The notes under the pieces are model-generated. The model did no database searches. It was not told the origin of the DNA and worked only from the letters and a program-made list of their open reading frames with translations. 64,000 bases of DNA from Laspinema sp. D2d. Its GTDB lineage: Bacteria > Cyanobacteriota > Cyanobacteriia > Cyanobacteriales > Laspinemataceae. Made by a program: the position numbers and the translations under genes. Below, in pieces: positions 1 through 64,000 of this stretch. The DNA lies in NCBI RefSeq assembly GCF_025370755.1, contig NZ_JAMXFC010000004.1, positions 81,505-145,504 on the forward strand. The letters run 5' to 3'. Numbering within the stretch: position 1 is the first letter of the stretch; every line of letters begins with the position of its first letter.

Positions 1-2049
1 TCCATCAAAGGGCCGAATTTGTCCCCGGGTATCCGTGGCGGGTGCGATCGCATTATTGCCCGCATCAAGGGCCGGACTTCCGGGAAGTAACGGATGGATT
101 AGGAATCCATCAATTTCTTGTAACGGTCCCAATAGGGGGTCGGCGATCAGAACATCGGCGGTAATATTAACATCTTGAGGGTCGTTCAGATTTTTGCTGG
201 GAAATTGAATATTATTCCCCCCATCAACTAGCTCTTTTCTCGTTTGCTGAAAACGACTTAGTTCATTTCCGGCTGTATTATTACTAACAATTGTATTTGA
301 TAGTGTAATTGGAGGGGAAATAAGACTGGTAAAAATTGCTCCTGCTACATCACTTGCATGATTCTTGACAAGAGTTGTGTTGACAATGCTGGTTGGAGAA
401 AAAGTTGTGATCCCACCACCTACACCCCCAGTTCCATCAGCAGTTTCTGCTTTGTTTCCCGAAAAGGTACTATTAATGATAGTAGTGGGGGAGTTATTGT
501 CAATCCATAAACCACCTCCTTGACCCTGAGATACATTATTAGCAAAAGTAGTATTGCGAACTGTGAAATCTCCATTGCCTAACCGCAAACCTCCCCCCAG
601 TGCTTGATTTAGATAATTAGAACTGATGATATTATTGAGGAAAATACTATCTTCAACAATACCTTTATCTCCATTTTCCCCATAAATAAAGAAAAAAACT
701 GCGCCTCCTTTTCCGACCCCTGTATTTCCTTCAAACCGACTACTACGAATTACGCTCGTTCCTGAAGTTCCGCCAGAACTTGCAGAAACTCCATCAGTAA
801 AAATGGCTCCCCCAAAACCTCTAAGGTCTTGATTTAGTAATGCTCCTGCTGTTGTGTCGTTATTAATAAATGTAGAATTTTCTACAGTTAAAAGAGTAGA
901 AGGGGTATTGATTGCTCCTCCATTAATTCCTTTGTTATTCCTAAATTGACTATCCCTAACCGTAAGAATGCTATTTCCAAAGGTAGAAATAGCCCCGCCA
1001 CCCCGTTCACTTTGACCTATAGTTGCATCATTTCCATCAAAAATACTGGCAATTACAGTTATATTACTGCTATTACCTGTCGCAATTGCTCCTCCTCCAT
1101 CTCCAGCAGTTATATTGTTTATAAAATTAACATTTTCAATGGTCAAATTAACCATTGACCGAGTATGAATTGCTCCCCCGGAACCAGTTATTCCAGTTTC
1201 AAATGTTTGTCCATTAATCAAGGTTAAATTAGCCAGTTTAACTGTTTGAGAATTGCTAACGAAGAAAACTCGACTAGCATTATTGCCACTAATTGTAATC
1301 CCCGGAGCATTTGCACCATCAATGGTCAGGTTTTTATTGAGTTCTAACTGTCCGCTAGTTAGGGTAATAGTTTGATTAGCTAGGGTTGGATCAAATAGGA
1401 TGGTATCTCCCGCTTGGGCGGAGGCGATTACATTTCTTAAAGACCCCGCCCCACTATCATTGGCATTGGTCACGGTGAGAATTGCCAAGACTCCCGAATA
1501 TGCCATCATCGCCTCGGGTTTCAATGCCAAGGGTGCCGTTATTTCTCCGGTTCTAAAGGCTAAATCCCAGTTGCCTCCCCGTTTAGAATTGCCGGTAATC
1601 TCCACCGATGCAGCAATCTTAATTCCGGTTAATTCACTCAAATTCCTGACAAATTCTGCCCCGATTCCGGCGGCAACTTGACATCCATAGAGGAACAGAT
1701 TACCTTGGGGAATCACGGCCCTACGCCAAGACTGCAAACTCCCTTGATATTTCCCTAAATTATCAGGAGATAACCTCACCGTCCCTAGGCGCAAACAACC
1801 GGGACTACCGTGGGAAATAATATGCAGAGATTCTACAGATTGACCCTGCCTCATCAGGCTTTCTAACACCTCAGTAATCTGCTGGATGCCATCGGCAAAC
1901 TCATCTAACAGAATCGCCTGGAAGTTCTCCCAAACTCCGGGGATTAAACTCTGATAGTTTTCTACCTGAGAATCAATAAAAACTAAGGATTTTGGCCCAG
2001 AAAATCCGCCCTTGTCTTGAGTTTTAATGAAATCAATATTACTGGTCAT
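1..2049 (-). CDS. Partial (N-terminal 683 codons) paralog of the downstream DUF4347 / parallel beta-helix / RTX protein. The C-terminus lies off the left window edge.
   Basis: ATG at 2049-2047 on the minus strand. Translation starts MTSNIDFIKTQDKGG, matching the paralog start MTINFDSIQIQDKGG. The reading frame runs exactly to position 1. Upstream sequence 2050-2100 copies 5760-5810. Bases 1-180 are near-identical to 3693-3872. Confidence 0.75.
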   Translation of the reverse strand, partial: MTSNIDFIKTQDKGGFSGPKSLVFIDSQVENYQSLIPGVWENFQAILLDEFADGIQQITEVLESLMRQGQSVESLHIISHGSPGCLRLGTVRLSPDNLGKYQGSLQSWRRAVIPQGNLFLYGCQVAAGIGAEFVRNLSELTGIKIAASVEITGNSKRGGNWDLAFRTGEITAPLALKPEAMMAYSGVLAILTVTNANDSGAGSLRNVIASAQAGDTILFDPTLANQTITLTSGQLELNKNLTIDGANAPGITISGNNASRVFFVSNSQTVKLANLTLINGQTFETGITGSGGAIHTRSMVNLTIENVNFINNITAGDGGGAIATGNSSNITVIASIFDGNDATIGQSERGGGAISTFGNSILTVRDSQFRNNKGINGGAINTPSTLLTVENSTFINNDTTAGALLNQDLRGFGGAIFTDGVSASSGGTSGTSVIRSSRFEGNTGVGKGGAVFFFIYGENGDKGIVEDSIFLNNIISSNYLNQALGGGLRLGNGDFTVRNTTFANNVSQGQGGGLWIDNNSPTTIINSTFSGNKAETADGTGGVGGGITTFSPTSIVNTTLVKNHASDVAGAIFTSLISPPITLSNTIVSNNTAGNELSRFQQTRKELVDGGNNIQFPSKNLNDPQDVNITADVLIADPLLGPLQEIDGFLIHPLLPGSPALDAGNNAIAPATDTRGQIRPFDG

Positions 2050-2240
2050 CTGGACTACTCCAAAATATATTTTTTTGAGTAGATACCAGCCCTGATTGAC
2101 AAAAGAGGTGTCCGGGATGCAAGGGGCCGGATTCAACCTAATTTTAGCAGTCTATCGGTTGAGGTGAGCAGCCGGGGTATTGCTGTCTAGTAGGAGAAAT
2201 ATCAGACTGCTTAACGCGGAAAAATTACCCCAAATTTCCC

Positions 2241-5200
2241 CTAAATTATCACCATATCCGCCGGAGTAATTATTGACGATTCGACATTATTTAAACTCAC
2301 CAGAAGTTCACTCCCTACCCTAATATGAGTTACCCCGGTTCCCTGAGTAATACTTAATTGCTCAAAAGTTAATCCCTCTGCTAATCCAATCCGGTCAATT
2401 CCTACTTCAAAATCCACCACTAAATTCACCCCATCCCCTTCTCGGAAGACAAAGATATCCGCTCCTCCCCCACCAATTAAAGTATCATTCCCTAAATCTC
2501 CCCAGAGGACATCATTGCCATTTCCTCCGTTGAGAATATCGTTTTCTTTCCCTCCATGCAAAGTCTCATTACCCTCCCCACCAAATAGGGTATCATCTCC
2601 GATATTTCCATTTAGGAAATCATTGCCATTGCCTCCACAGAGAACATCATTATCATTATCTCCAAATAAGAAATCATCCCCTTCCTGTCCATAGAGGAAA
2701 TCATTTTCTTTTCCCCCATGCAGGGTATCATTACCATCCCACCCAAACAGACTATCCTCCCCGCGATTACCATTTAAGAAATCTTCTTCATTACCACCCC
2801 ATAACCAATCATTGTCATTATCTCCAAATAGCGTATCATTCCCATCAAATCCAAGTAAGGTATCATTTTCCTTACCGCCATACACTAAATCATTACCAAA
2901 ACTGGCATCGATATAATCATTGCCAGTATTGCCGTGGAGAGTATCATTTCCAGTCCCACTTATCAGATTATCATTCCCGCCAAATCCTAGAAAAAAATCA
3001 TCACTTGCTGTCCCATAAAGAACTTCTCCAGTATCCGTTCCAAAAAAGGGATTCACACCACCAGAATAGAGCGTATCGGCAACCAAATTGGGTCCAGGAA
3101 AGACCATAAATCCCTGACAAGCACCGGATTCAGGAAGACTAAAATCTCGGTTAGAAGAATCAACGGGAGGAGAATCAACGGGAGGAGAATCAACCGTCTG
3201 AGGGTCACTCGAAGGAAGAGATTCCGGTAAAATTGGTCCTATAGGTATTGGCAGTTGACCCGGGGTTCCATCAATGGGTTCTGCCGGTGGGGAAGTGATT
3301 GTGGCAGTAATGGGAAAGTTAAAGGGATTTTGAGTGTTGTTATTGGCGATAAATTGCAACTCTCCCAAGGGAGTTCCGGCATCACTGGCATCGAGTTGGA
3401 CTTGAAAGGTTGCTTCTCCATTAGCGGCAATTGTGCCAGGAAAAGGACCGACTAAACTAAAGGCAGTGGGGAGTTGTAAATCTGATAAAGTAACTTCGCT
3501 ACTGTTGGGATTTCTGAGGGTAAAGGTAGTGGTAAGTGCGTCTCCCACTTCTGTTGTTCCGAGGTTAACTGCGGTGGTTGTATCATCCGCGATCGCCGTC
3601 GTTCCTAGTAATACTTCAATCGGCAAGTTTGATACAATCGGAACGGTAAATTCATAAGCCCCAATATCGGCGATCGCCGTCCCATTCCCATCTCCATCAA
3701 AGGGGCGAATTTGTCCCCGGGTATCCGTGGCGGGTGCGATCGCATTATTGCCCGCATCAAGGGCCGGACTTCCGGGAAGTAACGGATGGATTAGGAATCC
3801 ATCAATTTCTTGTAACGGTCCCAATAGGGGATCAGCGATCAGAACATCGGCGGTAATATTAACATCTTGAGAGGCGTTTAAGTTTTTGTTAGGGAATTGA
3901 ATGTTATTCCCTCCATCGTTAAATTGAACTCCCGTTTGTTGTTTAACATTAAACCCATTTATCCCTACATTATTCGCAACAATCGTATTAGTTAAGGTTG
4001 TATTGGTTCCACCTCCCCAAAAACCCCCTCCTTGGAATCCAGCAACGTTATTAGCGATGGTGGAATTTAAAACATTGACCGTATATCCATCGCGAATATT
4101 AATAGCAATGCCACCTCCTAACCCCTGAGTCGTATTTGCTAATTCGGCGCGGTTTTCAGAAAAGGTGGTATTCGCCAGGTCAAGATTAGTGCGTTCTCCA
4201 ACCCATAAACCCCCTCCTTGACTTTCTGCTAAGTTCCTAGCAAAGGTAGTATTACTAATTCTTACCTCCCCATTTCCCAGCCGTAAACCACCCCCTAAAG
4301 CATCTCCCTGGGAACTGGTAATCACCTGATTGTTAAGGATTTGACTGTCTTCAATGACCACGTGATCGCCATCATAAACATAGAGAAAGAGTCCTCCCCC
4401 TTGTCCCGCCCCTCGATTCCCTTCAAATCGACTACTGCGGATAATAACCTCTCCAGATGTATCAGCATTAGTTGTTTCTGAAGCGCCATCGGTATAAATT
4501 GCCCCCCCATATCCCATCGTATTTTGATTTAAAATACCCCCGGGAGTTGAATCATTATTGATAAAGACAGAATCTTCTACCGTTAAGCCACTTAATAAGC
4601 TATTAATCGCCCCGCCGTTAATCCCTTTATTGTTGGTGAAGGTACTGCCAATGACTGATGTATTGCTCACGCTTTTGATGGCAATTGCACCTCCCCCTCG
4701 TTCAGCGTTGGTTTGGGTAGCATCATTACCCTCAAAAGTAGAATTTAGAATAGTATTATTGCTTCTAAAACCGGCAAAAAGTGCCCCGCCTCCTTCTCCC
4801 GTAGCTACGTTATTTCTAAAGGTACTATTTTCAACGGTTAGAGTGGTGCGACTGGCGGTATGAATGCCTCCACCTGCACCTAATTCTCCAATCCCTGTAG
4901 CTTTTCCATCAGCGATGACCAGATTTTTCAGGTTAACGGTACTTGGGACAAAATTAGTATTTTCTTTAACGAATAAAACGCGACTGGCATTATTGCCACT
5001 AATCGTAATTCCAGGGGCATTTGCACCATCAAGGGTTAGATTTTTGTTCAGTTCTAATTGACCGCTAGTTAGGGTAATGGTTTGATTGGCAAGACTAGAG
5101 TCAAACTGAATGGTATCTCCCGCTTGGGCGGAGGCGATCGCATTTCTTAACGACCCTGTACCACTATCATTAGTATTCGTTACGGTTAGAATCGCTAAGA

Positions 5201-5774
5201 CTCCCTTATAGTCCATCATTGCCTCGGCTTTGAATGCCAAGGGGGCGGTTATTTCTCCGGTTCTAAAGGTTAAATCCCAGTTGCCTCCACGTTTTGAATT
5301 GCCGGTAATATCAACCGATGCAGCAATATTAACCCCCAGCAGGTGACTCAGGGTTTTTACAAATTCTGTACCGATTCCGGCTGCTACTTGGCATCCATAG
5401 AGGAACAGATTTCCTTGAGGAATCAATGCTTGGGACCAGGATGGAAAAACCGAGTGATACTGGGCTAAATTATCCCCGGATAAGATGACATTACCCAGTT
5501 GTAAAGAACCGGGACTGCCGTGGGAAATAATATGGATCGAGTCTACGGTTTCTCCCTGAACCGTGAGGTTTTGTAAAACCTTTGTAATCTGCTGGACTCC
5601 ATCGGCTAATTCATTTAATACGATCGCCTGGAAGTTATCCCAAACTCCCAGGAGTAAACTGGGATAATTTTCTACCTGAGAATCAATGAAAACTAGAGTT
5701 TTTGACAAAGCCATTCCGCCCTTGTCTTGGATTTGAATGGAATCAAAGTTAATCGTCATCTGGACTACTCCCAA
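2241..5774 (-). CDS. Large secreted protein with an N-terminal DUF4347-like domain, about 18 right-handed parallel beta-helix repeats, a beta-sandwich region, a (PPVDS)n linker and C-terminal RTX calcium-binding nonapeptide repeats. Probably a type I secretion substrate.
   Basis: The N-terminus matches the DUF4347 signature (HIISHGSPGSLQLG...LYGCQVAAG). Repeated NN-x-A-x-GGG beta-helix turns are present. The C-terminal repeats are GGNGNDTLHGG / GGKENDTL, followed by a hydrophobic C-terminal tail. The ORF track starts at TTG 5774, but ATG at 5759 with GGAG upstream is the more likely start. Confidence 0.8.
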   Translation of the reverse strand: MGVVQMTINFDSIQIQDKGGMALSKTLVFIDSQVENYPSLLLGVWDNFQAIVLNELADGVQQITKVLQNLTVQGETVDSIHIISHGSPGSLQLGNVILSGDNLAQYHSVFPSWSQALIPQGNLFLYGCQVAAGIGTEFVKTLSHLLGVNIAASVDITGNSKRGGNWDLTFRTGEITAPLAFKAEAMMDYKGVLAILTVTNTNDSGTGSLRNAIASAQAGDTIQFDSSLANQTITLTSGQLELNKNLTLDGANAPGITISGNNASRVLFVKENTNFVPSTVNLKNLVIADGKATGIGELGAGGGIHTASRTTLTVENSTFRNNVATGEGGGALFAGFRSNNTILNSTFEGNDATQTNAERGGGAIAIKSVSNTSVIGSTFTNNKGINGGAINSLLSGLTVEDSVFINNDSTPGGILNQNTMGYGGAIYTDGASETTNADTSGEVIIRSSRFEGNRGAGQGGGLFLYVYDGDHVVIEDSQILNNQVITSSQGDALGGGLRLGNGEVRISNTTFARNLAESQGGGLWVGERTNLDLANTTFSENRAELANTTQGLGGGIAINIRDGYTVNVLNSTIANNVAGFQGGGFWGGGTNTTLTNTIVANNVGINGFNVKQQTGVQFNDGGNNIQFPNKNLNASQDVNITADVLIADPLLGPLQEIDGFLIHPLLPGSPALDAGNNAIAPATDTRGQIRPFDGDGNGTAIADIGAYEFTVPIVSNLPIEVLLGTTAIADDTTTAVNLGTTEVGDALTTTFTLRNPNSSEVTLSDLQLPTAFSLVGPFPGTIAANGEATFQVQLDASDAGTPLGELQFIANNNTQNPFNFPITATITSPPAEPIDGTPGQLPIPIGPILPESLPSSDPQTVDSPPVDSPPVDSSNRDFSLPESGACQGFMVFPGPNLVADTLYSGGVNPFFGTDTGEVLYGTASDDFFLGFGGNDNLISGTGNDTLHGNTGNDYIDASFGNDLVYGGKENDTLLGFDGNDTLFGDNDNDWLWGGNEEDFLNGNRGEDSLFGWDGNDTLHGGKENDFLYGQEGDDFLFGDNDNDVLCGGNGNDFLNGNIGDDTLFGGEGNETLHGGKENDILNGGNGNDVLWGDLGNDTLIGGGGADIFVFREGDGVNLVVDFEVGIDRIGLAEGLTFEQLSITQGTGVTHIRVGSELLVSLNNVESSIITPADMVII
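3155..3193. repeat. 15-bp tandem repeat (gaatcaacgggagga, about 2.6 copies) encoding the (PPVDS)n linker inside the RTX protein gene.
   Basis: Direct reading of 3151-3195. The translated product PPVDSPPVDSPPVDS appears in the ORF. Confidence 0.85.
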
Positions 5775-6647
5775 CCTTACTTTTTTGAGTAGATACCAGC
5801 CCTGATTGAAAAAAGCGATCGCCCTAAAAAATAACCGTCTGATTTTCTGAACGCTTTTTCTTTAATATTTCTTCACGACTCTTAAGATAAAACCGGATTC
5901 TCTACGGAAAGCTTAAGAAATAACACCGTTTTTTTGAACCTTGTCAAATTGAGATGGCTCTTTATACTGGGTTTTAAGTTTTTTAACAAACAGCAGCAGA
6001 ATATCAGCCCTATCAAAATTTTGATGAGCGGCTGCAAAAATGAGTTAAAATACATTAAAAACGGCAAATTATTTTTCTCTATTGTCCGTTAAAACTGAAC
6101 TGTAAAAAATAAAATATTTAAATTTATAAAAAATTCCCTTAGATTGCGATAACCCTGAGTAACCTTAAACCTTGAGAGTTTCCAACGGGTCATTTTCCTT
6201 CCGTTAAAAAATAACCCTGAATAGAACAAAGGAGGAGTTGGACTCCTCCTTCAACCCGAGCAAGGTTGAGGAACCCAACCCGACTTCTAGCAAAATTTAG
6301 GGATGCTTCTCTTCCGCTAAACGGAAGTGCGATCGCCCGAAAGGAAACGCTGCCGTAATCACTCCAATCTGCTTGACTTCCAGCCTAAATTAAAAGTTCC
6401 CCTTCAGGGGGTTGGAGGGCTTCAAAAAACACAGAAAAACCCCACCTAAATTCCCTCTTGCTCTCCCCTATTCCCCTCTCCCTGTCGCCAGATTGTCCCA
6501 ATCGGCCCTCCCTATTAAATGGGCTGGAAAAACTGGACCCCAAATTAGTAGAGGGGCCTTTCTCCTCGGGCGCAGTAGCGCCCACCCTTAACCCCAGTCT
6601 CAACCATCACCCCTCATGCCTCACCCTGCTTGTACGGTTTATACGAA

Positions 6648-6674
6648 TTAGCACTCTGCACCATAGAGTGCTAA
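6648..6674 (+). promoter_or_regulatory. CIRCE operator (HrcA-binding inverted repeat) upstream of groEL.
   Basis: Perfect TTAGCACTC-N9-GAGTGCTAA located 36 bp upstream of the groEL ATG. Confidence 0.9.
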
Positions 6675-6697
6675 ATTTTCTATTTGGAGCAGATTGA

Positions 6698-8389
<1,692 letters not shown>

Positions 8390-8495
8390 TCCCTCGGTTG
8401 CTGAGGCTGTCATCACGGGGTAGGGGAGGCGTTGCTGACTCTACTCCGGTCTGAGAACTTAACGATAGATTTCACAGAGTTCCACAAAAAGAAGG

Positions 8496-8536
8496 AAGAG
8501 TTAGAGGGGTGTTTCACTCGTTTAACTCTTTTTTTT
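8496..8536 (+). terminator. Putative intrinsic terminator after groEL, shared with the convergent downstream gene.
   Basis: 8-bp stem aagagtta/taactctt with a long loop, followed by T8. Confidence 0.4.
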
Positions 8537-8921
8537 ATCGTAAGATGGGGCTGCCGTGATGGTGGATCAGATACCATTTTCCCCCCATGTTTTCAAAAAG
8601 ATTAGTGGCGTTGGAGAGGGATTGGTTTTTTCGTCCGCTGCTGGTTTGGGTAACTTTTTCGATGAGGACGATGTAGGCGAAGTTTCCCTGGGAATCGCTG
8701 GCGGTAATTTGGAGTTCGATTTCTAGGGTGGTGGTGACTTTAAAGATTTGTTGCCAGGAGGGGCGGATTTCTTCCCATCCTTTGAGGAGTTTGCGTCCGG
8801 GATGGATACAGAGGGTGTTGATGCCTTTGGACCAGATTTCGCTCATGGCTTCCATGTCTTTAGTCTGAAAGGCGCGATAAAAGGCGAGGTTGGCTTCGAG
8901 GACGGCAGGTTCGGCAGACAT
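8535..8921 (-). CDS. NTF2-like / SnoaL-like (DUF4440-type) small protein.
   Basis: 128 aa. The LEANLAFYRAFQTKDMEAMSEIWSK pattern is typical of the nuclear transport factor 2 family fold. Confidence 0.55.
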   Translation of the reverse strand: MSAEPAVLEANLAFYRAFQTKDMEAMSEIWSKGINTLCIHPGRKLLKGWEEIRPSWQQIFKVTTTLEIELQITASDSQGNFAYIVLIEKVTQTSSGRKNQSLSNATNLFENMGGKWYLIHHHGSPILR

Positions 8922-8979
8922 GGTTTGGCGAAGGAAGGTTGATTTTGATTTATTGTAGGGGAAGCAATGCTGTGATGAG

Positions 8980-10011
8980 TTGAGTTTAATGCCGCTACCT
9001 GAATCAAGCCGACTGCAATTGACTGAGGATTTGAATATTTGCCGCGTTTTAAATGGGATGTGGCAGGTGTCCGGTGCTCATGGACCGATTCATCCTCAAC
9101 GGGCGATCGCCGCGATGTTTGACTATGTGAATGCGGGATTCACGACTTGGGACCTGGCGGATCATTATGGTCCAGCGGAGGATTTTATCGGGGAATTTCG
9201 CCGCCAGTTGGCTGAAAAACGCGGGGAAGCGGCCCTGGCAACTGTTCAAGCCTTTACCAAGTGGGTGCCCAGACCGGGTAAAATGACTCGGCAACTGGTG
9301 GAAAAGAATATCGATATTTCCCGCCAGCGCATGGGGGTGGATGCGTTAGATTTAATGCAGTTCCACTGGTGGGATTATCAAGATAAAAATTATCTGGATG
9401 CCTTGAAGTATATGGCGGAACTTCAGGCGGAGGGGAAAATTAAGCATTTAGCCTTGACGAATTTTGATACGGAACATCTGGCGATTATTGTCGAGAATGG
9501 GATTAAAATTGTCTCAAATCAGGTGCAATTTTCGATTTTAGACCGCCGTCCGGAACAGAAAATGGTGCCGTTTTGTTTAGAGCATGATATTAAATTATTT
9601 GCCTATGGAAGTTTAGGAGGGGGATTGCTGTCTGAACGGTATTTAGGACAGCCGGAACCGAATTCGGGTGGTTTAGAGACTGTTTCCTTAAAAAAGTATA
9701 AAAATATGCAGTCGGGTTGGGGAAATTGGAGTTTATTTCAGGAGTTGTTACAAACTCTTGAGAAAATTGCGAGTCAATATCAAGTGACGATCGCCAATGT
9801 TGCGGTGCGATATGTGCTGGAAAATCCAGCGGTTGCCGGTGCAATTGTGGGAACAAGATTAGGCTTGGCTGAACATATTCAAGCTAATTCTAAAGTGTTT
9901 GAGTTTACCTTGACTCCGGAGGATGTTCAAAAAATTGATGCGGTTTGCGATCGCGCCCGGAATTTGTTGGCATTAATCGGCGACTGTGGAGATGAATATC
10001 GCCGCCGTTAA
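8980..10011 (+). CDS. Aldo/keto reductase family oxidoreductase.
   Basis: 343 aa. Contains FTTWDLADHYGPAEDFIGEF, HLALTNFD and IVGTRLGLAEHIQAN, the AKR TIM-barrel pattern. Confidence 0.8.
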   Translation: MSLMPLPESSRLQLTEDLNICRVLNGMWQVSGAHGPIHPQRAIAAMFDYVNAGFTTWDLADHYGPAEDFIGEFRRQLAEKRGEAALATVQAFTKWVPRPGKMTRQLVEKNIDISRQRMGVDALDLMQFHWWDYQDKNYLDALKYMAELQAEGKIKHLALTNFDTEHLAIIVENGIKIVSNQVQFSILDRRPEQKMVPFCLEHDIKLFAYGSLGGGLLSERYLGQPEPNSGGLETVSLKKYKNMQSGWGNWSLFQELLQTLEKIASQYQVTIANVAVRYVLENPAVAGAIVGTRLGLAEHIQANSKVFEFTLTPEDVQKIDAVCDRARNLLALIGDCGDEYRRR

Positions 10012-10235
10012 CCCCGGGGGCAAATTTTAGGGGGACACAGAAAGCGATTCCCTGGAAAATGGGCGATCGCACTCCTGATTCAGAAATCCTCAACCCCTAA
10101 ACTATAGCCTCTTCCAGGGTCTTGTCCCCCTCTAAAATGGCGGATTACCCTCCCCACCCCGGGTTAAAAATCCTCAGTCTCGGTCCGCGCAAATAGGTTA
10201 GAATACAAAAACGAATCTGATAATTTCTCTTAAAC

Positions 10236-11360
10236 ATGACAGGAACTAAGGTAACGTTTGCCAAAAATAAGGGGTTCTGGAAAGAACTCAACCGCCGCGT
10301 TGAAGCCTATTTTCAGGCGGAAAACATCCCCAAACGCGATTGTCCACAAATGTATCTAAAAACCCTAACTCTCGTTTTGTGGATGGTTGGGGCTTACAGT
10401 TTTACGCTGTTTGGTCCGGCTGGAATTGGCTTTAAAATTCTGGGCTGTATGGTTTTAGCCGCAGGAGTGGCGGGTTTTGCGTTTTGTGTGGGTCATGATG
10501 CTAATCACGGCGGTTATTCTAATCATAAATGGTTGAATAAAAGTCTGGGATTAACCTACGATGCGATCGGCTTATCGAGTTATTTATGGAGGTTCCGCCA
10601 CAACTATCTCCATCATACCTATACCAATATTCTGAACCACGATGTGGAAATTCATGGGGATGGATTAGTCAGAATGTCCCCAGATATGCCTCACAAATGG
10701 TATCATAAATTCCAACATTTGTTTATTTGGTTTATTTATCCCCTCATTCCGGTCTATTGGTCGTTTTGCGATGTTCAAATTATTTTGTTCAAGCGCAAAT
10801 ATCATGACCATGTGGTTCCGACCCCTTCCCCGATGACTCTGGCAACCTTGTTAGGGGGTAAGTTGGTTTGGTTGGGTCTTTTTATCGGTATTCCCCTGGC
10901 AGTTGGATATAGTCCCTTAACGGTCATCCTGGGGTTTCTTCTGACTTATTTTACCTACGGAGCGATAATCTGTGAGGTATTTATGATGGCTCATGTTATG
11001 GATACGGCTGAATTTATTACGCCGGATCCAGAACAAAATCATGTGGATGATGAATGGGCAATTTGTCAGGTTCGCACAACGGTTGATTTTGCACCGAATA
11101 ATCCTTTTTGCACTTGGTATATGGGAGGATTAAATTTTCAAGTGGTTCATCATTTATATCCCCATATTTGTCACATTCATTATCCTGAAATTTCCAAGAT
11201 TTTGATGGGAGTTTGTGAAGAATTTGGCGTGCACTATCAAATTCATGAAACTTTAACTGGGGCAATGATTGCTAATTACAATTGGCTCAAAGAAATGAGC
11301 GTTCCGTCACAACCCCTGGCAACTCCTGCCCGTGAATTAGCCAGTAATTTGGCAAAATAA
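10236..11360 (+). CDS. desD: Membrane acyl-lipid delta-6 (front-end type) fatty acid desaturase, DesD-like.
   Basis: Three His boxes (HDANHGG, HNYLHH, HQVVHHLYPHICHIHYP) and several TM segments. Strong overall resemblance to the Spirulina/Synechocystis delta-6 desaturases as I recall them. Confidence 0.75.
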   Translation: MTGTKVTFAKNKGFWKELNRRVEAYFQAENIPKRDCPQMYLKTLTLVLWMVGAYSFTLFGPAGIGFKILGCMVLAAGVAGFAFCVGHDANHGGYSNHKWLNKSLGLTYDAIGLSSYLWRFRHNYLHHTYTNILNHDVEIHGDGLVRMSPDMPHKWYHKFQHLFIWFIYPLIPVYWSFCDVQIILFKRKYHDHVVPTPSPMTLATLLGGKLVWLGLFIGIPLAVGYSPLTVILGFLLTYFTYGAIICEVFMMAHVMDTAEFITPDPEQNHVDDEWAICQVRTTVDFAPNNPFCTWYMGGLNFQVVHHLYPHICHIHYPEISKILMGVCEEFGVHYQIHETLTGAMIANYNWLKEMSVPSQPLATPARELASNLAK

Positions 11361-11426
11361 ATTCAGCTTTTCTCACTCAACCCGACTCTCGCCTGATTTT
11401 GATGAGATAAAGGGAGAAAATCAAAG

Positions 11427-11460
11427 AGGTGGGCATTGCCCACCTGACTATTTCTCTCTC
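11427..11460 (+). terminator. Putative terminator after desD.
   Basis: Hairpin aggtgggca-ttg-cccacct followed by a T-rich tract. Confidence 0.4.
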
Positions 11461-11554
11461 CTGAATTAGGAAAAATTTATCAATTGCCCCGACTCCGAAT
11501 CGGGCGAGGGAATTCAGAAACGGATTTAACCCAAAACTAAGAGGAAAACCCAAG

Positions 11555-11896
11555 ATGAAACAGCGACTAATCACGGGGATGATTCTGTTAATCATGATAA
11601 CAATTAGCCTCATGGGAATACAACCCGCGATCGCAGGCAATTCGGGGGATGGGGCACAACTGTTTACGGTTCATTGTGCCGGGTGTCATGCCAATGGCGG
11701 TAATATTATTCGCCGAGGAAAAACGCTGCAACTGAAAGCGTTAGCTAAAAATCATCGGGATACCCAAGAGGCGATCGCCCAGTTGATTACCCAGGGGAAA
11801 AACCCGATGCCTGCCTACAATGATCGCTTGACTGTTCCAGAAATTGAAGCGGTTGCCGCTTACGTTTTGGAACAGGCAGAACTCGGCTGGAAATAA
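11555..11896 (+). CDS. petJ: Cytochrome c6-family soluble c-type cytochrome (PetJ-like, c6B/c6C type) with a signal peptide.
   Basis: 113 aa with a signal peptide, heme motif CAGCH, and a PMPAY...EIEAVAAYVLEQAELGW C-terminal pattern typical of cytochrome c6. AGAGGAAA ribosome-binding site upstream. Confidence 0.75.
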   Translation: MKQRLITGMILLIMITISLMGIQPAIAGNSGDGAQLFTVHCAGCHANGGNIIRRGKTLQLKALAKNHRDTQEAIAQLITQGKNPMPAYNDRLTVPEIEAVAAYVLEQAELGWK

Positions 11897-11902
11897 CGAG
11901 TC

Positions 11903-14900
11903 TTACTCGGGGATTGTTTCGGTTGTTTGATTGAGATTCATCGGCAACCACAAGGTAAAAGTAGACCCTTTTTCTGCCTCACTTTCTACCTTAATTTCAC
12001 CCCCCATCATCTTGCAGAAGCGTTGGGAAATTGCCAGTCCTAACCCCGTTCCCCCATACTTACGAGTGGTGGAGGCATCCGCTTGACTAAAGGCTTCAAA
12101 AATGTTTTCCAGTTGTTCGGGGGAAATGCCGATGCCGGTATCGGTGACGCGAAACTCAATTCCCGGAGTCTGTTCCCCCAAAGTGTCTGGGGTTACAGGG
12201 TCGCGAACCCATTCCCTAGCTTCACGGGGAGTAACGGTTAAGGCGATCGTCCCGTTTTCGGTAAATTTCGCCGCATTACTCAGCAGATTGAATAAAATCT
12301 GTCGCACTTTGGTTAAGTCTCCCGTCATCATTCCCACCGCTGGATCACAGTTGAGTTCTAAGTGATTGCCATTTTTTATAATTAAAGGTTCAACGGTACT
12401 GATCACCTCAGAAATCAGAAGGGTGACGTCAAAAGGTTCGAGATACAGGGTCATCCGTCCCGCTTCAATTTTAGAGATATCTAAGATATCGTTAATTAAC
12501 GATAACAGGTGTTTTCCAGCGGTTCTAATTTTAGTCAAGTCGGCGATCGCCTGTTGTTCTCCAGCATCTTCCATTTCTTCTGCTAAGATTTCGCTATAGC
12601 CGATAATGGCGTTGAGGGGAGTGCGAAGTTCATGACTCATATTCGCCAAAAAGGTACTTTTAGAACGACTCGCCGCCTCTGCGGCATGGAGTGCCTTTTT
12701 CAAGTCTTGTTCGGCGCGAACTCGCTGGGAAATATCTGTACTAATCGAGATCAGTCCGACAATCGTCCCGCTGGGGTCCTTGATGGCATCTGCACTCAAC
12801 AGGACTGGAATAGTGCGATCGCTGGAGGTGCGATGGATGACTTCCCCACTCCAGGAGTTGCCCTGCATAATGGTTTCAAACACCTGGGTTCCGAGGATTG
12901 GGTCCGCAAAGACTGCTAAAGGTCCTCCGGCGGCATTTAATTGTTCCGGTGTTTCATATTCATACAGGTGAGAAAAGGCGGAGTTGTGATAGATATGACA
13001 GCCAAACCGATTGCTGATGGCGATCGCATCCCCAGAACTTTCTACCGCCTTGCGTGTGAGAATTAATTCGGATTCCGCTTCTTTGCGGGCGGTGATATCT
13101 TCCACCATTGCGATCGCAAATTGTGGGGTTTCTCCTTTTCCAGAAACCAGAGAAACACTCAACCGACCCCAAATTCGACTGCCATTTTTACAGCGATATC
13201 TTTTTTCGATTTGATACCCCTTGCGCTGTCCCGTCACCATCTCAATCGCTAGTAACCGTTCTATCTTTTGGTCTAACGGATCGCTGAGTTCTAGGCAAAT
13301 TTTTCCCTGTAATTCCTCAGCGGAATACCCTAACATGGACTGAAATGCGGGATTACTATCTAAAATTTCCCAATCTAACGTCCGCACAAGAATTCCAATG
13401 GCTGCTCCTTCAAAAATTGCCCGAAACCGTTGCTCACTCTCGCGTAAAGCGGCTTCAACATTGGCTTTTTCGATAATTTCTATCCGCAACTGTTCCAAAC
13501 TGGTATTCAGTTCAGACGTGCGCTGTTTAACTCGCCTTTCCAGTTGAGTATTGGCATTATTCAGCGCCTCTTCGGCTATTTTATGGTTGGTAATGTCCCG
13601 TGAGTTAATCACCAAGCCGTTCACTGCTGGTTCTGCCAGCAAATTGCGCCCGATGGATTCAAAATGTAAAATCTCTCCCGTCGCTCGCTGCACCCGATAC
13701 TGAATAGTCATAATTAAGTCAGGATGGTTAGCGAGCATCTGATAGGTCTCTCTCACTTTTGTCCCATCATCGGGGTGAACAAAAACGGTGGCATTATGAC
13801 CAATCAGTTCTTCAGGATAGTAACCCAGGATGCGCTCAACCGAGGGACTGTGATAGCGGATTGTGCCATCGGGTTCGAGGATAGTAATCATATCCGAGCT
13901 ATTTTGAATCAGCGATCGCCATTTTGCTTCGCTTTGAGTGACTGCTTCTTCGGCTAACTTGCGATCGGTAATATCAATCATGACCCCTTCCCAGAGAATA
14001 TCTCCATTCTCCTGTTGTTCGGGTCGGGCCACACATTGTAACCATTTGAGCGTACCCGACTGCATGATAAACCGGCCTTCCCATCGCCAGGGTTCCATTG
14101 GTTGGGTCTTCGCAGCCAGGGAGCGATCGTAACTCGATCGGTCCTCGGGATGAATCATCTCTCCCAAAATATAGGGATGCTGCTTCATATAGTCCGGTTC
14201 TACCTCCAGGACATCCAGACAACCAGAGGATAAAAAAGGAAAAGAAACCGATCCATCTTGATGGATTACAGACTGATAAATTAATCCGGGAATATTATCG
14301 GCTAACTTTTGAAACCGTGCTTCACTCTGTTCTAAAGCACGGATAGCTACAAATTTTTCCGTTACATCCTGGACGAGAGAGGCGACGCCTATCATTTGAC
14401 CTTCGGAGTCTACTAACGGGGTATTGTGCCACTCACAAATAATCACCCGACCCTCTTTAGTTTGATTCTCGTTCGTGCTATAAATCCCGCCTTCTTGATG
14501 TAATAGCGCTTGTAAAACTTCTTCGTTGACTTCCCATTGAGCTTTCTCAGGAATCAACTCTAAAGCATGATGCCCCAGGATTTCTTCCCGGGTATAACCA
14601 AAGAGTCGTTCCGCTGCGGGGTTCCAGTTGCTGACTTCAAATTTTAAGTTCCATTCGATCGCCGCCAGGGGAGTTTGCTGGAGGTGGATTGCCAATTTTT
14701 GTTGGGATTCTTGCAGGGCCGATTCCGCCTGCCTGCGATGGGTAATATCGGTGGCAGTCCCCGTCGTGCCACAGATATTGCCCGACTCATCCCGGATGAG
14801 GACCGCATTGAAGCTCAAAAATACTGGCGTTCCATCTTGGCGGCGATGTTGAGTTTCGTAGGGAAACACTGACTCCCCCGCTTGCAGGCGATCGAACATC

Positions 14901-15511
14901 TGCCGATCTTTGACCCCTTGTTCCGGGTCCATAAACTCAAAAAAGAATCGCCCCAGCATCTCCTGGGGTGCATATCCGTAAATTTCTTGGGCCGCCCGGT
15001 TGACAAAAGTCCAGCGGCCCTCCTGGTCTAGGGACCAAATTAAATCCCGAGAGGTTTCGACTAAATTCCGGTAATGCCGCTCACTTTGATGCAGGGCCGC
15101 TTCTAACTCCTGCTGTTCCGTGATATCTCGTCCTACCGCATAGCTGATGCTGTCTGGGTAGTGACACGCTTTCCAGGCAAACCAACGATAGGTACCGTTT
15201 TTGTGGCGATAGCGATTTTTAAGGGAGACATCGGATTGGTGAACGGGATTGGGGAGGGTGATGCTGAGGTGTTGATCTTCCGGGTGGAGAAACTCGCTCC
15301 AAGGTCGCCCCAGCAATTCTTCCTGGGTCCATCCTAAAAGATGAGTCCATGCTGGGTTAACCCGCTTGAAATAGCCATCGGTTCCGATAATGCAAAAGAG
15401 ATCAGCAGAGAGTTTAAAGAAAATTGTCGAGATGAGGTGAATCGCCTCAGTCTCGTTTTTCGCCGTGTTGAGTGCCTCATAAAAGCGATGGGAGTCCCCG
15501 GGTGCATTCAT
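11903..15511 (-). CDS. Multi-PAS/PAC sensor histidine kinase (about 7 PAS domains, HisKA, HATPase_c) with no receiver domain.
   Basis: 1202 aa. Repeated PAS S-box patterns, H-box MSHELRTPLNAIIGYSEIL, and G-boxes DTGIGI / GGTGLGL. Confidence 0.9.
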   Translation of the reverse strand: MNAPGDSHRFYEALNTAKNETEAIHLISTIFFKLSADLFCIIGTDGYFKRVNPAWTHLLGWTQEELLGRPWSEFLHPEDQHLSITLPNPVHQSDVSLKNRYRHKNGTYRWFAWKACHYPDSISYAVGRDITEQQELEAALHQSERHYRNLVETSRDLIWSLDQEGRWTFVNRAAQEIYGYAPQEMLGRFFFEFMDPEQGVKDRQMFDRLQAGESVFPYETQHRRQDGTPVFLSFNAVLIRDESGNICGTTGTATDITHRRQAESALQESQQKLAIHLQQTPLAAIEWNLKFEVSNWNPAAERLFGYTREEILGHHALELIPEKAQWEVNEEVLQALLHQEGGIYSTNENQTKEGRVIICEWHNTPLVDSEGQMIGVASLVQDVTEKFVAIRALEQSEARFQKLADNIPGLIYQSVIHQDGSVSFPFLSSGCLDVLEVEPDYMKQHPYILGEMIHPEDRSSYDRSLAAKTQPMEPWRWEGRFIMQSGTLKWLQCVARPEQQENGDILWEGVMIDITDRKLAEEAVTQSEAKWRSLIQNSSDMITILEPDGTIRYHSPSVERILGYYPEELIGHNATVFVHPDDGTKVRETYQMLANHPDLIMTIQYRVQRATGEILHFESIGRNLLAEPAVNGLVINSRDITNHKIAEEALNNANTQLERRVKQRTSELNTSLEQLRIEIIEKANVEAALRESEQRFRAIFEGAAIGILVRTLDWEILDSNPAFQSMLGYSAEELQGKICLELSDPLDQKIERLLAIEMVTGQRKGYQIEKRYRCKNGSRIWGRLSVSLVSGKGETPQFAIAMVEDITARKEAESELILTRKAVESSGDAIAISNRFGCHIYHNSAFSHLYEYETPEQLNAAGGPLAVFADPILGTQVFETIMQGNSWSGEVIHRTSSDRTIPVLLSADAIKDPSGTIVGLISISTDISQRVRAEQDLKKALHAAEAASRSKSTFLANMSHELRTPLNAIIGYSEILAEEMEDAGEQQAIADLTKIRTAGKHLLSLINDILDISKIEAGRMTLYLEPFDVTLLISEVISTVEPLIIKNGNHLELNCDPAVGMMTGDLTKVRQILFNLLSNAAKFTENGTIALTVTPREAREWVRDPVTPDTLGEQTPGIEFRVTDTGIGISPEQLENIFEAFSQADASTTRKYGGTGLGLAISQRFCKMMGGEIKVESEAEKGSTFTLWLPMNLNQTTETIPE

Positions 15512-15941
15512 AATATGTTGTCAATCCTGTTATTAGATCTGAAGAGTCTGTGAACCCCCATTTAAGCGATCGCCTCCCCTGACCTGATGGGTTGCGTTCC
15601 CGACTGGTCTTAACCCTGATTTGTCCCTGAAAACGGGTACAGATGGATACTATTTCTGATTTTAAAAAAATAGGAACTCAAAAAAGTAGATGGCCCTGCA
15701 AAATCTGTTTTTCCTGATTTCCATTCCCTGGACTCTGGAAATCCTCAAGCTCGTACGTCGAGTCCGTCTAAATCATGTTGCTCCACAGGTTGGGGCGGAT
15801 TCTTTGCCTTAATCGCAAAGCCTCTCGGGAGGGAAAAAGCCCCTAACCAGAATTCTGCAACTGATTTAGACTCGGTATATTCCTACTTCTAAAGATAATC
15901 TTAGTTTGACAAACTCCTTGAGGATTAGTCAAGTCTCGGCC

Positions 15942-16643
15942 CTAATCTTCAAATTTATAGCCCACACCAATAACCGTTTTAATAAAAGATGGATTCGCCG
16001 GGTCGAGTTCTATTTTTTTTCGCAAGCGGGCGACATGAGTATCGACAACCCGTTCATCGCCGAAAAAGTCATCCCCCCAGAGTTTTTCTATCAATTGCGA
16101 TCGCTGCCAAACCCGTCCAGGATAGCTTAAAAACGTTGACAGCAGATTAAACTCCAAGGTGGTTAAATCTAAGGTTTCCAACTCCCGGTTTTGCAGTTGC
16201 CTCGTAGCAATCCGTCGGTCCACATCCACCATAAAATGTTCGGTTTGGTAAATCTGAGAACTCTGATTCCCTTGGCGGAGGCTCCTTCGCAACAAGGCGC
16301 GGACCCGGGCCACCAATTCCCGAGGGCTGAACGGTTTGACCATATAATCATCGGCCCCGGTGGATAAGCCGATCACCCGGTCAATTTCCTCCCCTCGGGC
16401 GGTGAGCACTAAAATATACGGGTCTTTGGGTCCCGGTTTTTGCCGGATGCGCGCACAGACTTCTAACCCATCCAATCCCGGAAGCATTAAGTCTAAAACG
16501 ATTAAGTCTGGCTGTTCTGCTTCAAAGACACTCAGGGCCGTTAAACCATCGCGACAATTGAGGCATTGAAACCCTTCGGCTTCTAAGGCGCGTCCCACAA
16601 TCCGCGCAATTTCCGGTTCATCTTCAACGATTAAAATTTTCAT
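15942..16643 (-). CDS. OmpR-family response regulator (receiver plus winged-helix DNA-binding domain).
   Basis: MKILIVEDEPEIARIV...DLIVLDLMLPGLDG...GADDYMVKPFSPRELVARVRALLRR, C-terminal winged helix. Lies 20 bp downstream of the kinase gene. Confidence 0.9.
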   Translation of the reverse strand: MKILIVEDEPEIARIVGRALEAEGFQCLNCRDGLTALSVFEAEQPDLIVLDLMLPGLDGLEVCARIRQKPGPKDPYILVLTARGEEIDRVIGLSTGADDYMVKPFSPRELVARVRALLRRSLRQGNQSSQIYQTEHFMVDVDRRIATRQLQNRELETLDLTTLEFNLLSTFLSYPGRVWQRSQLIEKLWGDDFFGDERVVDTHVARLRKKIELDPANPSFIKTVIGVGYKFED

Positions 16644-16663
16644 AACATCGCCCCTTGCCTCCC

Positions 16664-19003
16664 TTAACTCACCGGCGTGGGATATCCATGAGGGGCCGCA
16701 TCCAAAGCCGGGGCAATCTCAAGGTCCTGGGTCTTTTCCACGGGCTGTTTTTTTTCTGGATACACCGCCAGATCGAACCAGAAGGTGGTTCCTACCCCCA
16801 CTTCGCTGACTAAATGCATTTGGGCATGATGTTTTTCCATAATATTGCGGACAATGGAAAGACCCAACCCGGTGCCTTCTAAGGTATGAACTCGGTTTTC
16901 CACCCGGAAGAAGCGATCGAAAATCGCAACTTGATCTTCTGCGGCAATCCCGATTCCCGTATCCCCTACTTCAATTCGCACCATCGGCACATTCGGTTTC
17001 TGCTGCTGGTTCGGGAGGGGACATTGGGGATTCCCCCGCCAAGAATTATCCTCTTCGGTTTCCAACAAATAGGCGCGAATCGCAATTCGTCCCCCGGGTT
17101 CGGTGAACTTCAGGGCGTTTCCCACCAAGTTGGCAAAGACTTGTAAGAGTAAATCATAGTTAGCCACCACTGGAGGTAACTCGGGGTCAACTTCTTGAAT
17201 CAGGTCGATATTTTTATCTTTGGCATTGAGTTGATAGGTACGCAGGGTTTGCTCCACAGGTTGAGCCAGTTCTACGGCTTCAAACTGATAAGTCTTGCTC
17301 GATTCCAGGCGCGAGAGGTCTAGGACATCGTTAACCAAGCGGGTGAGGCGATCGGTTTCCCGGTTGGCGGTTTCTAAAAATTCCTGACGTTCCTCTTGGG
17401 TGAGTTCTTCCCCATACTCATGCAAAGTTTCAATAAAAGACTTGATATTAAATAAGGGCGTTCTCAGTTCATGGGAGACATTGCTAATAAACTGACTCTT
17501 AGCTTCATTCAGCTTGACCTCCCGAGTAATATCTTGAACCGTCATCGCAATCCCTTTGAGACTCTCGCGATATTGCGCCGTCGCTGAGGAAACCGAGTCA
17601 TCATGATAGAGGGTGCATTCCGTGGCGTAGGGCCGTTCTGGGGCGGTACAGGTATCTTCGTGATGGTAGGTGCAACTCTTGCATAAAGGATCGACTCCGG
17701 GGGCTTTATGCAGCAGCACGGTACTGAGTAAAATTCGGACAGTGCGTTTTGTGGGTTCGCTCAGGGTGAGGCGAAACTCTCCACTCTCTCGGGACGCATA
17801 GCCGTTGGCGGAAATATCTCCCTCCCCGTCATTGGCGGAGGAAACCTCTCTCAGGGAATCCCCGGCGGCCATTTCATAGAGGGGTTGGGTTAATTCGGCA
17901 CTGACTGCATCCGGGAGCAAATCCAGGATATTTTGAGAAATCAGGTTTTTGCCTTCCCAGCCGAAAATTCGCCTTGCGGTGGGGTTGACTAAAATAACCT
18001 GTAAGGAAGTGTCTAATAAGACGGCTCCATCGGCGATGGTAGAAACGAGGGTTTCGAGTTTGGCTTTTTCGGCGGTGAGTTCTTCAATGTTTTGCTCCTC
18101 ATACCGTTCTAGCCGTTCAGCCATTTCATTAAAGCTGCAAATTAATTCCCCGAGTTCCCCTTGTAGGGGCAAGTCTATCCGCTGCTTAAAGTTTCCTGTA
18201 GCAATGTTTTTGACCCCAACCAGTAACTCTTTAATCGGTTTGGTAATGGTTAAGGCATTAAAGACGGCCCCTAAAATCACCATCACCCAGATGGAGATAA
18301 ACACGGCAATGGTGACATCTCGGGTGAGGTTGGAGGAGGTGACTACGGTGGGATTGGGGTTGATGCCGATCGCCAAGACGCCCAAATATTCGTTGTCGTG
18401 TGCCAGGGGGACAAAAACATCGGTGACGGTGCCATCCGGGGTGCGATGCTGCCGGACCATTGGCAAATCATAGGTATTGGCAAACCCTTCGGGAAGTTGA
18501 ATCCGCCGTTGCAGGGTTAGGGAATTTTGAACTTCGGACTCGGAAAAGGGAATTCCCAGGAAGATTTGACCTTCCTTATCGGCATAGAGCATATAGCGCA
18601 CGCTGGTGGTACTGCTATAGAACCGATGCGAAAAGCGGGCCACTTCTGTGCGATTATCTTCCGCAATTAACGGGGCGACATTGGCCGCCAGCAGCAGTCC
18701 CAAATCCCGACCGAAGCGGGTGTCATTGATTCGGGCATCCTGCTGAATGGTATTGACAGCCCAGAATGTGAGTCCACTCATAATGAGGGACACAACCAGG
18801 GTGGCGGCTGCCATCAGTCGGGTCTGGAGGGTGAATTCGGACCACCAACGGGCAATAATTTCTCGGATTTTGTTTAGGAGAGCCAGCAAGGTTCTTTCTA
18901 TCCGGTGGAAGGCAATGATGAGAGATGAGTCTATTGATATTGTGCCACGTTCTGAAGTTTTGCGATGAAGGGGCGTGGTTTTTTCTGAGGCGATCGCCCT
19001 CAA
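16664..19003 (-). CDS. nblS: NblS/Hik33(DspA)-like sensor histidine kinase (two TM segments, HAMP, PAS, HisKA, HATPase). The true start is probably an internal Met.
   Basis: N-terminus WWSEFTLQTRLMAAATLVVSLIMSGLTFWAVNTIQQDARINDTRFGRDLGLLLAANVAPLIAE matches my memory of the Hik33/NblS N-terminal signature. H-box ISNVSHELRTPLFNIKSF, ending GVGTTFWFDLAVY. Confidence 0.65.
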   Translation of the reverse strand: MRAIASEKTTPLHRKTSERGTISIDSSLIIAFHRIERTLLALLNKIREIIARWWSEFTLQTRLMAAATLVVSLIMSGLTFWAVNTIQQDARINDTRFGRDLGLLLAANVAPLIAEDNRTEVARFSHRFYSSTTSVRYMLYADKEGQIFLGIPFSESEVQNSLTLQRRIQLPEGFANTYDLPMVRQHRTPDGTVTDVFVPLAHDNEYLGVLAIGINPNPTVVTSSNLTRDVTIAVFISIWVMVILGAVFNALTITKPIKELLVGVKNIATGNFKQRIDLPLQGELGELICSFNEMAERLERYEEQNIEELTAEKAKLETLVSTIADGAVLLDTSLQVILVNPTARRIFGWEGKNLISQNILDLLPDAVSAELTQPLYEMAAGDSLREVSSANDGEGDISANGYASRESGEFRLTLSEPTKRTVRILLSTVLLHKAPGVDPLCKSCTYHHEDTCTAPERPYATECTLYHDDSVSSATAQYRESLKGIAMTVQDITREVKLNEAKSQFISNVSHELRTPLFNIKSFIETLHEYGEELTQEERQEFLETANRETDRLTRLVNDVLDLSRLESSKTYQFEAVELAQPVEQTLRTYQLNAKDKNIDLIQEVDPELPPVVANYDLLLQVFANLVGNALKFTEPGGRIAIRAYLLETEEDNSWRGNPQCPLPNQQQKPNVPMVRIEVGDTGIGIAAEDQVAIFDRFFRVENRVHTLEGTGLGLSIVRNIMEKHHAQMHLVSEVGVGTTFWFDLAVYPEKKQPVEKTQDLEIAPALDAAPHGYPTPVS

Positions 19004-19078
19004 CCCCTCCGGAGTCGTTCAGGGAAGTCCGGCGATCGCTCTCATGGGTTGCCGATTTCCCGATTAAACGGATTCACT

Positions 19079-19519
19079 TCACGGTTCCTGGCGCAAAATT
19101 TCTCGGACCTCCATTAAAATCTGACCCAATTTATTTTGTCCGCTGCCATCTTGACCACATCCCCAGTAATAATCATGGGGGGCATTTTCTACAAGTTCCT
19201 CATCTCCCGTTCCTAGCAAAATCTCCCGAATGTCGTCATGAGTCTGGAATTTTTTGAGGACTGCACGGCGCATGATTTCATCTTTGACGGTTTCCCAATC
19301 CGATCGCAAGGGACGTTTGCGATCGCGTCCCATGTTGGCGGCATCTTTGGGGTTGTTGACTTGTCGAATTTGTTCGGCATGGGGTGTTCCGACAAATTTT
19401 TGGGCTTGAAAATAATGTTCACTCGTCGGCCACCACACCCCATCTAACTCAAACCCATGTCGGGAAAAATTCGAGAAACATCCATATTCGCTACGGGTGC
19501 TATAAAAATATACAGTCAC
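19079..19519 (-). CDS. NADAR-domain protein (YbiA-like, DUF1768), GTG start.
   Basis: 146 aa. FYSTRSEYGCFSNFS...WPTSEHYFQAQKF...HDYYWGCG is the NADAR signature. AGGAG lies 8 nt upstream of the GTG. Confidence 0.8.
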   Translation of the reverse strand: MTVYFYSTRSEYGCFSNFSRHGFELDGVWWPTSEHYFQAQKFVGTPHAEQIRQVNNPKDAANMGRDRKRPLRSDWETVKDEIMRRAVLKKFQTHDDIREILLGTGDEELVENAPHDYYWGCGQDGSGQNKLGQILMEVREILRQEP

Positions 19520-19539
19520 AGTCTATACTCCTGTCCCTT

Positions 19540-20088
19540 TCAACTCAGGGCTTTTTCGATTAAATCGGTATATTTTTCCAGGGTAGTCGCATAATAACTT
19601 AAAAAATCTAGGGCCGGTTGACGAACGACCTTATCAAATTTCTCGACTTCGTTTGGTAGCACCTTTAAGGGTTGGGTAACCAGATAGCGACTGGAACTAT
19701 AATCAATATCTCCCTGTTTTAAATTTTCTTCTTCTTTGAGTTTTCCAATGAGCAGTTCTCCCAGGTTATAGTCGGAAGATTTGATATAAAGTAGAGGCGG
19801 ATTGTCCATGCCAAACAATCGTTCTGGGGTTAATCCTTCTAACCCAATTAATATGACATACTCATCATATTGAGACACCCAATTAGAATTAGAAATATAA
19901 ATTTCTGTGTCTTCATACACGATAAAATTCCACTGATTTTGCCACCAGGAATTTTTAATTAAATCGGCTTCCAGAGATTCTAAAAAATCCTGGAGTTCAG
20001 TTCTGAGGGTTTGTTCAGCTTTGAGAAGTTCCTGATAGGTTTCCCAATTTTTGGCTAATAACTTACTTTCATCTGAGAAAATTTTCAT
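19540..20088 (-). CDS. Hypothetical protein, 182 aa, acidic, no recognisable motif.
   Basis: The ORF lies 3 nt after the upstream gene and 20 nt before the NADAR gene. No motif recognised. Confidence 0.5.
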   Translation of the reverse strand: MKIFSDESKLLAKNWETYQELLKAEQTLRTELQDFLESLEADLIKNSWWQNQWNFIVYEDTEIYISNSNWVSQYDEYVILIGLEGLTPERLFGMDNPPLLYIKSSDYNLGELLIGKLKEEENLKQGDIDYSSSRYLVTQPLKVLPNEVEKFDKVVRQPALDFLSYYATTLEKYTDLIEKALS

Positions 20089-20091
20089 AAA

Positions 20092-20775
20092 TCATACCCT
20101 TGACACCACCTCAATCCAGTCTACCAAAATATGTTTAAGTTTTAGATCATTGAGTTGCGGCACAACTTGGTCCAAGGCGACGGCGAGTTGGGGATAGGAA
20201 ATCTGGTGCCAATGGGAGGGGTCTCCACTGACGGGTGCTCGCCCTTCGGGGGTTAAAAAGATGGCAATTTGTCGTTCTTTGGGGATGCGTTGCGCTGAAC
20301 CTAACCGGCGCATCTCCATAATTTCTAAGTCCGCTTGGTTGATGCCTTCTCGGTCCAAAATATTGTTATCGATCGCCACTAAAAACTCACCGGGTCGATA
20401 CAGGATCAAGTCCAGGCGCAATTGAGGTGCGATCGCCCCAGAGAGGAGGCGATAGGGTTGGGTGAAATGTTCTGAGGGAATGCAATTACCACAGAGTTTG
20501 ACAAGCTGTTCTAAAAACAGTGAACCTTGCCCATGACTGCCTTCCGCATCCAATAGCCACCCTAATACTGTTGTTTGGGTTGTCTCATTTTTGCTCAGTT
20601 GCAAAAGAGAGAATAGATTAAAATTAGCAATCTGACGCTGCCTGGACTTCTGACGGATGTCGGAAAAACTTGACAAGAATGCCGACATCTGAGCTTGGGT
20701 TTTTTCTCGTTTTGATTGCCCTAACGTTCTAAATTTACCGAGAAGGGCGCTCATTTTTTGGACTTTAGATGGCAT
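20092..20775 (-). CDS. PD-(D/E)xK nuclease-superfamily-like protein (PDDEXK_4-type N-terminal signature).
   Basis: The motif LGWLLDAEGSHGQGSLFLEQL matches the conserved LAWLLDP-GSHGLG-FL block of that family. Its ATG lies 11 nt upstream of the stop of the preceding kinase gene. Confidence 0.5.
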   Translation of the reverse strand: MPSKVQKMSALLGKFRTLGQSKREKTQAQMSAFLSSFSDIRQKSRQRQIANFNLFSLLQLSKNETTQTTVLGWLLDAEGSHGQGSLFLEQLVKLCGNCIPSEHFTQPYRLLSGAIAPQLRLDLILYRPGEFLVAIDNNILDREGINQADLEIMEMRRLGSAQRIPKERQIAIFLTPEGRAPVSGDPSHWHQISYPQLAVALDQVVPQLNDLKLKHILVDWIEVVSRV

Positions 20776-22699
20776 TTAAAATGGGGACAGAAGGTCGAGT
20801 ATGCTGGATGGATAAAGGATGAACTACAGGTTCAATGGGTAGGGTAATCCTAAATTCTGCCCCTCTTCCCGGTTGGGAACTGACCTCGATTTTCCCCCCA
20901 TGTTTTTCGACGACGCGGTAAACAATCGACAATCCCAAACCTGTGCCTTTTCCTGGGGGTTTTGTGGTGTAAAATGGGTCAAATATTTTGCTGTGGATTG
21001 ATGAATCAATCCCCGGACCATTATCCACAATTTTTATTTGGATTGTTCTTTCGTTGAGCTTCTGGGTTTGAATCAGGATTTGACGAGGGGACTGAATGGC
21101 CTTTGTTTCTTTCTCAGCTTCGCTTTCTAAGGCATCGATCGCATTAGAAATCAAGTGCATAAACACTTGATTGAGTTGCGCCGGATAGCACTCGATCGGG
21201 GCTAAGTCATCATACCGGGTAATCACTTCAATATGGGGCTGTAGCCGATGGTTACAGAGTAACAGGGTACTGTCAATCCCTTCATGAATATCGACTCGTT
21301 TTTTCTCGGATTCGTCCAGGCGTGAAAAGTTACGCAAAGAAAGGACAATCTGCCGAATTCGCTCGGACCCAATGCTCATGGAGGAGAGCATTTTGGTTAA
21401 GTCGCTGATGACGAATTCTAAATCTACATCTTCAATGAGTTCCTGTAGTTCCGGGGACGGATTAGGATGCTCTTTTTGATACAGTTTGACGATTTCGAGG
21501 ATGTCTTGGATGTAATGATTGCTATGCTCGATATTCCCGGTGATAAAGTTGATAGGATTGTTAATTTCGTGGGCAATTCCTGCGACTAACTGTCCCAAAC
21601 TGGACATTTTTTCAGTTTGAATGAGTTGGGTTTGAGCTTGCTGAATTTCCTGGAGTTGTTGTTCAACTCGACTGATCAATTGATTGAGGGAGGTGGCTAA
21701 TAAACCCGCCTCATCTTCGGTGAGGATGGGGACGCGGAGTCTATAATTCGATTGTTCGGTGGTTCGTAGAGCAACTTGGGTGACCCATTCAATGGGACGG
21801 GCGATCGCCCGACTGGTGTAAGAGGCTAACATCGCGGCGATCGCCACGGATAAAATCATACTGAGAACGGCAATTTGCCATCGCAAAGATTCAGCTTTTG
21901 TAAAAGTTTCTTTGGCCGCAGTCTCTTGGGCCTGGGCTGCATCTAAGGTCTGGTCTAACGCCTGATAGAGGGCTTCTAATGCCAATTCTACTTGAGAAAT
22001 TTGGGCCAAAACTTTCTCTTTTTCTGAGTCGTTTAGCCGGATTAATAAATCAGAAAATGTAAGAGATTGGGAAGACTGTAATTGAATTAAGTCTTGATAA
22101 GATTTTTCAGCCACTTGTTGAATTTCCCATAATTTTTGCATTTGGGATTCATCTACAGTGACTAAACTCTTTTCATTGGTTCTCACCAATTTTTGTAAAT
22201 GGGTTAAAAGGGTCTTAACTTTCTGACTCTGGGTCATAAAGTTGCGGCTTTTTGATTGACTCCAGAGGGATTGATCCGTACCGGAAACTAAACCTTGTTG
22301 CTGCGATCGCGCGGTGACCACTTCATATTGCAAATGGGTGAGGACCCGCTGTTGCTCGTAGGCATGAACCAGTTGTTGTTTGGCTTTGTTGTGATAGCGA
22401 TCGCCCACTACTAACCCCAGACCCGTTCCCAGTAAGGCGATCGAAATGGTCAGAGCATACCCATAGCCGATTTTTTGCTTAATACTTAAGCGGCGAATCT
22501 TGGTTTTGAGCTGATCCAGGAGATTGGGAGCGGATTTCCCTACCTTGCGAATCTGTGGGGGATCCACAATCGCTCTCGGTTGTCGGGTCTCTAGGACCTC
22601 GTAAGGCTCTTGAAGCTGCATAGATGGGGCTTCCCTTGCTGATAATGATACTCTTGTCTGAGGACAAGCGGTGTTTTCTCGGTGTAAGGATCCCAACAT
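20765..22699 (-). CDS. Sensor histidine kinase with a TM-bounded extracytoplasmic coiled-coil sensor, HAMP and a cyanobacterial-type HisKA/HATPase core. Orphan, with no adjacent response regulator.
   Basis: TM1 IGYGYALTISIALLGTGLGLVVG, TM2 IAVLSMILSVAIAAMLASY, H-box QTEKMSSLGQLVAGIAHEINNPINFITGN, G-boxes DNGPGI / GKGTGLGLS. Start alternatives are 22699 or ATG 22621. Confidence 0.85.
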   Translation of the reverse strand: MLGSLHRENTACPQTRVSLSAREAPSMQLQEPYEVLETRQPRAIVDPPQIRKVGKSAPNLLDQLKTKIRRLSIKQKIGYGYALTISIALLGTGLGLVVGDRYHNKAKQQLVHAYEQQRVLTHLQYEVVTARSQQQGLVSGTDQSLWSQSKSRNFMTQSQKVKTLLTHLQKLVRTNEKSLVTVDESQMQKLWEIQQVAEKSYQDLIQLQSSQSLTFSDLLIRLNDSEKEKVLAQISQVELALEALYQALDQTLDAAQAQETAAKETFTKAESLRWQIAVLSMILSVAIAAMLASYTSRAIARPIEWVTQVALRTTEQSNYRLRVPILTEDEAGLLATSLNQLISRVEQQLQEIQQAQTQLIQTEKMSSLGQLVAGIAHEINNPINFITGNIEHSNHYIQDILEIVKLYQKEHPNPSPELQELIEDVDLEFVISDLTKMLSSMSIGSERIRQIVLSLRNFSRLDESEKKRVDIHEGIDSTLLLCNHRLQPHIEVITRYDDLAPIECYPAQLNQVFMHLISNAIDALESEAEKETKAIQSPRQILIQTQKLNERTIQIKIVDNGPGIDSSIHSKIFDPFYTTKPPGKGTGLGLSIVYRVVEKHGGKIEVSSQPGRGAEFRITLPIEPVVHPLSIQHTRPSVPILNAI

Positions 22700-23201
22700 A
22701 ACGATGATGAAGGTCTCCTCTTCAACGATCTGAACGCTGACTTAGGCGGTGATCAACTGCCAACTGGGTAGAATTCCAGAATGGAACAGGCATCCGTCTT
22801 CACAAAAAACTGGGTGAATCGGGTTCGGGGTGCGTTAGCATTTCTCTACTTTATTAAATTTTTATAAAATTTCCAAGGGTTTTATAATTTTCAGTGATCA
22901 TACGGAGCCTTTAGGGGCTTGACACTGAGGGCCACAGGACTGGATATTTAAAGGAATTAATCTGTTTGCCTTGAACAATTATATTTGAGTCAGTGTAAAA
23001 TTGCAAATATTTAATCTTTATTTGAACGATAAGTAATCATCAGAGGCTTGGCTCTGAGAATTTAGGCTCACTCGTTGAGTGGGGGAAAGGGGGAGGGGCC
23101 GTGGAATAAACTGATTAATAGCAATTCTGGACTCACCTGCTAAATTAACCTCAATTTTCTCTTCATCACTCCCTATTATCCTTTCTTTACCTCTATATTT
23201 T

Positions 23202-24704
23202 ATGGCAAATTCCCCCTCCAATATCATTTTAGGACTCGACCTCGGTACCACCGGAAATCGAGCCATTTTATTTAATCAAGAGGGTCAAATCATGACCCAG
23301 TTTTATCAAGAATTGACCCAATTCTATCCTCAACCCGGTTGGGTAGAACATGATCCAGTCGCCATCTGGGAGGATACCTCCCATTGCATTCACCAGGTTT
23401 TGCAAAACCTGGAAATTTCGGGGTCTGAAATTGCGGCGATCGGGCTAACTGTCCAGCGGGAAACCTGTTTGTTGTGGGATAAAAACACAGGAGAACCCTT
23501 ACATCCAGCCATTGTTTGGCTCGATCGCCGGACTGCACCCCTCTGTCGAGAGTTGACGGAAAAGGGTCATGCTGCTGAGATTCAAAATCGCACCGGATTA
23601 GTGCTGGATGCCTATTTTTCCGCTACTAAACTCGCCTGGTTATTAAAATGGGTCAAAGACAATCGACCGGATATTAATCCCCAAAATATTCTCGCTGGAA
23701 CCATCGATACTTGGATCCTTTGGAAACTCACCGGGTCCAAGGTTCATGCCACCGATCGCAGTAATGCCAGTCGCACCCTGTTGATGAATTTAGAAACCTT
23801 AAATTGGGACCCAACTCTCTTAAATTTATTCGGAATTCCCCGGGAAATCATGCCAGAAATTCGCGACAGTTTCGGCTATTTTGGAGAAACGGATCCAGAT
23901 ATCCTCGGGTTTTCGGCCCCAATTATGGCGATTTTAGGGGACCAGCAGGCGGCATTATTCGCCCACGGCTGCGATCGCCCAGGTCTGGTAAAATGTACTT
24001 ATGGCACCGGCTGTTTTTTAATTGCTCAAACGGGTCAGGAATTAGTCCGTTCCCATCATCAACTCCTCTCAACGGTTGCTTGGACGGATGGCAATCAGGT
24101 GAATTATGCCTTAGAAGGGGCTATGTTTACGACAGGGCGATCGGTGCAGTGGTTACGGGATGGATTAAACCTGATTCATTCTGCCGGGGAAACCGAGGCG
24201 ATCGCCCGTTCTGTTCCCGATACTAATGGGGCCTATTTCGTCCCCGCCTTGAGTGGACTCGGTGCACCCCATTGGGATATGAGTGCAAGAGGGGCATTTT
24301 TTGGACTCACTGCGGGAGTCACCCGTGCGCATCTGGTTCGCGCTGTCTTAGAGGCGATCGCCTATCAAGTCAAAGAAGTCGTCGATGCTATCAATCAAGA
24401 TAGTGACATCCCAGTGCAACGCTTAAAAGTCGATGGCGGTGCGTGCGAAAATGATTTTCTAATGCAATTTCAAGCCGATGTGCTGAATATTCCCCTAGAA
24501 CGTCCCACAGTCCTAGATGCTACCGCTCAAGGTGCCGCCTTTGCTGCCGGTTTAGCGGTGGGTTTTTGGACTGATTATCGCACCCTCGTTCAAACACGCA
24601 CCCTGGATCGCTGCTTTGAACCGGGAGAGGGAAAAGTTACTACAGCAACTCATTTTGCTCAATGGCAAAAGGCCGTAAGTCGGGCTAAAAATTGGGTAGA
24701 TTGA
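23202..24704 (+). CDS. glpK: Glycerol kinase.
   Basis: FGGY-family signatures LGLDLGTTGNRA, QRETC, AGTIDTWILWKLTG, GTGCF, 500 aa. Confidence 0.9.
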   Translation: MANSPSNIILGLDLGTTGNRAILFNQEGQIMTQFYQELTQFYPQPGWVEHDPVAIWEDTSHCIHQVLQNLEISGSEIAAIGLTVQRETCLLWDKNTGEPLHPAIVWLDRRTAPLCRELTEKGHAAEIQNRTGLVLDAYFSATKLAWLLKWVKDNRPDINPQNILAGTIDTWILWKLTGSKVHATDRSNASRTLLMNLETLNWDPTLLNLFGIPREIMPEIRDSFGYFGETDPDILGFSAPIMAILGDQQAALFAHGCDRPGLVKCTYGTGCFLIAQTGQELVRSHHQLLSTVAWTDGNQVNYALEGAMFTTGRSVQWLRDGLNLIHSAGETEAIARSVPDTNGAYFVPALSGLGAPHWDMSARGAFFGLTAGVTRAHLVRAVLEAIAYQVKEVVDAINQDSDIPVQRLKVDGGACENDFLMQFQADVLNIPLERPTVLDATAQGAAFAAGLAVGFWTDYRTLVQTRTLDRCFEPGEGKVTTATHFAQWQKAVSRAKNWVD

Positions 24705-24808
24705 GAATAGGATTGATGGAGTAAGATAGGGAAATAGGGTTTATGTTATGATAGTAAATCCGATAAATTTTAAGGCTGATTTATCCTATTGCTGCGATCT
24801 CCGAAATC

Positions 24809-25840
24809 ATGAATCTTATCAACACCCAGGTTTTTTCCCCAGTTCAGGAGTCCAAATCAAGCCATTCTGAACTCGGTTTGCCGTTGAGTGTGGCACCGAT
24901 GATGGATCGGACTGATCGCCATTATCGCTATTTTATGCGCCTGATTACCAAGCGTACATTGCTCTATACGGAAATGATTACCACAGGGGCGATTATTCAT
25001 GGCGATCGCCCAAAATTGTTGGGATTTTCCCCGGAAGAAAAACCCTTATCCCTGCAACTGGGAGGGGATGATCCCCAGGAATTAGCGGAATGTACGCGCA
25101 TTGCCGAAGACTTCGGTTATGACGAGATTAATTTGAACGTAGGATGTCCCAGTAGTCGCGTTCAAAATGGGAATTTTGGTGCTTGTTTAATGGCGCAACC
25201 GGAACGAGTGGCGCGGGGAATAGAGGCGATGCAACGGGTGACAAAATTGCCGGTAACGGTGAAGCATCGCATCGGAATTGACGATCGCGATCGTTATGAA
25301 GATATGAGAGAATTTGTGAGGATTATCTCCGAAGCAGGATGTTGTCGATTTACCGTACACGCTCGCAAAGCATGGCTTTCGGGGTTAAATCCTAAAGAAA
25401 ACCGCACCATTCCTCCCCTGCGCTATGAAGATGTTTATCAGTTAAAACAGGAGTTTCCTGAATTGTGGATTGAAATCAATGGCGGCATCACCACAATGGA
25501 ACAAGTACGCGAACATTTGCAACAAGTTGATGCGGTGATGATAGGTAGGGCTGCTTACGATAATCCCTATTTATTTGCGACTTGCGATCGGGAGATTTTT
25601 GGAGAAGAAATACCCCCCCTTTCTCGGCATCAAGTCGTCGAAGCAATGTTACCTTATATTGACTATTGGTTAACTCAAGGTTCCCATCTCAATCAAATTA
25701 GCCGACATATCCTGCAACTGTTCACGGGACAAGCTGGAAGTCGGGCATGGAAACGACATATTAGCGAAAACGCTTATCTTCCGGGTGCAGGATCTGAGGT
25801 CATTCGTGCTGCCTTAGCTAAAGTCCCAGAATCTCTATGA
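24809..25840 (+). CDS. dusA: tRNA-dihydrouridine(20/20a) synthase DusA.
   Basis: LSVAPMMDRTDRHYRYFMRL...TEMITTGA, NLNVGCPS, 343 aa. Confidence 0.88.
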   Translation: MNLINTQVFSPVQESKSSHSELGLPLSVAPMMDRTDRHYRYFMRLITKRTLLYTEMITTGAIIHGDRPKLLGFSPEEKPLSLQLGGDDPQELAECTRIAEDFGYDEINLNVGCPSSRVQNGNFGACLMAQPERVARGIEAMQRVTKLPVTVKHRIGIDDRDRYEDMREFVRIISEAGCCRFTVHARKAWLSGLNPKENRTIPPLRYEDVYQLKQEFPELWIEINGGITTMEQVREHLQQVDAVMIGRAAYDNPYLFATCDREIFGEEIPPLSRHQVVEAMLPYIDYWLTQGSHLNQISRHILQLFTGQAGSRAWKRHISENAYLPGAGSEVIRAALAKVPESL

Positions 25841-25885
25841 AAAAGTCTGCATTACTTCCCAAAGTATAGCAATAAAAAAAGGATT

Positions 25886-25927
25886 GCGAGCCTCTGGTTG
25901 GCTTTTTTTAGGAGAATTTAATTCTCC
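25886..25927 (+). terminator. Weak hairpin plus T7 followed by a 17-bp perfect palindrome between the convergent dusA and WYL genes.
   Basis: agcc-tctggtt-ggct followed by ttttttt, then ggagaatttaattctcc. Confidence 0.3.
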
Positions 25928-25933
25928 AGTTTA

Positions 25934-27973
25934 TCACAATTTACGGTGATAAACCCTGACAATTTCCTGACCAATTTTTTTAATTTTCTTGACTAATTCT
26001 GGTGGTGTATGAATCTTTAGATTGCCATCAAATCCCACAATCCATCGCAAAAAACTGACATCATTGAGGGACCATTTTGGAAGCTTAATTTGTAGGCGAT
26101 TGGGAAACTCGGGGTCAGGAGAGGCCGTTAAGTAAATCGGTGAAAATTTATCGTTTTCCTGGAAAAAAAACGGCTCAGAAATGGTGATTTTATGAGTCGG
26201 TAAATGCTTGGTTTCTTCGCGAATAAACCGAAAGGACTTATCCGTAAACCATAATTCAACAACTAACTCGACTTGCTTGCGGTTTTCGGGATTGGAACTG
26301 AGGAAACGGCGCTGCTGGGTGGTACTGGTTCCTAAAAATATCCCGGCACTTTCTCGGTAAAGGGTTTCTAATTGTTGTACTGATTTTTCCTGAATTTCCA
26401 CACTGCGAGAGGTTTCCATTTCTTGATTCACCCGCAATCGGTCCAAGCGTTCTAAGCGAAATAATCCCGGTTCTTTGCCGCCTTCACATTCATAGCCGAG
26501 ATACCAGGATCCTCCATAAAACATGATTTTTAACGGCCAAGCTAAAAAGAAATGTTCGATATTTTTTGATAAGTCTTTAAATCCGGGAATGCGTTTAAAT
26601 TCTAGGAGAGTTCCCTGGGCGATCGCTGCCTCAATTCTAGGAATAAAAGGAAAATCCCGGGCGTTATAATGGGCGATTTCTCGAATGGGATAAGCATCAG
26701 AACCATGACCCTTTAACTCCGTCAGGGCCATGCGGTCTTTTAACTGGTGAGAAATAGAAAGGGCGAGAGGGTCAGTGAGATAGCAGTCCTGAGACTGTAG
26801 CAACCAATAGATTTGCTTTAACTCCGTAGGGGAAAAAATCGCTGTTCCTGCAAAATAACCGGGTTTCAAGGGCAAATCTGATAAAATTTTATAGGGTTTG
26901 AGGATGCGATTTATATCTTTTCGCAGGTGATTATCTCCAGTTTGGGGAATAATTTCCTGTTTCTGAAGTGCGATCGCCAATGCCTGAAAATTGGCGGTTC
27001 CCGGTTCTCGAAAAACGGGGTTATGGATAATAAAGCGAATGGTTGCCAGCAGTCGTTTAAAAGGTGCGATCGCCGAGTAAGGATGGGGTGATACAGCCAC
27101 ATTTTCCAGCGTTTCCACTTGAATTGCTAAAGTATTGCCATTCCAAAAACTGCCACTTCCAATGAGATGATTCCCTTCCAACCATTCCAAATCTGATGCT
27201 AAAGCAACAGCATCAGCATAGAGTTTTCCCGCTAATTTTCCCATGATGGCGCTGACTTCTTCAAGGGCGCTGGAAAATTGAGGGACGGGATCAAAAAGGT
27301 TTTCTAAAACCGATGGCGCGGTATGTTGCAGGTTGCCGATTCCCGGATAGCGCAAAATCAGGGAAATTAAGTGCATGAGGCGATCGAAATCCTGCAACTG
27401 GGAATATCGATGATATTGGGGTGGAGAAAGGGACTGTCGGGGTTCTCCTGGGTGGCGATCGCGCAGGCGTTGGATTTTTTGTTGGATATCTGCCTCCTGA
27501 ACCCCTTTTTCTGGGTTGACTCGATGCAATGCGGCAAACCCTTCTGCCAGCAAAGGCGGAAACTGATCCAGCGATCGCGACATGGACTCAAGGACCCCCC
27601 CTGGCACCTGGCGACTGCGCGTTTGGTTCCATTGCTGGCAGGTTGCCAAAGACGTCACCAAGTGCCACCCCATCCAGGGGACCTCAAATTGCCGCAATTT
27701 CAACAGCAAACTCATGCGCCATTCCCGTTTGGCATTGGTGGCGTCATAGATTACGCTATCTCCTGCCGCGATCGCAGCTTGAATCTGCGCGATCGCCTCT
27801 TGTTCAATCGCTTCCCAGTTTCCCTGGATCCGTTCATCCCCATAGAGGCATTTGCGGATCCCATCCGTCGAAACGATCCGTCCCTCCGTAAGTTTTGTCA
27901 GCATTGCGGCAAAGCTAGATTTGCCACAACCAGGGATCCCAATCAAAAAGTGGCAGATTAGCGGCGGTTGCAT
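25934..27973 (-). CDS. Fusion protein with an N-terminal P-loop kinase (AAA_33 / polynucleotide-kinase-like), HTH, WYL ligand-sensing domain and a WCX-like C-terminus.
   Basis: Walker A FLIGIPGCGKSSFA, plus STDGIR...DATN. Literal WYL core WPLKIMFYGGSWYLGYECEGG...FRLERLDRL at about aa 475-515 (genome 26429-26551). C-terminus LRWIVGFDGNLKIHTPPELVKKI is typical of the WYL-regulator C-terminal extension. Confidence 0.7.
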   Translation of the reverse strand: MQPPLICHFLIGIPGCGKSSFAAMLTKLTEGRIVSTDGIRKCLYGDERIQGNWEAIEQEAIAQIQAAIAAGDSVIYDATNAKREWRMSLLLKLRQFEVPWMGWHLVTSLATCQQWNQTRSRQVPGGVLESMSRSLDQFPPLLAEGFAALHRVNPEKGVQEADIQQKIQRLRDRHPGEPRQSLSPPQYHRYSQLQDFDRLMHLISLILRYPGIGNLQHTAPSVLENLFDPVPQFSSALEEVSAIMGKLAGKLYADAVALASDLEWLEGNHLIGSGSFWNGNTLAIQVETLENVAVSPHPYSAIAPFKRLLATIRFIIHNPVFREPGTANFQALAIALQKQEIIPQTGDNHLRKDINRILKPYKILSDLPLKPGYFAGTAIFSPTELKQIYWLLQSQDCYLTDPLALSISHQLKDRMALTELKGHGSDAYPIREIAHYNARDFPFIPRIEAAIAQGTLLEFKRIPGFKDLSKNIEHFFLAWPLKIMFYGGSWYLGYECEGGKEPGLFRLERLDRLRVNQEMETSRSVEIQEKSVQQLETLYRESAGIFLGTSTTQQRRFLSSNPENRKQVELVVELWFTDKSFRFIREETKHLPTHKITISEPFFFQENDKFSPIYLTASPDPEFPNRLQIKLPKWSLNDVSFLRWIVGFDGNLKIHTPPELVKKIKKIGQEIVRVYHRKL

Positions 27974-28687
27974 AGTGGGGTCGTGGAACTGATACTATTT
28001 TAGGGGCTAGATTTTAAACTTCGCTCCCTAGGATTGATAACATAATTACTGGACTTCTTTAACGTTAACCGTTTGATTTTTTCTTTCAGGGACCCGAGTT
28101 ATCCCCCTTTCCCCCCTAGTTTCATGCACCCCATCTTAAATCGCTTGACCTAAACTCCGCTACTTTTTGTTTCCTAGACCCAAATCTTTAAGAGATTATC
28201 CCGACATCAATCCACTTAACCCTCACCCCATTTTTAAAACTCGTTGATAAAATTTTTTGAATTTTTTAAAAGACTAATAAAATGGGAATTTTACTTACTT
28301 TTAATAAAAGATTCAAGACATAAAGTAATTTTTTCCGCCTTTCATAAATTATAATAAAGATAAGATATAAGGAAAGCAAAATGCAATTAGATAAATCAAA
28401 AATTATCGGAGAAATTTTGCCCTCGGAGTTTAAGCGAAAAGCAAAGATAAATTTTTTGGATTGTAGATGTAAGGGAACTCCACAAAATAAAATCTTCTAT
28501 CAGAGATCCCCCCAACTCCCCAAAAGAGAACGCCAATCGGCTTGAATAATTCGGCATTACTTCTAATGGAGAAGTTTTTTGATGGAAATCCCTAATAAGA
28601 ATGAATTGAGCAGGTAAAATAACCTTGGAACTGTTGAGAACTTGTAAACGGTTGGTTGATGGCGACTCTCCTCTACTCTGTGAAACC

Positions 28688-29176
28688 ATGACATCAGTGA
28701 TCTGTGCGATCGCATTGGGAAGCAATTTGGGTGACTCTCCCAAGATTTTGGCAGCGGCGATCGCTCATTTAGATTCGACCCCAGGGATATCGGTACAGCA
28801 GACTTCCCGCTGGTATCAAACGGCACCGATCGGCCCTCCGCAACCTGATTATCTCAATGGCTGTGCTTTAGTGCAAGTCCAACTCACCCCTCACCAGTTA
28901 TTAGCGCGTTTATTAGAGATTGAAACCCTATTCGGACGGATCCGCCAAGAACGGTGGGGACCTAGAACCCTGGATCTTGATTTACTGTTCTATGAGGATG
29001 CAATTGTGGCAACATCAGAGTTGGAAGTACCGCATCCTCGGATGAAAGAAAGAGCATTTGTGCTAGTGCCTTTAGCCGAAATTGCCCCGGACTGGGTGGA
29101 TCCAGTCTCCGGCGAGGCGATCGGTCAACTTCTGCAACGAATAGACATCAGCGGGGTCCAAACCCTGTACAATTGA
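28688..29176 (+). CDS. folK: 2-amino-4-hydroxy-6-hydroxymethyldihydropteridine pyrophosphokinase (HPPK).
   Basis: ICAIALGSNLGD...RWGPRTLDLDLL...HPRMKERAFVLVPLAEIAP. The ORF track starts at 28625, but the internal ATG at 28688 is the likely start. Confidence 0.85.
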   Translation: MTSVICAIALGSNLGDSPKILAAAIAHLDSTPGISVQQTSRWYQTAPIGPPQPDYLNGCALVQVQLTPHQLLARLLEIETLFGRIRQERWGPRTLDLDLLFYEDAIVATSELEVPHPRMKERAFVLVPLAEIAPDWVDPVSGEAIGQLLQRIDISGVQTLYN

Positions 29177-29298
29177 CAAATCCATTCCATGAATCGAGGC
29201 GATCAGGAGTTAATTCCCACAAATCTGCCAGAGGGGAGAGAGCAAAAATCCGATTTTTCCCTCACAATAGGAAGCAGTAAAGTAAACGAGGTTTAACA

Positions 29299-29499
29299 AT
29301 GTCACTCAAACTAGAAGTTCCATCAATGGTCTGTGAAAGCTGCGCTGAAAAGATAACAGGGGCGATTAAAACTGTTGACTCTGATGCTAAAGTTGATATT
29401 GATTTAGGAAACAAAACGGTGACCCTAGATTCCGCTGCTTCCGAAGAATCCTTCAAACAAGCCATTACAGCAGTCGGCTTTGAAGTAAAGGAGGACTAA
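29299..29499 (+). CDS. Heavy-metal-associated (HMA) domain copper chaperone (CopZ/Atx1-like).
   Basis: 66 aa with an MVCESC (MxCxxC) metal-binding motif near the N-terminus and a ferredoxin-like fold pattern. Confidence 0.8.
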   Translation: MSLKLEVPSMVCESCAEKITGAIKTVDSDAKVDIDLGNKTVTLDSAASEESFKQAITAVGFEVKED

Positions 29500-29676
29500 T
29501 CTCTGATTACCCCCATTTAAGGGGTGAGAATGTCCCCCAAAACCCGGTGCGTTACGGCTACTGCTAAACGCACCGCCAGGGTGCGATTAAATCCGCTAAA
29601 ATCTCCCGGGAATTGTATCGAATTCCTCTTGTTCATCGTTCATCTGCACATTCAGCGATCGCCGTTTTAAATAACT

Positions 29677-30228
29677 ATGGTATTCGGTCAAGAACCTCCC
29701 ACCCTGATCAAACATCGTCTCTCCTATTCCGGTCGAAAATTTGGCTTTGATGTCAACCGTTTACGCCTTCCCAATGGTGCTGAAGGGGAATGGGAATGCA
29801 TTCGACACCCTGGCGGCGCACTCTGCATCCCTGTTACCGCAGATGGACGACTCGTTTTAGTGGAACAATATCGCTTTGCAGTCCAAGGACGATTACTCGA
29901 ATTTCCCGCTGGAACTGTGGAACATGATGAAGAACCCTTTCAAACCATTCAACGAGAAATAGAAGAAGAAACCGGATACCGTGCGCATCAATGGCAAAGA
30001 TTAGGTCAGTTTTTCCTCGCCCCGGGGTATTCTGATGAAGTCATTTATGCGTTTTTAGCCCAAGATTTAGAAAAGTTGACGACCCCACAACAATTGGATG
30101 AAGATGAAGATATCCAAACCATTTTAATGACGCCTCATGACTTTGAACTGGCAATTTTAAATGGAGAAGTAGTCGATTCTAAATCTATTTCCAGTTTTTT
30201 CTTAGCGCAACGGCTGTTGAATTTTTAA
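29677..30228 (+). CDS. NUDIX hydrolase (ADP-ribose pyrophosphatase-like).
   Basis: Nudix box GTVEHDEEPFQTIQREIEEETGY (G-x5-E-x7-REUxEExGU). Confidence 0.85.
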   Translation: MVFGQEPPTLIKHRLSYSGRKFGFDVNRLRLPNGAEGEWECIRHPGGALCIPVTADGRLVLVEQYRFAVQGRLLEFPAGTVEHDEEPFQTIQREIEEETGYRAHQWQRLGQFFLAPGYSDEVIYAFLAQDLEKLTTPQQLDEDEDIQTILMTPHDFELAILNGEVVDSKSISSFFLAQRLLNF

Positions 30229-30255
30229 AACAAGTATCCAACAAAAAATGGCGGT

Positions 30256-31146
30256 TTGCGGTCCATACCGAACGGGGTTAAAAAGGGGAGAAAAATGCTT
30301 TTAGAATTAGCGATCGGCGATGCTTACGGGGCGGGATTTGAATATGCCGATGAGATGATTCCCGAAAATACTTTAAGGCAGTATGTCCAACATCCTCGGC
30401 ATCAAATTCGTCCCGGATGTTACACCGATGACACCCAAATGAGTTTGGCGATCGCCGAAACTTTGGTATCTGGAGAACCTTGGACAACCCTGGCAGTCGC
30501 CAATCACTTCGTTACCGCATTTAAACGCGACCCCCGAGAAGGATACTCTCCCAAATTTTATGACTTCTTGCTACAAGTCGAAGATGGAGCCGACTTTTTA
30601 GCTAAAATTAACGTTAGAAGTGATAAAAGTGGTGCCGCCATGCGTGCCGCACCCATTGGGGTATTAGCGACCCCAGAAGCGGTGATTGAAGCAACCACCT
30701 TGCAAGCGGCGATTACTCATAATACCCCCGATGGTATTAATGCTGCTTGTGCCGCAGCATTAATGTCCCATTATTTTATTTATAATCGGGGATCTAAACT
30801 GAATTTGGGTGAATTTATTGACACTTATATTCCCGGTTATCAATGGTCCCAACCCTGGGAAGGACCCGTCAAAACAACCGGATGGATTTGTGTCAAAGCT
30901 GCCTTAACTGCGATCGCCCGCAATCATTCCCTAAGTGGACTGCTACAAGATTGCATTGCCTTTACCGGCGATGTGGATACCGTCGCTGCGATCGCCCTTG
31001 CCGCTGCCTCCAATAGTGCAGAAATCACGCAGGACCTTCCCCAAACCCTCATTGATACTTTAGAAAATCAGACTTACGGAAAAGATTATATCATTGAATT
31101 AGACCCAAAATTAATGAGTTTAAAGGAAACTCACTCTGTAAATTAA
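30256..31146 (+). CDS. ADP-ribosylglycohydrolase family protein (DraG/ARH-like).
   Basis: [16 protein letters not shown]...[15 protein letters not shown], with a C-terminal [14 protein letters not shown] metal-binding pattern. Alternative start at ATG 30295. Confidence 0.8.
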
Positions 31147-31177
31147 AGCGACTTATAAAAACAAGGAAGATTCATTC

Positions 31178-32614
31178 ATGTCTGATTTAATTTTATTTTG
31201 GCATCGCCGGGATTTAAGAATAACTGATAATATCGGGTTGGCGACTGCCTTTAAGAAAAGCCGAAAACTCGTGGGAGTATTTTGCCTAGACCCGAATATT
31301 TTAAAAGGTTCAGATATTGCCCCAGCGCGGGTTAAATATATGCTGGGTTGTTTGGCTGAACTCCAGGAAAACTATGCTAAAATAGGGAGTCAACTGTTCA
31401 TTTTGTTTGATGAACCCAGACAGGCGATCGCCCGATTAGCCACTGCCTTAGAAGCACAATTTGTCTATTGGAATTTAGACGTAGAACCGTATTCCCAGGA
31501 CCGAGATCAAGCAGTCCGAGAAGCCCTAAAAAAACAGGGAATTGCAGTGGAAAACTTTTGGGACCAGCTTTTACATTTTCCCGGAGAAATTTGTAGTAAT
31601 ACCGGCAATCCCTACACCATTTATACGCCTTTTTGGAAAAACTGGATTCGCCAAACCAAAGCAGAACCTGTCCCGGGATTAGATACGGCTATATCTCTTA
31701 GCAAAGAAGAACAAGAAAAGGCTAAAAATGCCGGTGCAGTTGCATTACCGACGCTCAAAGATTTAGGATTGAGTTGGGACAATCCGCTGATGCTGGAACC
31801 GGGAGAAAGTGCTGCGCGATCGCAACTGGAAGACTTTAGCGATCGCACCATTTACGACTACGACGAACAACGGAATTTCCCCGCCGTTCCCGGAACTTCT
31901 CTACTAAGTGCCGCCCTCAAATTTGGTGCGATCGGCATTCGCACCGTCTGGAATGCCACCCTAAGCGCCGCTGAAGAATGCCGGAGTGACGAAACCCGCA
32001 AAGGTGTCCAAACCTGGCAACAAGAACTCGCATGGCGCGAATTTTATCAACAGGCACTTTATCACTTTCCTGAACTTGCCACCGGACCTTATCGAGAAGC
32101 TTGGAAAGACTTTCCTTGGGAAAATAACGAAGAACTATTTCAAGCTTGGTGTGAAGGACAAACGGGTTATCCTATCGTTGATGCTGCCATGCGCCAACTC
32201 AATGAAATCGGCTGGATGCATAACCGTTGTCGGATGATTGTTGCTAGTTTTCTCACCAAAGATTTGATTATAAATTGGCAGTGGGGAGAACAATATTTCA
32301 TGCAAAAATTATATGATGGAGACCTTGCGGCTAACAATGGGGGTTGGCAATGGAGTGCTTCCAGTGGCATGGACCCCAAACCCCTGCGAATTTTTAATCC
32401 CACAACTCAAACCCAGAAATTCGACCCCGAGGGAGACTACATTCGCGAGTGGGTACCGGAGTTGCGATCGATGGAAACAGAAGCGTTAATTTCAGGTAAA
32501 ATTCTTCCGTTGGAACGCAAATCCTGTGGATATCCTGAAACCATAGTCAATCACAATGAGCAGCAGCGGCGATTTAAAGCTTTATATCAACAACAAAAAG
32601 CCTTGACAGAGTAA
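31178..32614 (+). CDS. phr: Deoxyribodipyrimidine (CPD) photolyase, class I, Anacystis-type.
   Basis: [83 protein letters not shown]. Near-colinear with the A. nidulans photolyase as I recall it. Confidence 0.9.
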
Positions 32615-32629
32615 AAGTTTAACATCACC

Positions 32630-32669
32630 ACTTCAGTCGTTACTACGAACATAAAAAAACGACTGAAGT
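32630..32669. terminator. Inverted repeat (11-bp stem) between the convergent phr and epimerase genes.
   Basis: acttcagtcgt...acgactgaagt, with an A-rich loop. Confidence 0.4.
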
Positions 32670-32686
32670 CGGGAAACCAAAATCTT

Positions 32687-33637
32687 TTACTGATAAAGGG
32701 ATTGAATCCACTCCCATTCTCGGGTTAATCCCTCTTTGAGAGGGACTTGCGGTTGATATCCGATGAGACGCTGTGCTTTGGAAACATCCGCACTGGTGTG
32801 ACGCGCATCCCCGATCGCAGACTCGACATAGTTGCGCTTAATCGGACGTCCAATTACTTCCTCAATGGTATCAATCACATAAGCTAACGACACCCGAGAA
32901 CCGCCACCAATATTGAACACTTCCCCAGTCGCTTCTTTGGAACTCGCTGAGGCTAAATTGGCCGCAACTGCATCACTAATATAAGTAAAATCTCGGGTTT
33001 GCTGTCCATCCCCATAAATTGGGATAGCTTCATCAACCAATGCCGCTTTTAAAAACTTGTGAAACGCCATATCCGGACGCTGACGAGGACCATAGACGGT
33101 AAAATAACGTAACCCCACCACGGGCACCCCAAAGTTACGGTGATATAACACACATAATTGTTCTGATGCCAGTTTGGTAATCCCATAAGGGGACACAGGT
33201 GCCGGACAAATCGCTTCACTCGTCGGCATGGTTTCCGCATTGCCATATACTGAGGAAGAAGAGGCGAAGACAAAGCGCTGGAGTTGCTTGGCATCCTTCG
33301 CCGCTTCTAGCATCACCTGGGTGGCGTTGAGATTGCGTTCCGTGTAAGCGCGAAACCGATCTCCCCAACTGGCGCGGACCCCAGCTTGTGCCGCTTGATG
33401 ATAGATGAAATCCACATCCGCAAGCAGCGATCGCCACTCTAACGACTGGATATCCGCTTCAATCAGTTGAAAGGCGGGATGGGTTGCAAATGAAGCAATA
33501 TTCTGGCGTTTTAAGCGCGGGTCGTAGTAATCGTTAAATTGGTCAATGCCAATCACCCGTTCCCCGCGATCGAGTAGGACTTCGGCTAAATGAGACCCAA
33601 CAAAACCCCCAACACCAGTCACAATACTTGTCGTCAT
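32687..33637 (-). CDS. NAD-dependent epimerase/dehydratase (extended SDR family, nucleotide-sugar modifying).
   Basis: Rossmann motif VTGVGGFVGSHL, catalytic YxxxK region (SPYGITK), 316 aa. Confidence 0.8.
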   Translation of the reverse strand: MTTSIVTGVGGFVGSHLAEVLLDRGERVIGIDQFNDYYDPRLKRQNIASFATHPAFQLIEADIQSLEWRSLLADVDFIYHQAAQAGVRASWGDRFRAYTERNLNATQVMLEAAKDAKQLQRFVFASSSSVYGNAETMPTSEAICPAPVSPYGITKLASEQLCVLYHRNFGVPVVGLRYFTVYGPRQRPDMAFHKFLKAALVDEAIPIYGDGQQTRDFTYISDAVAANLASASSKEATGEVFNIGGGSRVSLAYVIDTIEEVIGRPIKRNYVESAIGDARHTSADVSKAQRLIGYQPQVPLKEGLTREWEWIQSLYQ

Positions 33638-33754
33638 AAATTCACCATAGGTACAGTTGAAGAGAAATTAATGCAAGTCACCCTAAAGAAGCTATCCCGT
33701 TCTAGCATAAAATCGATCGGGTCACCATTATGGCTGATTTAAAGATAAAGTTAA

Positions 33755-35062
33755 GTGCTAAACGAGGGAAACGTGAAGGTTTTAGTTGTGGGAAATGGGG
33801 GCCGAGAACACGCCCTTGCTTGGAAACTGTTGCAATCTAACACCGTTGAGACTGTGTTTTGTGTGCCAGGAAATGGAGGCACGGCAATTTTAGAAAATTG
33901 CCAAAATTTATCCTTGACAGCGACTGATTTTTATGGTATTAAAGAGGCGGTCAAAACCCATGAAATCGGGTTAGTCGTGATTGGCCCAGAAGTGCCATTA
34001 GCGATGGGAATGGCCGACTACTTACAGCAAGAAAAAATCCCCGTATTTGGTCCTTCTCAATCCGGTGCACAACTAGAAGCGAGCAAATCTTGGGCGAAAG
34101 CATTTATGCAAGATGTGGGAATTCCTACAGCGCGATCGCAAGCCTTTACCGATGAAGAAATCCCCCAGGCATTGGCTTATGTGGAAGAACAGGGTGCGCC
34201 AATTGTAGTCAAAGCCGATGGATTAGCCGCCGGGAAAGGGGTGACGGTGGCAGCAACGGTGGAAGAAGCCAAAGCCGCGATCGCCGAATCTTTTGGGGGC
34301 AAATTTGGCCTCTCCGGTGAATGCGTCGTGATTGAAGAATGCTTAATCGGTCAAGAAGCTTCTGTATTAGCCATTACCGATGGCTTAACCGTGCGCCCCT
34401 TGCTTCCGGCCCAGGATCATAAAGCCGTTGGAGAGGGGGATACAGGGCCGAATACTGGCGGAATGGGAGTCTATGCACCAGCCCCCTTGGTTACCCCGGA
34501 GATGATGGAACGGGTACAGAGGGAGGTCTTGGAACCGGCGATCGCCAGCTTGCGCGATCGCAACATCGACTATCGCGGCGTCCTCTATGCCGGACTGATG
34601 ATTTCCCCGGAAGGTGACATCAAAGTGCTGGAATTTAACTGCCGCTTTGGGGACCCCGAAACCCAGGCGATTTTGCCCCTCTTAGAAACCCCCCTCGATG
34701 AAGTTCTCCTCGCCTGCGTCAACCAAACCTTAGCAGAACTCCCTCCCCTGCGCTGGAAAGATGGAGCCTCCGCCTGTGTGGTGATGGCTGCCGGAGGATA
34801 CCCAGGAGACTATAAAACCGGGGATGTGATTACCGGATTAGAGCAAGCGGAGGCGATCGGCGCAGTCACCTTCCATGCCGGAACCGAACTCCAAAATGGA
34901 CAAGTGCTCACTAAAGGAGGACGAGTTCTCGGCGTTAGCGCCACAGGCACTGACTTTGACGATGCCTTTGCCAAAGCCTATCAAGGCGTAGAACAAATCC
35001 ACTTCAACGGGTCCTACTATCGCCGAGATATCGGCCATCGAGTCCGTTCCCCAATTGCTTAA
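33755..35062 (+). CDS. purD: Phosphoribosylamine--glycine ligase.
   Basis: KVLVVGNGGREHALAWKL, ATP-grasp motifs, 435 aa. The real start may be GTG at about 33773. Confidence 0.9.
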   Translation: MLNEGNVKVLVVGNGGREHALAWKLLQSNTVETVFCVPGNGGTAILENCQNLSLTATDFYGIKEAVKTHEIGLVVIGPEVPLAMGMADYLQQEKIPVFGPSQSGAQLEASKSWAKAFMQDVGIPTARSQAFTDEEIPQALAYVEEQGAPIVVKADGLAAGKGVTVAATVEEAKAAIAESFGGKFGLSGECVVIEECLIGQEASVLAITDGLTVRPLLPAQDHKAVGEGDTGPNTGGMGVYAPAPLVTPEMMERVQREVLEPAIASLRDRNIDYRGVLYAGLMISPEGDIKVLEFNCRFGDPETQAILPLLETPLDEVLLACVNQTLAELPPLRWKDGASACVVMAAGGYPGDYKTGDVITGLEQAEAIGAVTFHAGTELQNGQVLTKGGRVLGVSATGTDFDDAFAKAYQGVEQIHFNGSYYRRDIGHRVRSPIA

Positions 35063-35075
35063 AATTACGCCCTAG

Positions 35076-35128
35076 CATTGCCTTCTTCTACGTGTGTTAA
35101 TGCGGCATAAGTAGAGGGAGGCAATGCC
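35076..35128. terminator. Long imperfect hairpin between the convergent purD and dnaB genes.
   Basis: gcattgccttcttctac...gtagagggaggcaatgc forms a 17-bp stem if two G-U pairs are allowed. Confidence 0.35.
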
Positions 35129-35181
35129 TACTGTTCATGAAAAAGCCTCGGTTGGGGTGAGCTTGCATCGTTTCCATTGGC

Positions 35182-37827
35182 TTAATAATGTTGTTGCGGT
35201 CTTGCTAAATTCTTAAATTTGGTAAACTGCGGGTCAAAGAGCAACTTAATTGTCCCAGTTGGTCCATTCCGATGCTTGGTAATAATCACTTCAGCAATTC
35301 CCCGGTCTGGGGTATCTGGATTATAATACTCTTCACGATACAGCATGACAACAATATCCGAGTCTTGTTCAATGGAATTATGAACGATAATATTGTTGGC
35401 AATGAAATTATGATGACCTGGCACCGTTAAATCAAACACTTCGGTTTCTCCATCGGGTGCGATCGCCACAATTTCATCCCAGTAAACATCGCTATTCGCT
35501 AACCGGGTAATCTCTTCCGATTGAACCGCCCTAGCGAGTTTAGCAGCGCGCTCTCGGCTCACGTTCTTTTTGTAAAGGCTTGTTCCGCAGTGAGCAACTC
35601 CGAGTTGAGCCTGCATCTGCCGTATCGTTTGACCAGAACGCTGCATGGCAGGAACAGCATACATTCTCCAGATCTCATGGGGAATCACATCCCTATTTGT
35701 GTTTCCTGAACGCACTTCGAGATAATTGCTAACTTCTTGGAGAGCGTGCTGTTTGTAGTCGCCAACTGCACCAATTTGAGTGATAAATTTTTCTAAATCT
35801 GGCTTTCCACTTACCCAAACTTGATGCTGTTCCCGTCCTTTTCCCGGTTGAGGACTAACAGATAGTCGAGCGTTGATACCCAGTCGTAGTAAGAGGGCCT
35901 GAACGTTTTGGGAAAGTTTGGGACTACTAGAAGTGTAGTAGACAGCCGGATAAGAATTTTTCACTTTGCTGGTTTTAATACAACCGTCGGTACTCCAGAG
36001 GTGACGCAAGAAAAGGGCGATTTCTTCCTGTGATTGTTCAAACACCATTTTAGGAACATATTTCTCATAAGATCTTAAACCAAACACACCCATCGATTCT
36101 AACCAGATCACCACTGGATTTCTAACCTTATGAGTGAGGTGGTAGCTGGCGGCAAGATAGACCTGATACCAGTCTCGCTCTTTAACAATTCGAGGCTTTA
36201 CGAGGTCCCCAAACACTTCAACCCCTAAAGAAACAACCAGATCAGCTAAGTCTTTCTCTCTTGTCGTGTATTGGATCGCGTGTCTAGGTAGGGTGCATCC
36301 ATCCCCAATTAAATGCCCCAGTAATGCTAACTCAGGATGACGATATGATCGCACCGAGGAACTGGGTAATTGACGGGGTAACGCGAGGCGATCGCCCTTC
36401 TGCAACTCATCCAGTCGCTTCCATCCGTCAATGGCTAAAAACTGATGATTCCCAGTTGCTCTAATTTGCCGTCCTAGGCGAGTCGTGAGTTTAAACACCG
36501 GCTTTACCCCCGTACAGAAGGCATGACTCACCATCGCTCGTTCTAACTGCATTGTAGCTTGATTGAGTCCCCAAACCGCAAAACCCGATTGACCCACTAA
36601 TTCCCGAATCGGCACATCTACCCCACTATCTGCCAAGGTAATCAAACTCTCTCCAGTTAGACAACCCGATTCACGTAAATCGGACATCATTGGACGTTTA
36701 TTGGTTCGCGCTTCTACCCCGCGACTCAACTGGGATAACGTAATAATTGGAACATTTAATTCCCGCGCTAATTGTTTTAATCCTCGGGTAATTCGTGATA
36801 ACTCTTGCACCCGATTATCTGGGCTAGTGCCTTCCATCAACTGCAAATAATCCAACAAAATTAATCCCATTTTCCCCCCCTGTTCCGCTTGCAGTCGCCG
36901 ACATTTGGAGCGAATATCCGTAATCGTAATATTGGGGGTATCATCAATAAACAGGGGTAACTCCGAGAGATTCCCGATCGCAATACTTAAAGCCTCCCAT
37001 TCATTCTGGGCAATCCGTCCCGATCGCAGTCGATTACTCTCAATCCCCGCTTCCCCCGACAACATCCGTTGCACCAGTTGTTCCTTGGACATTTCTAGGC
37101 TAAATACCGCCACGGGTAATTTATGGAATTCGGCAATATTTCGCCCGAGGTTTAATGCAAAACTGGTTTTCCCCATCGCCGGTCTCCCAGCTATAATAAT
37201 TAAATCAGATCGCTGCAATCCTCCGGTCATCGCATCTAAGTCATAAAACCCACAAGTTAACCCCGGTAAAGCTAACCCTTGTTGATGGATTTCAATGTTT
37301 TCAAAGGTGTGAATCAGGGTTTCTGAAATGGAAACCAAACCCTGTTGCGGACGGTCCTGGGTGAGGCTAAAAATGGTTTGTTCGGCTTTATCGAGAAGAG
37401 TGGCTAATTCGGTGGTTGTATCAAATCCTAATTCAGCGACTTGATGTCCCCCTTGAATTAATTTGCGGCGCATATATTTATCCACCACCAGTTCGGCATA
37501 TTGGTCGATATTGACTGCCGAAACCGTGCGTTCTACGAGTTGGGCCAGTTTGCTTTGTCCGCCGACTTGTTCGAGGAGTTTATGGTCAGCTAACCAACTG
37601 GTAACGGTCATTAAATCCGTGGCTTTGCCTTGGAAATGGAGGGCGATCGCAGCTTTGTAAATCTGTTGATGGGCGGTGATAGAAAATCCATCCGGTGGCA
37701 GACGGTCGAGGACTCGGGTGATGGCCTCCGGGTCGAGGAGAATTCCGCCTAGAATACTTTCTTCCGCATCGATGTTTTGCGGGGGGAGGCGATCGCTATA
37801 GCCTTGGAAGTTTAAGGATTCAGCCAC
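35182..37827 (-). CDS. dnaB: Replicative DNA helicase DnaB interrupted by an in-frame 429-aa intein.
   Basis: N-domain and RecA-like core (GRPAMGKTSF Walker A, LILLDYLQLM, SQLSRG), then the intein, then C-extein SIEQDSDIVVMLYREEYY. Extein total is 452 aa. Confidence 0.95.
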   Translation of the reverse strand: MAESLNFQGYSDRLPPQNIDAEESILGGILLDPEAITRVLDRLPPDGFSITAHQQIYKAAIALHFQGKATDLMTVTSWLADHKLLEQVGGQSKLAQLVERTVSAVNIDQYAELVVDKYMRRKLIQGGHQVAELGFDTTTELATLLDKAEQTIFSLTQDRPQQGLVSISETLIHTFENIEIHQQGLALPGLTCGFYDLDAMTGGLQRSDLIIIAGRPAMGKTSFALNLGRNIAEFHKLPVAVFSLEMSKEQLVQRMLSGEAGIESNRLRSGRIAQNEWEALSIAIGNLSELPLFIDDTPNITITDIRSKCRRLQAEQGGKMGLILLDYLQLMEGTSPDNRVQELSRITRGLKQLARELNVPIITLSQLSRGVEARTNKRPMMSDLRESGCLTGESLITLADSGVDVPIRELVGQSGFAVWGLNQATMQLERAMVSHAFCTGVKPVFKLTTRLGRQIRATGNHQFLAIDGWKRLDELQKGDRLALPRQLPSSSVRSYRHPELALLGHLIGDGCTLPRHAIQYTTREKDLADLVVSLGVEVFGDLVKPRIVKERDWYQVYLAASYHLTHKVRNPVVIWLESMGVFGLRSYEKYVPKMVFEQSQEEIALFLRHLWSTDGCIKTSKVKNSYPAVYYTSSSPKLSQNVQALLLRLGINARLSVSPQPGKGREQHQVWVSGKPDLEKFITQIGAVGDYKQHALQEVSNYLEVRSGNTNRDVIPHEIWRMYAVPAMQRSGQTIRQMQAQLGVAHCGTSLYKKNVSRERAAKLARAVQSEEITRLANSDVYWDEIVAIAPDGETEVFDLTVPGHHNFIANNIIVHNSIEQDSDIVVMLYREEYYNPDTPDRGIAEVIITKHRNGPTGTIKLLFDPQFTKFKNLARPQQHY
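35377..36663 (-). mobile_element. DnaB intein of the Ssp DnaB type with a LAGLIDADG homing endonuclease, inserted between ...RESG and SIEQD...
   Basis: Starts with Cys (CLTGESLITLA) and ends VHN before Ser+1. TGNHQF (TxxH block B). LAGLIDADG-like blocks LALLGHLIGDGC and LFLRHLWSTDGC. The 429-aa length and insertion site match the Synechocystis DnaB intein. Confidence 0.9.
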
Positions 37828-37859
37828 GATTTGTACTCAGCTTTCATCTGGATGCACCG

Positions 37860-37904
37860 GACGCGATTTATTTGGGTTAAAAATAAATCGCGTCTTTTCT
37901 ATTG
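37860..37904 (+). terminator. Strong hairpin (13-bp stem) plus T-tract in the rplI-dnaB intergenic region. The T-tract is on the plus strand, antisense to both genes.
   Basis: gacgcgatttatt-gggttaaaa-aataaatcgcgtc followed by ttttct. Confidence 0.4.
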
Positions 37905-37970
37905 TACAAATCTCGGGACCATTTTGACCCAGGCATGACAGAATTTCCGCCTGGGAAAGTCGCCGATTTT

Positions 37971-38429
37971 TTAGCCCGCAACCACTTGAATTTCGACTTC
38001 AGCGGTAACCTCGGGGTGTAACTTGATTTGTGCTTTATAGAACCCAGTCTTGCTAATAGCAGGCAGGGTAATCCCACGGCGATCGATTTCTTCGTTGGTA
38101 GCTGCTTGGATGACTTCCGCCACTTCGCGATCGGTAACGGTCCCGAAAATCGCATCCCCTTCCCCAACAGATTTGGCGATGGTAAAACGTCCAATGGTTT
38201 CCAGGGCCGTTTTGCGGGATTGTGCCTGTTGCTTCTCTTCCAGCAGACGTTGGCGTTCTAATTCTCTGCGGCGTTCCACTTGACGGAGAATACCCGGGGT
38301 GGTACGAACGGCAAAGCCTTGGGGTAGCAGGTAGTTCCGGGCATAACCGGGGGCCACTTCTACGAGGTCGCCGGATCTACCCAGCTTTTTAACATCTTGA
38401 CTTAGTACGACTTGGACTCGTTTGCTCAT
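37971..38429 (-). CDS. rplI: 50S ribosomal protein L9.
   Basis: [36 protein letters not shown]..., 152 aa, immediately upstream of dnaB as in most bacteria. Confidence 0.95.
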
Positions 38430-39114
38430 AATGGTTCCTGTTCAGTCAGAACTCTCTATTTTACGCTTCCCGGGGACAGATGGCAATAGGGAGGGGGTGT
38501 GATTTGGGCAGGTTAACCACTGATTTAACTAATTTTCACGGAGGGGATTTTTAGGGATGGGCAACTTCTGGCGGTTAGGGGGTTTACCTTTACCGCAACT
38601 CGATGGGTCTCTACCCCTGGGGTGGAAAGACGCTATCTACCCTGAGTAAAACCCATTGAGTAGGTTTGGATGGGGCAATTTTTAGGGGGGATATAATTTT
38701 ATATATACAATCCTGATGATAGGGGGTTATTTCAGCCGGATCGGATCAAAATTGTTGGTCCTGAGTCGGTTTATGGAGGAAATGAGTCATTAAAAACTTA
38801 ACCCATTTGGCGATCAGTTAGGTTGCGTGATTTAGTTTTTTGAGTTTTACAGTTGGGCGCGATCGCCTTTTGTAACCCCACCCTATCCGTAATTGGCCTA
38901 ACCCTTACCTTACAAAAGCAAAGAAGAAACTCAGCAACCCGGTAAAAATAAACGGATGGGACTGATCGCCCCAAAAGGCCCGCCTCATCAGGTCGGAACA
39001 TCCAGAGTCGCTCATTTATAGTTTAAAACACTTAAATCTGAGATTTGATACCGTGAAAAGACACAGGCCGATCGCTTATCGTGATCCTAACTGATCTAAA
39101 TTTGCACTGTTCAC

Positions 39115-42030
39115 ATGGAAACCCAAACATTGCCATTAGTTCGACTCAAACGCAGTTTAAGTTTTCTGGAGACTTGGGGTTTTGGCTTAAGCGGACTTTT
39201 ATTATGGCTGGGACCCGCACCGGCGATGAATGCAGCTTTGGGAGTACAAGCCATTTTTGTTTGGATTCCTGCGGCGATTATGGGCATTTTACTGAACCTC
39301 CAAGTTCAACATTTGGGGAGGCGCTGGCCCGATATGTCCGGTGGAACTCCCAATTATGCAGCCCGACTCCTCGCAAAATATCCGATCGCCGCGCGTTATG
39401 GGGCAGTCGGGTATTGGCTGGGATGGGTTTCCGTCCCACCCATGAATGCGATCATCCTCTCGGACTTAGTGAGTGCCAATTTAAACCCGGTGGGTCTTTA
39501 CTTGCCCGAAAATCTACTCCGGCTGGGATTTACTATCATCCCCTATATTGTCGCCTTTAGTGGCACCCGCACATTAGGCATCTTACACCTTTCTTTCATT
39601 ATCCCAGCAGTCGGGTTTTTGCTCACTTTTGGCTTGCAGGGCTTAGGTTGGCTCACCTTTGCGCCCGCCAGTCCTGGCATTTTACCCAGTGATTGGGGTG
39701 ACTTTAACCTAAGTGAATGGGCAAAGTGGTTTTTTGTGGCGGTTTATGCCGCTTCTGGCTGTGAAACCGCCTCTTCTTTTGTCGCCGATAGTCAGCAGCC
39801 TAGAAGCACCCTTAAAACCTTATCCTTTGCGGCAGTTTTATTACCGATTGTCTATGTGGGGGGTTCATGGATTTTGATGCGTTTAGCCAATGATCCCAGT
39901 TTAGGGAATAATACATTTTTGCATTTAGTCGCAGGGGCTAAACCCTTTTGGGGATCAGCAACTTCCACTTTGGTGACGTTCCTCCTCTCTGCCGGATGTT
40001 TACTCAGTTCAACTACGGCTATTTCTAACTCCCCACGGGTTTTGTATCAATTAGCCTTGGATGGATATATGGCCCCGGTATTTGGGGTCGTGTCATCTCG
40101 GGGGGTGTTTGGACCGGGGTTATTGTTCACCTTTATTTTAAGTTTGATTTGCCTGCTGTGGGGGGATGTCTCTCATGTGGTAATGGTGACGGGTACAGGG
40201 TATCTCTCGTCGATGATGGCGATGCATTTGAGTTTATGGCTCAACCGCGATCGCCCAGAGGTTAAATGGCCCCGATGGTCGTTGCTTTTCCTGATAATTG
40301 AAAGTTTAGTGATGGTAGTCGGGGGGCTCGCCTGGGGTTGGAATTATTGGTTGATGGGATTGTTACTTGCTCCTACCATTCTCGTGGTTGATCGACTCAT
40401 CCGCCGCCGTTCTGTGCCCTTATTTCGGGTGGAGTGGTGGTTGGCGCTTTATCGTCGTCGCCGTTCAGGAAAGTTCCAAGATTTTGATGTTTTACAAGTC
40501 GGTATTTTACTCTTTTTAATCTGTGGGGCGTTAACCGTTGGTTGGGTGGTCCGAACCGTGATTGATCGGAGCCATTTAACCGTTGCCAGTGAACTGTATG
40601 TCTTGTTGTTACTCAGTATTGCCTTGATTGGGGTGGCGATCGCCTGTTGGACCAGTTTGCCCCAAATTGCTTCAATTGTGGAAGCCCAAGAAGCTACTGA
40701 TCACTTATTTAAGGTGGCCCTCGATCCGATTATGGTGATTGATGAGCAAGGAGCGATCGCCCGGGCAAATCCTGCCGCTTGTGAGCTATTTGGGGTTTCA
40801 TCTCAAGCCTTAGCCGGGGTACAAATGGCCCAACTCTTACCCGGATTAAGGGATGCTCCCCAATTTTGGCATCCCCGTTGTGAGCAGCTTGTCAACCCCA
40901 CCGCAGTCGCCTTCCCAGACGCTCAATCCTCAGCCCAATTATTCGCCCAAAAAACCGTAGAAGTTTCCCTTTCTTCTCGGACCCATTGGGATCAAATCGA
41001 GTATATCCTGATTTTACGAGATATCACCCCGCGCAAACAAGCTGAAGCGGAATTACAAGCCGCCTTTGCCCGCCAAGAACAACTCACCGCCACCGCTACT
41101 CGACAAGCGCAGGAGCTGGAAACCGCTTTATCGGAACTCAAACAAACCCAATCCCAACTGATTCAAACGGAAAAAATGTCCAGTCTGGGGCAACTGGTGG
41201 CTGGGGTGGCCCATGAAATTAATAATCCGGTTAACTTTATCTATGGCAATTTAACCCATACCAGCGAATATACGAGGGATCTCTTGGCCTTAATTCAGCT
41301 TTATCAAGCCTTTTATCCTGAACCCAAGCCCGAGATTGAGGCATTTATAGAAGAGATTGAACTCGCTTTTCTGGTGGAAGATTTGCCTAATATGATTGCT
41401 TCGATGAAACTGGGAGCGGACCGGATTCGGCAAATTGTTTTAACTTTGAGAAATTTTTCTCGCATTGATGAAGCGGATATGAAAGCGGTTAATATTCATG
41501 AGGGGATTGAAAGTACCTTATTAATTTTAGGAAACCGGCTCAAGGCCAAAGGCCAATGTCCGCGCATTGAAATCCTTGAGGAATATAGCGAATTACCGGA
41601 CGTTGAATGTTTTGCCAGTCAGCTTAATCAGGTGTTTATGAATATTATCAGTAATGCGATCGATGCCCTCAATGAGTGGTGTCAAGCTCCTAATTTGACT
41701 TCTGATGACGGAGATGCCTCACCCCCAAGGATTACCATTCGCACCGCTGCCTTGGATTCGCACTGGATAAGAATTGCGATCGCCGATAATGGGCCCGGAA
41801 TCCCAGAAAGCATCTGCAACCGCCTATTTGATCCATTTTTTACGACCAAAGGAGTTGGAAAAGGAACGGGTTTAGGATTGTCGATTTGTTATCAAATTGT
41901 CGTAGAAAAACACGGCGGGCGGTTGTATTGTTCTTCGGAACCGGGAGAAGGAGCAGAATTTATTATTGAAATCCCGGTTAGAACAGTGAGAAAACCAGCC
42001 CAACAGAAAGTGAACAGTGTAATATATTAA
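39115..42030 (+). CDS. Sensor histidine kinase with an N-terminal APC-type amino-acid-permease-like 12-TM domain, two extra TM segments, PAS and a HisKA/HATPase core.
   Basis: The [21 protein letters not shown] motif (permease G-G-x-Y-x-Y signature) and about 440 aa of polytopic membrane domain. PAS [22 protein letters not shown]. H-box [44 protein letters not shown]. Confidence 0.8.
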   Translation: [971 protein letters not shown]

Positions 42031-42092
42031 AGCGATAACCCTCACTAGGCGAAGCGTTTCGTCAGAAGAGGGTGGGGTATCTCCTCATACCT

Positions 42093-45000
42093 TTAAAAAC
42101 CGGATTCCGGTAGCCGAATAATCAGATCAGTTCCCACTCCCACTTGCGACTGACAGGTGAGAGAACCGCCATGACGGGAGATAATCGCATAACTCACCGA
42201 TAGCCCCAATCCCGTTCCCTGTCCCACGGATTTTGTGGTAAAAAAGGGTTCAAAAATATGGTCTTTAATTTCGTCACTAATCCCATTTCCGTTATCCGAA
42301 ATAGTCACCTCAAGGGCAGCCGAATCCAACCCCTTAGTTTTAATCCAAATTGTGGGTTTCACCCCCGGTTTTTGGAAATTCCGTAAGGCATCAATGGCAT
42401 TACTTAACAGACTTAAAAACACTTGATTGATTTGGCTGGCATAACAGGACAGACCCGGAAGGGTTCCATACTCCTTGACTACCTCAATTGGAGGAGTGTT
42501 GGAGTCTCCCGCTAACCGTCCTTGTAAAATCATGAGGGTGCTTTCTAGTCCTTCATGTAAATCTACCGTTTTGATATCCGACTCATCCAGGCGAGAGAAG
42601 TTACGAAGACTGAGGATAATCGTTTTAATGCGCTCACTCCCCGCTTGCATAGACTTAAATAGATTCTGATAGTCTTGGCCGATAAAACTCAATTCAATCT
42701 CATCCCGGAGCGTTTGCACGACGGCATTTTCTTGAGGATATTCTTCTTGATAACAGTCAACCAAACTCAATAGATCCGTGACATATTGCTCCGCATGGGC
42801 CAGATTGCCATGAATAAAGTTGATGGGATTGTTAATTTCATGAGCAATCCCCCCGACTAATTGACCCAGGGCGGACATTTTTTCACTTTGAATCAGTTGG
42901 GTTTGGGTTTGTTGTAAGTGGGTGAGAGTGGCTTCTAAATCCAGGGCTTTTTGACGGAGGGCTTGGGTTTTGCGTTCTACTTCGCCTTCTAAGGTGTGGG
43001 AATAGTCGGCAACTTGTTGATAAAGACGAGCATTTTGGATGGAAATAGCCGCTTGAGCGGCTAGAATCTGTAAAGTTTCCACGCGATCGCCCGTAAATGC
43101 GCCAATCGTCTGCTGATTCTCCAAATACAGCACTCCTATGAGGGTTCCCTGTTGCACGATGGGAATCCCCAGTAAACTCTTGGGTTGCTGTTCTCTCACA
43201 TAGCGATCGCTCCTGAGCCGGGGATGCCCTAGAGCATTGCCAATCACCATCGGTTTGAGACTGCGGCGAACAGTATGTACTAGGGTTTCGGCAATCTCAG
43301 GATAATCGGAGAGGGGAATCGACTCTACCCGGGGCGCTTCCTCCAACGTGGCGATCGCCTCGATAAACCATTGGCTCCCCTGGGGCATCAATAGCAACCC
43401 CTTATCCGCCCCTGCATTCTTGAGAACAATCTCCAACAGCCTCGCCAGAAGTGAGTTCAGATCCATCTCACCGGAAAGGGTTTGAGAGGCTTTCAAGACA
43501 GTAGCTAGGTCCAGACTCGCCGAGAGACTGGTACTATCGGCACTGGAGGATTGACTCGTTCCTGTTTGAGTGACGGTAATTGATTCAGTGGCTAAAAGGG
43601 TATCCGTCATTGACCACATCGATCGCTCAGGATTGAGAATCGACCCCAGCAGACGAGGATAACGGCGTTCCAAATCCACCACTTTAGTTTTTGCGCCCCA
43701 GTAGATATAACCATAATAGGCGTCAGTGAGATAGACTTGGGCGATTTTATCTTTCCCCCAATCCCGATAAAACTGGGCAGCACGTTCACAAGCGAGGGCT
43801 TCTTCCTGGGGGTATTGAGCTGCTTTCGCACCAGCGATCGCCCGATCATAAGCCTCCATCGCCGCCATGTTCTCTCCTAACATCCGATACCGTTCCGCTT
43901 CTACTAACTCGAACTTATGTTGAAAGTTCGCTGGGGCCGCTTGGGTCCATCGTTGTAGTTTCTCCTGGTTTTCCTCAACCCTCTGCCAAATCGCCTCCTG
44001 CTGCTCCCTCCCCCGATGGCTATAATCCGCTAACTGCACTAACGAATCATAGAAATAAAAGACAGAACCAGAATAAAGCCCTGGAGCCCCATTAATATAA
44101 GGTTTCGCTAAATCTGCCCATTCTCGTCCTTGCTCAATCTCACCCAACAAATAGCTAAGAATCAGTTTCTGGAGATACACCTGATAAATCGCATAGCGAT
44201 CGTCCATCTGATAATGCCGAGGTAACGATTGCCGTTCATTATAGGCCGCTCCCACTAATTCCGTAGGCTTCTCAGGTGCATCCAAAAGGTTCAAAACCGT
44301 CTGACGATAAATTTCATGATAGGCCAAGGTATTCAGTTGATTGATATCTGCTAATGCCTGACTATAGTGGGCGAGCTTTTCCCCGAGGTGACTTAGATTT
44401 TTACCACAAAAATATTCGTATTCATTATGATGTAAAATACAATAGGCCGCATATTCCAGATCCCCGGCTTCTAACCCGGTTTGATACCCCTCTTCCAACG
44501 CTGTCAGACAGTCTCTCAAGGGCTGTTGCCAAGGGAGAATGATGCTATAAACCATGTTTAAAACGCTGGCTTTGAGGCTTTTGGCATTGAATTTTTCTAT
44601 GAGTTCCATTGCCAGTTGTCCAAACTCAAAACCCTGGGCAAACTGACCCAAATTCGACAGAATCAACCCATAAGCCGCATAAGTAAAAGCAGACCCCGAT
44701 GAATTGCCATGCTGGAGCAATAAGCTGACCTGCTCAGAAATCACCAGGGGTAATAGACCCGGATAGGCCACAAAGCTAATTGAAACAAAGGTGATTAAAA
44801 TTCTCAGGGTAGCCAGTTTTTCGGCGTTTTGCATCGGGGGCAAATCGAGAAGCTGATGCACGGGTCGATGGGCAAGCAGCGCCTCGACCCGCGCCAGAGC
44901 TAGGGTTGTATCATCGGGGGTTGGATGGTCTGGTAAATGAATGTCAAGCTGGGCTAAAACCGATTTCCCCAGGGCTAATGCCTCCGGTAAGCGGTTTTGA

Positions 45001-47585
45001 GCGATATAGGATTGGATTTTGATGTCATAGATGGGAATCTGATCCAGGTAGCTTTCTGCATGGTCTAAAACCTCCTGGGCGAGGTCTTCGAGCACCTGGA
45101 ACTCCCCATTGAGGTAAGCCACCTCAACAGCATTGCGATAGAGGGTTAGGGTCAGGTCGTAGATCTGTTCCCAGGATTGGGGAGGAAGTTGGCTGAGTCC
45201 GGCCTGGAAGTAGGTAGCAGCAGTTTTATAGGCGGCGGCAGCGACGGCTTTTCGTCCAGCCTCTAGGTTCAATTCCACGACTTGTTGCTGCTGGGCCGGG
45301 GTGGTAATCAGGGCGGTTCCGGCGTTGAGTTGATTGACAATATCAAAGAGTTTATCCCCTTGAGTTTGCCGATCGCCGCGTTGTAAGAGCAGTTGCCCAA
45401 TCTGCCAATGGGTGGCGGGTTTCTCGCTGTCAGGGATCAGGAGATAGGCGGCTTGTTGGATGCGATCATGGAGAAAGCGATAGGCGGGATTGATATCGGG
45501 GCTGAAGGCTGAGGATTCATCATCCTGAAAGAATTGGTAAAGGGCGCTGGTCGGGAAAATTAGCCCTTCTTGTAAGACGGCCCATAGGGCGATCGCCACC
45601 TGACGGGGAGCTTGCTGGCAGACGATACTCAGGGTCGCTAGATCAAACTCGTTGCCGATGCAGGCCGCTAATTTGAGGACAGATTGGCTTTCGGGAGGGA
45701 GTTTTTGCAATTCCTCCGCCAAAAATTCCACCAGATCCTCCGTGAGGGATAAGGTCTCAATTTGGCGAATTTCACAGTCCCAGTGACGATGCTGGGGGTT
45801 AAAGTGGATGTAGCCATCCCGATGTAAGGTTTTGAGAAATTGGCTAATAAAAAAAGGATTCCCTTGGGTTTTGCGGGCGGTGAACTCTGTTAAGGGGTGG
45901 ACGGGTTCCGGGGAACAGTTGAGGGTATCTGCCACAAGCTGGTTGATATCTTGGAACTGGAGGGGTCCAAGATGAATGGTGTTGACAGGAACGTGAGCTT
46001 GTTGTAGTTCTTCCAGGGCTAGGAGGAGGGGATGACCCGGTGACACTTCGTTGTCTCGATAGGCTCCCAAGAGGAACAAGGAGCCTTGTCCTTTGAGCAA
46101 TAATTTCAGCAGTTGGATGGAGGCGGAATCAGCCCATTGGAGGTCATCGAGGAAGATAACCAGGGGATGTTCTGGTTCGGCAAAGCATTCAATAAACTGC
46201 TGGAATAGCCGGTTAAAGCGATTTTGAGCCGCCGTTCCGGAGAGTTCCGGGGCGGGGGGTTGCGGACCAATAATCTGTTCCAGTTCGGGGATGACGTCGA
46301 TGAGAACTTGTCCGTTGTCCCCCAGAACTTCTAAAATGGCAGCATTCCAGCGCCTCAAGCGGTCATCCGGTTCATAGAGTAGTTGTTCAATCAAGTCTTC
46401 AACGGCTTGCACCAGGGCATCTAAGGGGATGTTGCGCTTAAATTGGTCGAATTTTCCCTGGATGAAGTAGCCCCGTTTTTCCAAGATGGGTTTGTGAACT
46501 TCCTGAACAACAGCGGTTTTGCCGATCCCGGAGAACCCGGCTACGAGCATGATTTCTGAGGGGCCTTGGCTGACGCGCTCAAAGGCGTTGAGGAGCGTTT
46601 GGACTTGGGCCTCTCGGCCATAGAGTTTTTCGGGGATGAGGAAGCGATCGCTTATATCCCGTTGCCCCAGTTCCAGTGGGGTGATAGCACCTTGACCGTG
46701 CCATTGCGTTAAACATTGTTCTAGGTCATGTTTGAGGCCGAGGGCGCTTTGATAACGGTCTTCGGCATTTTTTGCCATCAGTTTACCCACCAGGGCGGCA
46801 ACAGGTTCAGGAATGCTGGGATTCACCTGATGCAGGGGGGTGGGGATCTTGGCAATATGACTGTGAATCAACTCTAGGGGATCATCGGCGCGAAAGGGTA
46901 GCTGGCCGCTGAGGAGTTGGTAGAGGGTGACCCCAAAGGCGTAATAATCGGCGCGGTAGTCGATACCCCGATTCATCCGCCCCGTTTGTTCCGGGGCGAG
47001 ATAGGCGAGGGTTCCTTGGAGGGTGTTGGGGGTTTGGATTTCTTGGACTTCTTTCGGCAGTTGGGAGGCGATGCTAAAGTCGATGAGCTTGATTTCTTGA
47101 GTCTGGGGGTGAATCAGGAGGTTGGCGGGTTTGATGTCTTTATGGATAACACGCTGTTGGTGTAAGTCATGGAGAATCTGGGCCACCTGGATGGCGATCG
47201 CTAAGATTTGGGCTAGGTCTAAGGAATGTTGCTGGCTATAGTCTTTTAAGGAGACTCCCCCCCAGTCTTCCATGATTAGGGCGTAGCTGTTTCCCGTGGG
47301 TTCTAAACTCAAGGGCTGAAGGATGCCGGGAAGGTCCAGGGTTTTGGCGATCGCGTACTGATTACGAAACTGTACTAATTCGGCAAAGCTGGGACGTTCC
47401 TGCCGCAAGAGTTTGATGACGACAGGCTGCTGATCTCGCTGCTGTATGCCCCGATAGGTAACGGTCCGGGAACCCAGGTACAACTGTTCGAGGAGGGTAT
47501 AACCTGGAATGTCGGGAAAAGCCGAGGAGGAATTAGAGGGGGAGGACATTGTTGTGTCTGTTTCCGATTGATAGGTTATACCCAA
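42093..47585 (-). CDS. Giant multidomain signalling protein with a Ser/Thr protein kinase, AAA/NTPase (P-loop), long TPR-like helical region, GAF and a HisKA/HATPase core.
   Basis: Kinase subdomains (VIKLL, [15 protein letters not shown], APE). Walker [11 protein letters not shown]. The GAF region precedes the H-box [43 protein letters not shown]. 1830 aa. The likely true start is the Met at aa 13. Confidence 0.85.
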   Translation of the reverse strand: [1830 protein letters not shown]

Positions 47586-47642
47586 TCTGGTACTCGTCGC
47601 GCTGCTTAAAAGAACACCCTCCAGGCTGGGGGGTGACAGGAT

Positions 47643-47663
47643 AGAGCCTCTCCTGCGTGGGCT
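47643..47663. repeat. Copy 1 of a short dispersed intergenic motif agagcctctcctgcgYgggct.
   Basis: 20 of 21 positions identical to 57742-57762. Lies about 58 bp upstream of the giant kinase gene start. Confidence 0.6.
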
Positions 47664-47903
47664 GTCAGGGTTAAAGTCGGTTTTTGACCACCGGATTTAG
47701 TATGACATTCCCATTGTAACCATGCAATTTTACCACAGTTTACAGAAACCCTGTTGATTAATATCAAGTTTGGGGGATTAACCTAAAAAATTCTTGATTC
47801 CTCTTCTCCCCTTTCTTTGCAAAGGATGGGGGTTAGGTCAGTGTGAGTGATCGAGCCAACATGATATCAGCGATGAATCGAAAGGAAAGCGGAGTGCCTT
47901 GTC

Positions 47904-48521
47904 TTAGAAATCAGGTTTTCTTTCCTCTTCTAATGAGGCGGGATTTTCTAAGAAGGTCAAGTCTAAGGTCGCGTAAATTTCAGAGAGGGGAACCTTGAGG
48001 TTTAGGCTTTCAATTCGGGCGATCGCCTCTAATCCTTGATAGGTTTCTAACATCCAGCGATCGCCTTCCATTCTGTGAAATATTTCTACTGCATACTCCT
48101 GAGAACTGACAAGTATATAATCTTGCAGAGTAGGAATAGTCCGATAATATTGGAATTTTTTACCCCGGTCAAAAGATTCGGTGGATTCGGATAACACTTC
48201 GATGAGGACTGTCGGGGTGTCTACATAGACAAGATTTCGGTTATTGGTGGGGTCGCAATTGACCAGTACATCAGGGTAAAAAAAGCGTTTTCCTTCATCA
48301 ATCCTTACTTTGATATCGGCAAAATAAGTACGGCAGGGAGAGTTTTTAAGCGCGTTTCGCAAGAAGATATAAAGATTACCACTAATAATATTATGATTGG
48401 TGTTCGTACCTGCCATTGCGTAAACGTCACCATCGAGATATTCATGTTTGATGGGGCTATGACGTTCGCGTTCTAGGTATTCTTCGGGACTGATATAATG
48501 ATCCGATTTTACAGCAATCAT
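47904..48521 (-). CDS. Uma2-family (DUF820) putative restriction-endonuclease-like protein.
   Basis: 205 aa. The SPEEYLERERHSPIKHEYLDGDVYAMAG...PDVLV...DTPTVLIEVLSEST pattern is typical of the Uma2 family abundant in cyanobacteria. Confidence 0.75.
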   Translation of the reverse strand: MIAVKSDHYISPEEYLERERHSPIKHEYLDGDVYAMAGTNTNHNIISGNLYIFLRNALKNSPCRTYFADIKVRIDEGKRFFYPDVLVNCDPTNNRNLVYVDTPTVLIEVLSESTESFDRGKKFQYYRTIPTLQDYILVSSQEYAVEIFHRMEGDRWMLETYQGLEAIARIESLNLKVPLSEIYATLDLTFLENPASLEEERKPDF

Positions 48522-48596
48522 GGTGAGTTTAAAGATAGGGATGACTACAGCTCTAACCCGCTATAGGGTTTGAATTATTATAGCAAAAACACGGGG

Positions 48597-48635
48597 CAAA
48601 AACTAGCGGAGGGTTGAACCTCCGCTGGTTTTTGG
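48597..48635. terminator. Bidirectional intrinsic terminator immediately downstream of the alpha-2-macroglobulin gene.
   Basis: caaaaa + agcggagg-gttgaa-cctccgct + ggttttt. Confidence 0.55.
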
Positions 48636-48638
48636 GGT

Positions 48639-51600
48639 TTACTCTGTCACCTCTAAGCTAGAGGTGGCCGATCGCCCAAATTCTTCGGGGGCATATTGTA
48701 GATGAACATGGGCCCCGGGCCATTCATAGATACCGGGGGTGACCGATCGCACTAAATAGTGCAAGGTGTACAGTCCCGGTTGCAGGCGATCGGCATAGGC
48801 GACGATGCGATCGCTATAGAGGTTTTGATAGCCAATTTCCCAGCTACTTTGTGCGGATTGGACTGCAAAAGTTGCGGTCTGGAAATTGGTATCAACGGCT
48901 TCAAATCCTGCCGGTAGCGGGTCAGTAATCACCACATGATCGACGGGGCGATCGCTGATGATTTCTAATCCGATATCAAACACTTCTCCGGCAGCAACCA
49001 CCAGAGATTTTTCGGGTTTGGCTAACCCAAATTGGGCGATCGCCTTTTCGCCTCCGACTGGACTAATGTTGCGCTGGACTCGCAATCCGTTATACCGTCC
49101 CGGTTGATTTCCCGGTAATCGGTATCCGTATTCCACTAAGTAGTGCAATGTACCGTTTCCGGTTTTATTCAGAGTGAGATTAGTTGATCCTTTGGGAATG
49201 CTATCCATTGCCACTTGGATAAATTGCCGGGAATTGTCATACCCTTGAAACTGTATCGAGTCTAAGGTTTTGCCGCCTAGGTTTGCGGTGGCGGTGAAGT
49301 TGGGGGGGGTGGGTTGGCTGTTGCTGTAGGCGACTAAGGCAGACAAGGCTTCAGCGTTGGCGTAGCTATTCTCCCAGGTTCCCTCCCGGCGTTGGTTGAG
49401 TAACCCTTGAAGGAGGCGATCGCGGACTGTTGGGTTCGTTTCCCGGGCGATCGCCAAGCGGAGGGTTTGTGCTTGGGCGGTGGTGGGAGAACTTAACCAT
49501 TCCCATCCTTGGGGAAGGTTCACGGTGGCCGATCGCCCGGTTTCAGCCACGGTTTCAAATAGCTGGTTAGACAGGGATTGCGCCTCGGTTTGCCAGTCTG
49601 GGAATTGGCCTAAATATCGTGCCAATTTGGTTTGTGCGACGGCATCCAACTCTTCCCGTTGGGCATATATATCCGCGAGGAAGTCATTGCGCCGTTCTCC
49701 CAGTTCTGAGAGGGCCATTAATGCGCCGAGACGGACGCGGTTTTTACAGGATTGACTGTCACAATAGGAGTATTCTCCCGGGTTAGCCAGGGTTTTTTGT
49801 AAGTATCCCCGCAGACGTGAGACCATTGGTTCATCCACTGCAAATCCTGCGGTTTTCCCTTGGGATAAACTTTCCGCAGCGTAAGCGGTGAGGAAGGGGT
49901 CAGATTGGGTTTGTCCTGGATAGGAGGCAAATCCGCCATCGGGGAGTTGCAGTTTTTCAAGGCGATCAAGGGCTATTTTTGCTTGTTCCGGTGGGTTAAA
50001 TTCTCCTAATGCTTGCCGGTACTTTTGGGTCAGAATTTGCAGGTTAGCAGCGACTGCCAATTGTGAGGCTGCTGGTTCTAAAAAGGGTAAGCTATCCTCA
50101 TCTAATGTCTCACGGGCGGGGGCTGTAATTTCCGGGACGAGAGTTGAGGCTAGGTCGATTTGTAATCCTCCGACATTGGGTAGCACGGTGTTGTCTATAT
50201 TCAGGGGGATATCTACCTGATTTTCCGTGGTTCCAGTCTCAACAACGCTCTCACCTACAGAGAGTTCTCTTACGGATAAGGGAACTTCAAAGGCATCTCC
50301 CTCTCGGTTTAGTTTACTGACAAAACGCACGCTTCCTGTGCCGAGGGTGGAGGCTTGCATGGGGAAGCGATAGGCACGAGTTCCTGATGCAGCTTGGGTT
50401 TCCAAGGTTTGGGTATTAGCAGTTTTGTCCGTAAAAGATAGGTTATCACTCACCGAACCTTGGATTTGTAAGCGGCCTTTTTCTCCCGTAGTATTAGTGA
50501 GGGCAATGCCGCCAGAGAAGCGATCGCCCGGTCGCACAAATTGCGGTAATAAGGGAGTCGCCATCAGGGGTTTACTGGAGATAAAGGTATTTTCTCCATT
50601 TCCAAAGCGCATATCCGTGGTGGTAGCAACCGCCATGACTCGCCAGGTGGTTAAATCATCCGGCAGGGGGAAGCTGATGGTCGCCCGTCCGTTGCGATCG
50701 CTGATCACAGACCCGTAATAGGCCAAGGGTTTAAACTCGGTACGAATTCGGGTACTTCCAGACCCCGCAGAGAATCCACCGCCATATCCCCAGCCTTTTT
50801 GCAAGGGAGAACTTAGGGGAGATAGCACCACATCGAAGCGGTTATCACTCCAGCGCGTGGAAATCGGTTGTTCTGCATATACCGTGTCTACTAAGTTGGG
50901 CGGACGATATCCTGTGAGTTGTAAGACGGCCTCATTGACCACCATCACCGTTAATTGGCCTTGAACCGGGCGGTTTTGGCTGTCGGTAACTTGCAATTGG
51001 ACGGTTTCTTGGGTCCCGGGTTGGACAGTTGTTTGGGTGGGAGTGACTTGGACTGTGAGATATTTCTCCCCTAAATCGGTTTTAAACGGTGCAAAACCAA
51101 TTTTGACCAAATCTTCCAAGTTGGTCGGTTCTACTTGGTCTAAGGGCGGTCCTTGGCGGACCAGAACCGCTTCCACTGCCGCATTCGGCAACATTTCTGG
51201 GGTAACTTTAAATTGAATTTGGGGTGCACCGCCACTGACTTTAGTGAGGGTTTGATACAAGGGTTGATCTCGCACAACGGCGAAGTAGAGTTCAGCTTCG
51301 GGGTAGGGAGACTGAATTAAGGCGGTGGCAATCTCACCGGGTTGGTAGGTGTCTTTGTCGAGTTTGACTTCTAGGAAGTTCTCGCGATCGCTACGGCGTC
51401 CCCAACTCACACCCTGGGTTCCTGTGGCCCAAATTTGCACATCAGTGGCAGTGGCGTCGGTTTTGGCGTTGGCAAGGTTGACCTGAATCCGATAGGAACC
51501 CGCTTCAGGAGGGGTGAGAGAGACAGTTTTCGGGGTATTGCCAGTTTTAAGGGTTTCCGTAGCAACGGTTTTATATTCCACCTGATAGCGGGGGGTCCGA

Positions 51601-54377
51601 CTGCCTTCGACAACCCGAGTGACGCTGCTGTAATCCATTTTTTGCAGTTCGACCCGCAGGGTTTGTCCGTTGATGGCTGTTCCGCTGGGGTCGGTGACGA
51701 TCGCCTCAATCGTAAAGGGTTTCCCGGCATCCGCGACAAAGTTGGTTTTAACTCCAATTAATTTGTCGCTGGGTAAGGCGGTTAGAGTTTGAGAATTGGC
51801 GACGGAGAGATTAGAAATATCGGTGACTTCTGCATCAATCCGATAGGTCATGGGATAGGGTAAATCCCGGTCAATCGTAAAGTTTAAGGTACTAGACCCG
51901 GTGTTATCTAACGTTGCGGTTTGTTCAAGGACTTCCGGAGGAATTTCCGGCTGTTCTTCGGGCCAAAACCATTTACGACCAAAGCTGAATTCTTGCCAAT
52001 TCGGAGGGGTAAAGTCCGAGGGCGATCGCGTGACGTAATATTTGGCACTTCCGCCAGAAACTGGGGAACCAAACAGATAGTTACTCTGGGCGGTGGCTTG
52101 GATTTTTTCGTTACTTAGGGCGTAGGTTTTATCGAGGTTCAGTTGAACTTGGAAATTGGGCGGTTTAAAGTCAGCAATCCGAAATTCTCCGTTAATTTCG
52201 ACCTCGTTGTTAGCTTTAGCGACAATGGAATAGTATCCCAAGGGCTGATCGCTATCGATAGGAAGTTCTAAGGAGAAAGTCCCAAATTCATTGGTTGTTT
52301 GAGTGCCGAGGGCGGTTTCGTTGCCCTCCGGGTCGCGCAAGGTGACGGTGTAAGCCGCATTTTTGTGCTGGATTAAATCGCCATTTTCCAGATAATAAGC
52401 GACGCCGGTGAACTCTGCGGTTTCGCCCGGTTTATAGAGTTGGCGATCGCTGAAAATTGTCCCGCGTGAGAGGGGTTTTCCCACATTCCATTCGGCATCG
52501 ATACCGTATCCATAACCCCCACTATATTGCCAAATTCGGGTATAGGCCCAATCTTGGTTTTCTCGGGCGATCGCCACTAATTGCGAAGCTTCTTCTTCAC
52601 CCTGGTTACAACGTTGTACCTGTTGGGAATTCAAGACTAAAAGTCCTGTGGAATTCGTGGTTCCCGTGGCACAGGGGGTTTGTGGCGATCGCGTGGTCGC
52701 ATTGGATTGAGATTGATAAATATCCACCCTTGCGCCCGCAACGGCAGCCCCATCGGATAAATGATTAACTTTCACCAGTCCCGTATCAGGAAACCACTGG
52801 GCAAAAACTCCTAAATTAGTGATTTGAACCAACCCATAATAAGTCGGTTCATTCCATTTTTGCTGCCCATTTTCTTGATAAGAGTTAGTCCGTCCTTGAA
52901 TCCCATAAGCTAACATTCCCGTAGTTCGTCCTAGGCGTTCTCGCAAGGGAATGGCTACTGTAACGCTTTCATTTTTAGGCGTCGAAGCAATGGGGAAACG
53001 TTGCCAATTACTCGGGTTGGGTAATAAGTCGGTTTCATTCCCTCGGGGAGAGGCATAATCGGTAAAGACTAAATCGGTTGGTTCGACAATGCGATAGGCA
53101 GCTTTATAGGCCGAATCCGGCAGATTAACTGCCGAAATAGTCAATTCCAAATCTTTACCTGTTGGAAACACATTCAAGTCTGAAGGGGCCCAAATTTCCG
53201 GGGCTAAATCTCCAGTTTGGTAATTCAGCGTAATCGGTTGCCCTAATTTTTGTCCATATTTATCCTGAACATCAGACCCAATATTAATGGTGTATTGAGT
53301 TGCCGGTTCTAAAGCCCAGGGATTAAGATTGACCCGGTTAGAATCCGGATAAGCCTGAATCAGTTTCGGTTCATCTTTGGGCGGCGGATTGATAGTAATT
53401 TGATTTTCCACCGATTCGGGGTCTATCAAATTATTAAACTTTAACTGCGGTGCGCCATTGACAAAGCGTCCGGAGGCCAACCCAAACTCTGGTTTTCCGT
53501 ACAATTCCATCCCTTGGAATTGCAGGGCTTCATAAGTTTTGACTTCGCTAGAAAAAGGGCGATCGCTGACTAAATTTCCCCGGGCGGGTTCTAATCCCGG
53601 GGAAACTTCCACTCGGTATGCTGTCCCTTTTTCTAACTCCCGTTGTGGAGTAATTTGATAGTCCCAAGTCTGCAAAGAAGGGTCAAAAGCTAAGGCGGAA
53701 CTTGCCGTCAAATTATCCTCAGATTCCACCGCAGCCACTTGGAGGGCAACCCCTTCACTTCTACCCACTGGAACTAATTTAACGTGCTGTTTCAGGGAAT
53801 TGAGATTCAGCGGCACATTCGAGGTAAATTCCAAAGGTTGTTTTAAGTCAATCCATTGGGGTTCGGCATATTCATCCGGAGGGTCACTGGTGGGTAAATT
53901 GGTGAGTTTAATCGGTTCAGTATTGAACGTCCAGGCTAAATCTTGGCTGAGTTGATGATTGTTTAAATCCGCTAAACCCGCTTTTAGAGTAATTTGAATG
54001 CGCGTCGCTTTAGGCAGGGCTTCCTCGGGTTGAAAACCCACCATGCGCGGCGTTAAAAATCTAAATTGTCCCGGGAGTTCCGGGGTGATTTGAAATTGAT
54101 TGAGTTTCGTAATTTGTTCCGGTGAATCCAGGCTTTCTAAGGGAATTACCGGGTCTTTAAATCGGATGCGAATTTGCGCCAACGGGTCCGCTTCTCCCGT
54201 GGGGGAAATCTCCTCGATCCAGTCGGGGAGTTGCGGGGTTGCTAGGGGCGCTACTGCCGGGAGTGGTTTAACGGTTGAACCCGTTTGAAAGAAATTGCAG
54301 GCTGCTATGGTGAATGAAAGTAGCAAACCTAAAATAAACCACGTCCAAGTTCTACGGATTAGACGCATTTTTATCAC
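48639..54377 (-). CDS. Bacterial alpha-2-macroglobulin family lipoprotein (MG-domain protease inhibitor-like), apparently lacking the CxEQ thioester motif.
   Basis: 1912 aa. Lipoprotein signal with lipobox IAAC. The size and beta-rich repeated MG-like domains match the family. No C-x-E-Q found on scanning the translation. Confidence 0.7.
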   Translation of the reverse strand: MIKMRLIRRTWTWFILGLLLSFTIAACNFFQTGSTVKPLPAVAPLATPQLPDWIEEISPTGEADPLAQIRIRFKDPVIPLESLDSPEQITKLNQFQITPELPGQFRFLTPRMVGFQPEEALPKATRIQITLKAGLADLNNHQLSQDLAWTFNTEPIKLTNLPTSDPPDEYAEPQWIDLKQPLEFTSNVPLNLNSLKQHVKLVPVGRSEGVALQVAAVESEDNLTASSALAFDPSLQTWDYQITPQRELEKGTAYRVEVSPGLEPARGNLVSDRPFSSEVKTYEALQFQGMELYGKPEFGLASGRFVNGAPQLKFNNLIDPESVENQITINPPPKDEPKLIQAYPDSNRVNLNPWALEPATQYTINIGSDVQDKYGQKLGQPITLNYQTGDLAPEIWAPSDLNVFPTGKDLELTISAVNLPDSAYKAAYRIVEPTDLVFTDYASPRGNETDLLPNPSNWQRFPIASTPKNESVTVAIPLRERLGRTTGMLAYGIQGRTNSYQENGQQKWNEPTYYGLVQITNLGVFAQWFPDTGLVKVNHLSDGAAVAGARVDIYQSQSNATTRSPQTPCATGTTNSTGLLVLNSQQVQRCNQGEEEASQLVAIARENQDWAYTRIWQYSGGYGYGIDAEWNVGKPLSRGTIFSDRQLYKPGETAEFTGVAYYLENGDLIQHKNAAYTVTLRDPEGNETALGTQTTNEFGTFSLELPIDSDQPLGYYSIVAKANNEVEINGEFRIADFKPPNFQVQLNLDKTYALSNEKIQATAQSNYLFGSPVSGGSAKYYVTRSPSDFTPPNWQEFSFGRKWFWPEEQPEIPPEVLEQTATLDNTGSSTLNFTIDRDLPYPMTYRIDAEVTDISNLSVANSQTLTALPSDKLIGVKTNFVADAGKPFTIEAIVTDPSGTAINGQTLRVELQKMDYSSVTRVVEGSRTPRYQVEYKTVATETLKTGNTPKTVSLTPPEAGSYRIQVNLANAKTDATATDVQIWATGTQGVSWGRRSDRENFLEVKLDKDTYQPGEIATALIQSPYPEAELYFAVVRDQPLYQTLTKVSGGAPQIQFKVTPEMLPNAAVEAVLVRQGPPLDQVEPTNLEDLVKIGFAPFKTDLGEKYLTVQVTPTQTTVQPGTQETVQLQVTDSQNRPVQGQLTVMVVNEAVLQLTGYRPPNLVDTVYAEQPISTRWSDNRFDVVLSPLSSPLQKGWGYGGGFSAGSGSTRIRTEFKPLAYYGSVISDRNGRATISFPLPDDLTTWRVMAVATTTDMRFGNGENTFISSKPLMATPLLPQFVRPGDRFSGGIALTNTTGEKGRLQIQGSVSDNLSFTDKTANTQTLETQAASGTRAYRFPMQASTLGTGSVRFVSKLNREGDAFEVPLSVRELSVGESVVETGTTENQVDIPLNIDNTVLPNVGGLQIDLASTLVPEITAPARETLDEDSLPFLEPAASQLAVAANLQILTQKYRQALGEFNPPEQAKIALDRLEKLQLPDGGFASYPGQTQSDPFLTAYAAESLSQGKTAGFAVDEPMVSRLRGYLQKTLANPGEYSYCDSQSCKNRVRLGALMALSELGERRNDFLADIYAQREELDAVAQTKLARYLGQFPDWQTEAQSLSNQLFETVAETGRSATVNLPQGWEWLSSPTTAQAQTLRLAIARETNPTVRDRLLQGLLNQRREGTWENSYANAEALSALVAYSNSQPTPPNFTATANLGGKTLDSIQFQGYDNSRQFIQVAMDSIPKGSTNLTLNKTGNGTLHYLVEYGYRLPGNQPGRYNGLRVQRNISPVGGEKAIAQFGLAKPEKSLVVAAGEVFDIGLEIISDRPVDHVVITDPLPAGFEAVDTNFQTATFAVQSAQSSWEIGYQNLYSDRIVAYADRLQPGLYTLHYLVRSVTPGIYEWPGAHVHLQYAPEEFGRSATSSLEVTE

Positions 54378-54591
54378 CTAACAGAATAAAGATTATGAGC
54401 AGATATTCTGGAGTTCTGTCCCCAAATGGGGGACACAGATGTGACGATTGTTTACGGAGTCCATCGATAGGGCGGGTTCTGCCAGCCCTAGAGTCTATCT
54501 GCTATTAAAACTCAAAATTTCCAGAGGGGGGAGAATTTGTTGATTTTCTTAATCAAAACAGAATCGGTAGGGAAGGAAAAGGGAAACCACT

Positions 54592-54634
54592 AAAAAACCG
54601 GGTTCAGGCGATCGCACCCAAACCCGGTTTCTTC
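54592..54634. terminator. Bidirectional terminator after the PBP gene, 220 bp upstream of the alpha-2-macroglobulin start.
   Basis: aaaaa + aaccgggtt-(16 nt loop)-aacccggtt + tcttc. Confidence 0.5.
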
Positions 54635-54647
54635 GGTTGATTAGGGA

Positions 54648-56417
54648 TTACTTTTTAAAGTAAGTTCGGTAAACTTCTAGGGCGACGGGGGCCGCTGCAA
54701 CCCCGCCATAGCCCCCATTTTCCACCACTACGGCGATGGAAATTTCGGGATTGACTGCCGGTGCAAATCCGACAAACAAGGCGTGAGAAGGTTGTCCTAA
54801 GACTTCTGAGGTCCCGGTTTTGCCCCCGCTTAAGGGAACCGTCCCATCATTTAAGACTCGGGCGGTCCCTTTTTGCACCACCGAAACCATTCCCTCTTTA
54901 ATCACCGCAATCGCTTCGGGAGAGAGTCCCACAGGTTCGGGTTTGGTGAGGGGAGTATTACTTTGAGAGGCGAGTAAATGAGGTTTGACTCGGTTCCCCC
55001 CATTGGCAAATACGGCAGACATCACGGCGAGTTCTAAGGGGGTGCATAACACCATCCCTTGACCAATCCCCATCGTCACGCTATCCCCGGCATACCAGGG
55101 TTCATTGTACATCCGGAGTTTTTCCTCGGGGGTGGGGATCATCCCGTGAGTTCCGCCATCGAGTCCCAATAATTCTAAGTTGGTAGACTCGCCAATTCCC
55201 AGTTTAGAACCCCACTGAGCGATCGCCTCGGGTCCAACTTCCATCCCGATTTGATAGAAAAAGGTGTTGCTACTGTAGGCTAACGCATCTTGGAATCCAA
55301 TCACCCCATATCCCCCGCTATGTTCGTGAAAGGCAATCCCACCGACCACGATATAGGAAGAGGTCCCCAAATAGGAATCGGGAGCATATTTCCCCGTGCC
55401 AATTCCTGCCGCTGCCGTGACCATTTTAAAGGTACTCCCAGGGGGATAGCCTTGCAACGCCCGATTCAGAAAGGGATTTTCTAACTCCTGCAAACTCTGC
55501 CATTCCGCTGCTTTAACGTTGCGGGTGAAGATGTTCGGGTCAAAACTGGGTCCACTCGCCATTGCCAGCACGCCCCCGGTTTTGACATCCAGGACCACTA
55601 CGGCACCCCTTCGGGACCCCAGTGCTCGTTCCGCAGCTTTCTGGACTTCCGCATCTAGGGTTAACTGGATGGGTTCCCCACTAATGGCCGATCGCACCCC
55701 CAGTTCCCGAATTTCCTCCCCGTTGGCATTCACCTCAACCAGACGATTCCCCCAAACACCCGTCAATTGTTGGTTAATCGTCTTTTCGATTCCCATCTTA
55801 CCGATGATAATTCCCATCGGATAATCTGGGTTCGCCATCAAATCTTCCTGGGTGGCTTCGCCAATATACCCCAAGACATGAGCGCCGGTGTTCTCCTGGG
55901 GATAGTATCGGCTGGATTCGGCCCGAACTTCAATCCCGGGAGTGTCTGCCATTGCCTCCGCTATGGTGACAAACGCTTCGGGGTCAATCCGTTGGGCGAT
56001 CCGGACTGGCATTCCCGAGGCATATCCCGTTTCGTTGATTTTGTTGATAATCTCCTCAGCGGAAACATGAATCAGGGGACTGAGCTTTTTGGCAGTTTCT
56101 TTCCATTGCGCCGGTTGTTGCTCCCGGGGCCATAAATAGACCGCCCTCGCTAACCGATTGGCTGCCATCAGTTTACCCTTACGGTCTACGAGATTGCCCC
56201 GCGCTGCGGGAATCGGAATCAACCGAATTCGGTTATCTTCTGCTCGTTGGCGATACTCTTCCCCTTCTACAATCTGCAACTGTGCCAGACGCATACCACA
56301 TACACCGAGAAGTAAGGTGACGATGCTCATCAGCACAAAGGGTCGGATCGGCGATCGCTTTGCGTCTGTTTTATTCGTACTGACTTTAGAGAAAAAACTC
56401 GTCTGACCGGTAACCAT
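54648..56417 (-). CDS. mrdA: Class B penicillin-binding protein (PBP2/MrdA-type D,D-transpeptidase, no glycosyltransferase domain).
   Basis: N-terminal TM anchor, the conserved RG-x-I-x-DRNG-like pattern (ARGNLVDRKGKLMA), transpeptidase motifs STFK (GSTFKMVT), SSN and KTGT(SE). Confidence 0.75.
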   Translation of the reverse strand: MVTGQTSFFSKVSTNKTDAKRSPIRPFVLMSIVTLLLGVCGMRLAQLQIVEGEEYRQRAEDNRIRLIPIPAARGNLVDRKGKLMAANRLARAVYLWPREQQPAQWKETAKKLSPLIHVSAEEIINKINETGYASGMPVRIAQRIDPEAFVTIAEAMADTPGIEVRAESSRYYPQENTGAHVLGYIGEATQEDLMANPDYPMGIIIGKMGIEKTINQQLTGVWGNRLVEVNANGEEIRELGVRSAISGEPIQLTLDAEVQKAAERALGSRRGAVVVLDVKTGGVLAMASGPSFDPNIFTRNVKAAEWQSLQELENPFLNRALQGYPPGSTFKMVTAAAGIGTGKYAPDSYLGTSSYIVVGGIAFHEHSGGYGVIGFQDALAYSSNTFFYQIGMEVGPEAIAQWGSKLGIGESTNLELLGLDGGTHGMIPTPEEKLRMYNEPWYAGDSVTMGIGQGMVLCTPLELAVMSAVFANGGNRVKPHLLASQSNTPLTKPEPVGLSPEAIAVIKEGMVSVVQKGTARVLNDGTVPLSGGKTGTSEVLGQPSHALFVGFAPAVNPEISIAVVVENGGYGGVAAAPVALEVYRTYFKK

Positions 56418-56828
56418 CTTTATCCCATCCCGCAGGAGTTCACTTCAACACTATCGCGCTAACGGGTCCCCAGACCCAAGGACTGGAGCCGCTATTTTTG
56501 CTACACTCCCTCTAGCTGTTCGATCACTCCGGAAGATTCTATCAAACTCCTGGCGATCGTAACAGGTTCTCCCCCGTCCAGTCGGGGAAGATTTAGAGTC
56601 GGCAATCATCGGCTCCTCGTTGTTATTTTTTATTCCCACAACTTATATCATTTCTTCACTCTATTGCACCCTCGTTCGAGTCTTATTCTACCTCAGACTC
56701 CCTGGGTCCCGGTTGCGGTGCTTCTCCCCCTGATGTTCAATCTTAACGCAATTCGCTACCCTGGGTAAAGAGAGTTGATCCTCTACTCAATCTAATTTTT
56801 ATCGATACTCCTTTTTTAGAACTCCATC

Positions 56829-57689
56829 ATGAATACCCCGAAAATTATCGCTGATTATCACTGTCACAATGCGGAAGTTCCCTCTTGGCATCCGATGGAA
56901 AAACGCCTCTATTGGAGTGATATTCCCACCGGACGGGTGTTTCGCTATGACCCGGCAACGGCATTCCATGAACAGATTTATCATGGGGACTCCGTAGGGG
57001 CGATCGCGGTTCATGAGGACGGTTCTTTACTGTTTTTCATGGCAAAAGGGGCGATCGCCCGCTGGCAAGAGGGCATCCTCACCCCCATCATTCCCGAAAT
57101 CCCTGCTGAACGCGAAACCCGCTTTAATGATTGCATCGTTGACCCAGCAGGACGAGTCTTTAGCGGCACGATGGCAAAAGGCGATCGGCTCGGTTCCCTC
57201 TATCGCCTCAATACGGACGGCACTCTCACCCAAGTGCTGGAACATCTCCAAATTCCCAACGGCATGGGATTCACGCTTGATCACAAACATTTATACTTGA
57301 CCGACTCTCCAAAACGGGAAATTTATCGGTTTGACTACGATGTATCAACGGGAAACATCAGTAACCGCCAAGTCATAATTACCACCCCCGAAGGAGAAGG
57401 CGTCCCTGACGGCATGACCGTCGATGCAGAAGGCTATATCTGGTCCGCCCGATGGGATGGTCATCACCTCTTCCGCTACAGTCCCGACGGTACGGAAGTC
57501 CTGCGCATCCCCTTCCCCCCGAAAAAAGTATCCGCTCTCACTTTTGGGGGAGAAGATTATACAGATATTTATGCAACCACCGCCGGGGGAGACAATCGCG
57601 CCGAAGAAGGAGAAGGTGCGGGTGCGGTATTTTATCTGAATCTAGGCATTCGTGGGATGCCGGAATTTCTAGCAAAAATTGCGGTGTAG
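56829..57689 (+). CDS. SMP-30/gluconolactonase/LRE-family protein.
   Basis: EVPSWHPMEKRLYWSDIPTGRVFRYDP..., six-bladed propeller pattern, DGMTVDAEGYIWSA. Confidence 0.8.
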   Translation: MNTPKIIADYHCHNAEVPSWHPMEKRLYWSDIPTGRVFRYDPATAFHEQIYHGDSVGAIAVHEDGSLLFFMAKGAIARWQEGILTPIIPEIPAERETRFNDCIVDPAGRVFSGTMAKGDRLGSLYRLNTDGTLTQVLEHLQIPNGMGFTLDHKHLYLTDSPKREIYRFDYDVSTGNISNRQVIITTPEGEGVPDGMTVDAEGYIWSARWDGHHLFRYSPDGTEVLRIPFPPKKVSALTFGGEDYTDIYATTAGGDNRAEEGEGAGAVFYLNLGIRGMPEFLAKIAV

Positions 57690-57741
57690 TGTAATTAGGT
57701 CTATAAAAACTCGCACCCGTCAACGGTGGAGCTATACGGAC

Positions 57742-57762
57742 AGAGCCTCTCCTGCGCGGGCT
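57742..57762. repeat. Copy 2 of the short dispersed motif agagcctctcctgcgYgggct.
   Basis: See 47643-47663. Lies about 100 bp upstream of the HDAC-family gene. Confidence 0.6.
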
Positions 57763-57861
57763 ATATAGAGAAGAAAACGGTCTGTTTTTGAGATAAAGCT
57801 CAAAAGTCACCTAGACAGGGCTAGGATGAGTTGACCCTGGTAACGTTAAACTTTCCCTGAC

Positions 57862-58779
57862 ATGGACTTACCCATCGTTTACCACCCTGCCTATGTGGCC
57901 CCTTTGCCGCCCTCCCATCGGTTCCCGATGGAAAAGTTTCGGTTACTCTATGAAATGCTCTTAAGCGATCGCCTCATCACTGCGGAACAGTGTCACAGGC
58001 CCGAATTACCCCCCCAGGACTGGATTGAATCGGTCCATGACCCTGGGTATGTCCAGGCATACTGCCAAGGTACGCTGGACCCGAAAGCACAGCGGCGGAT
58101 TGGATTACCCTGGACGGAGGCGATCGCCCATCGCACTTGTATCTCCATTGGTGGGGGAATTTTGACCGCTAAACTGGCGTTAGAGTATGGATTAGCTTGT
58201 AATACCGCAGGGGGAACCCATCACGCCTTTCCTGATTTTGGGTCAGGGTTTTGCATTTTCAATGATTTGGCGATCGCCTCAAGGATGATCCAAAAATTAG
58301 CAGGAATTCACAAAGTTTTAATTGTAGATTTGGACGTTCACCAAGGGGATGGGACGGCCTTTATTTTTAAACATGACCCGGATGTTTTTACCTTTTCCAT
58401 GCACTGTGAGGCTAACTTTCCCGGGCGAAAACAAATGAGTGATTTAGATGTACCCTTGCCGGTGGGAATGGAGGATGATGAATACTTGCAAACCGTGGCT
58501 CATTATTTACCCGATTTACTCTCCCAATTCCAGCCGGATTTAGTTTTGTATGATGCGGGAGTTGATGTTCATGCAGGCGATCGCCTGGGTAAATTAGCCC
58601 TGAGTGATACAGGCATTTTTCGCCGGGATATGCAGGTATTAAGCACCTGTGTCGCCGCTCGATATCCCGTTGCTTGTGTGATTGGGGGCGGATATTGCGA
58701 GGATATCCGAGGTTTAGTGTATCGCCATTCGCTCTTACATCGTGCTGCCGCTCAAGTGTATCGCCAGTATCGACTTTAG
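57862..58779 (+). CDS. Histone deacetylase superfamily protein (AcuC / acetylpolyamine amidohydrolase-like).
   Basis: GGTHHAFPDFGSGFCIFNDLAIA, DLDVHQGDGT, 305 aa. Confidence 0.8.
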   Translation: MDLPIVYHPAYVAPLPPSHRFPMEKFRLLYEMLLSDRLITAEQCHRPELPPQDWIESVHDPGYVQAYCQGTLDPKAQRRIGLPWTEAIAHRTCISIGGGILTAKLALEYGLACNTAGGTHHAFPDFGSGFCIFNDLAIASRMIQKLAGIHKVLIVDLDVHQGDGTAFIFKHDPDVFTFSMHCEANFPGRKQMSDLDVPLPVGMEDDEYLQTVAHYLPDLLSQFQPDLVLYDAGVDVHAGDRLGKLALSDTGIFRRDMQVLSTCVAARYPVACVIGGGYCEDIRGLVYRHSLLHRAAAQVYRQYRL

Positions 58780-58860
58780 GTCAACCCTGCTGGACCTATG
58801 ACAAGCCCCTTTCTGGACTTGCCACAGGGGATACCAAATCCGGCATTCAAAGTATTTCTT

Positions 58861-58913
58861 GTAGGGGCGCAATGCTTGCGCCCTTCCTTGGGGCGCAAGC
58901 ATTGCGCCCCTAC
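58861..58913. repeat. 53-bp compound palindrome (two 23-bp arms, each itself a GC-rich hairpin, with a 7-nt spacer) between convergent genes.
   Basis: gtaggggcgcaatgcttgcgccc-ttccttg-gggcgcaagcattgcgcccctac. The arms are exact reverse complements of each other. Confidence 0.85.
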
Positions 58914-58976
58914 TTGACCGGGCTAGGTTTTATAGACCTATCACAACCGGATTCCCGATGAAATGCCCCAGCAGAA

Positions 58977-60536
58977 CTACTCCCGTTCCAAAATTCTGAC
59001 CATGCCTTTAGCACTACCACTAACGAGCAGTTGTCCATTGGGACTGTAAACTAAGGACATCACGGCCCCACTTTCTTCGGTCAATGCACAGACTAATTTA
59101 CCTGTCGGTAAATGCCAGATTTTGACCGTACCATCGGCGCTGCCTGTGGCGAAGGTGTTCCCATCTGGGGCGAGGGCGACGGCGGTGACGGGTCCTAAAT
59201 GGGCACTCAGACTCCATAGCAGTTCTCCCGTTTCCAAATTCCACAGTTGAATACTGCCATCGCCACTGCCACCGATGAGAAGTTGTTGGGGGGAGATAGC
59301 GATCGCTTCTACCGCCTCTAAACTGCCATTGAGGACCGACATGGGCTGTTTGGTTTGGAACTGCCAGAGAGTAATGGTGCCATCCCCACCGCCTCGGGCG
59401 AGAATTTGACCATCGGGGGAAATGGCGAGGGAAAAGATGGGTCCGGTATAGTCCGTGAGGGTATCGATTAATTCCGCGTTGGACAAATCCCACAATTTAA
59501 TTGTCTCGTCAAAACTGCCACTGACGAGGGTTTTGCCATCGGGGGCGATCGCCAAGGCGCGAACGGAACCCCCATGTCCCGTGAGGGTTTGTTTACACAT
59601 TCCCCCGGGGAGTTCCCAAAGTTTGATGGTTTTATCCCAACTGGCAGAGGCGAGGGTTTTGCCGTCGGGGGCGATCGCAATGGAAAAGACCCCCCGTTTG
59701 TGTTCGGCGAGGACTTGCAACAGTTCGCCGGTGGTGAGGTTCCACAGTTTAATACTGGTATCAAAACTGCCCGTTGCCAAAATTTGTCCATCGGGGGTAA
59801 TCCCTAGCGATCGCACCCAATCCGCATGGGCGGGCAAACTATGCCGACAGATCCAATTCTGTACCGTGGGTTCCGAGGGTGAGGCAAAGGAGGGGAGGAC
59901 GATTTTCGAGGAGGGCGGTTTAGATTTGGCGGGTTCCGGTGTTGCCGCTTCCGGTTGAGGGCGAGGGGGGGGTGAGGGGGCCACAATTTGCGAGGTCAAT
60001 TGCGAAATCGTCTCCTCCACTCGTTCTAAGCGATAGGCAAAGGATGAGCGATTCAGATAGGCGATCGCATTGCCCAGACTTTCATCTAACAGGGCATATT
60101 GCTCTTTCAATCCCGTGATTTCTCCCTGAATTTGGGACAGATCAACGGATTCTAACTTCGCCAATCGGGTTTGAAACTGGGGGAGTTCCTCCGGGGATCC
60201 GGTAGCGGAGGGGGGAGGAGAGCCTTCCTCTACTTTGACTTGAGGGAGGGGAAATTGCTTCTGTGCTTCCACTCGTTGGGTGAGCATTTCCAGTTCTTCC
60301 GCCCATTGTCGATGCAGTCGATTGGTTGTTCCACTCATCCGCCGCGTTTGGTGTTCCACGCGATACCGGGCGATCGCATTCAGAATCAGGGAACTGCAAA
60401 TCAAAGGGGCGGCTACATAAATAGCCCCATTAAAAAAGACTGCCACTATCGACGCCACCACCGACGCGAACAAGGAAGCATATTCTGTGGTTTCTAGCCA
60501 ATGACGGTGATTTGACATGGAGTCCTTCCCACCCAC
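58977..60536 (-). CDS. Membrane-anchored WD40-repeat protein (two TM segments, coiled-coil, Pro-rich linker, 7 WD40 repeats).
   Basis: Repeated GH...WD blocks (SFDTSIKLWNL, SWDKTIKLWEL, SFDETIKLWDL, DGTVKIWHL). Hydrophobic N-terminal segments. Confidence 0.85.
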   Translation of the reverse strand: MGGKDSMSNHRHWLETTEYASLFASVVASIVAVFFNGAIYVAAPLICSSLILNAIARYRVEHQTRRMSGTTNRLHRQWAEELEMLTQRVEAQKQFPLPQVKVEEGSPPPSATGSPEELPQFQTRLAKLESVDLSQIQGEITGLKEQYALLDESLGNAIAYLNRSSFAYRLERVEETISQLTSQIVAPSPPPRPQPEAATPEPAKSKPPSSKIVLPSFASPSEPTVQNWICRHSLPAHADWVRSLGITPDGQILATGSFDTSIKLWNLTTGELLQVLAEHKRGVFSIAIAPDGKTLASASWDKTIKLWELPGGMCKQTLTGHGGSVRALAIAPDGKTLVSGSFDETIKLWDLSNAELIDTLTDYTGPIFSLAISPDGQILARGGGDGTITLWQFQTKQPMSVLNGSLEAVEAIAISPQQLLIGGSGDGSIQLWNLETGELLWSLSAHLGPVTAVALAPDGNTFATGSADGTVKIWHLPTGKLVCALTEESGAVMSLVYSPNGQLLVSGSAKGMVRILERE

Positions 60537-60815
60537 CGGAGCCTATATTACATTCCCATTTTATCAAAAATCCACCTTATCTTTCCATTTTATGGAGAAA
60601 TGTTGATATAAGGGGGATAAAAATTTTTCAGTCAAACCCGACACAATTGCTGCGGAATTACCCAAAATTTTGTGATTTAGATTAACAAGGATTCCTCTAC
60701 TTTCAACCCTGAGCATTTCAGCCTTAAAAAGGGAGGAAAAAAATTAACTCAGGCTTTAATCAATTCGATTTTTAGAGTTTGGCCCAGTCAGGCTTGATTC
60801 AATCTGCTGTGACCC

Positions 60816-60850
60816 CGAAAAATCCCCACCCTGAAAGCAGTGGGGTGGGG
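60816..60850 (-). terminator. Intrinsic terminator downstream of mgtE (minus strand).
   Basis: ccccaccc-(11 nt)-gggtgggg preceded on the plus strand by gaaaaat, which gives a U-tract on the minus strand. Confidence 0.6.
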
Positions 60851-60854
60851 AAGA

Positions 60855-62255
60855 TTACAATCCGAGAAATAGCCTCGCAATATTAAAGTAAATGAGAACG
60901 CCCAAAACATCGACGGCAGTTGTAATAAACGGTGCTGACATCAGGGCGGGATCTAACTTGATGGCGCGGAATAAAAACGGCAGGGCTGAACCGGATACCG
61001 AGGCCAAAATTGAAATCGCGATTAAAGAGATGCCGACACAGAAGGCGACCTGAAGATTAACTTGCAAGAGGAAATAAGCCCAAATGGTGGCGAGGGTTCC
61101 CAAAATTGTTCCCAGTAATGCACCGGCAATTCCTTCTCGCCAGATGACTTTGAGCGGTCCGAGTAAGCGAATTTCATCCGTATTCATCCCCCGAATTACT
61201 ACAGTGGAAGATTGTGCACCGACATTCCCTCCAGTCCCGGTGAGTAGGGGGATAAAGGCGGTGAGTACGACGACTTGCTGCAATAAGTCTTTTTGGGAAT
61301 TAATAATGGATCCGGTGACGGTATTGGTAAGCAATAAGACGAACAGCCACACGACACGGCGTCGCGCCACGGTCCATAAACTCATTTCAAAATAATTATC
61401 CCCATCGGACTGGACTCCACCCAAGGCATAAATATCCTCGGTGGTTTCCTGTTCCATAATGTCGATCGCATCATCGATGGTGATGACCCCGACTAAGCGT
61501 TGTTCGCGATCGACAACGGGGATCGCGAGGAAATCATAGCGCTGAATCAGGCGGGAGACTTCCTCGCCGTCGGTATCCGTATGGACGAATACGACATCCC
61601 GAGTCATGATTTCACTTATTTTTTCCTCGGGGGAACTAATTACCAAGTCTCGCAGGGAAACGATGCCGGTTAAGCGGCGTTCGCTATCCATGACATAGAG
61701 GTAATAAATAATTTCTGCTACCGGAGACAGGGTGCGAATCCGTTCCAGGGTTTGGCTAACGCTCATATTTTCCCGGACGGAAATATATTCCGGGGTCATG
61801 ATTCTCCCAGCGGTTCCGGATTCGTAGCCCATCAGCAGGGCGGTGGACTGCCATTCCGTGGGAGACAGTTGCGCCCGTAAACGGCGCACGACTTTCGAGG
61901 GCAACTCATCCAGCAGTCGGGCGCGATCGTCGGGGGACATATTGCCAATGATATCCAGGACATCTTGGCGCTTGAAGTCTTCTAAAAGCACCTGTTGGAC
62001 GCTGGTATCGAGGTGTTCATAAACTTCCGTTGCTTCCTGTTTGGAGAGCAAGCGAAAGGCGATCGCCTGCATGGCTTCGGGCATTCCTTCGATCGCTTCG
62101 GCGATATCCACAGGTTGAACTGGGACTAAAATCGCTTTAGCCCCCTGGAGGTCCCCCTGTCTAAGCAGGGCTTCCAGTTGCGATCGCACTAAGTCAGGTA
62201 TTTCTCTCCGCGACAGGGTCCCGAGGGGAGAGGATATCGGTTGAGGTTCAGTCAC
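60855..62255 (-). CDS. mgtE: Magnesium transporter MgtE (N-domain, tandem CBS, 5-TM channel).
   Basis: DIAEAIEGMPE, CBS pair, TDTDGEEVSRLIQRYDFLAIPVVD, C-terminal TM domain with a GGNVGAQSST-like pore motif. Confidence 0.9.
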   Translation of the reverse strand: MTEPQPISSPLGTLSRREIPDLVRSQLEALLRQGDLQGAKAILVPVQPVDIAEAIEGMPEAMQAIAFRLLSKQEATEVYEHLDTSVQQVLLEDFKRQDVLDIIGNMSPDDRARLLDELPSKVVRRLRAQLSPTEWQSTALLMGYESGTAGRIMTPEYISVRENMSVSQTLERIRTLSPVAEIIYYLYVMDSERRLTGIVSLRDLVISSPEEKISEIMTRDVVFVHTDTDGEEVSRLIQRYDFLAIPVVDREQRLVGVITIDDAIDIMEQETTEDIYALGGVQSDGDNYFEMSLWTVARRRVVWLFVLLLTNTVTGSIINSQKDLLQQVVVLTAFIPLLTGTGGNVGAQSSTVVIRGMNTDEIRLLGPLKVIWREGIAGALLGTILGTLATIWAYFLLQVNLQVAFCVGISLIAISILASVSGSALPFLFRAIKLDPALMSAPFITTAVDVLGVLIYFNIARLFLGL

Positions 62256-62370
62256 GTTAAACTCCCTGGATCCAGTCCGATCACTATTCTATACAATTGA
62301 GGGGGACAAGAACTCGTCACCCCAGGCGAAACCGGGCGCGTCGAACGGGATCTCTCCAGTGGTTTCCCAG

Positions 62371-63774
62371 TCACTCCGCACCTCCCAAAAGCTGCTGTGC
62401 CACCGTTAAATAAATTAACACCCCCAGGACATCCACAGCGGTGGTAATAAAGGGCGCTGACATTAAGGCGGGGTCCAATCCCACCCGATAGAATAAAAAC
62501 GGCAAGGCGGACCCGGCGAAGGAGGCGAGAATCGTAATCGCCAGCAAACTCACCCCCACGGAAATAGCAACCAGCAGATTTCCGGCCAGGAAATAAGCCC
62601 AAATTGTGACAACAATGGAGAGCATTACTCCTAATAATCCCCCGGCAATGGTCTCCCGTCCAATCGTTATCCAGGCTTTTCCTTCCCGAATTGCATTGAT
62701 ATTTAATCCTCGAATTACCACGGTGGAAGACTGTGCACCGACGTTTCCCCCAGTATCAATTAATAAGGGAATAAATGCGGCCAGTGCGACGACTTGTTCG
62801 AGAATATCTTCTCGGGCGCGAATCACTGCCGAAGTGGCTGTATTTGTGATTAATAAAATTAACAACCAACCCACCCGTTTGCGCGCCACGGTAAATACGT
62901 TGGTTTGAAAATAGTTTTCTCCCCCGCTTGCCACCCCACCAAGGGCATAAATATCTTCCGTGGTTTCCGCTTCCACCACATCCATGACATCATCCACGGT
63001 GATAATGCCCACGAGACGTTGTTCGCTATCAACCACAGGTAAGGCTAGAAAATCATAGCGCTGAATTAATCGGGCGGCTTCTTCGCGATCGGTTTCCGTG
63101 GAAATAAAAACGGGTTCTCGCCGGGTAATTTCTGATAGAAGTTGTGCGGGTTTGGAAACCACTAAATCTCGCAGAGAAATCGTGCCAATTAAGTGCCGAG
63201 AGGCATCAATCACGTACAGATAATAAATGATTTCACTAACATTGGCTAAATTTCTAATCCGCTCTAGGGCTTGGGCGACGGTGATATTTTCTTTGACCGC
63301 GATATATTCCGGGGTCATCATTCTCCCGGCACTATCAGGGGGATAGCCTAAGAGCAAGGAGGTGGTTTGACGTTCTTGGGGACTGAGTTGTTCGAGGATG
63401 CGCTTGACGACTTTTGCGGGCAATTCATCGAACAATCGGGCGCGGGCATCCGGGGACATTTTATCAACAATATCCAGAACATCCTGACGTTTAAATTCTT
63501 CGATTAAGGCATATTGAATACTAGAATCCAGATATTCATAAACCTCGATCGCCTCTTCTTTGGATAATAAGCGAAAGGCGATCGCTTGCATGGTTTGGGG
63601 TAATCCTTCAATCGCCTCGGCGATATCTGCGGGTTGGACGGGAATGAGTAATGCTTTTGCTCCGGGTAGGTTATTTTGTTCAAGTAAGGCTTGCAATTGC
63701 GATCGCACGAGTTGGCGTAATGCGTCTCGGGTCGTCGGCGGGACGGACGGCAATTCAGTATTATTATCACTCAT
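62371..63774 (-). CDS. mgtE: Second MgtE paralog in tandem.
   Basis: Same architecture. Roughly 55-60% identical to the downstream copy by eye (ADIAEAIEGLPQTMQAIAFRLLSK vs DIAEAIEGMPEAMQAIAFRLLSK). Confidence 0.9.
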   Translation of the reverse strand: MSDNNTELPSVPPTTRDALRQLVRSQLQALLEQNNLPGAKALLIPVQPADIAEAIEGLPQTMQAIAFRLLSKEEAIEVYEYLDSSIQYALIEEFKRQDVLDIVDKMSPDARARLFDELPAKVVKRILEQLSPQERQTTSLLLGYPPDSAGRMMTPEYIAVKENITVAQALERIRNLANVSEIIYYLYVIDASRHLIGTISLRDLVVSKPAQLLSEITRREPVFISTETDREEAARLIQRYDFLALPVVDSEQRLVGIITVDDVMDVVEAETTEDIYALGGVASGGENYFQTNVFTVARKRVGWLLILLITNTATSAVIRAREDILEQVVALAAFIPLLIDTGGNVGAQSSTVVIRGLNINAIREGKAWITIGRETIAGGLLGVMLSIVVTIWAYFLAGNLLVAISVGVSLLAITILASFAGSALPFLFYRVGLDPALMSAPFITTAVDVLGVLIYLTVAQQLLGGAE

Positions 63775-64000
63775 GAGCCACTCTCTAATCGGTTCTATAG
63801 TTCCGAGTGTGGTTGGGGTTTTTTCCCCAATCGATAGGGTCTAATGCAGGCGAAATCAGGCAACAGAATCTCGAAATTTGTTGCGATCGCGGTGGCAAAA
63901 TTCCCATTCATGATAGTCCCAAGCGCATCGAGTTCGCGGTTGACCAATGATTTGATTTCCATTGGCGATCGCGACCCAAAACGCTAACCAAAATCAGCAA

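What the first reader, a model, noticed from the sequence alone, without database searches (positions are those of the whole stretch)
19079..22699. Orphan sensor kinase translationally coupled to a cassette of PD-(D/E)xK-like, unknown and NADAR genes
Seen in sequence: the kinase stop codon TAA (20767-20765) lies 11 nt inside the next gene, whose ATG is at 20775-20773. The next junction is 3 nt. The third is 20 nt and carries AGGAG 8 nt before a GTG start. So four genes form one compact minus-strand operon with no response regulator nearby. The products are a 227-aa protein with the LGWLLDAEGSHGQG block of a PD-(D/E)xK nuclease family, a 182-aa protein with no recognisable motif, and a 146-aa NADAR protein. 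From established knowledge, NADAR/YbiA enzymes cleave N-glycosidic bonds and some reverse ADP-ribosylation of nucleic-acid bases. The inference is that a nuclease-like protein plus NADAR under direct kinase coupling could be an undescribed nucleic-acid-directed stress, defence or toxin-antidote module with a sensory input. I cannot assign it to any described system.
Basis: partly seen in the sequence, partly recalled or inferred. Interest (0 to 1): 0.65.

Follow-up and report, generated by a model that had tools for sequence, protein, structure and literature searches.

The report
Kinase-linked split nuclease-like pair plus NADAR
A cyanobacterial four-gene cluster that looked like a new kinase-controlled defence module is a sensor kinase followed by a two-gene ("split") form of a known but uncharacterised nuclease-like family whose usual catalytic lysine is missing here, and then an ordinary YbiA-type NADAR enzyme; it is moderately interesting, not a new kind of system.

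Summary
Four minus-strand genes (kinase 644 aa, 227 aa, 182 aa, NADAR 146 aa) are packed exactly as described and all are under purifying selection (dN/dS 0.06-0.21).

The interpretation needs three corrections.
- The "unknown" 182-aa protein is the C-terminal domain of the same family as the 227-aa protein. About 20 of 136 relatives are single ~400-aa PDDEXK_4 + C-domain proteins, related to PADLOC candidate PDC-S26. Everywhere else its gene directly follows a PDDEXK_4 gene. The pair is an old, conserved gene split, not two independent functions.
- In every kinase-linked cyanobacterial copy the (D/E)xK lysine is replaced (DNN, DNT, DQS, EAN). All 19 other members compared keep ENK or EIK. The "nuclease" is remodelled or inactive.
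- The NADAR is a close YbiA relative (E = 7.5e-48 to E. coli YbiA). The Oxynema cassette lacks it, and so do the five loci sampled outside the clade. No ADP-ribosyltransferase or other toxin is present.

A response regulator lies about 2.4 kb downstream but pairs with another kinase. The kinase-pair linkage is conserved only within one Oscillatoriales clade, in a housekeeping neighbourhood. Best reading: a vertically inherited kinase operon carrying a heterodimeric, non-canonical PDC-S26-like protein, with YbiA as a separable passenger.

The parts
20765..22699 (-). Membrane sensor histidine kinase (644 aa). Order of parts: predicted TM segment, ~180-aa helical outer domain, predicted TM segment, HAMP, DHp with H-box AHEINNP, HATPase_c. 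No receiver domain.
   Evidence: Pfam gives HATPase_c at 1.2e-26, and HAMP and HisKA each at 1e-05. The best NCBIfam hit is a generic histidine-kinase subfamily below its cut-off. Orthologues are 76-92% identical in Laspinema-type loci, and a 49% identical copy sits upstream of the pair in Oxynema. dN/dS is 0.15-0.19. The TM segments are my reading of the translated sequence.
20092..20775 (-). N-terminal half of a split PDDEXK_4 / PDC-S26-like protein (227 aa). It has a restriction-endonuclease fold with a non-canonical active site: E64, D122, D136-N137-N138 in place of E-N-K, and a clade-specific R142.
20089..20094 (-). Split junction: in-frame TGA (20094-20092) plus one codon (TTT), then the ATG of the 182-aa gene at 20088.
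   Evidence: Read-through translation is. The stop is TGA, TAA or TAG in different relatives, and the restart ATG is conserved. Other lineages have out-of-frame spacers or overlaps. The split is therefore old and selected, not a nonsense mutation or programmed read-through.
19540..20088 (-). C-terminal half of the split protein (182 aa). It is an alpha/beta sandwich domain with no Pfam family, always found fused to or immediately after a PDDEXK_4 domain.
19528..19532 (-). AGGAG Shine-Dalgarno-like element 8 nt upstream of the NADAR GTG start.
   Evidence: Read directly.
19079..19519 (-). YbiA-subfamily NADAR (146 aa): an N-glycosidase and nucleobase de-ADP-ribosylase type enzyme.
   Evidence: PF08719 gives 2.8e-45. 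TIGR02464 scores 173 bits against a 73.7-bit cut-off. The alignment to E. coli YbiA (2b3w) is gap-free at E = 7.5e-48, with the SEHYFQ, LVE and D-YWG positions conserved. dN/dS is 0.06-0.11. The Oxynema cassette lacks it.
22700..23201 (.). Divergent intergenic region between the kinase and glpK; the likely promoter region of the cluster.
   Evidence: The best minus-strand sigma-70-like match is TTTGCA-18-TATAAT at 23007-22978. The number of such sites in the region is not above shuffled expectation (9 found, 6.9 +/- 3.2 expected). No terminator-like site lies at any junction within the cluster on the minus strand.

Best explanation
This is a vertically inherited operon-like cluster of a Laspinema/Oscillatoria-type cyanobacterium. 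A membrane HAMP histidine kinase is followed by a two-gene version of one protein family, and then by a YbiA-type NADAR.

The 227-aa protein (restriction-endonuclease fold, PDDEXK_4) and the 182-aa protein (uncatalogued alpha/beta sandwich domain) are the two halves of what is a single ~400-aa polypeptide in some other bacteria. That family is related to PADLOC's untested phage-defence candidate PDC-S26.

Inferred: the two halves assemble into a heterodimer that reproduces the two-domain protein. The C-domain would recognise a ligand or nucleic acid and the N-domain would be the effector.

In the whole kinase-linked cyanobacterial clade the family's E-N-K motif has lost its lysine. An Arg four residues later is fixed, and the genes stay under purifying selection. 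Inferred: the pair here acts through binding, or through a remodelled and weaker catalytic site, rather than as a canonical DNA-cutting defence effector. It would be produced with the kinase by co-transcription and stop/start overlap.

The NADAR is most simply the cell's YbiA enzyme, which hydrolyses N-glycosidic bonds in riboflavin intermediates and ADP-ribosylated guanine or cytosine. It is co-transcribed but separable. The cluster is not a toxin-antitoxin system.
For: Shown:
- ORFs, junctions and domains are as stated.
- The 182-aa family occurs either fused C-terminally to PDDEXK_4 or encoded right after a 224-233-aa PDDEXK_4 gene in every context examined.
- PDC-S26 models align across the junction or over the full length of fused relatives.
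- The stop codon at the split varies (TGA, TAA, TAG) while the split itself is conserved.
- All four genes have dN/dS of 0.06-0.21.
- Lysine is lost in 7 of 7 clade members and in 0 of 19 outside. Arg at K+4 is present in 7 of 7 inside and 1 of 19 outside.
- The kinase-pair order is kept from Laspinema to Oxynema, where the kinase is 49%, p227 36% and p182 55% identical, despite different flanks on both sides.
- The NADAR is close to E. coli YbiA and passes the TIGR02464 cut-off.
- Neighbouring genes are housekeeping.
Against: - No transcript, interaction or activity data exist. Heterodimer formation is inferred only from the fused homologues.
- Loss of the Lys does not prove inactivity. Some PD-(D/E)xK enzymes use other residues or a relocated basic residue, and R142 could compensate.
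- The NADAR stays attached to the pair with a conserved 20-23-nt spacer in every clade member except Oxynema, including across a downstream rearrangement. It may be functionally linked rather than a passenger.
- YbiA-type NADARs can act as antitoxins elsewhere (PMC11125620).
- Kinase linkage within a single clade could be plain inherited synteny with no functional meaning.
Confidence: 0.5

Rival explanations
1. One reading: a kinase-controlled, nucleic-acid-directed defence, stress or toxin-antidote module. The kinase would sense envelope or infection stress and switch on the nuclease-like pair. The NADAR would reverse or pre-empt base ADP-ribosylation or other N-glycosidic damage.
For: - The four-gene order and tight junctions are conserved in all Laspinema-type relatives and in L021/L022 at about 60% identity of the 182-aa protein.
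- The pair's family matches a PADLOC defence candidate.
- The NADAR gives weak hits to PDC-M42C (1.3e-15) and to the DS32_2 anti-phage NADAR model.
- YbiA NADARs are antitoxins in YarT-YbiA pairs, and E. coli ybiA lies in a LexA operon (PMC11125620).
Against: - No ART or other toxin fold is present in the cluster.
- The catalytic Lys is lost in exactly the kinase-linked clade.
- The DS32_2 score of 86 bits is far below its 240-bit cut-off, and no PDC-M42 A or B component was found.
- The Oxynema cassette lacks the NADAR.
- Neither a kinase nor a NADAR lies next to the pair in the five loci sampled outside the clade.
- The neighbourhood is housekeeping and shows no mobile-element genes.
Confidence: 0.13
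2. Functionally unrelated neighbours. The kinase, the split PDC-S26-like pair (a decaying former defence gene) and ybiA merely sit together by descent in one clade. The compact spacing reflects ordinary cyanobacterial gene packing.
For: - The linkage is seen only in one Oscillatoriales clade.
- The NADAR is dispensable in the Oxynema cassette.
- The kinase-p227 junction is an overlap in Laspinema but a 41-nt spacer in L021 and an 85-nt spacer in Oxynema.
- Active-site residues are degenerating. L021 and P0018 also lose E64, Oxynema loses D122, and L021's copy no longer hits Pfam.
Against: - The pair is not decaying. dN/dS is 0.07-0.21, and the C-domain keeps all family-wide near-invariant residues.
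- The kinase-pair order survived rearrangements on both flanks between Laspinema, the L001/L012 lineage and Oxynema.
- The stop/start overlap is conserved in all Laspinema-type loci.
Confidence: 0.27
3. The 227-aa and 182-aa ORFs are one gene interrupted by a nonsense mutation (a pseudogene), or are joined by programmed stop-codon read-through.
For: The two ORFs are in the same frame, separated by a single TGA plus one codon. Fused ~400-aa homologues exist.
Against: - The stop is conserved in all relatives but as TGA, TAA or TAG, and it is always followed by a conserved ATG.
- In L021, Oxynema, L013, L017 and L019 the two genes are out of frame or overlap.
- Stand-alone C-domain genes are the majority of the family.
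- Both halves are under purifying selection.
Confidence: 0.03

Closest known systems
PADLOC phage-defence candidate PDC-S26 (single-gene PDDEXK_4 + C-terminal domain protein, ~350-450 aa), predicted by 'guilt-by-embedding' (Payne et al., bioRxiv 10.1101/2024.01.29.577857); not experimentally validated as far as I could find
   Same: - The N-terminal PDDEXK_4 domain carries the LAWLLD...H.QG motif.
- Eleven PDC-S26 models hit the 227-aa protein, the best at 9.3e-19.
- With the two ORFs joined, some models align across the junction into the 182-aa part.
- Fused relatives of the 182-aa protein align over the full length of some PDC-S26 models.
- The combined length of 409 aa matches.
   Different: - It is encoded as two genes.
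- Scores are modest (65 bits) and mostly cover the N-terminal half.
- The catalytic E-N-K is replaced by D-N-N.
- It is not embedded in BREX, DISARM, type I RM or Hma loci, nor in any defence island.
- It is linked to a histidine kinase and a NADAR.
Pfam PF14281 PDDEXK_4 (PD-(D/E)XK superfamily, function listed as unknown in Steczkiewicz et al. 2012, PMC3424549)
   Same: The HMM hit is above the gathering threshold. The predicted structure has a restriction-endonuclease-like fold.
   Different: The Lys of the (D/E)xK motif is absent in this clade.
E. coli YbiA / TIGR02464 riboflavin-intermediate N-glycosidase; YbiA subfamily of NADAR (PMC11125620, PMC12945103)
   Same: The alignment to 2b3w is gap-free over 141 residues at E = 7.5e-48. 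The score is above the TIGR02464 cut-off. It is a bare YbiA domain with no extension, and the Glu of the last strand is conserved.
   Different: The genomic context differs. E. coli ybiA lies in a LexA-controlled operon with dinG, rhlE and ybiB, and myxobacterial ybiA lies next to the ART toxin YarT (PMC11125620). Here it follows the split PDDEXK_4 pair.
DarT1-NADAR and YarT-YbiA toxin-antitoxin systems
   Same: A NADAR hydrolase is encoded tightly next to small genes of unknown function.
   Different: No ADP-ribosyltransferase domain or fold is present in the neighbouring proteins. The NADAR is last in the cluster and is absent from the Oxynema version.
YktB / DUF1054 (PDB 2a8e, 3mqz), function unknown

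Membership tests
Pfam PF14281 PDDEXK_4 | HMM match above the gathering score | tested here: met
   37.7 bits against a 22.3-bit cut-off, residues 52-208.
Pfam PF14281 PDDEXK_4 | Restriction-endonuclease (PD-(D/E)xK) fold | tested here: met
Pfam PF14281 PDDEXK_4 | Catalytic D ... (D/E)-x-K residues | tested here: not met
   D122 is kept, E is replaced by D136, and K by N138. All 7 clade members lack the Lys, while the 19 other family members have ENK or EIK.
PADLOC PDC-S26 | Match to the PDC-S26 HMMs | tested here: inconclusive
   Eleven models hit p227 (best 9.3e-19, 66 bits), but mainly over profile positions 5-207 of about 400. p182 alone hits none. The joined sequence extends some alignments to profile position ~290. 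PADLOC's own thresholds are not available here.
PADLOC PDC-S26 | Single polypeptide of ~350-450 aa | tested here: not met
   Two ORFs are separated by a conserved stop. Fused relatives exist in other lineages.
PADLOC PDC-S26 | Embedded in, or next to, known defence systems | tested here: not met
   Neighbours are kinases, GlpK, Dus, HPPK, NUDIX, ARH, photolyase and PurD. PADLOC gives only a WYL-domain hit and a weak PDC-S07 (NUDIX) hit.
PADLOC PDC-S26 | Anti-phage activity | not testable with these tools
   This needs plaque assays. The family is only a candidate in the source paper.
YbiA subfamily of NADAR (TIGR02464) | HMM match above the curated cut-off | tested here: met
   TIGR02464 scores 173.2 bits against 73.7. 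PF08719 scores 155 bits against 35.1.
YbiA subfamily of NADAR (TIGR02464) | Glu in the last beta-strand, which distinguishes YbiA from BC4488/DarG1 (Asp) and phage (His) NADARs (PMC11125620) | tested here: met
   The window's 'ELVEN' aligns gap-free with 'KLVEH' of E. coli YbiA. The criterion is taken from the paper read.
DarT1-NADAR / YarT-YbiA toxin-antitoxin | Adjacent ADP-ribosyltransferase toxin gene | tested here: not met
DS-32 NADAR anti-phage protein (NCBIfam NF053876) | Score above the curated cut-off | tested here: not met
   86.1 bits against a 240-bit cut-off.
PADLOC PDC-M42 (multi-gene candidate with a NADAR C component) | All components (A, B, C) present | tested here: not met
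   Only PDC-M42C is hit, by the NADAR at 1.3e-15. The kinase, p227 and p182 hit no PDC-M42 model.
Classical two-component system | Histidine kinase core (DHp with phospho-acceptor His, plus HATPase_c) | tested here: met
   HATPase_c 1.2e-26. HisKA 25.9 bits, just under the 26.9-bit cut-off. HAMP 26.2 bits. The H-box AHEINNP is seen in the translation.
Classical two-component system | Cognate response regulator encoded adjacent to the kinase | tested here: not met
   No receiver domain is present in the cluster. The nearest regulator (15942-16643) is 20 nt from a different kinase (16664-19003). That kinase-regulator pair is absent downstream in L001/L012 and Oxynema.

The most novel reading that the evidence does not exclude
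In one Oscillatoriales lineage, a split PDC-S26-like protein was captured behind a membrane histidine kinase. It lost its canonical nuclease lysine and now serves, with a co-transcribed YbiA NADAR, as a kinase-associated sensor or effector for nucleic-acid damage or base ADP-ribosylation. That would be a non-receiver output or accessory module for a two-component kinase, derived from an immune gene.
Probability: 0.12. Interest if true: 0.7.

Novelty: new variant of a known kind. Interest (0 to 1): 0.35.

Why it matters
If the kinase link is functional, this would be a defence-type nuclease fold domesticated as a partner of a sensor kinase that has no adjacent response regulator. That would be relevant to how cyanobacteria wire their many such kinases.

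Two results are useful for annotation regardless of the kinase question:
- They assign the many ~185-aa "hypothetical proteins" found after PDDEXK_4 genes to an uncatalogued C-terminal domain family (about 136 clusters at 50% identity).
- They show that PDC-S26-like proteins exist mostly as two-gene systems, which single-gene defence-finder models will miss or truncate.

The work also removes a false lead: nothing here supports a new toxin-antidote system.

Tried and rejected
- Nonsense pseudogene or read-through for the in-frame TGA. Rejected because the stop varies as TGA, TAA or TAG while staying conserved, and other lineages have out-of-frame or overlapping junctions.
- Defence-island context. 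Rejected by Pfam and PADLOC scans of 10 flanking proteins.
- Metagenome scans with broad C-domain alignments failed because no stretch was conserved enough. The narrower alignment returned a single short locus.
- The genome-contig scan with the single 227-aa protein found only close relatives.
- The third word-indexed protein search, run with the 78-sequence profile, added only Oxynema and one Armatimonadota protein.
- tblastn of a fused homologue against plasmids and phages matched only the N-domain of generic PDDEXK_4 proteins.
- The viral-contig scan gave two distant N-domain hits, which were not followed up.
Domain packing could therefore not be modelled.
- The afdb50 fold library was unavailable.
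- Several context look-ups landed on contigs too short to be informative.
- Rfam found nothing in the window.
- The promoter and terminator scan was not above shuffled expectation.

Full report
**Observation**

The four minus-strand ORFs exist exactly where stated. They are a 644-aa histidine kinase (20765-22699), a 227-aa ORF (20092-20775), a 182-aa ORF (19540-20088) and a 146-aa NADAR (19079-19519). The sequence confirms all three junctions:
- The kinase TAA at 20767-20765 lies 11 nt inside the next ORF, whose ATG is at 20775-20773.
- TGA at 20094-20092 is followed by 3 nt and then the ATG at 20088.
- TGA at 19542-19540 is followed by 20 nt carrying AGGAG (19532-19528), 8 nt before the GTG at 19519.

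Pfam, NCBIfam and PADLOC confirm the domain assignments. The kinase has HAMP, HisKA and HATPase_c. The 227-aa protein matches PF14281 PDDEXK_4. The 182-aa protein matches nothing. The last gene matches PF08719 NADAR.

NCBI annotates two orthologues of the 227-aa protein as 220 aa, starting at Met8. The Oxynema and L021 orthologues start at the equivalent of Met1, and Oxynema has no Met8. I therefore keep ATG 20775 and the 11-nt overlap.

**The 227-aa and 182-aa ORFs are two halves of one protein family**

The PADLOC hit of the 227-aa protein is to PDC-S26, whose models are about 400 positions long. Only positions 5-207 are covered, and 227 + 182 = 409. The two ORFs are also in the same frame, separated by TGA and one codon.

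I ran an exhaustive HMMER search of 1.84 billion representatives with a profile of the 182-aa family. It found 136 proteins.
- Most are stand-alone proteins of 180-195 aa.
- About 20 are 380-440 aa, with the match in their C-terminal half.

All ten fused proteins I tested have an N-terminal PF14281 domain. Some of them align over the full length of PDC-S26 models. With the window's two ORFs joined, some PDC-S26 models align across the junction into the 182-aa part.

In every genomic context retrieved, the stand-alone C-domain gene directly follows a 224-233-aa PDDEXK_4 gene. Those contexts include Laspinema-type genomes, Oxynema, an Armatimonadota MAG and several metagenome contigs.

The split is not a recent accident.
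- The stop at the junction is TGA, TAA or TAG in different relatives, and the restart ATG is conserved.
- In other lineages the two genes are out of frame or overlap.
- Both halves are under purifying selection.

The "unknown 182-aa protein" is therefore the separately encoded C-terminal domain of a PDC-S26-like protein. The cassette contains three functional units rather than four.

**What the two halves look like**

**The active site is non-canonical in exactly this clade**

I aligned the N-domains of 26 family members. All 19 members outside the cyanobacterial clade carry E-N-K (one has E-I-K) at the (D/E)xK position. All 7 kinase-linked cyanobacterial members lack the lysine:
- DNN in the window, L001 and L006
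- DQS in L003
- DNT in L021 and P0018
- EAN in Oxynema, which also loses the upstream Asp

L021 and P0018 additionally lose the first conserved Glu, and L021's copy no longer hits Pfam. An Arg four residues after the lost Lys is present in 7 of 7 clade members and in 1 of 19 outside. The site may therefore be remodelled rather than dead.

dN/dS of 0.09-0.21 shows the protein is still needed.

**Conservation of the cluster**

The order kinase-227-182-NADAR, with the same junctions, is found in all Laspinema / Oscillatoria-acuminata-type genomes and MAGs retrieved. It is also found in more distant metagenomic relatives at 60-65% identity of the 182-aa protein.

The flanks differ between lineages.
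- Upstream lies GlpK-Dus in Laspinema and a paralogous kinase in Oxynema.
- Downstream lies an NblS-like kinase plus OmpR regulator in Laspinema, and NifU-DUF2518 in L001/L012 and Oxynema.

Oxynema keeps the kinase (49% identity) and the pair, with an 85-nt spacer, but has no NADAR. Outside this clade, the five loci examined had the pair without a kinase or a NADAR. One of them lay near an AbiEi gene.

So the kinase-pair link is stable within one clade, and the NADAR link is slightly less so. Neither recurs independently.

**The NADAR**

It aligns without gaps to E. coli YbiA (2b3w) at E = 7.5e-48. It exceeds the TIGR02464 cut-off (173 against 73.7 bits). It is far below the cut-off of the anti-phage NADAR model NF053876 (86 against 240 bits). 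It keeps the Glu of the last strand that defines the YbiA subfamily (PMC11125620).

YbiA-type enzymes are N-glycosidases for riboflavin intermediates. They also remove ADP-ribose from guanine and cytosine in vitro (PMC12945103; PMC11125620). [quoted passage not shown]

The NADAR evolves much more slowly than the pair. In L004 it is 86% identical, against 65-67% for the pair. That fits a housekeeping enzyme.

**Surroundings**

An OmpR-type regulator lies at 15942-16643. It is paired with the 779-aa HAMP-PAS kinase at 16664-19003, so the 644-aa kinase has no adjacent partner. "No response regulator nearby" is therefore inexact.

Flanking genes are housekeeping: GroEL, a desaturase, GlpK, Dus, HPPK, NUDIX, an ADP-ribosylglycohydrolase, photolyase and PurD. 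No integrase or transposase was seen among the proteins scanned. No terminator-like site lies at any junction within the cluster. The promoter-like sites upstream of the kinase are not more numerous than chance. Rfam finds nothing in the window.

**Mechanism**

Most likely (about 0.5), the cluster is a vertically inherited kinase operon. It carries a heterodimeric, non-canonical PDC-S26-like protein, with ybiA as a co-transcribed but separable gene.

In this reading the C-domain recognises a ligand or nucleic acid. The N-domain binds, or cuts weakly, through a remodelled site. Both of those roles and the heterodimer itself are inferred from the fused homologues, not shown.

The rivals are:
- unrelated neighbours kept together by descent (about 0.27)
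- a pseudogene or read-through (about 0.03, effectively refuted)

**Comparison and novelty**

The closest known entity is PADLOC candidate PDC-S26. It comes from guilt-by-embedding predictions and I found no record of validation. PDDEXK_4 itself is listed with unknown function (PMC3424549).

The window's version differs in four ways. It is split, it lacks the lysine, it sits in a housekeeping locus, and it is linked to a kinase and YbiA. I file it as a new variant of a known kind.

Interest is moderate to low (0.35). The split-gene and lost-lysine findings are useful, and the kinase link is a testable curiosity. Nothing indicates a categorically new system.

Noticed in passing
window 29677-31146 (+): A NUDIX hydrolase (29677-30228, with a weak PADLOC PDC-S07 hit at 4.4e-08) sits directly before an ADP-ribosylglycohydrolase (30256-31146), which is followed by a photolyase (31178-32614). 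This is a second set of ADP-ribose-related genes about 10 kb from the NADAR.
   Followed up: no
window 25934-27973 (-): A 679-aa protein has an N-terminal AAA_33/KTI12-like P-loop kinase domain and a C-terminal WYL domain (PADLOC WYL model 1.8e-16). It is syntenic with the cluster in all Laspinema-type relatives. This architecture looks unusual to me; I did not check it against described families.
   Followed up: partly
window 15942-19003 (-): A 779-aa HAMP-PAS histidine kinase (NblS/Hik33-like architecture) and an OmpR-type regulator lie immediately downstream of the NADAR. The spacer between the NADAR and this kinase ranges from about 75 nt to about 560 nt among close relatives, which suggests a separate transcription unit and possibly an insertion in some strains.
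   Followed up: partly
L016 1-1783 and 3659-5412 (Armatimonadota MAG, GCA_051745855.1): Here the PDDEXK_4 gene is followed by two tandem paralogues of the C-domain gene (189 aa and 188 aa, each about 26% identical to the window protein). An AbiEi_2-type gene pair lies about 2 kb away.
   Followed up: no
L015 3275-7216 (Oxynema sp. CENA135): Two tandem paralogous kinases (43% and 49% identical to the window kinase over their full length) precede the split pair, and two phosphonate-binding-protein genes lie upstream.
   Followed up: no
L023 4926-5336 and L024 5001-5411 (IMG/VR contigs): Two viral contigs encode a distant PDDEXK_4 relative (28% identity to residues 42-184 of the 227-aa protein). 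I did not check whether a C-domain follows.
   Followed up: no
window 42093-47585 (-) and 48639-54377 (-): Two very large ORFs (1830 aa and 1912 aa) lie on the minus strand. They were not examined.
   Followed up: no
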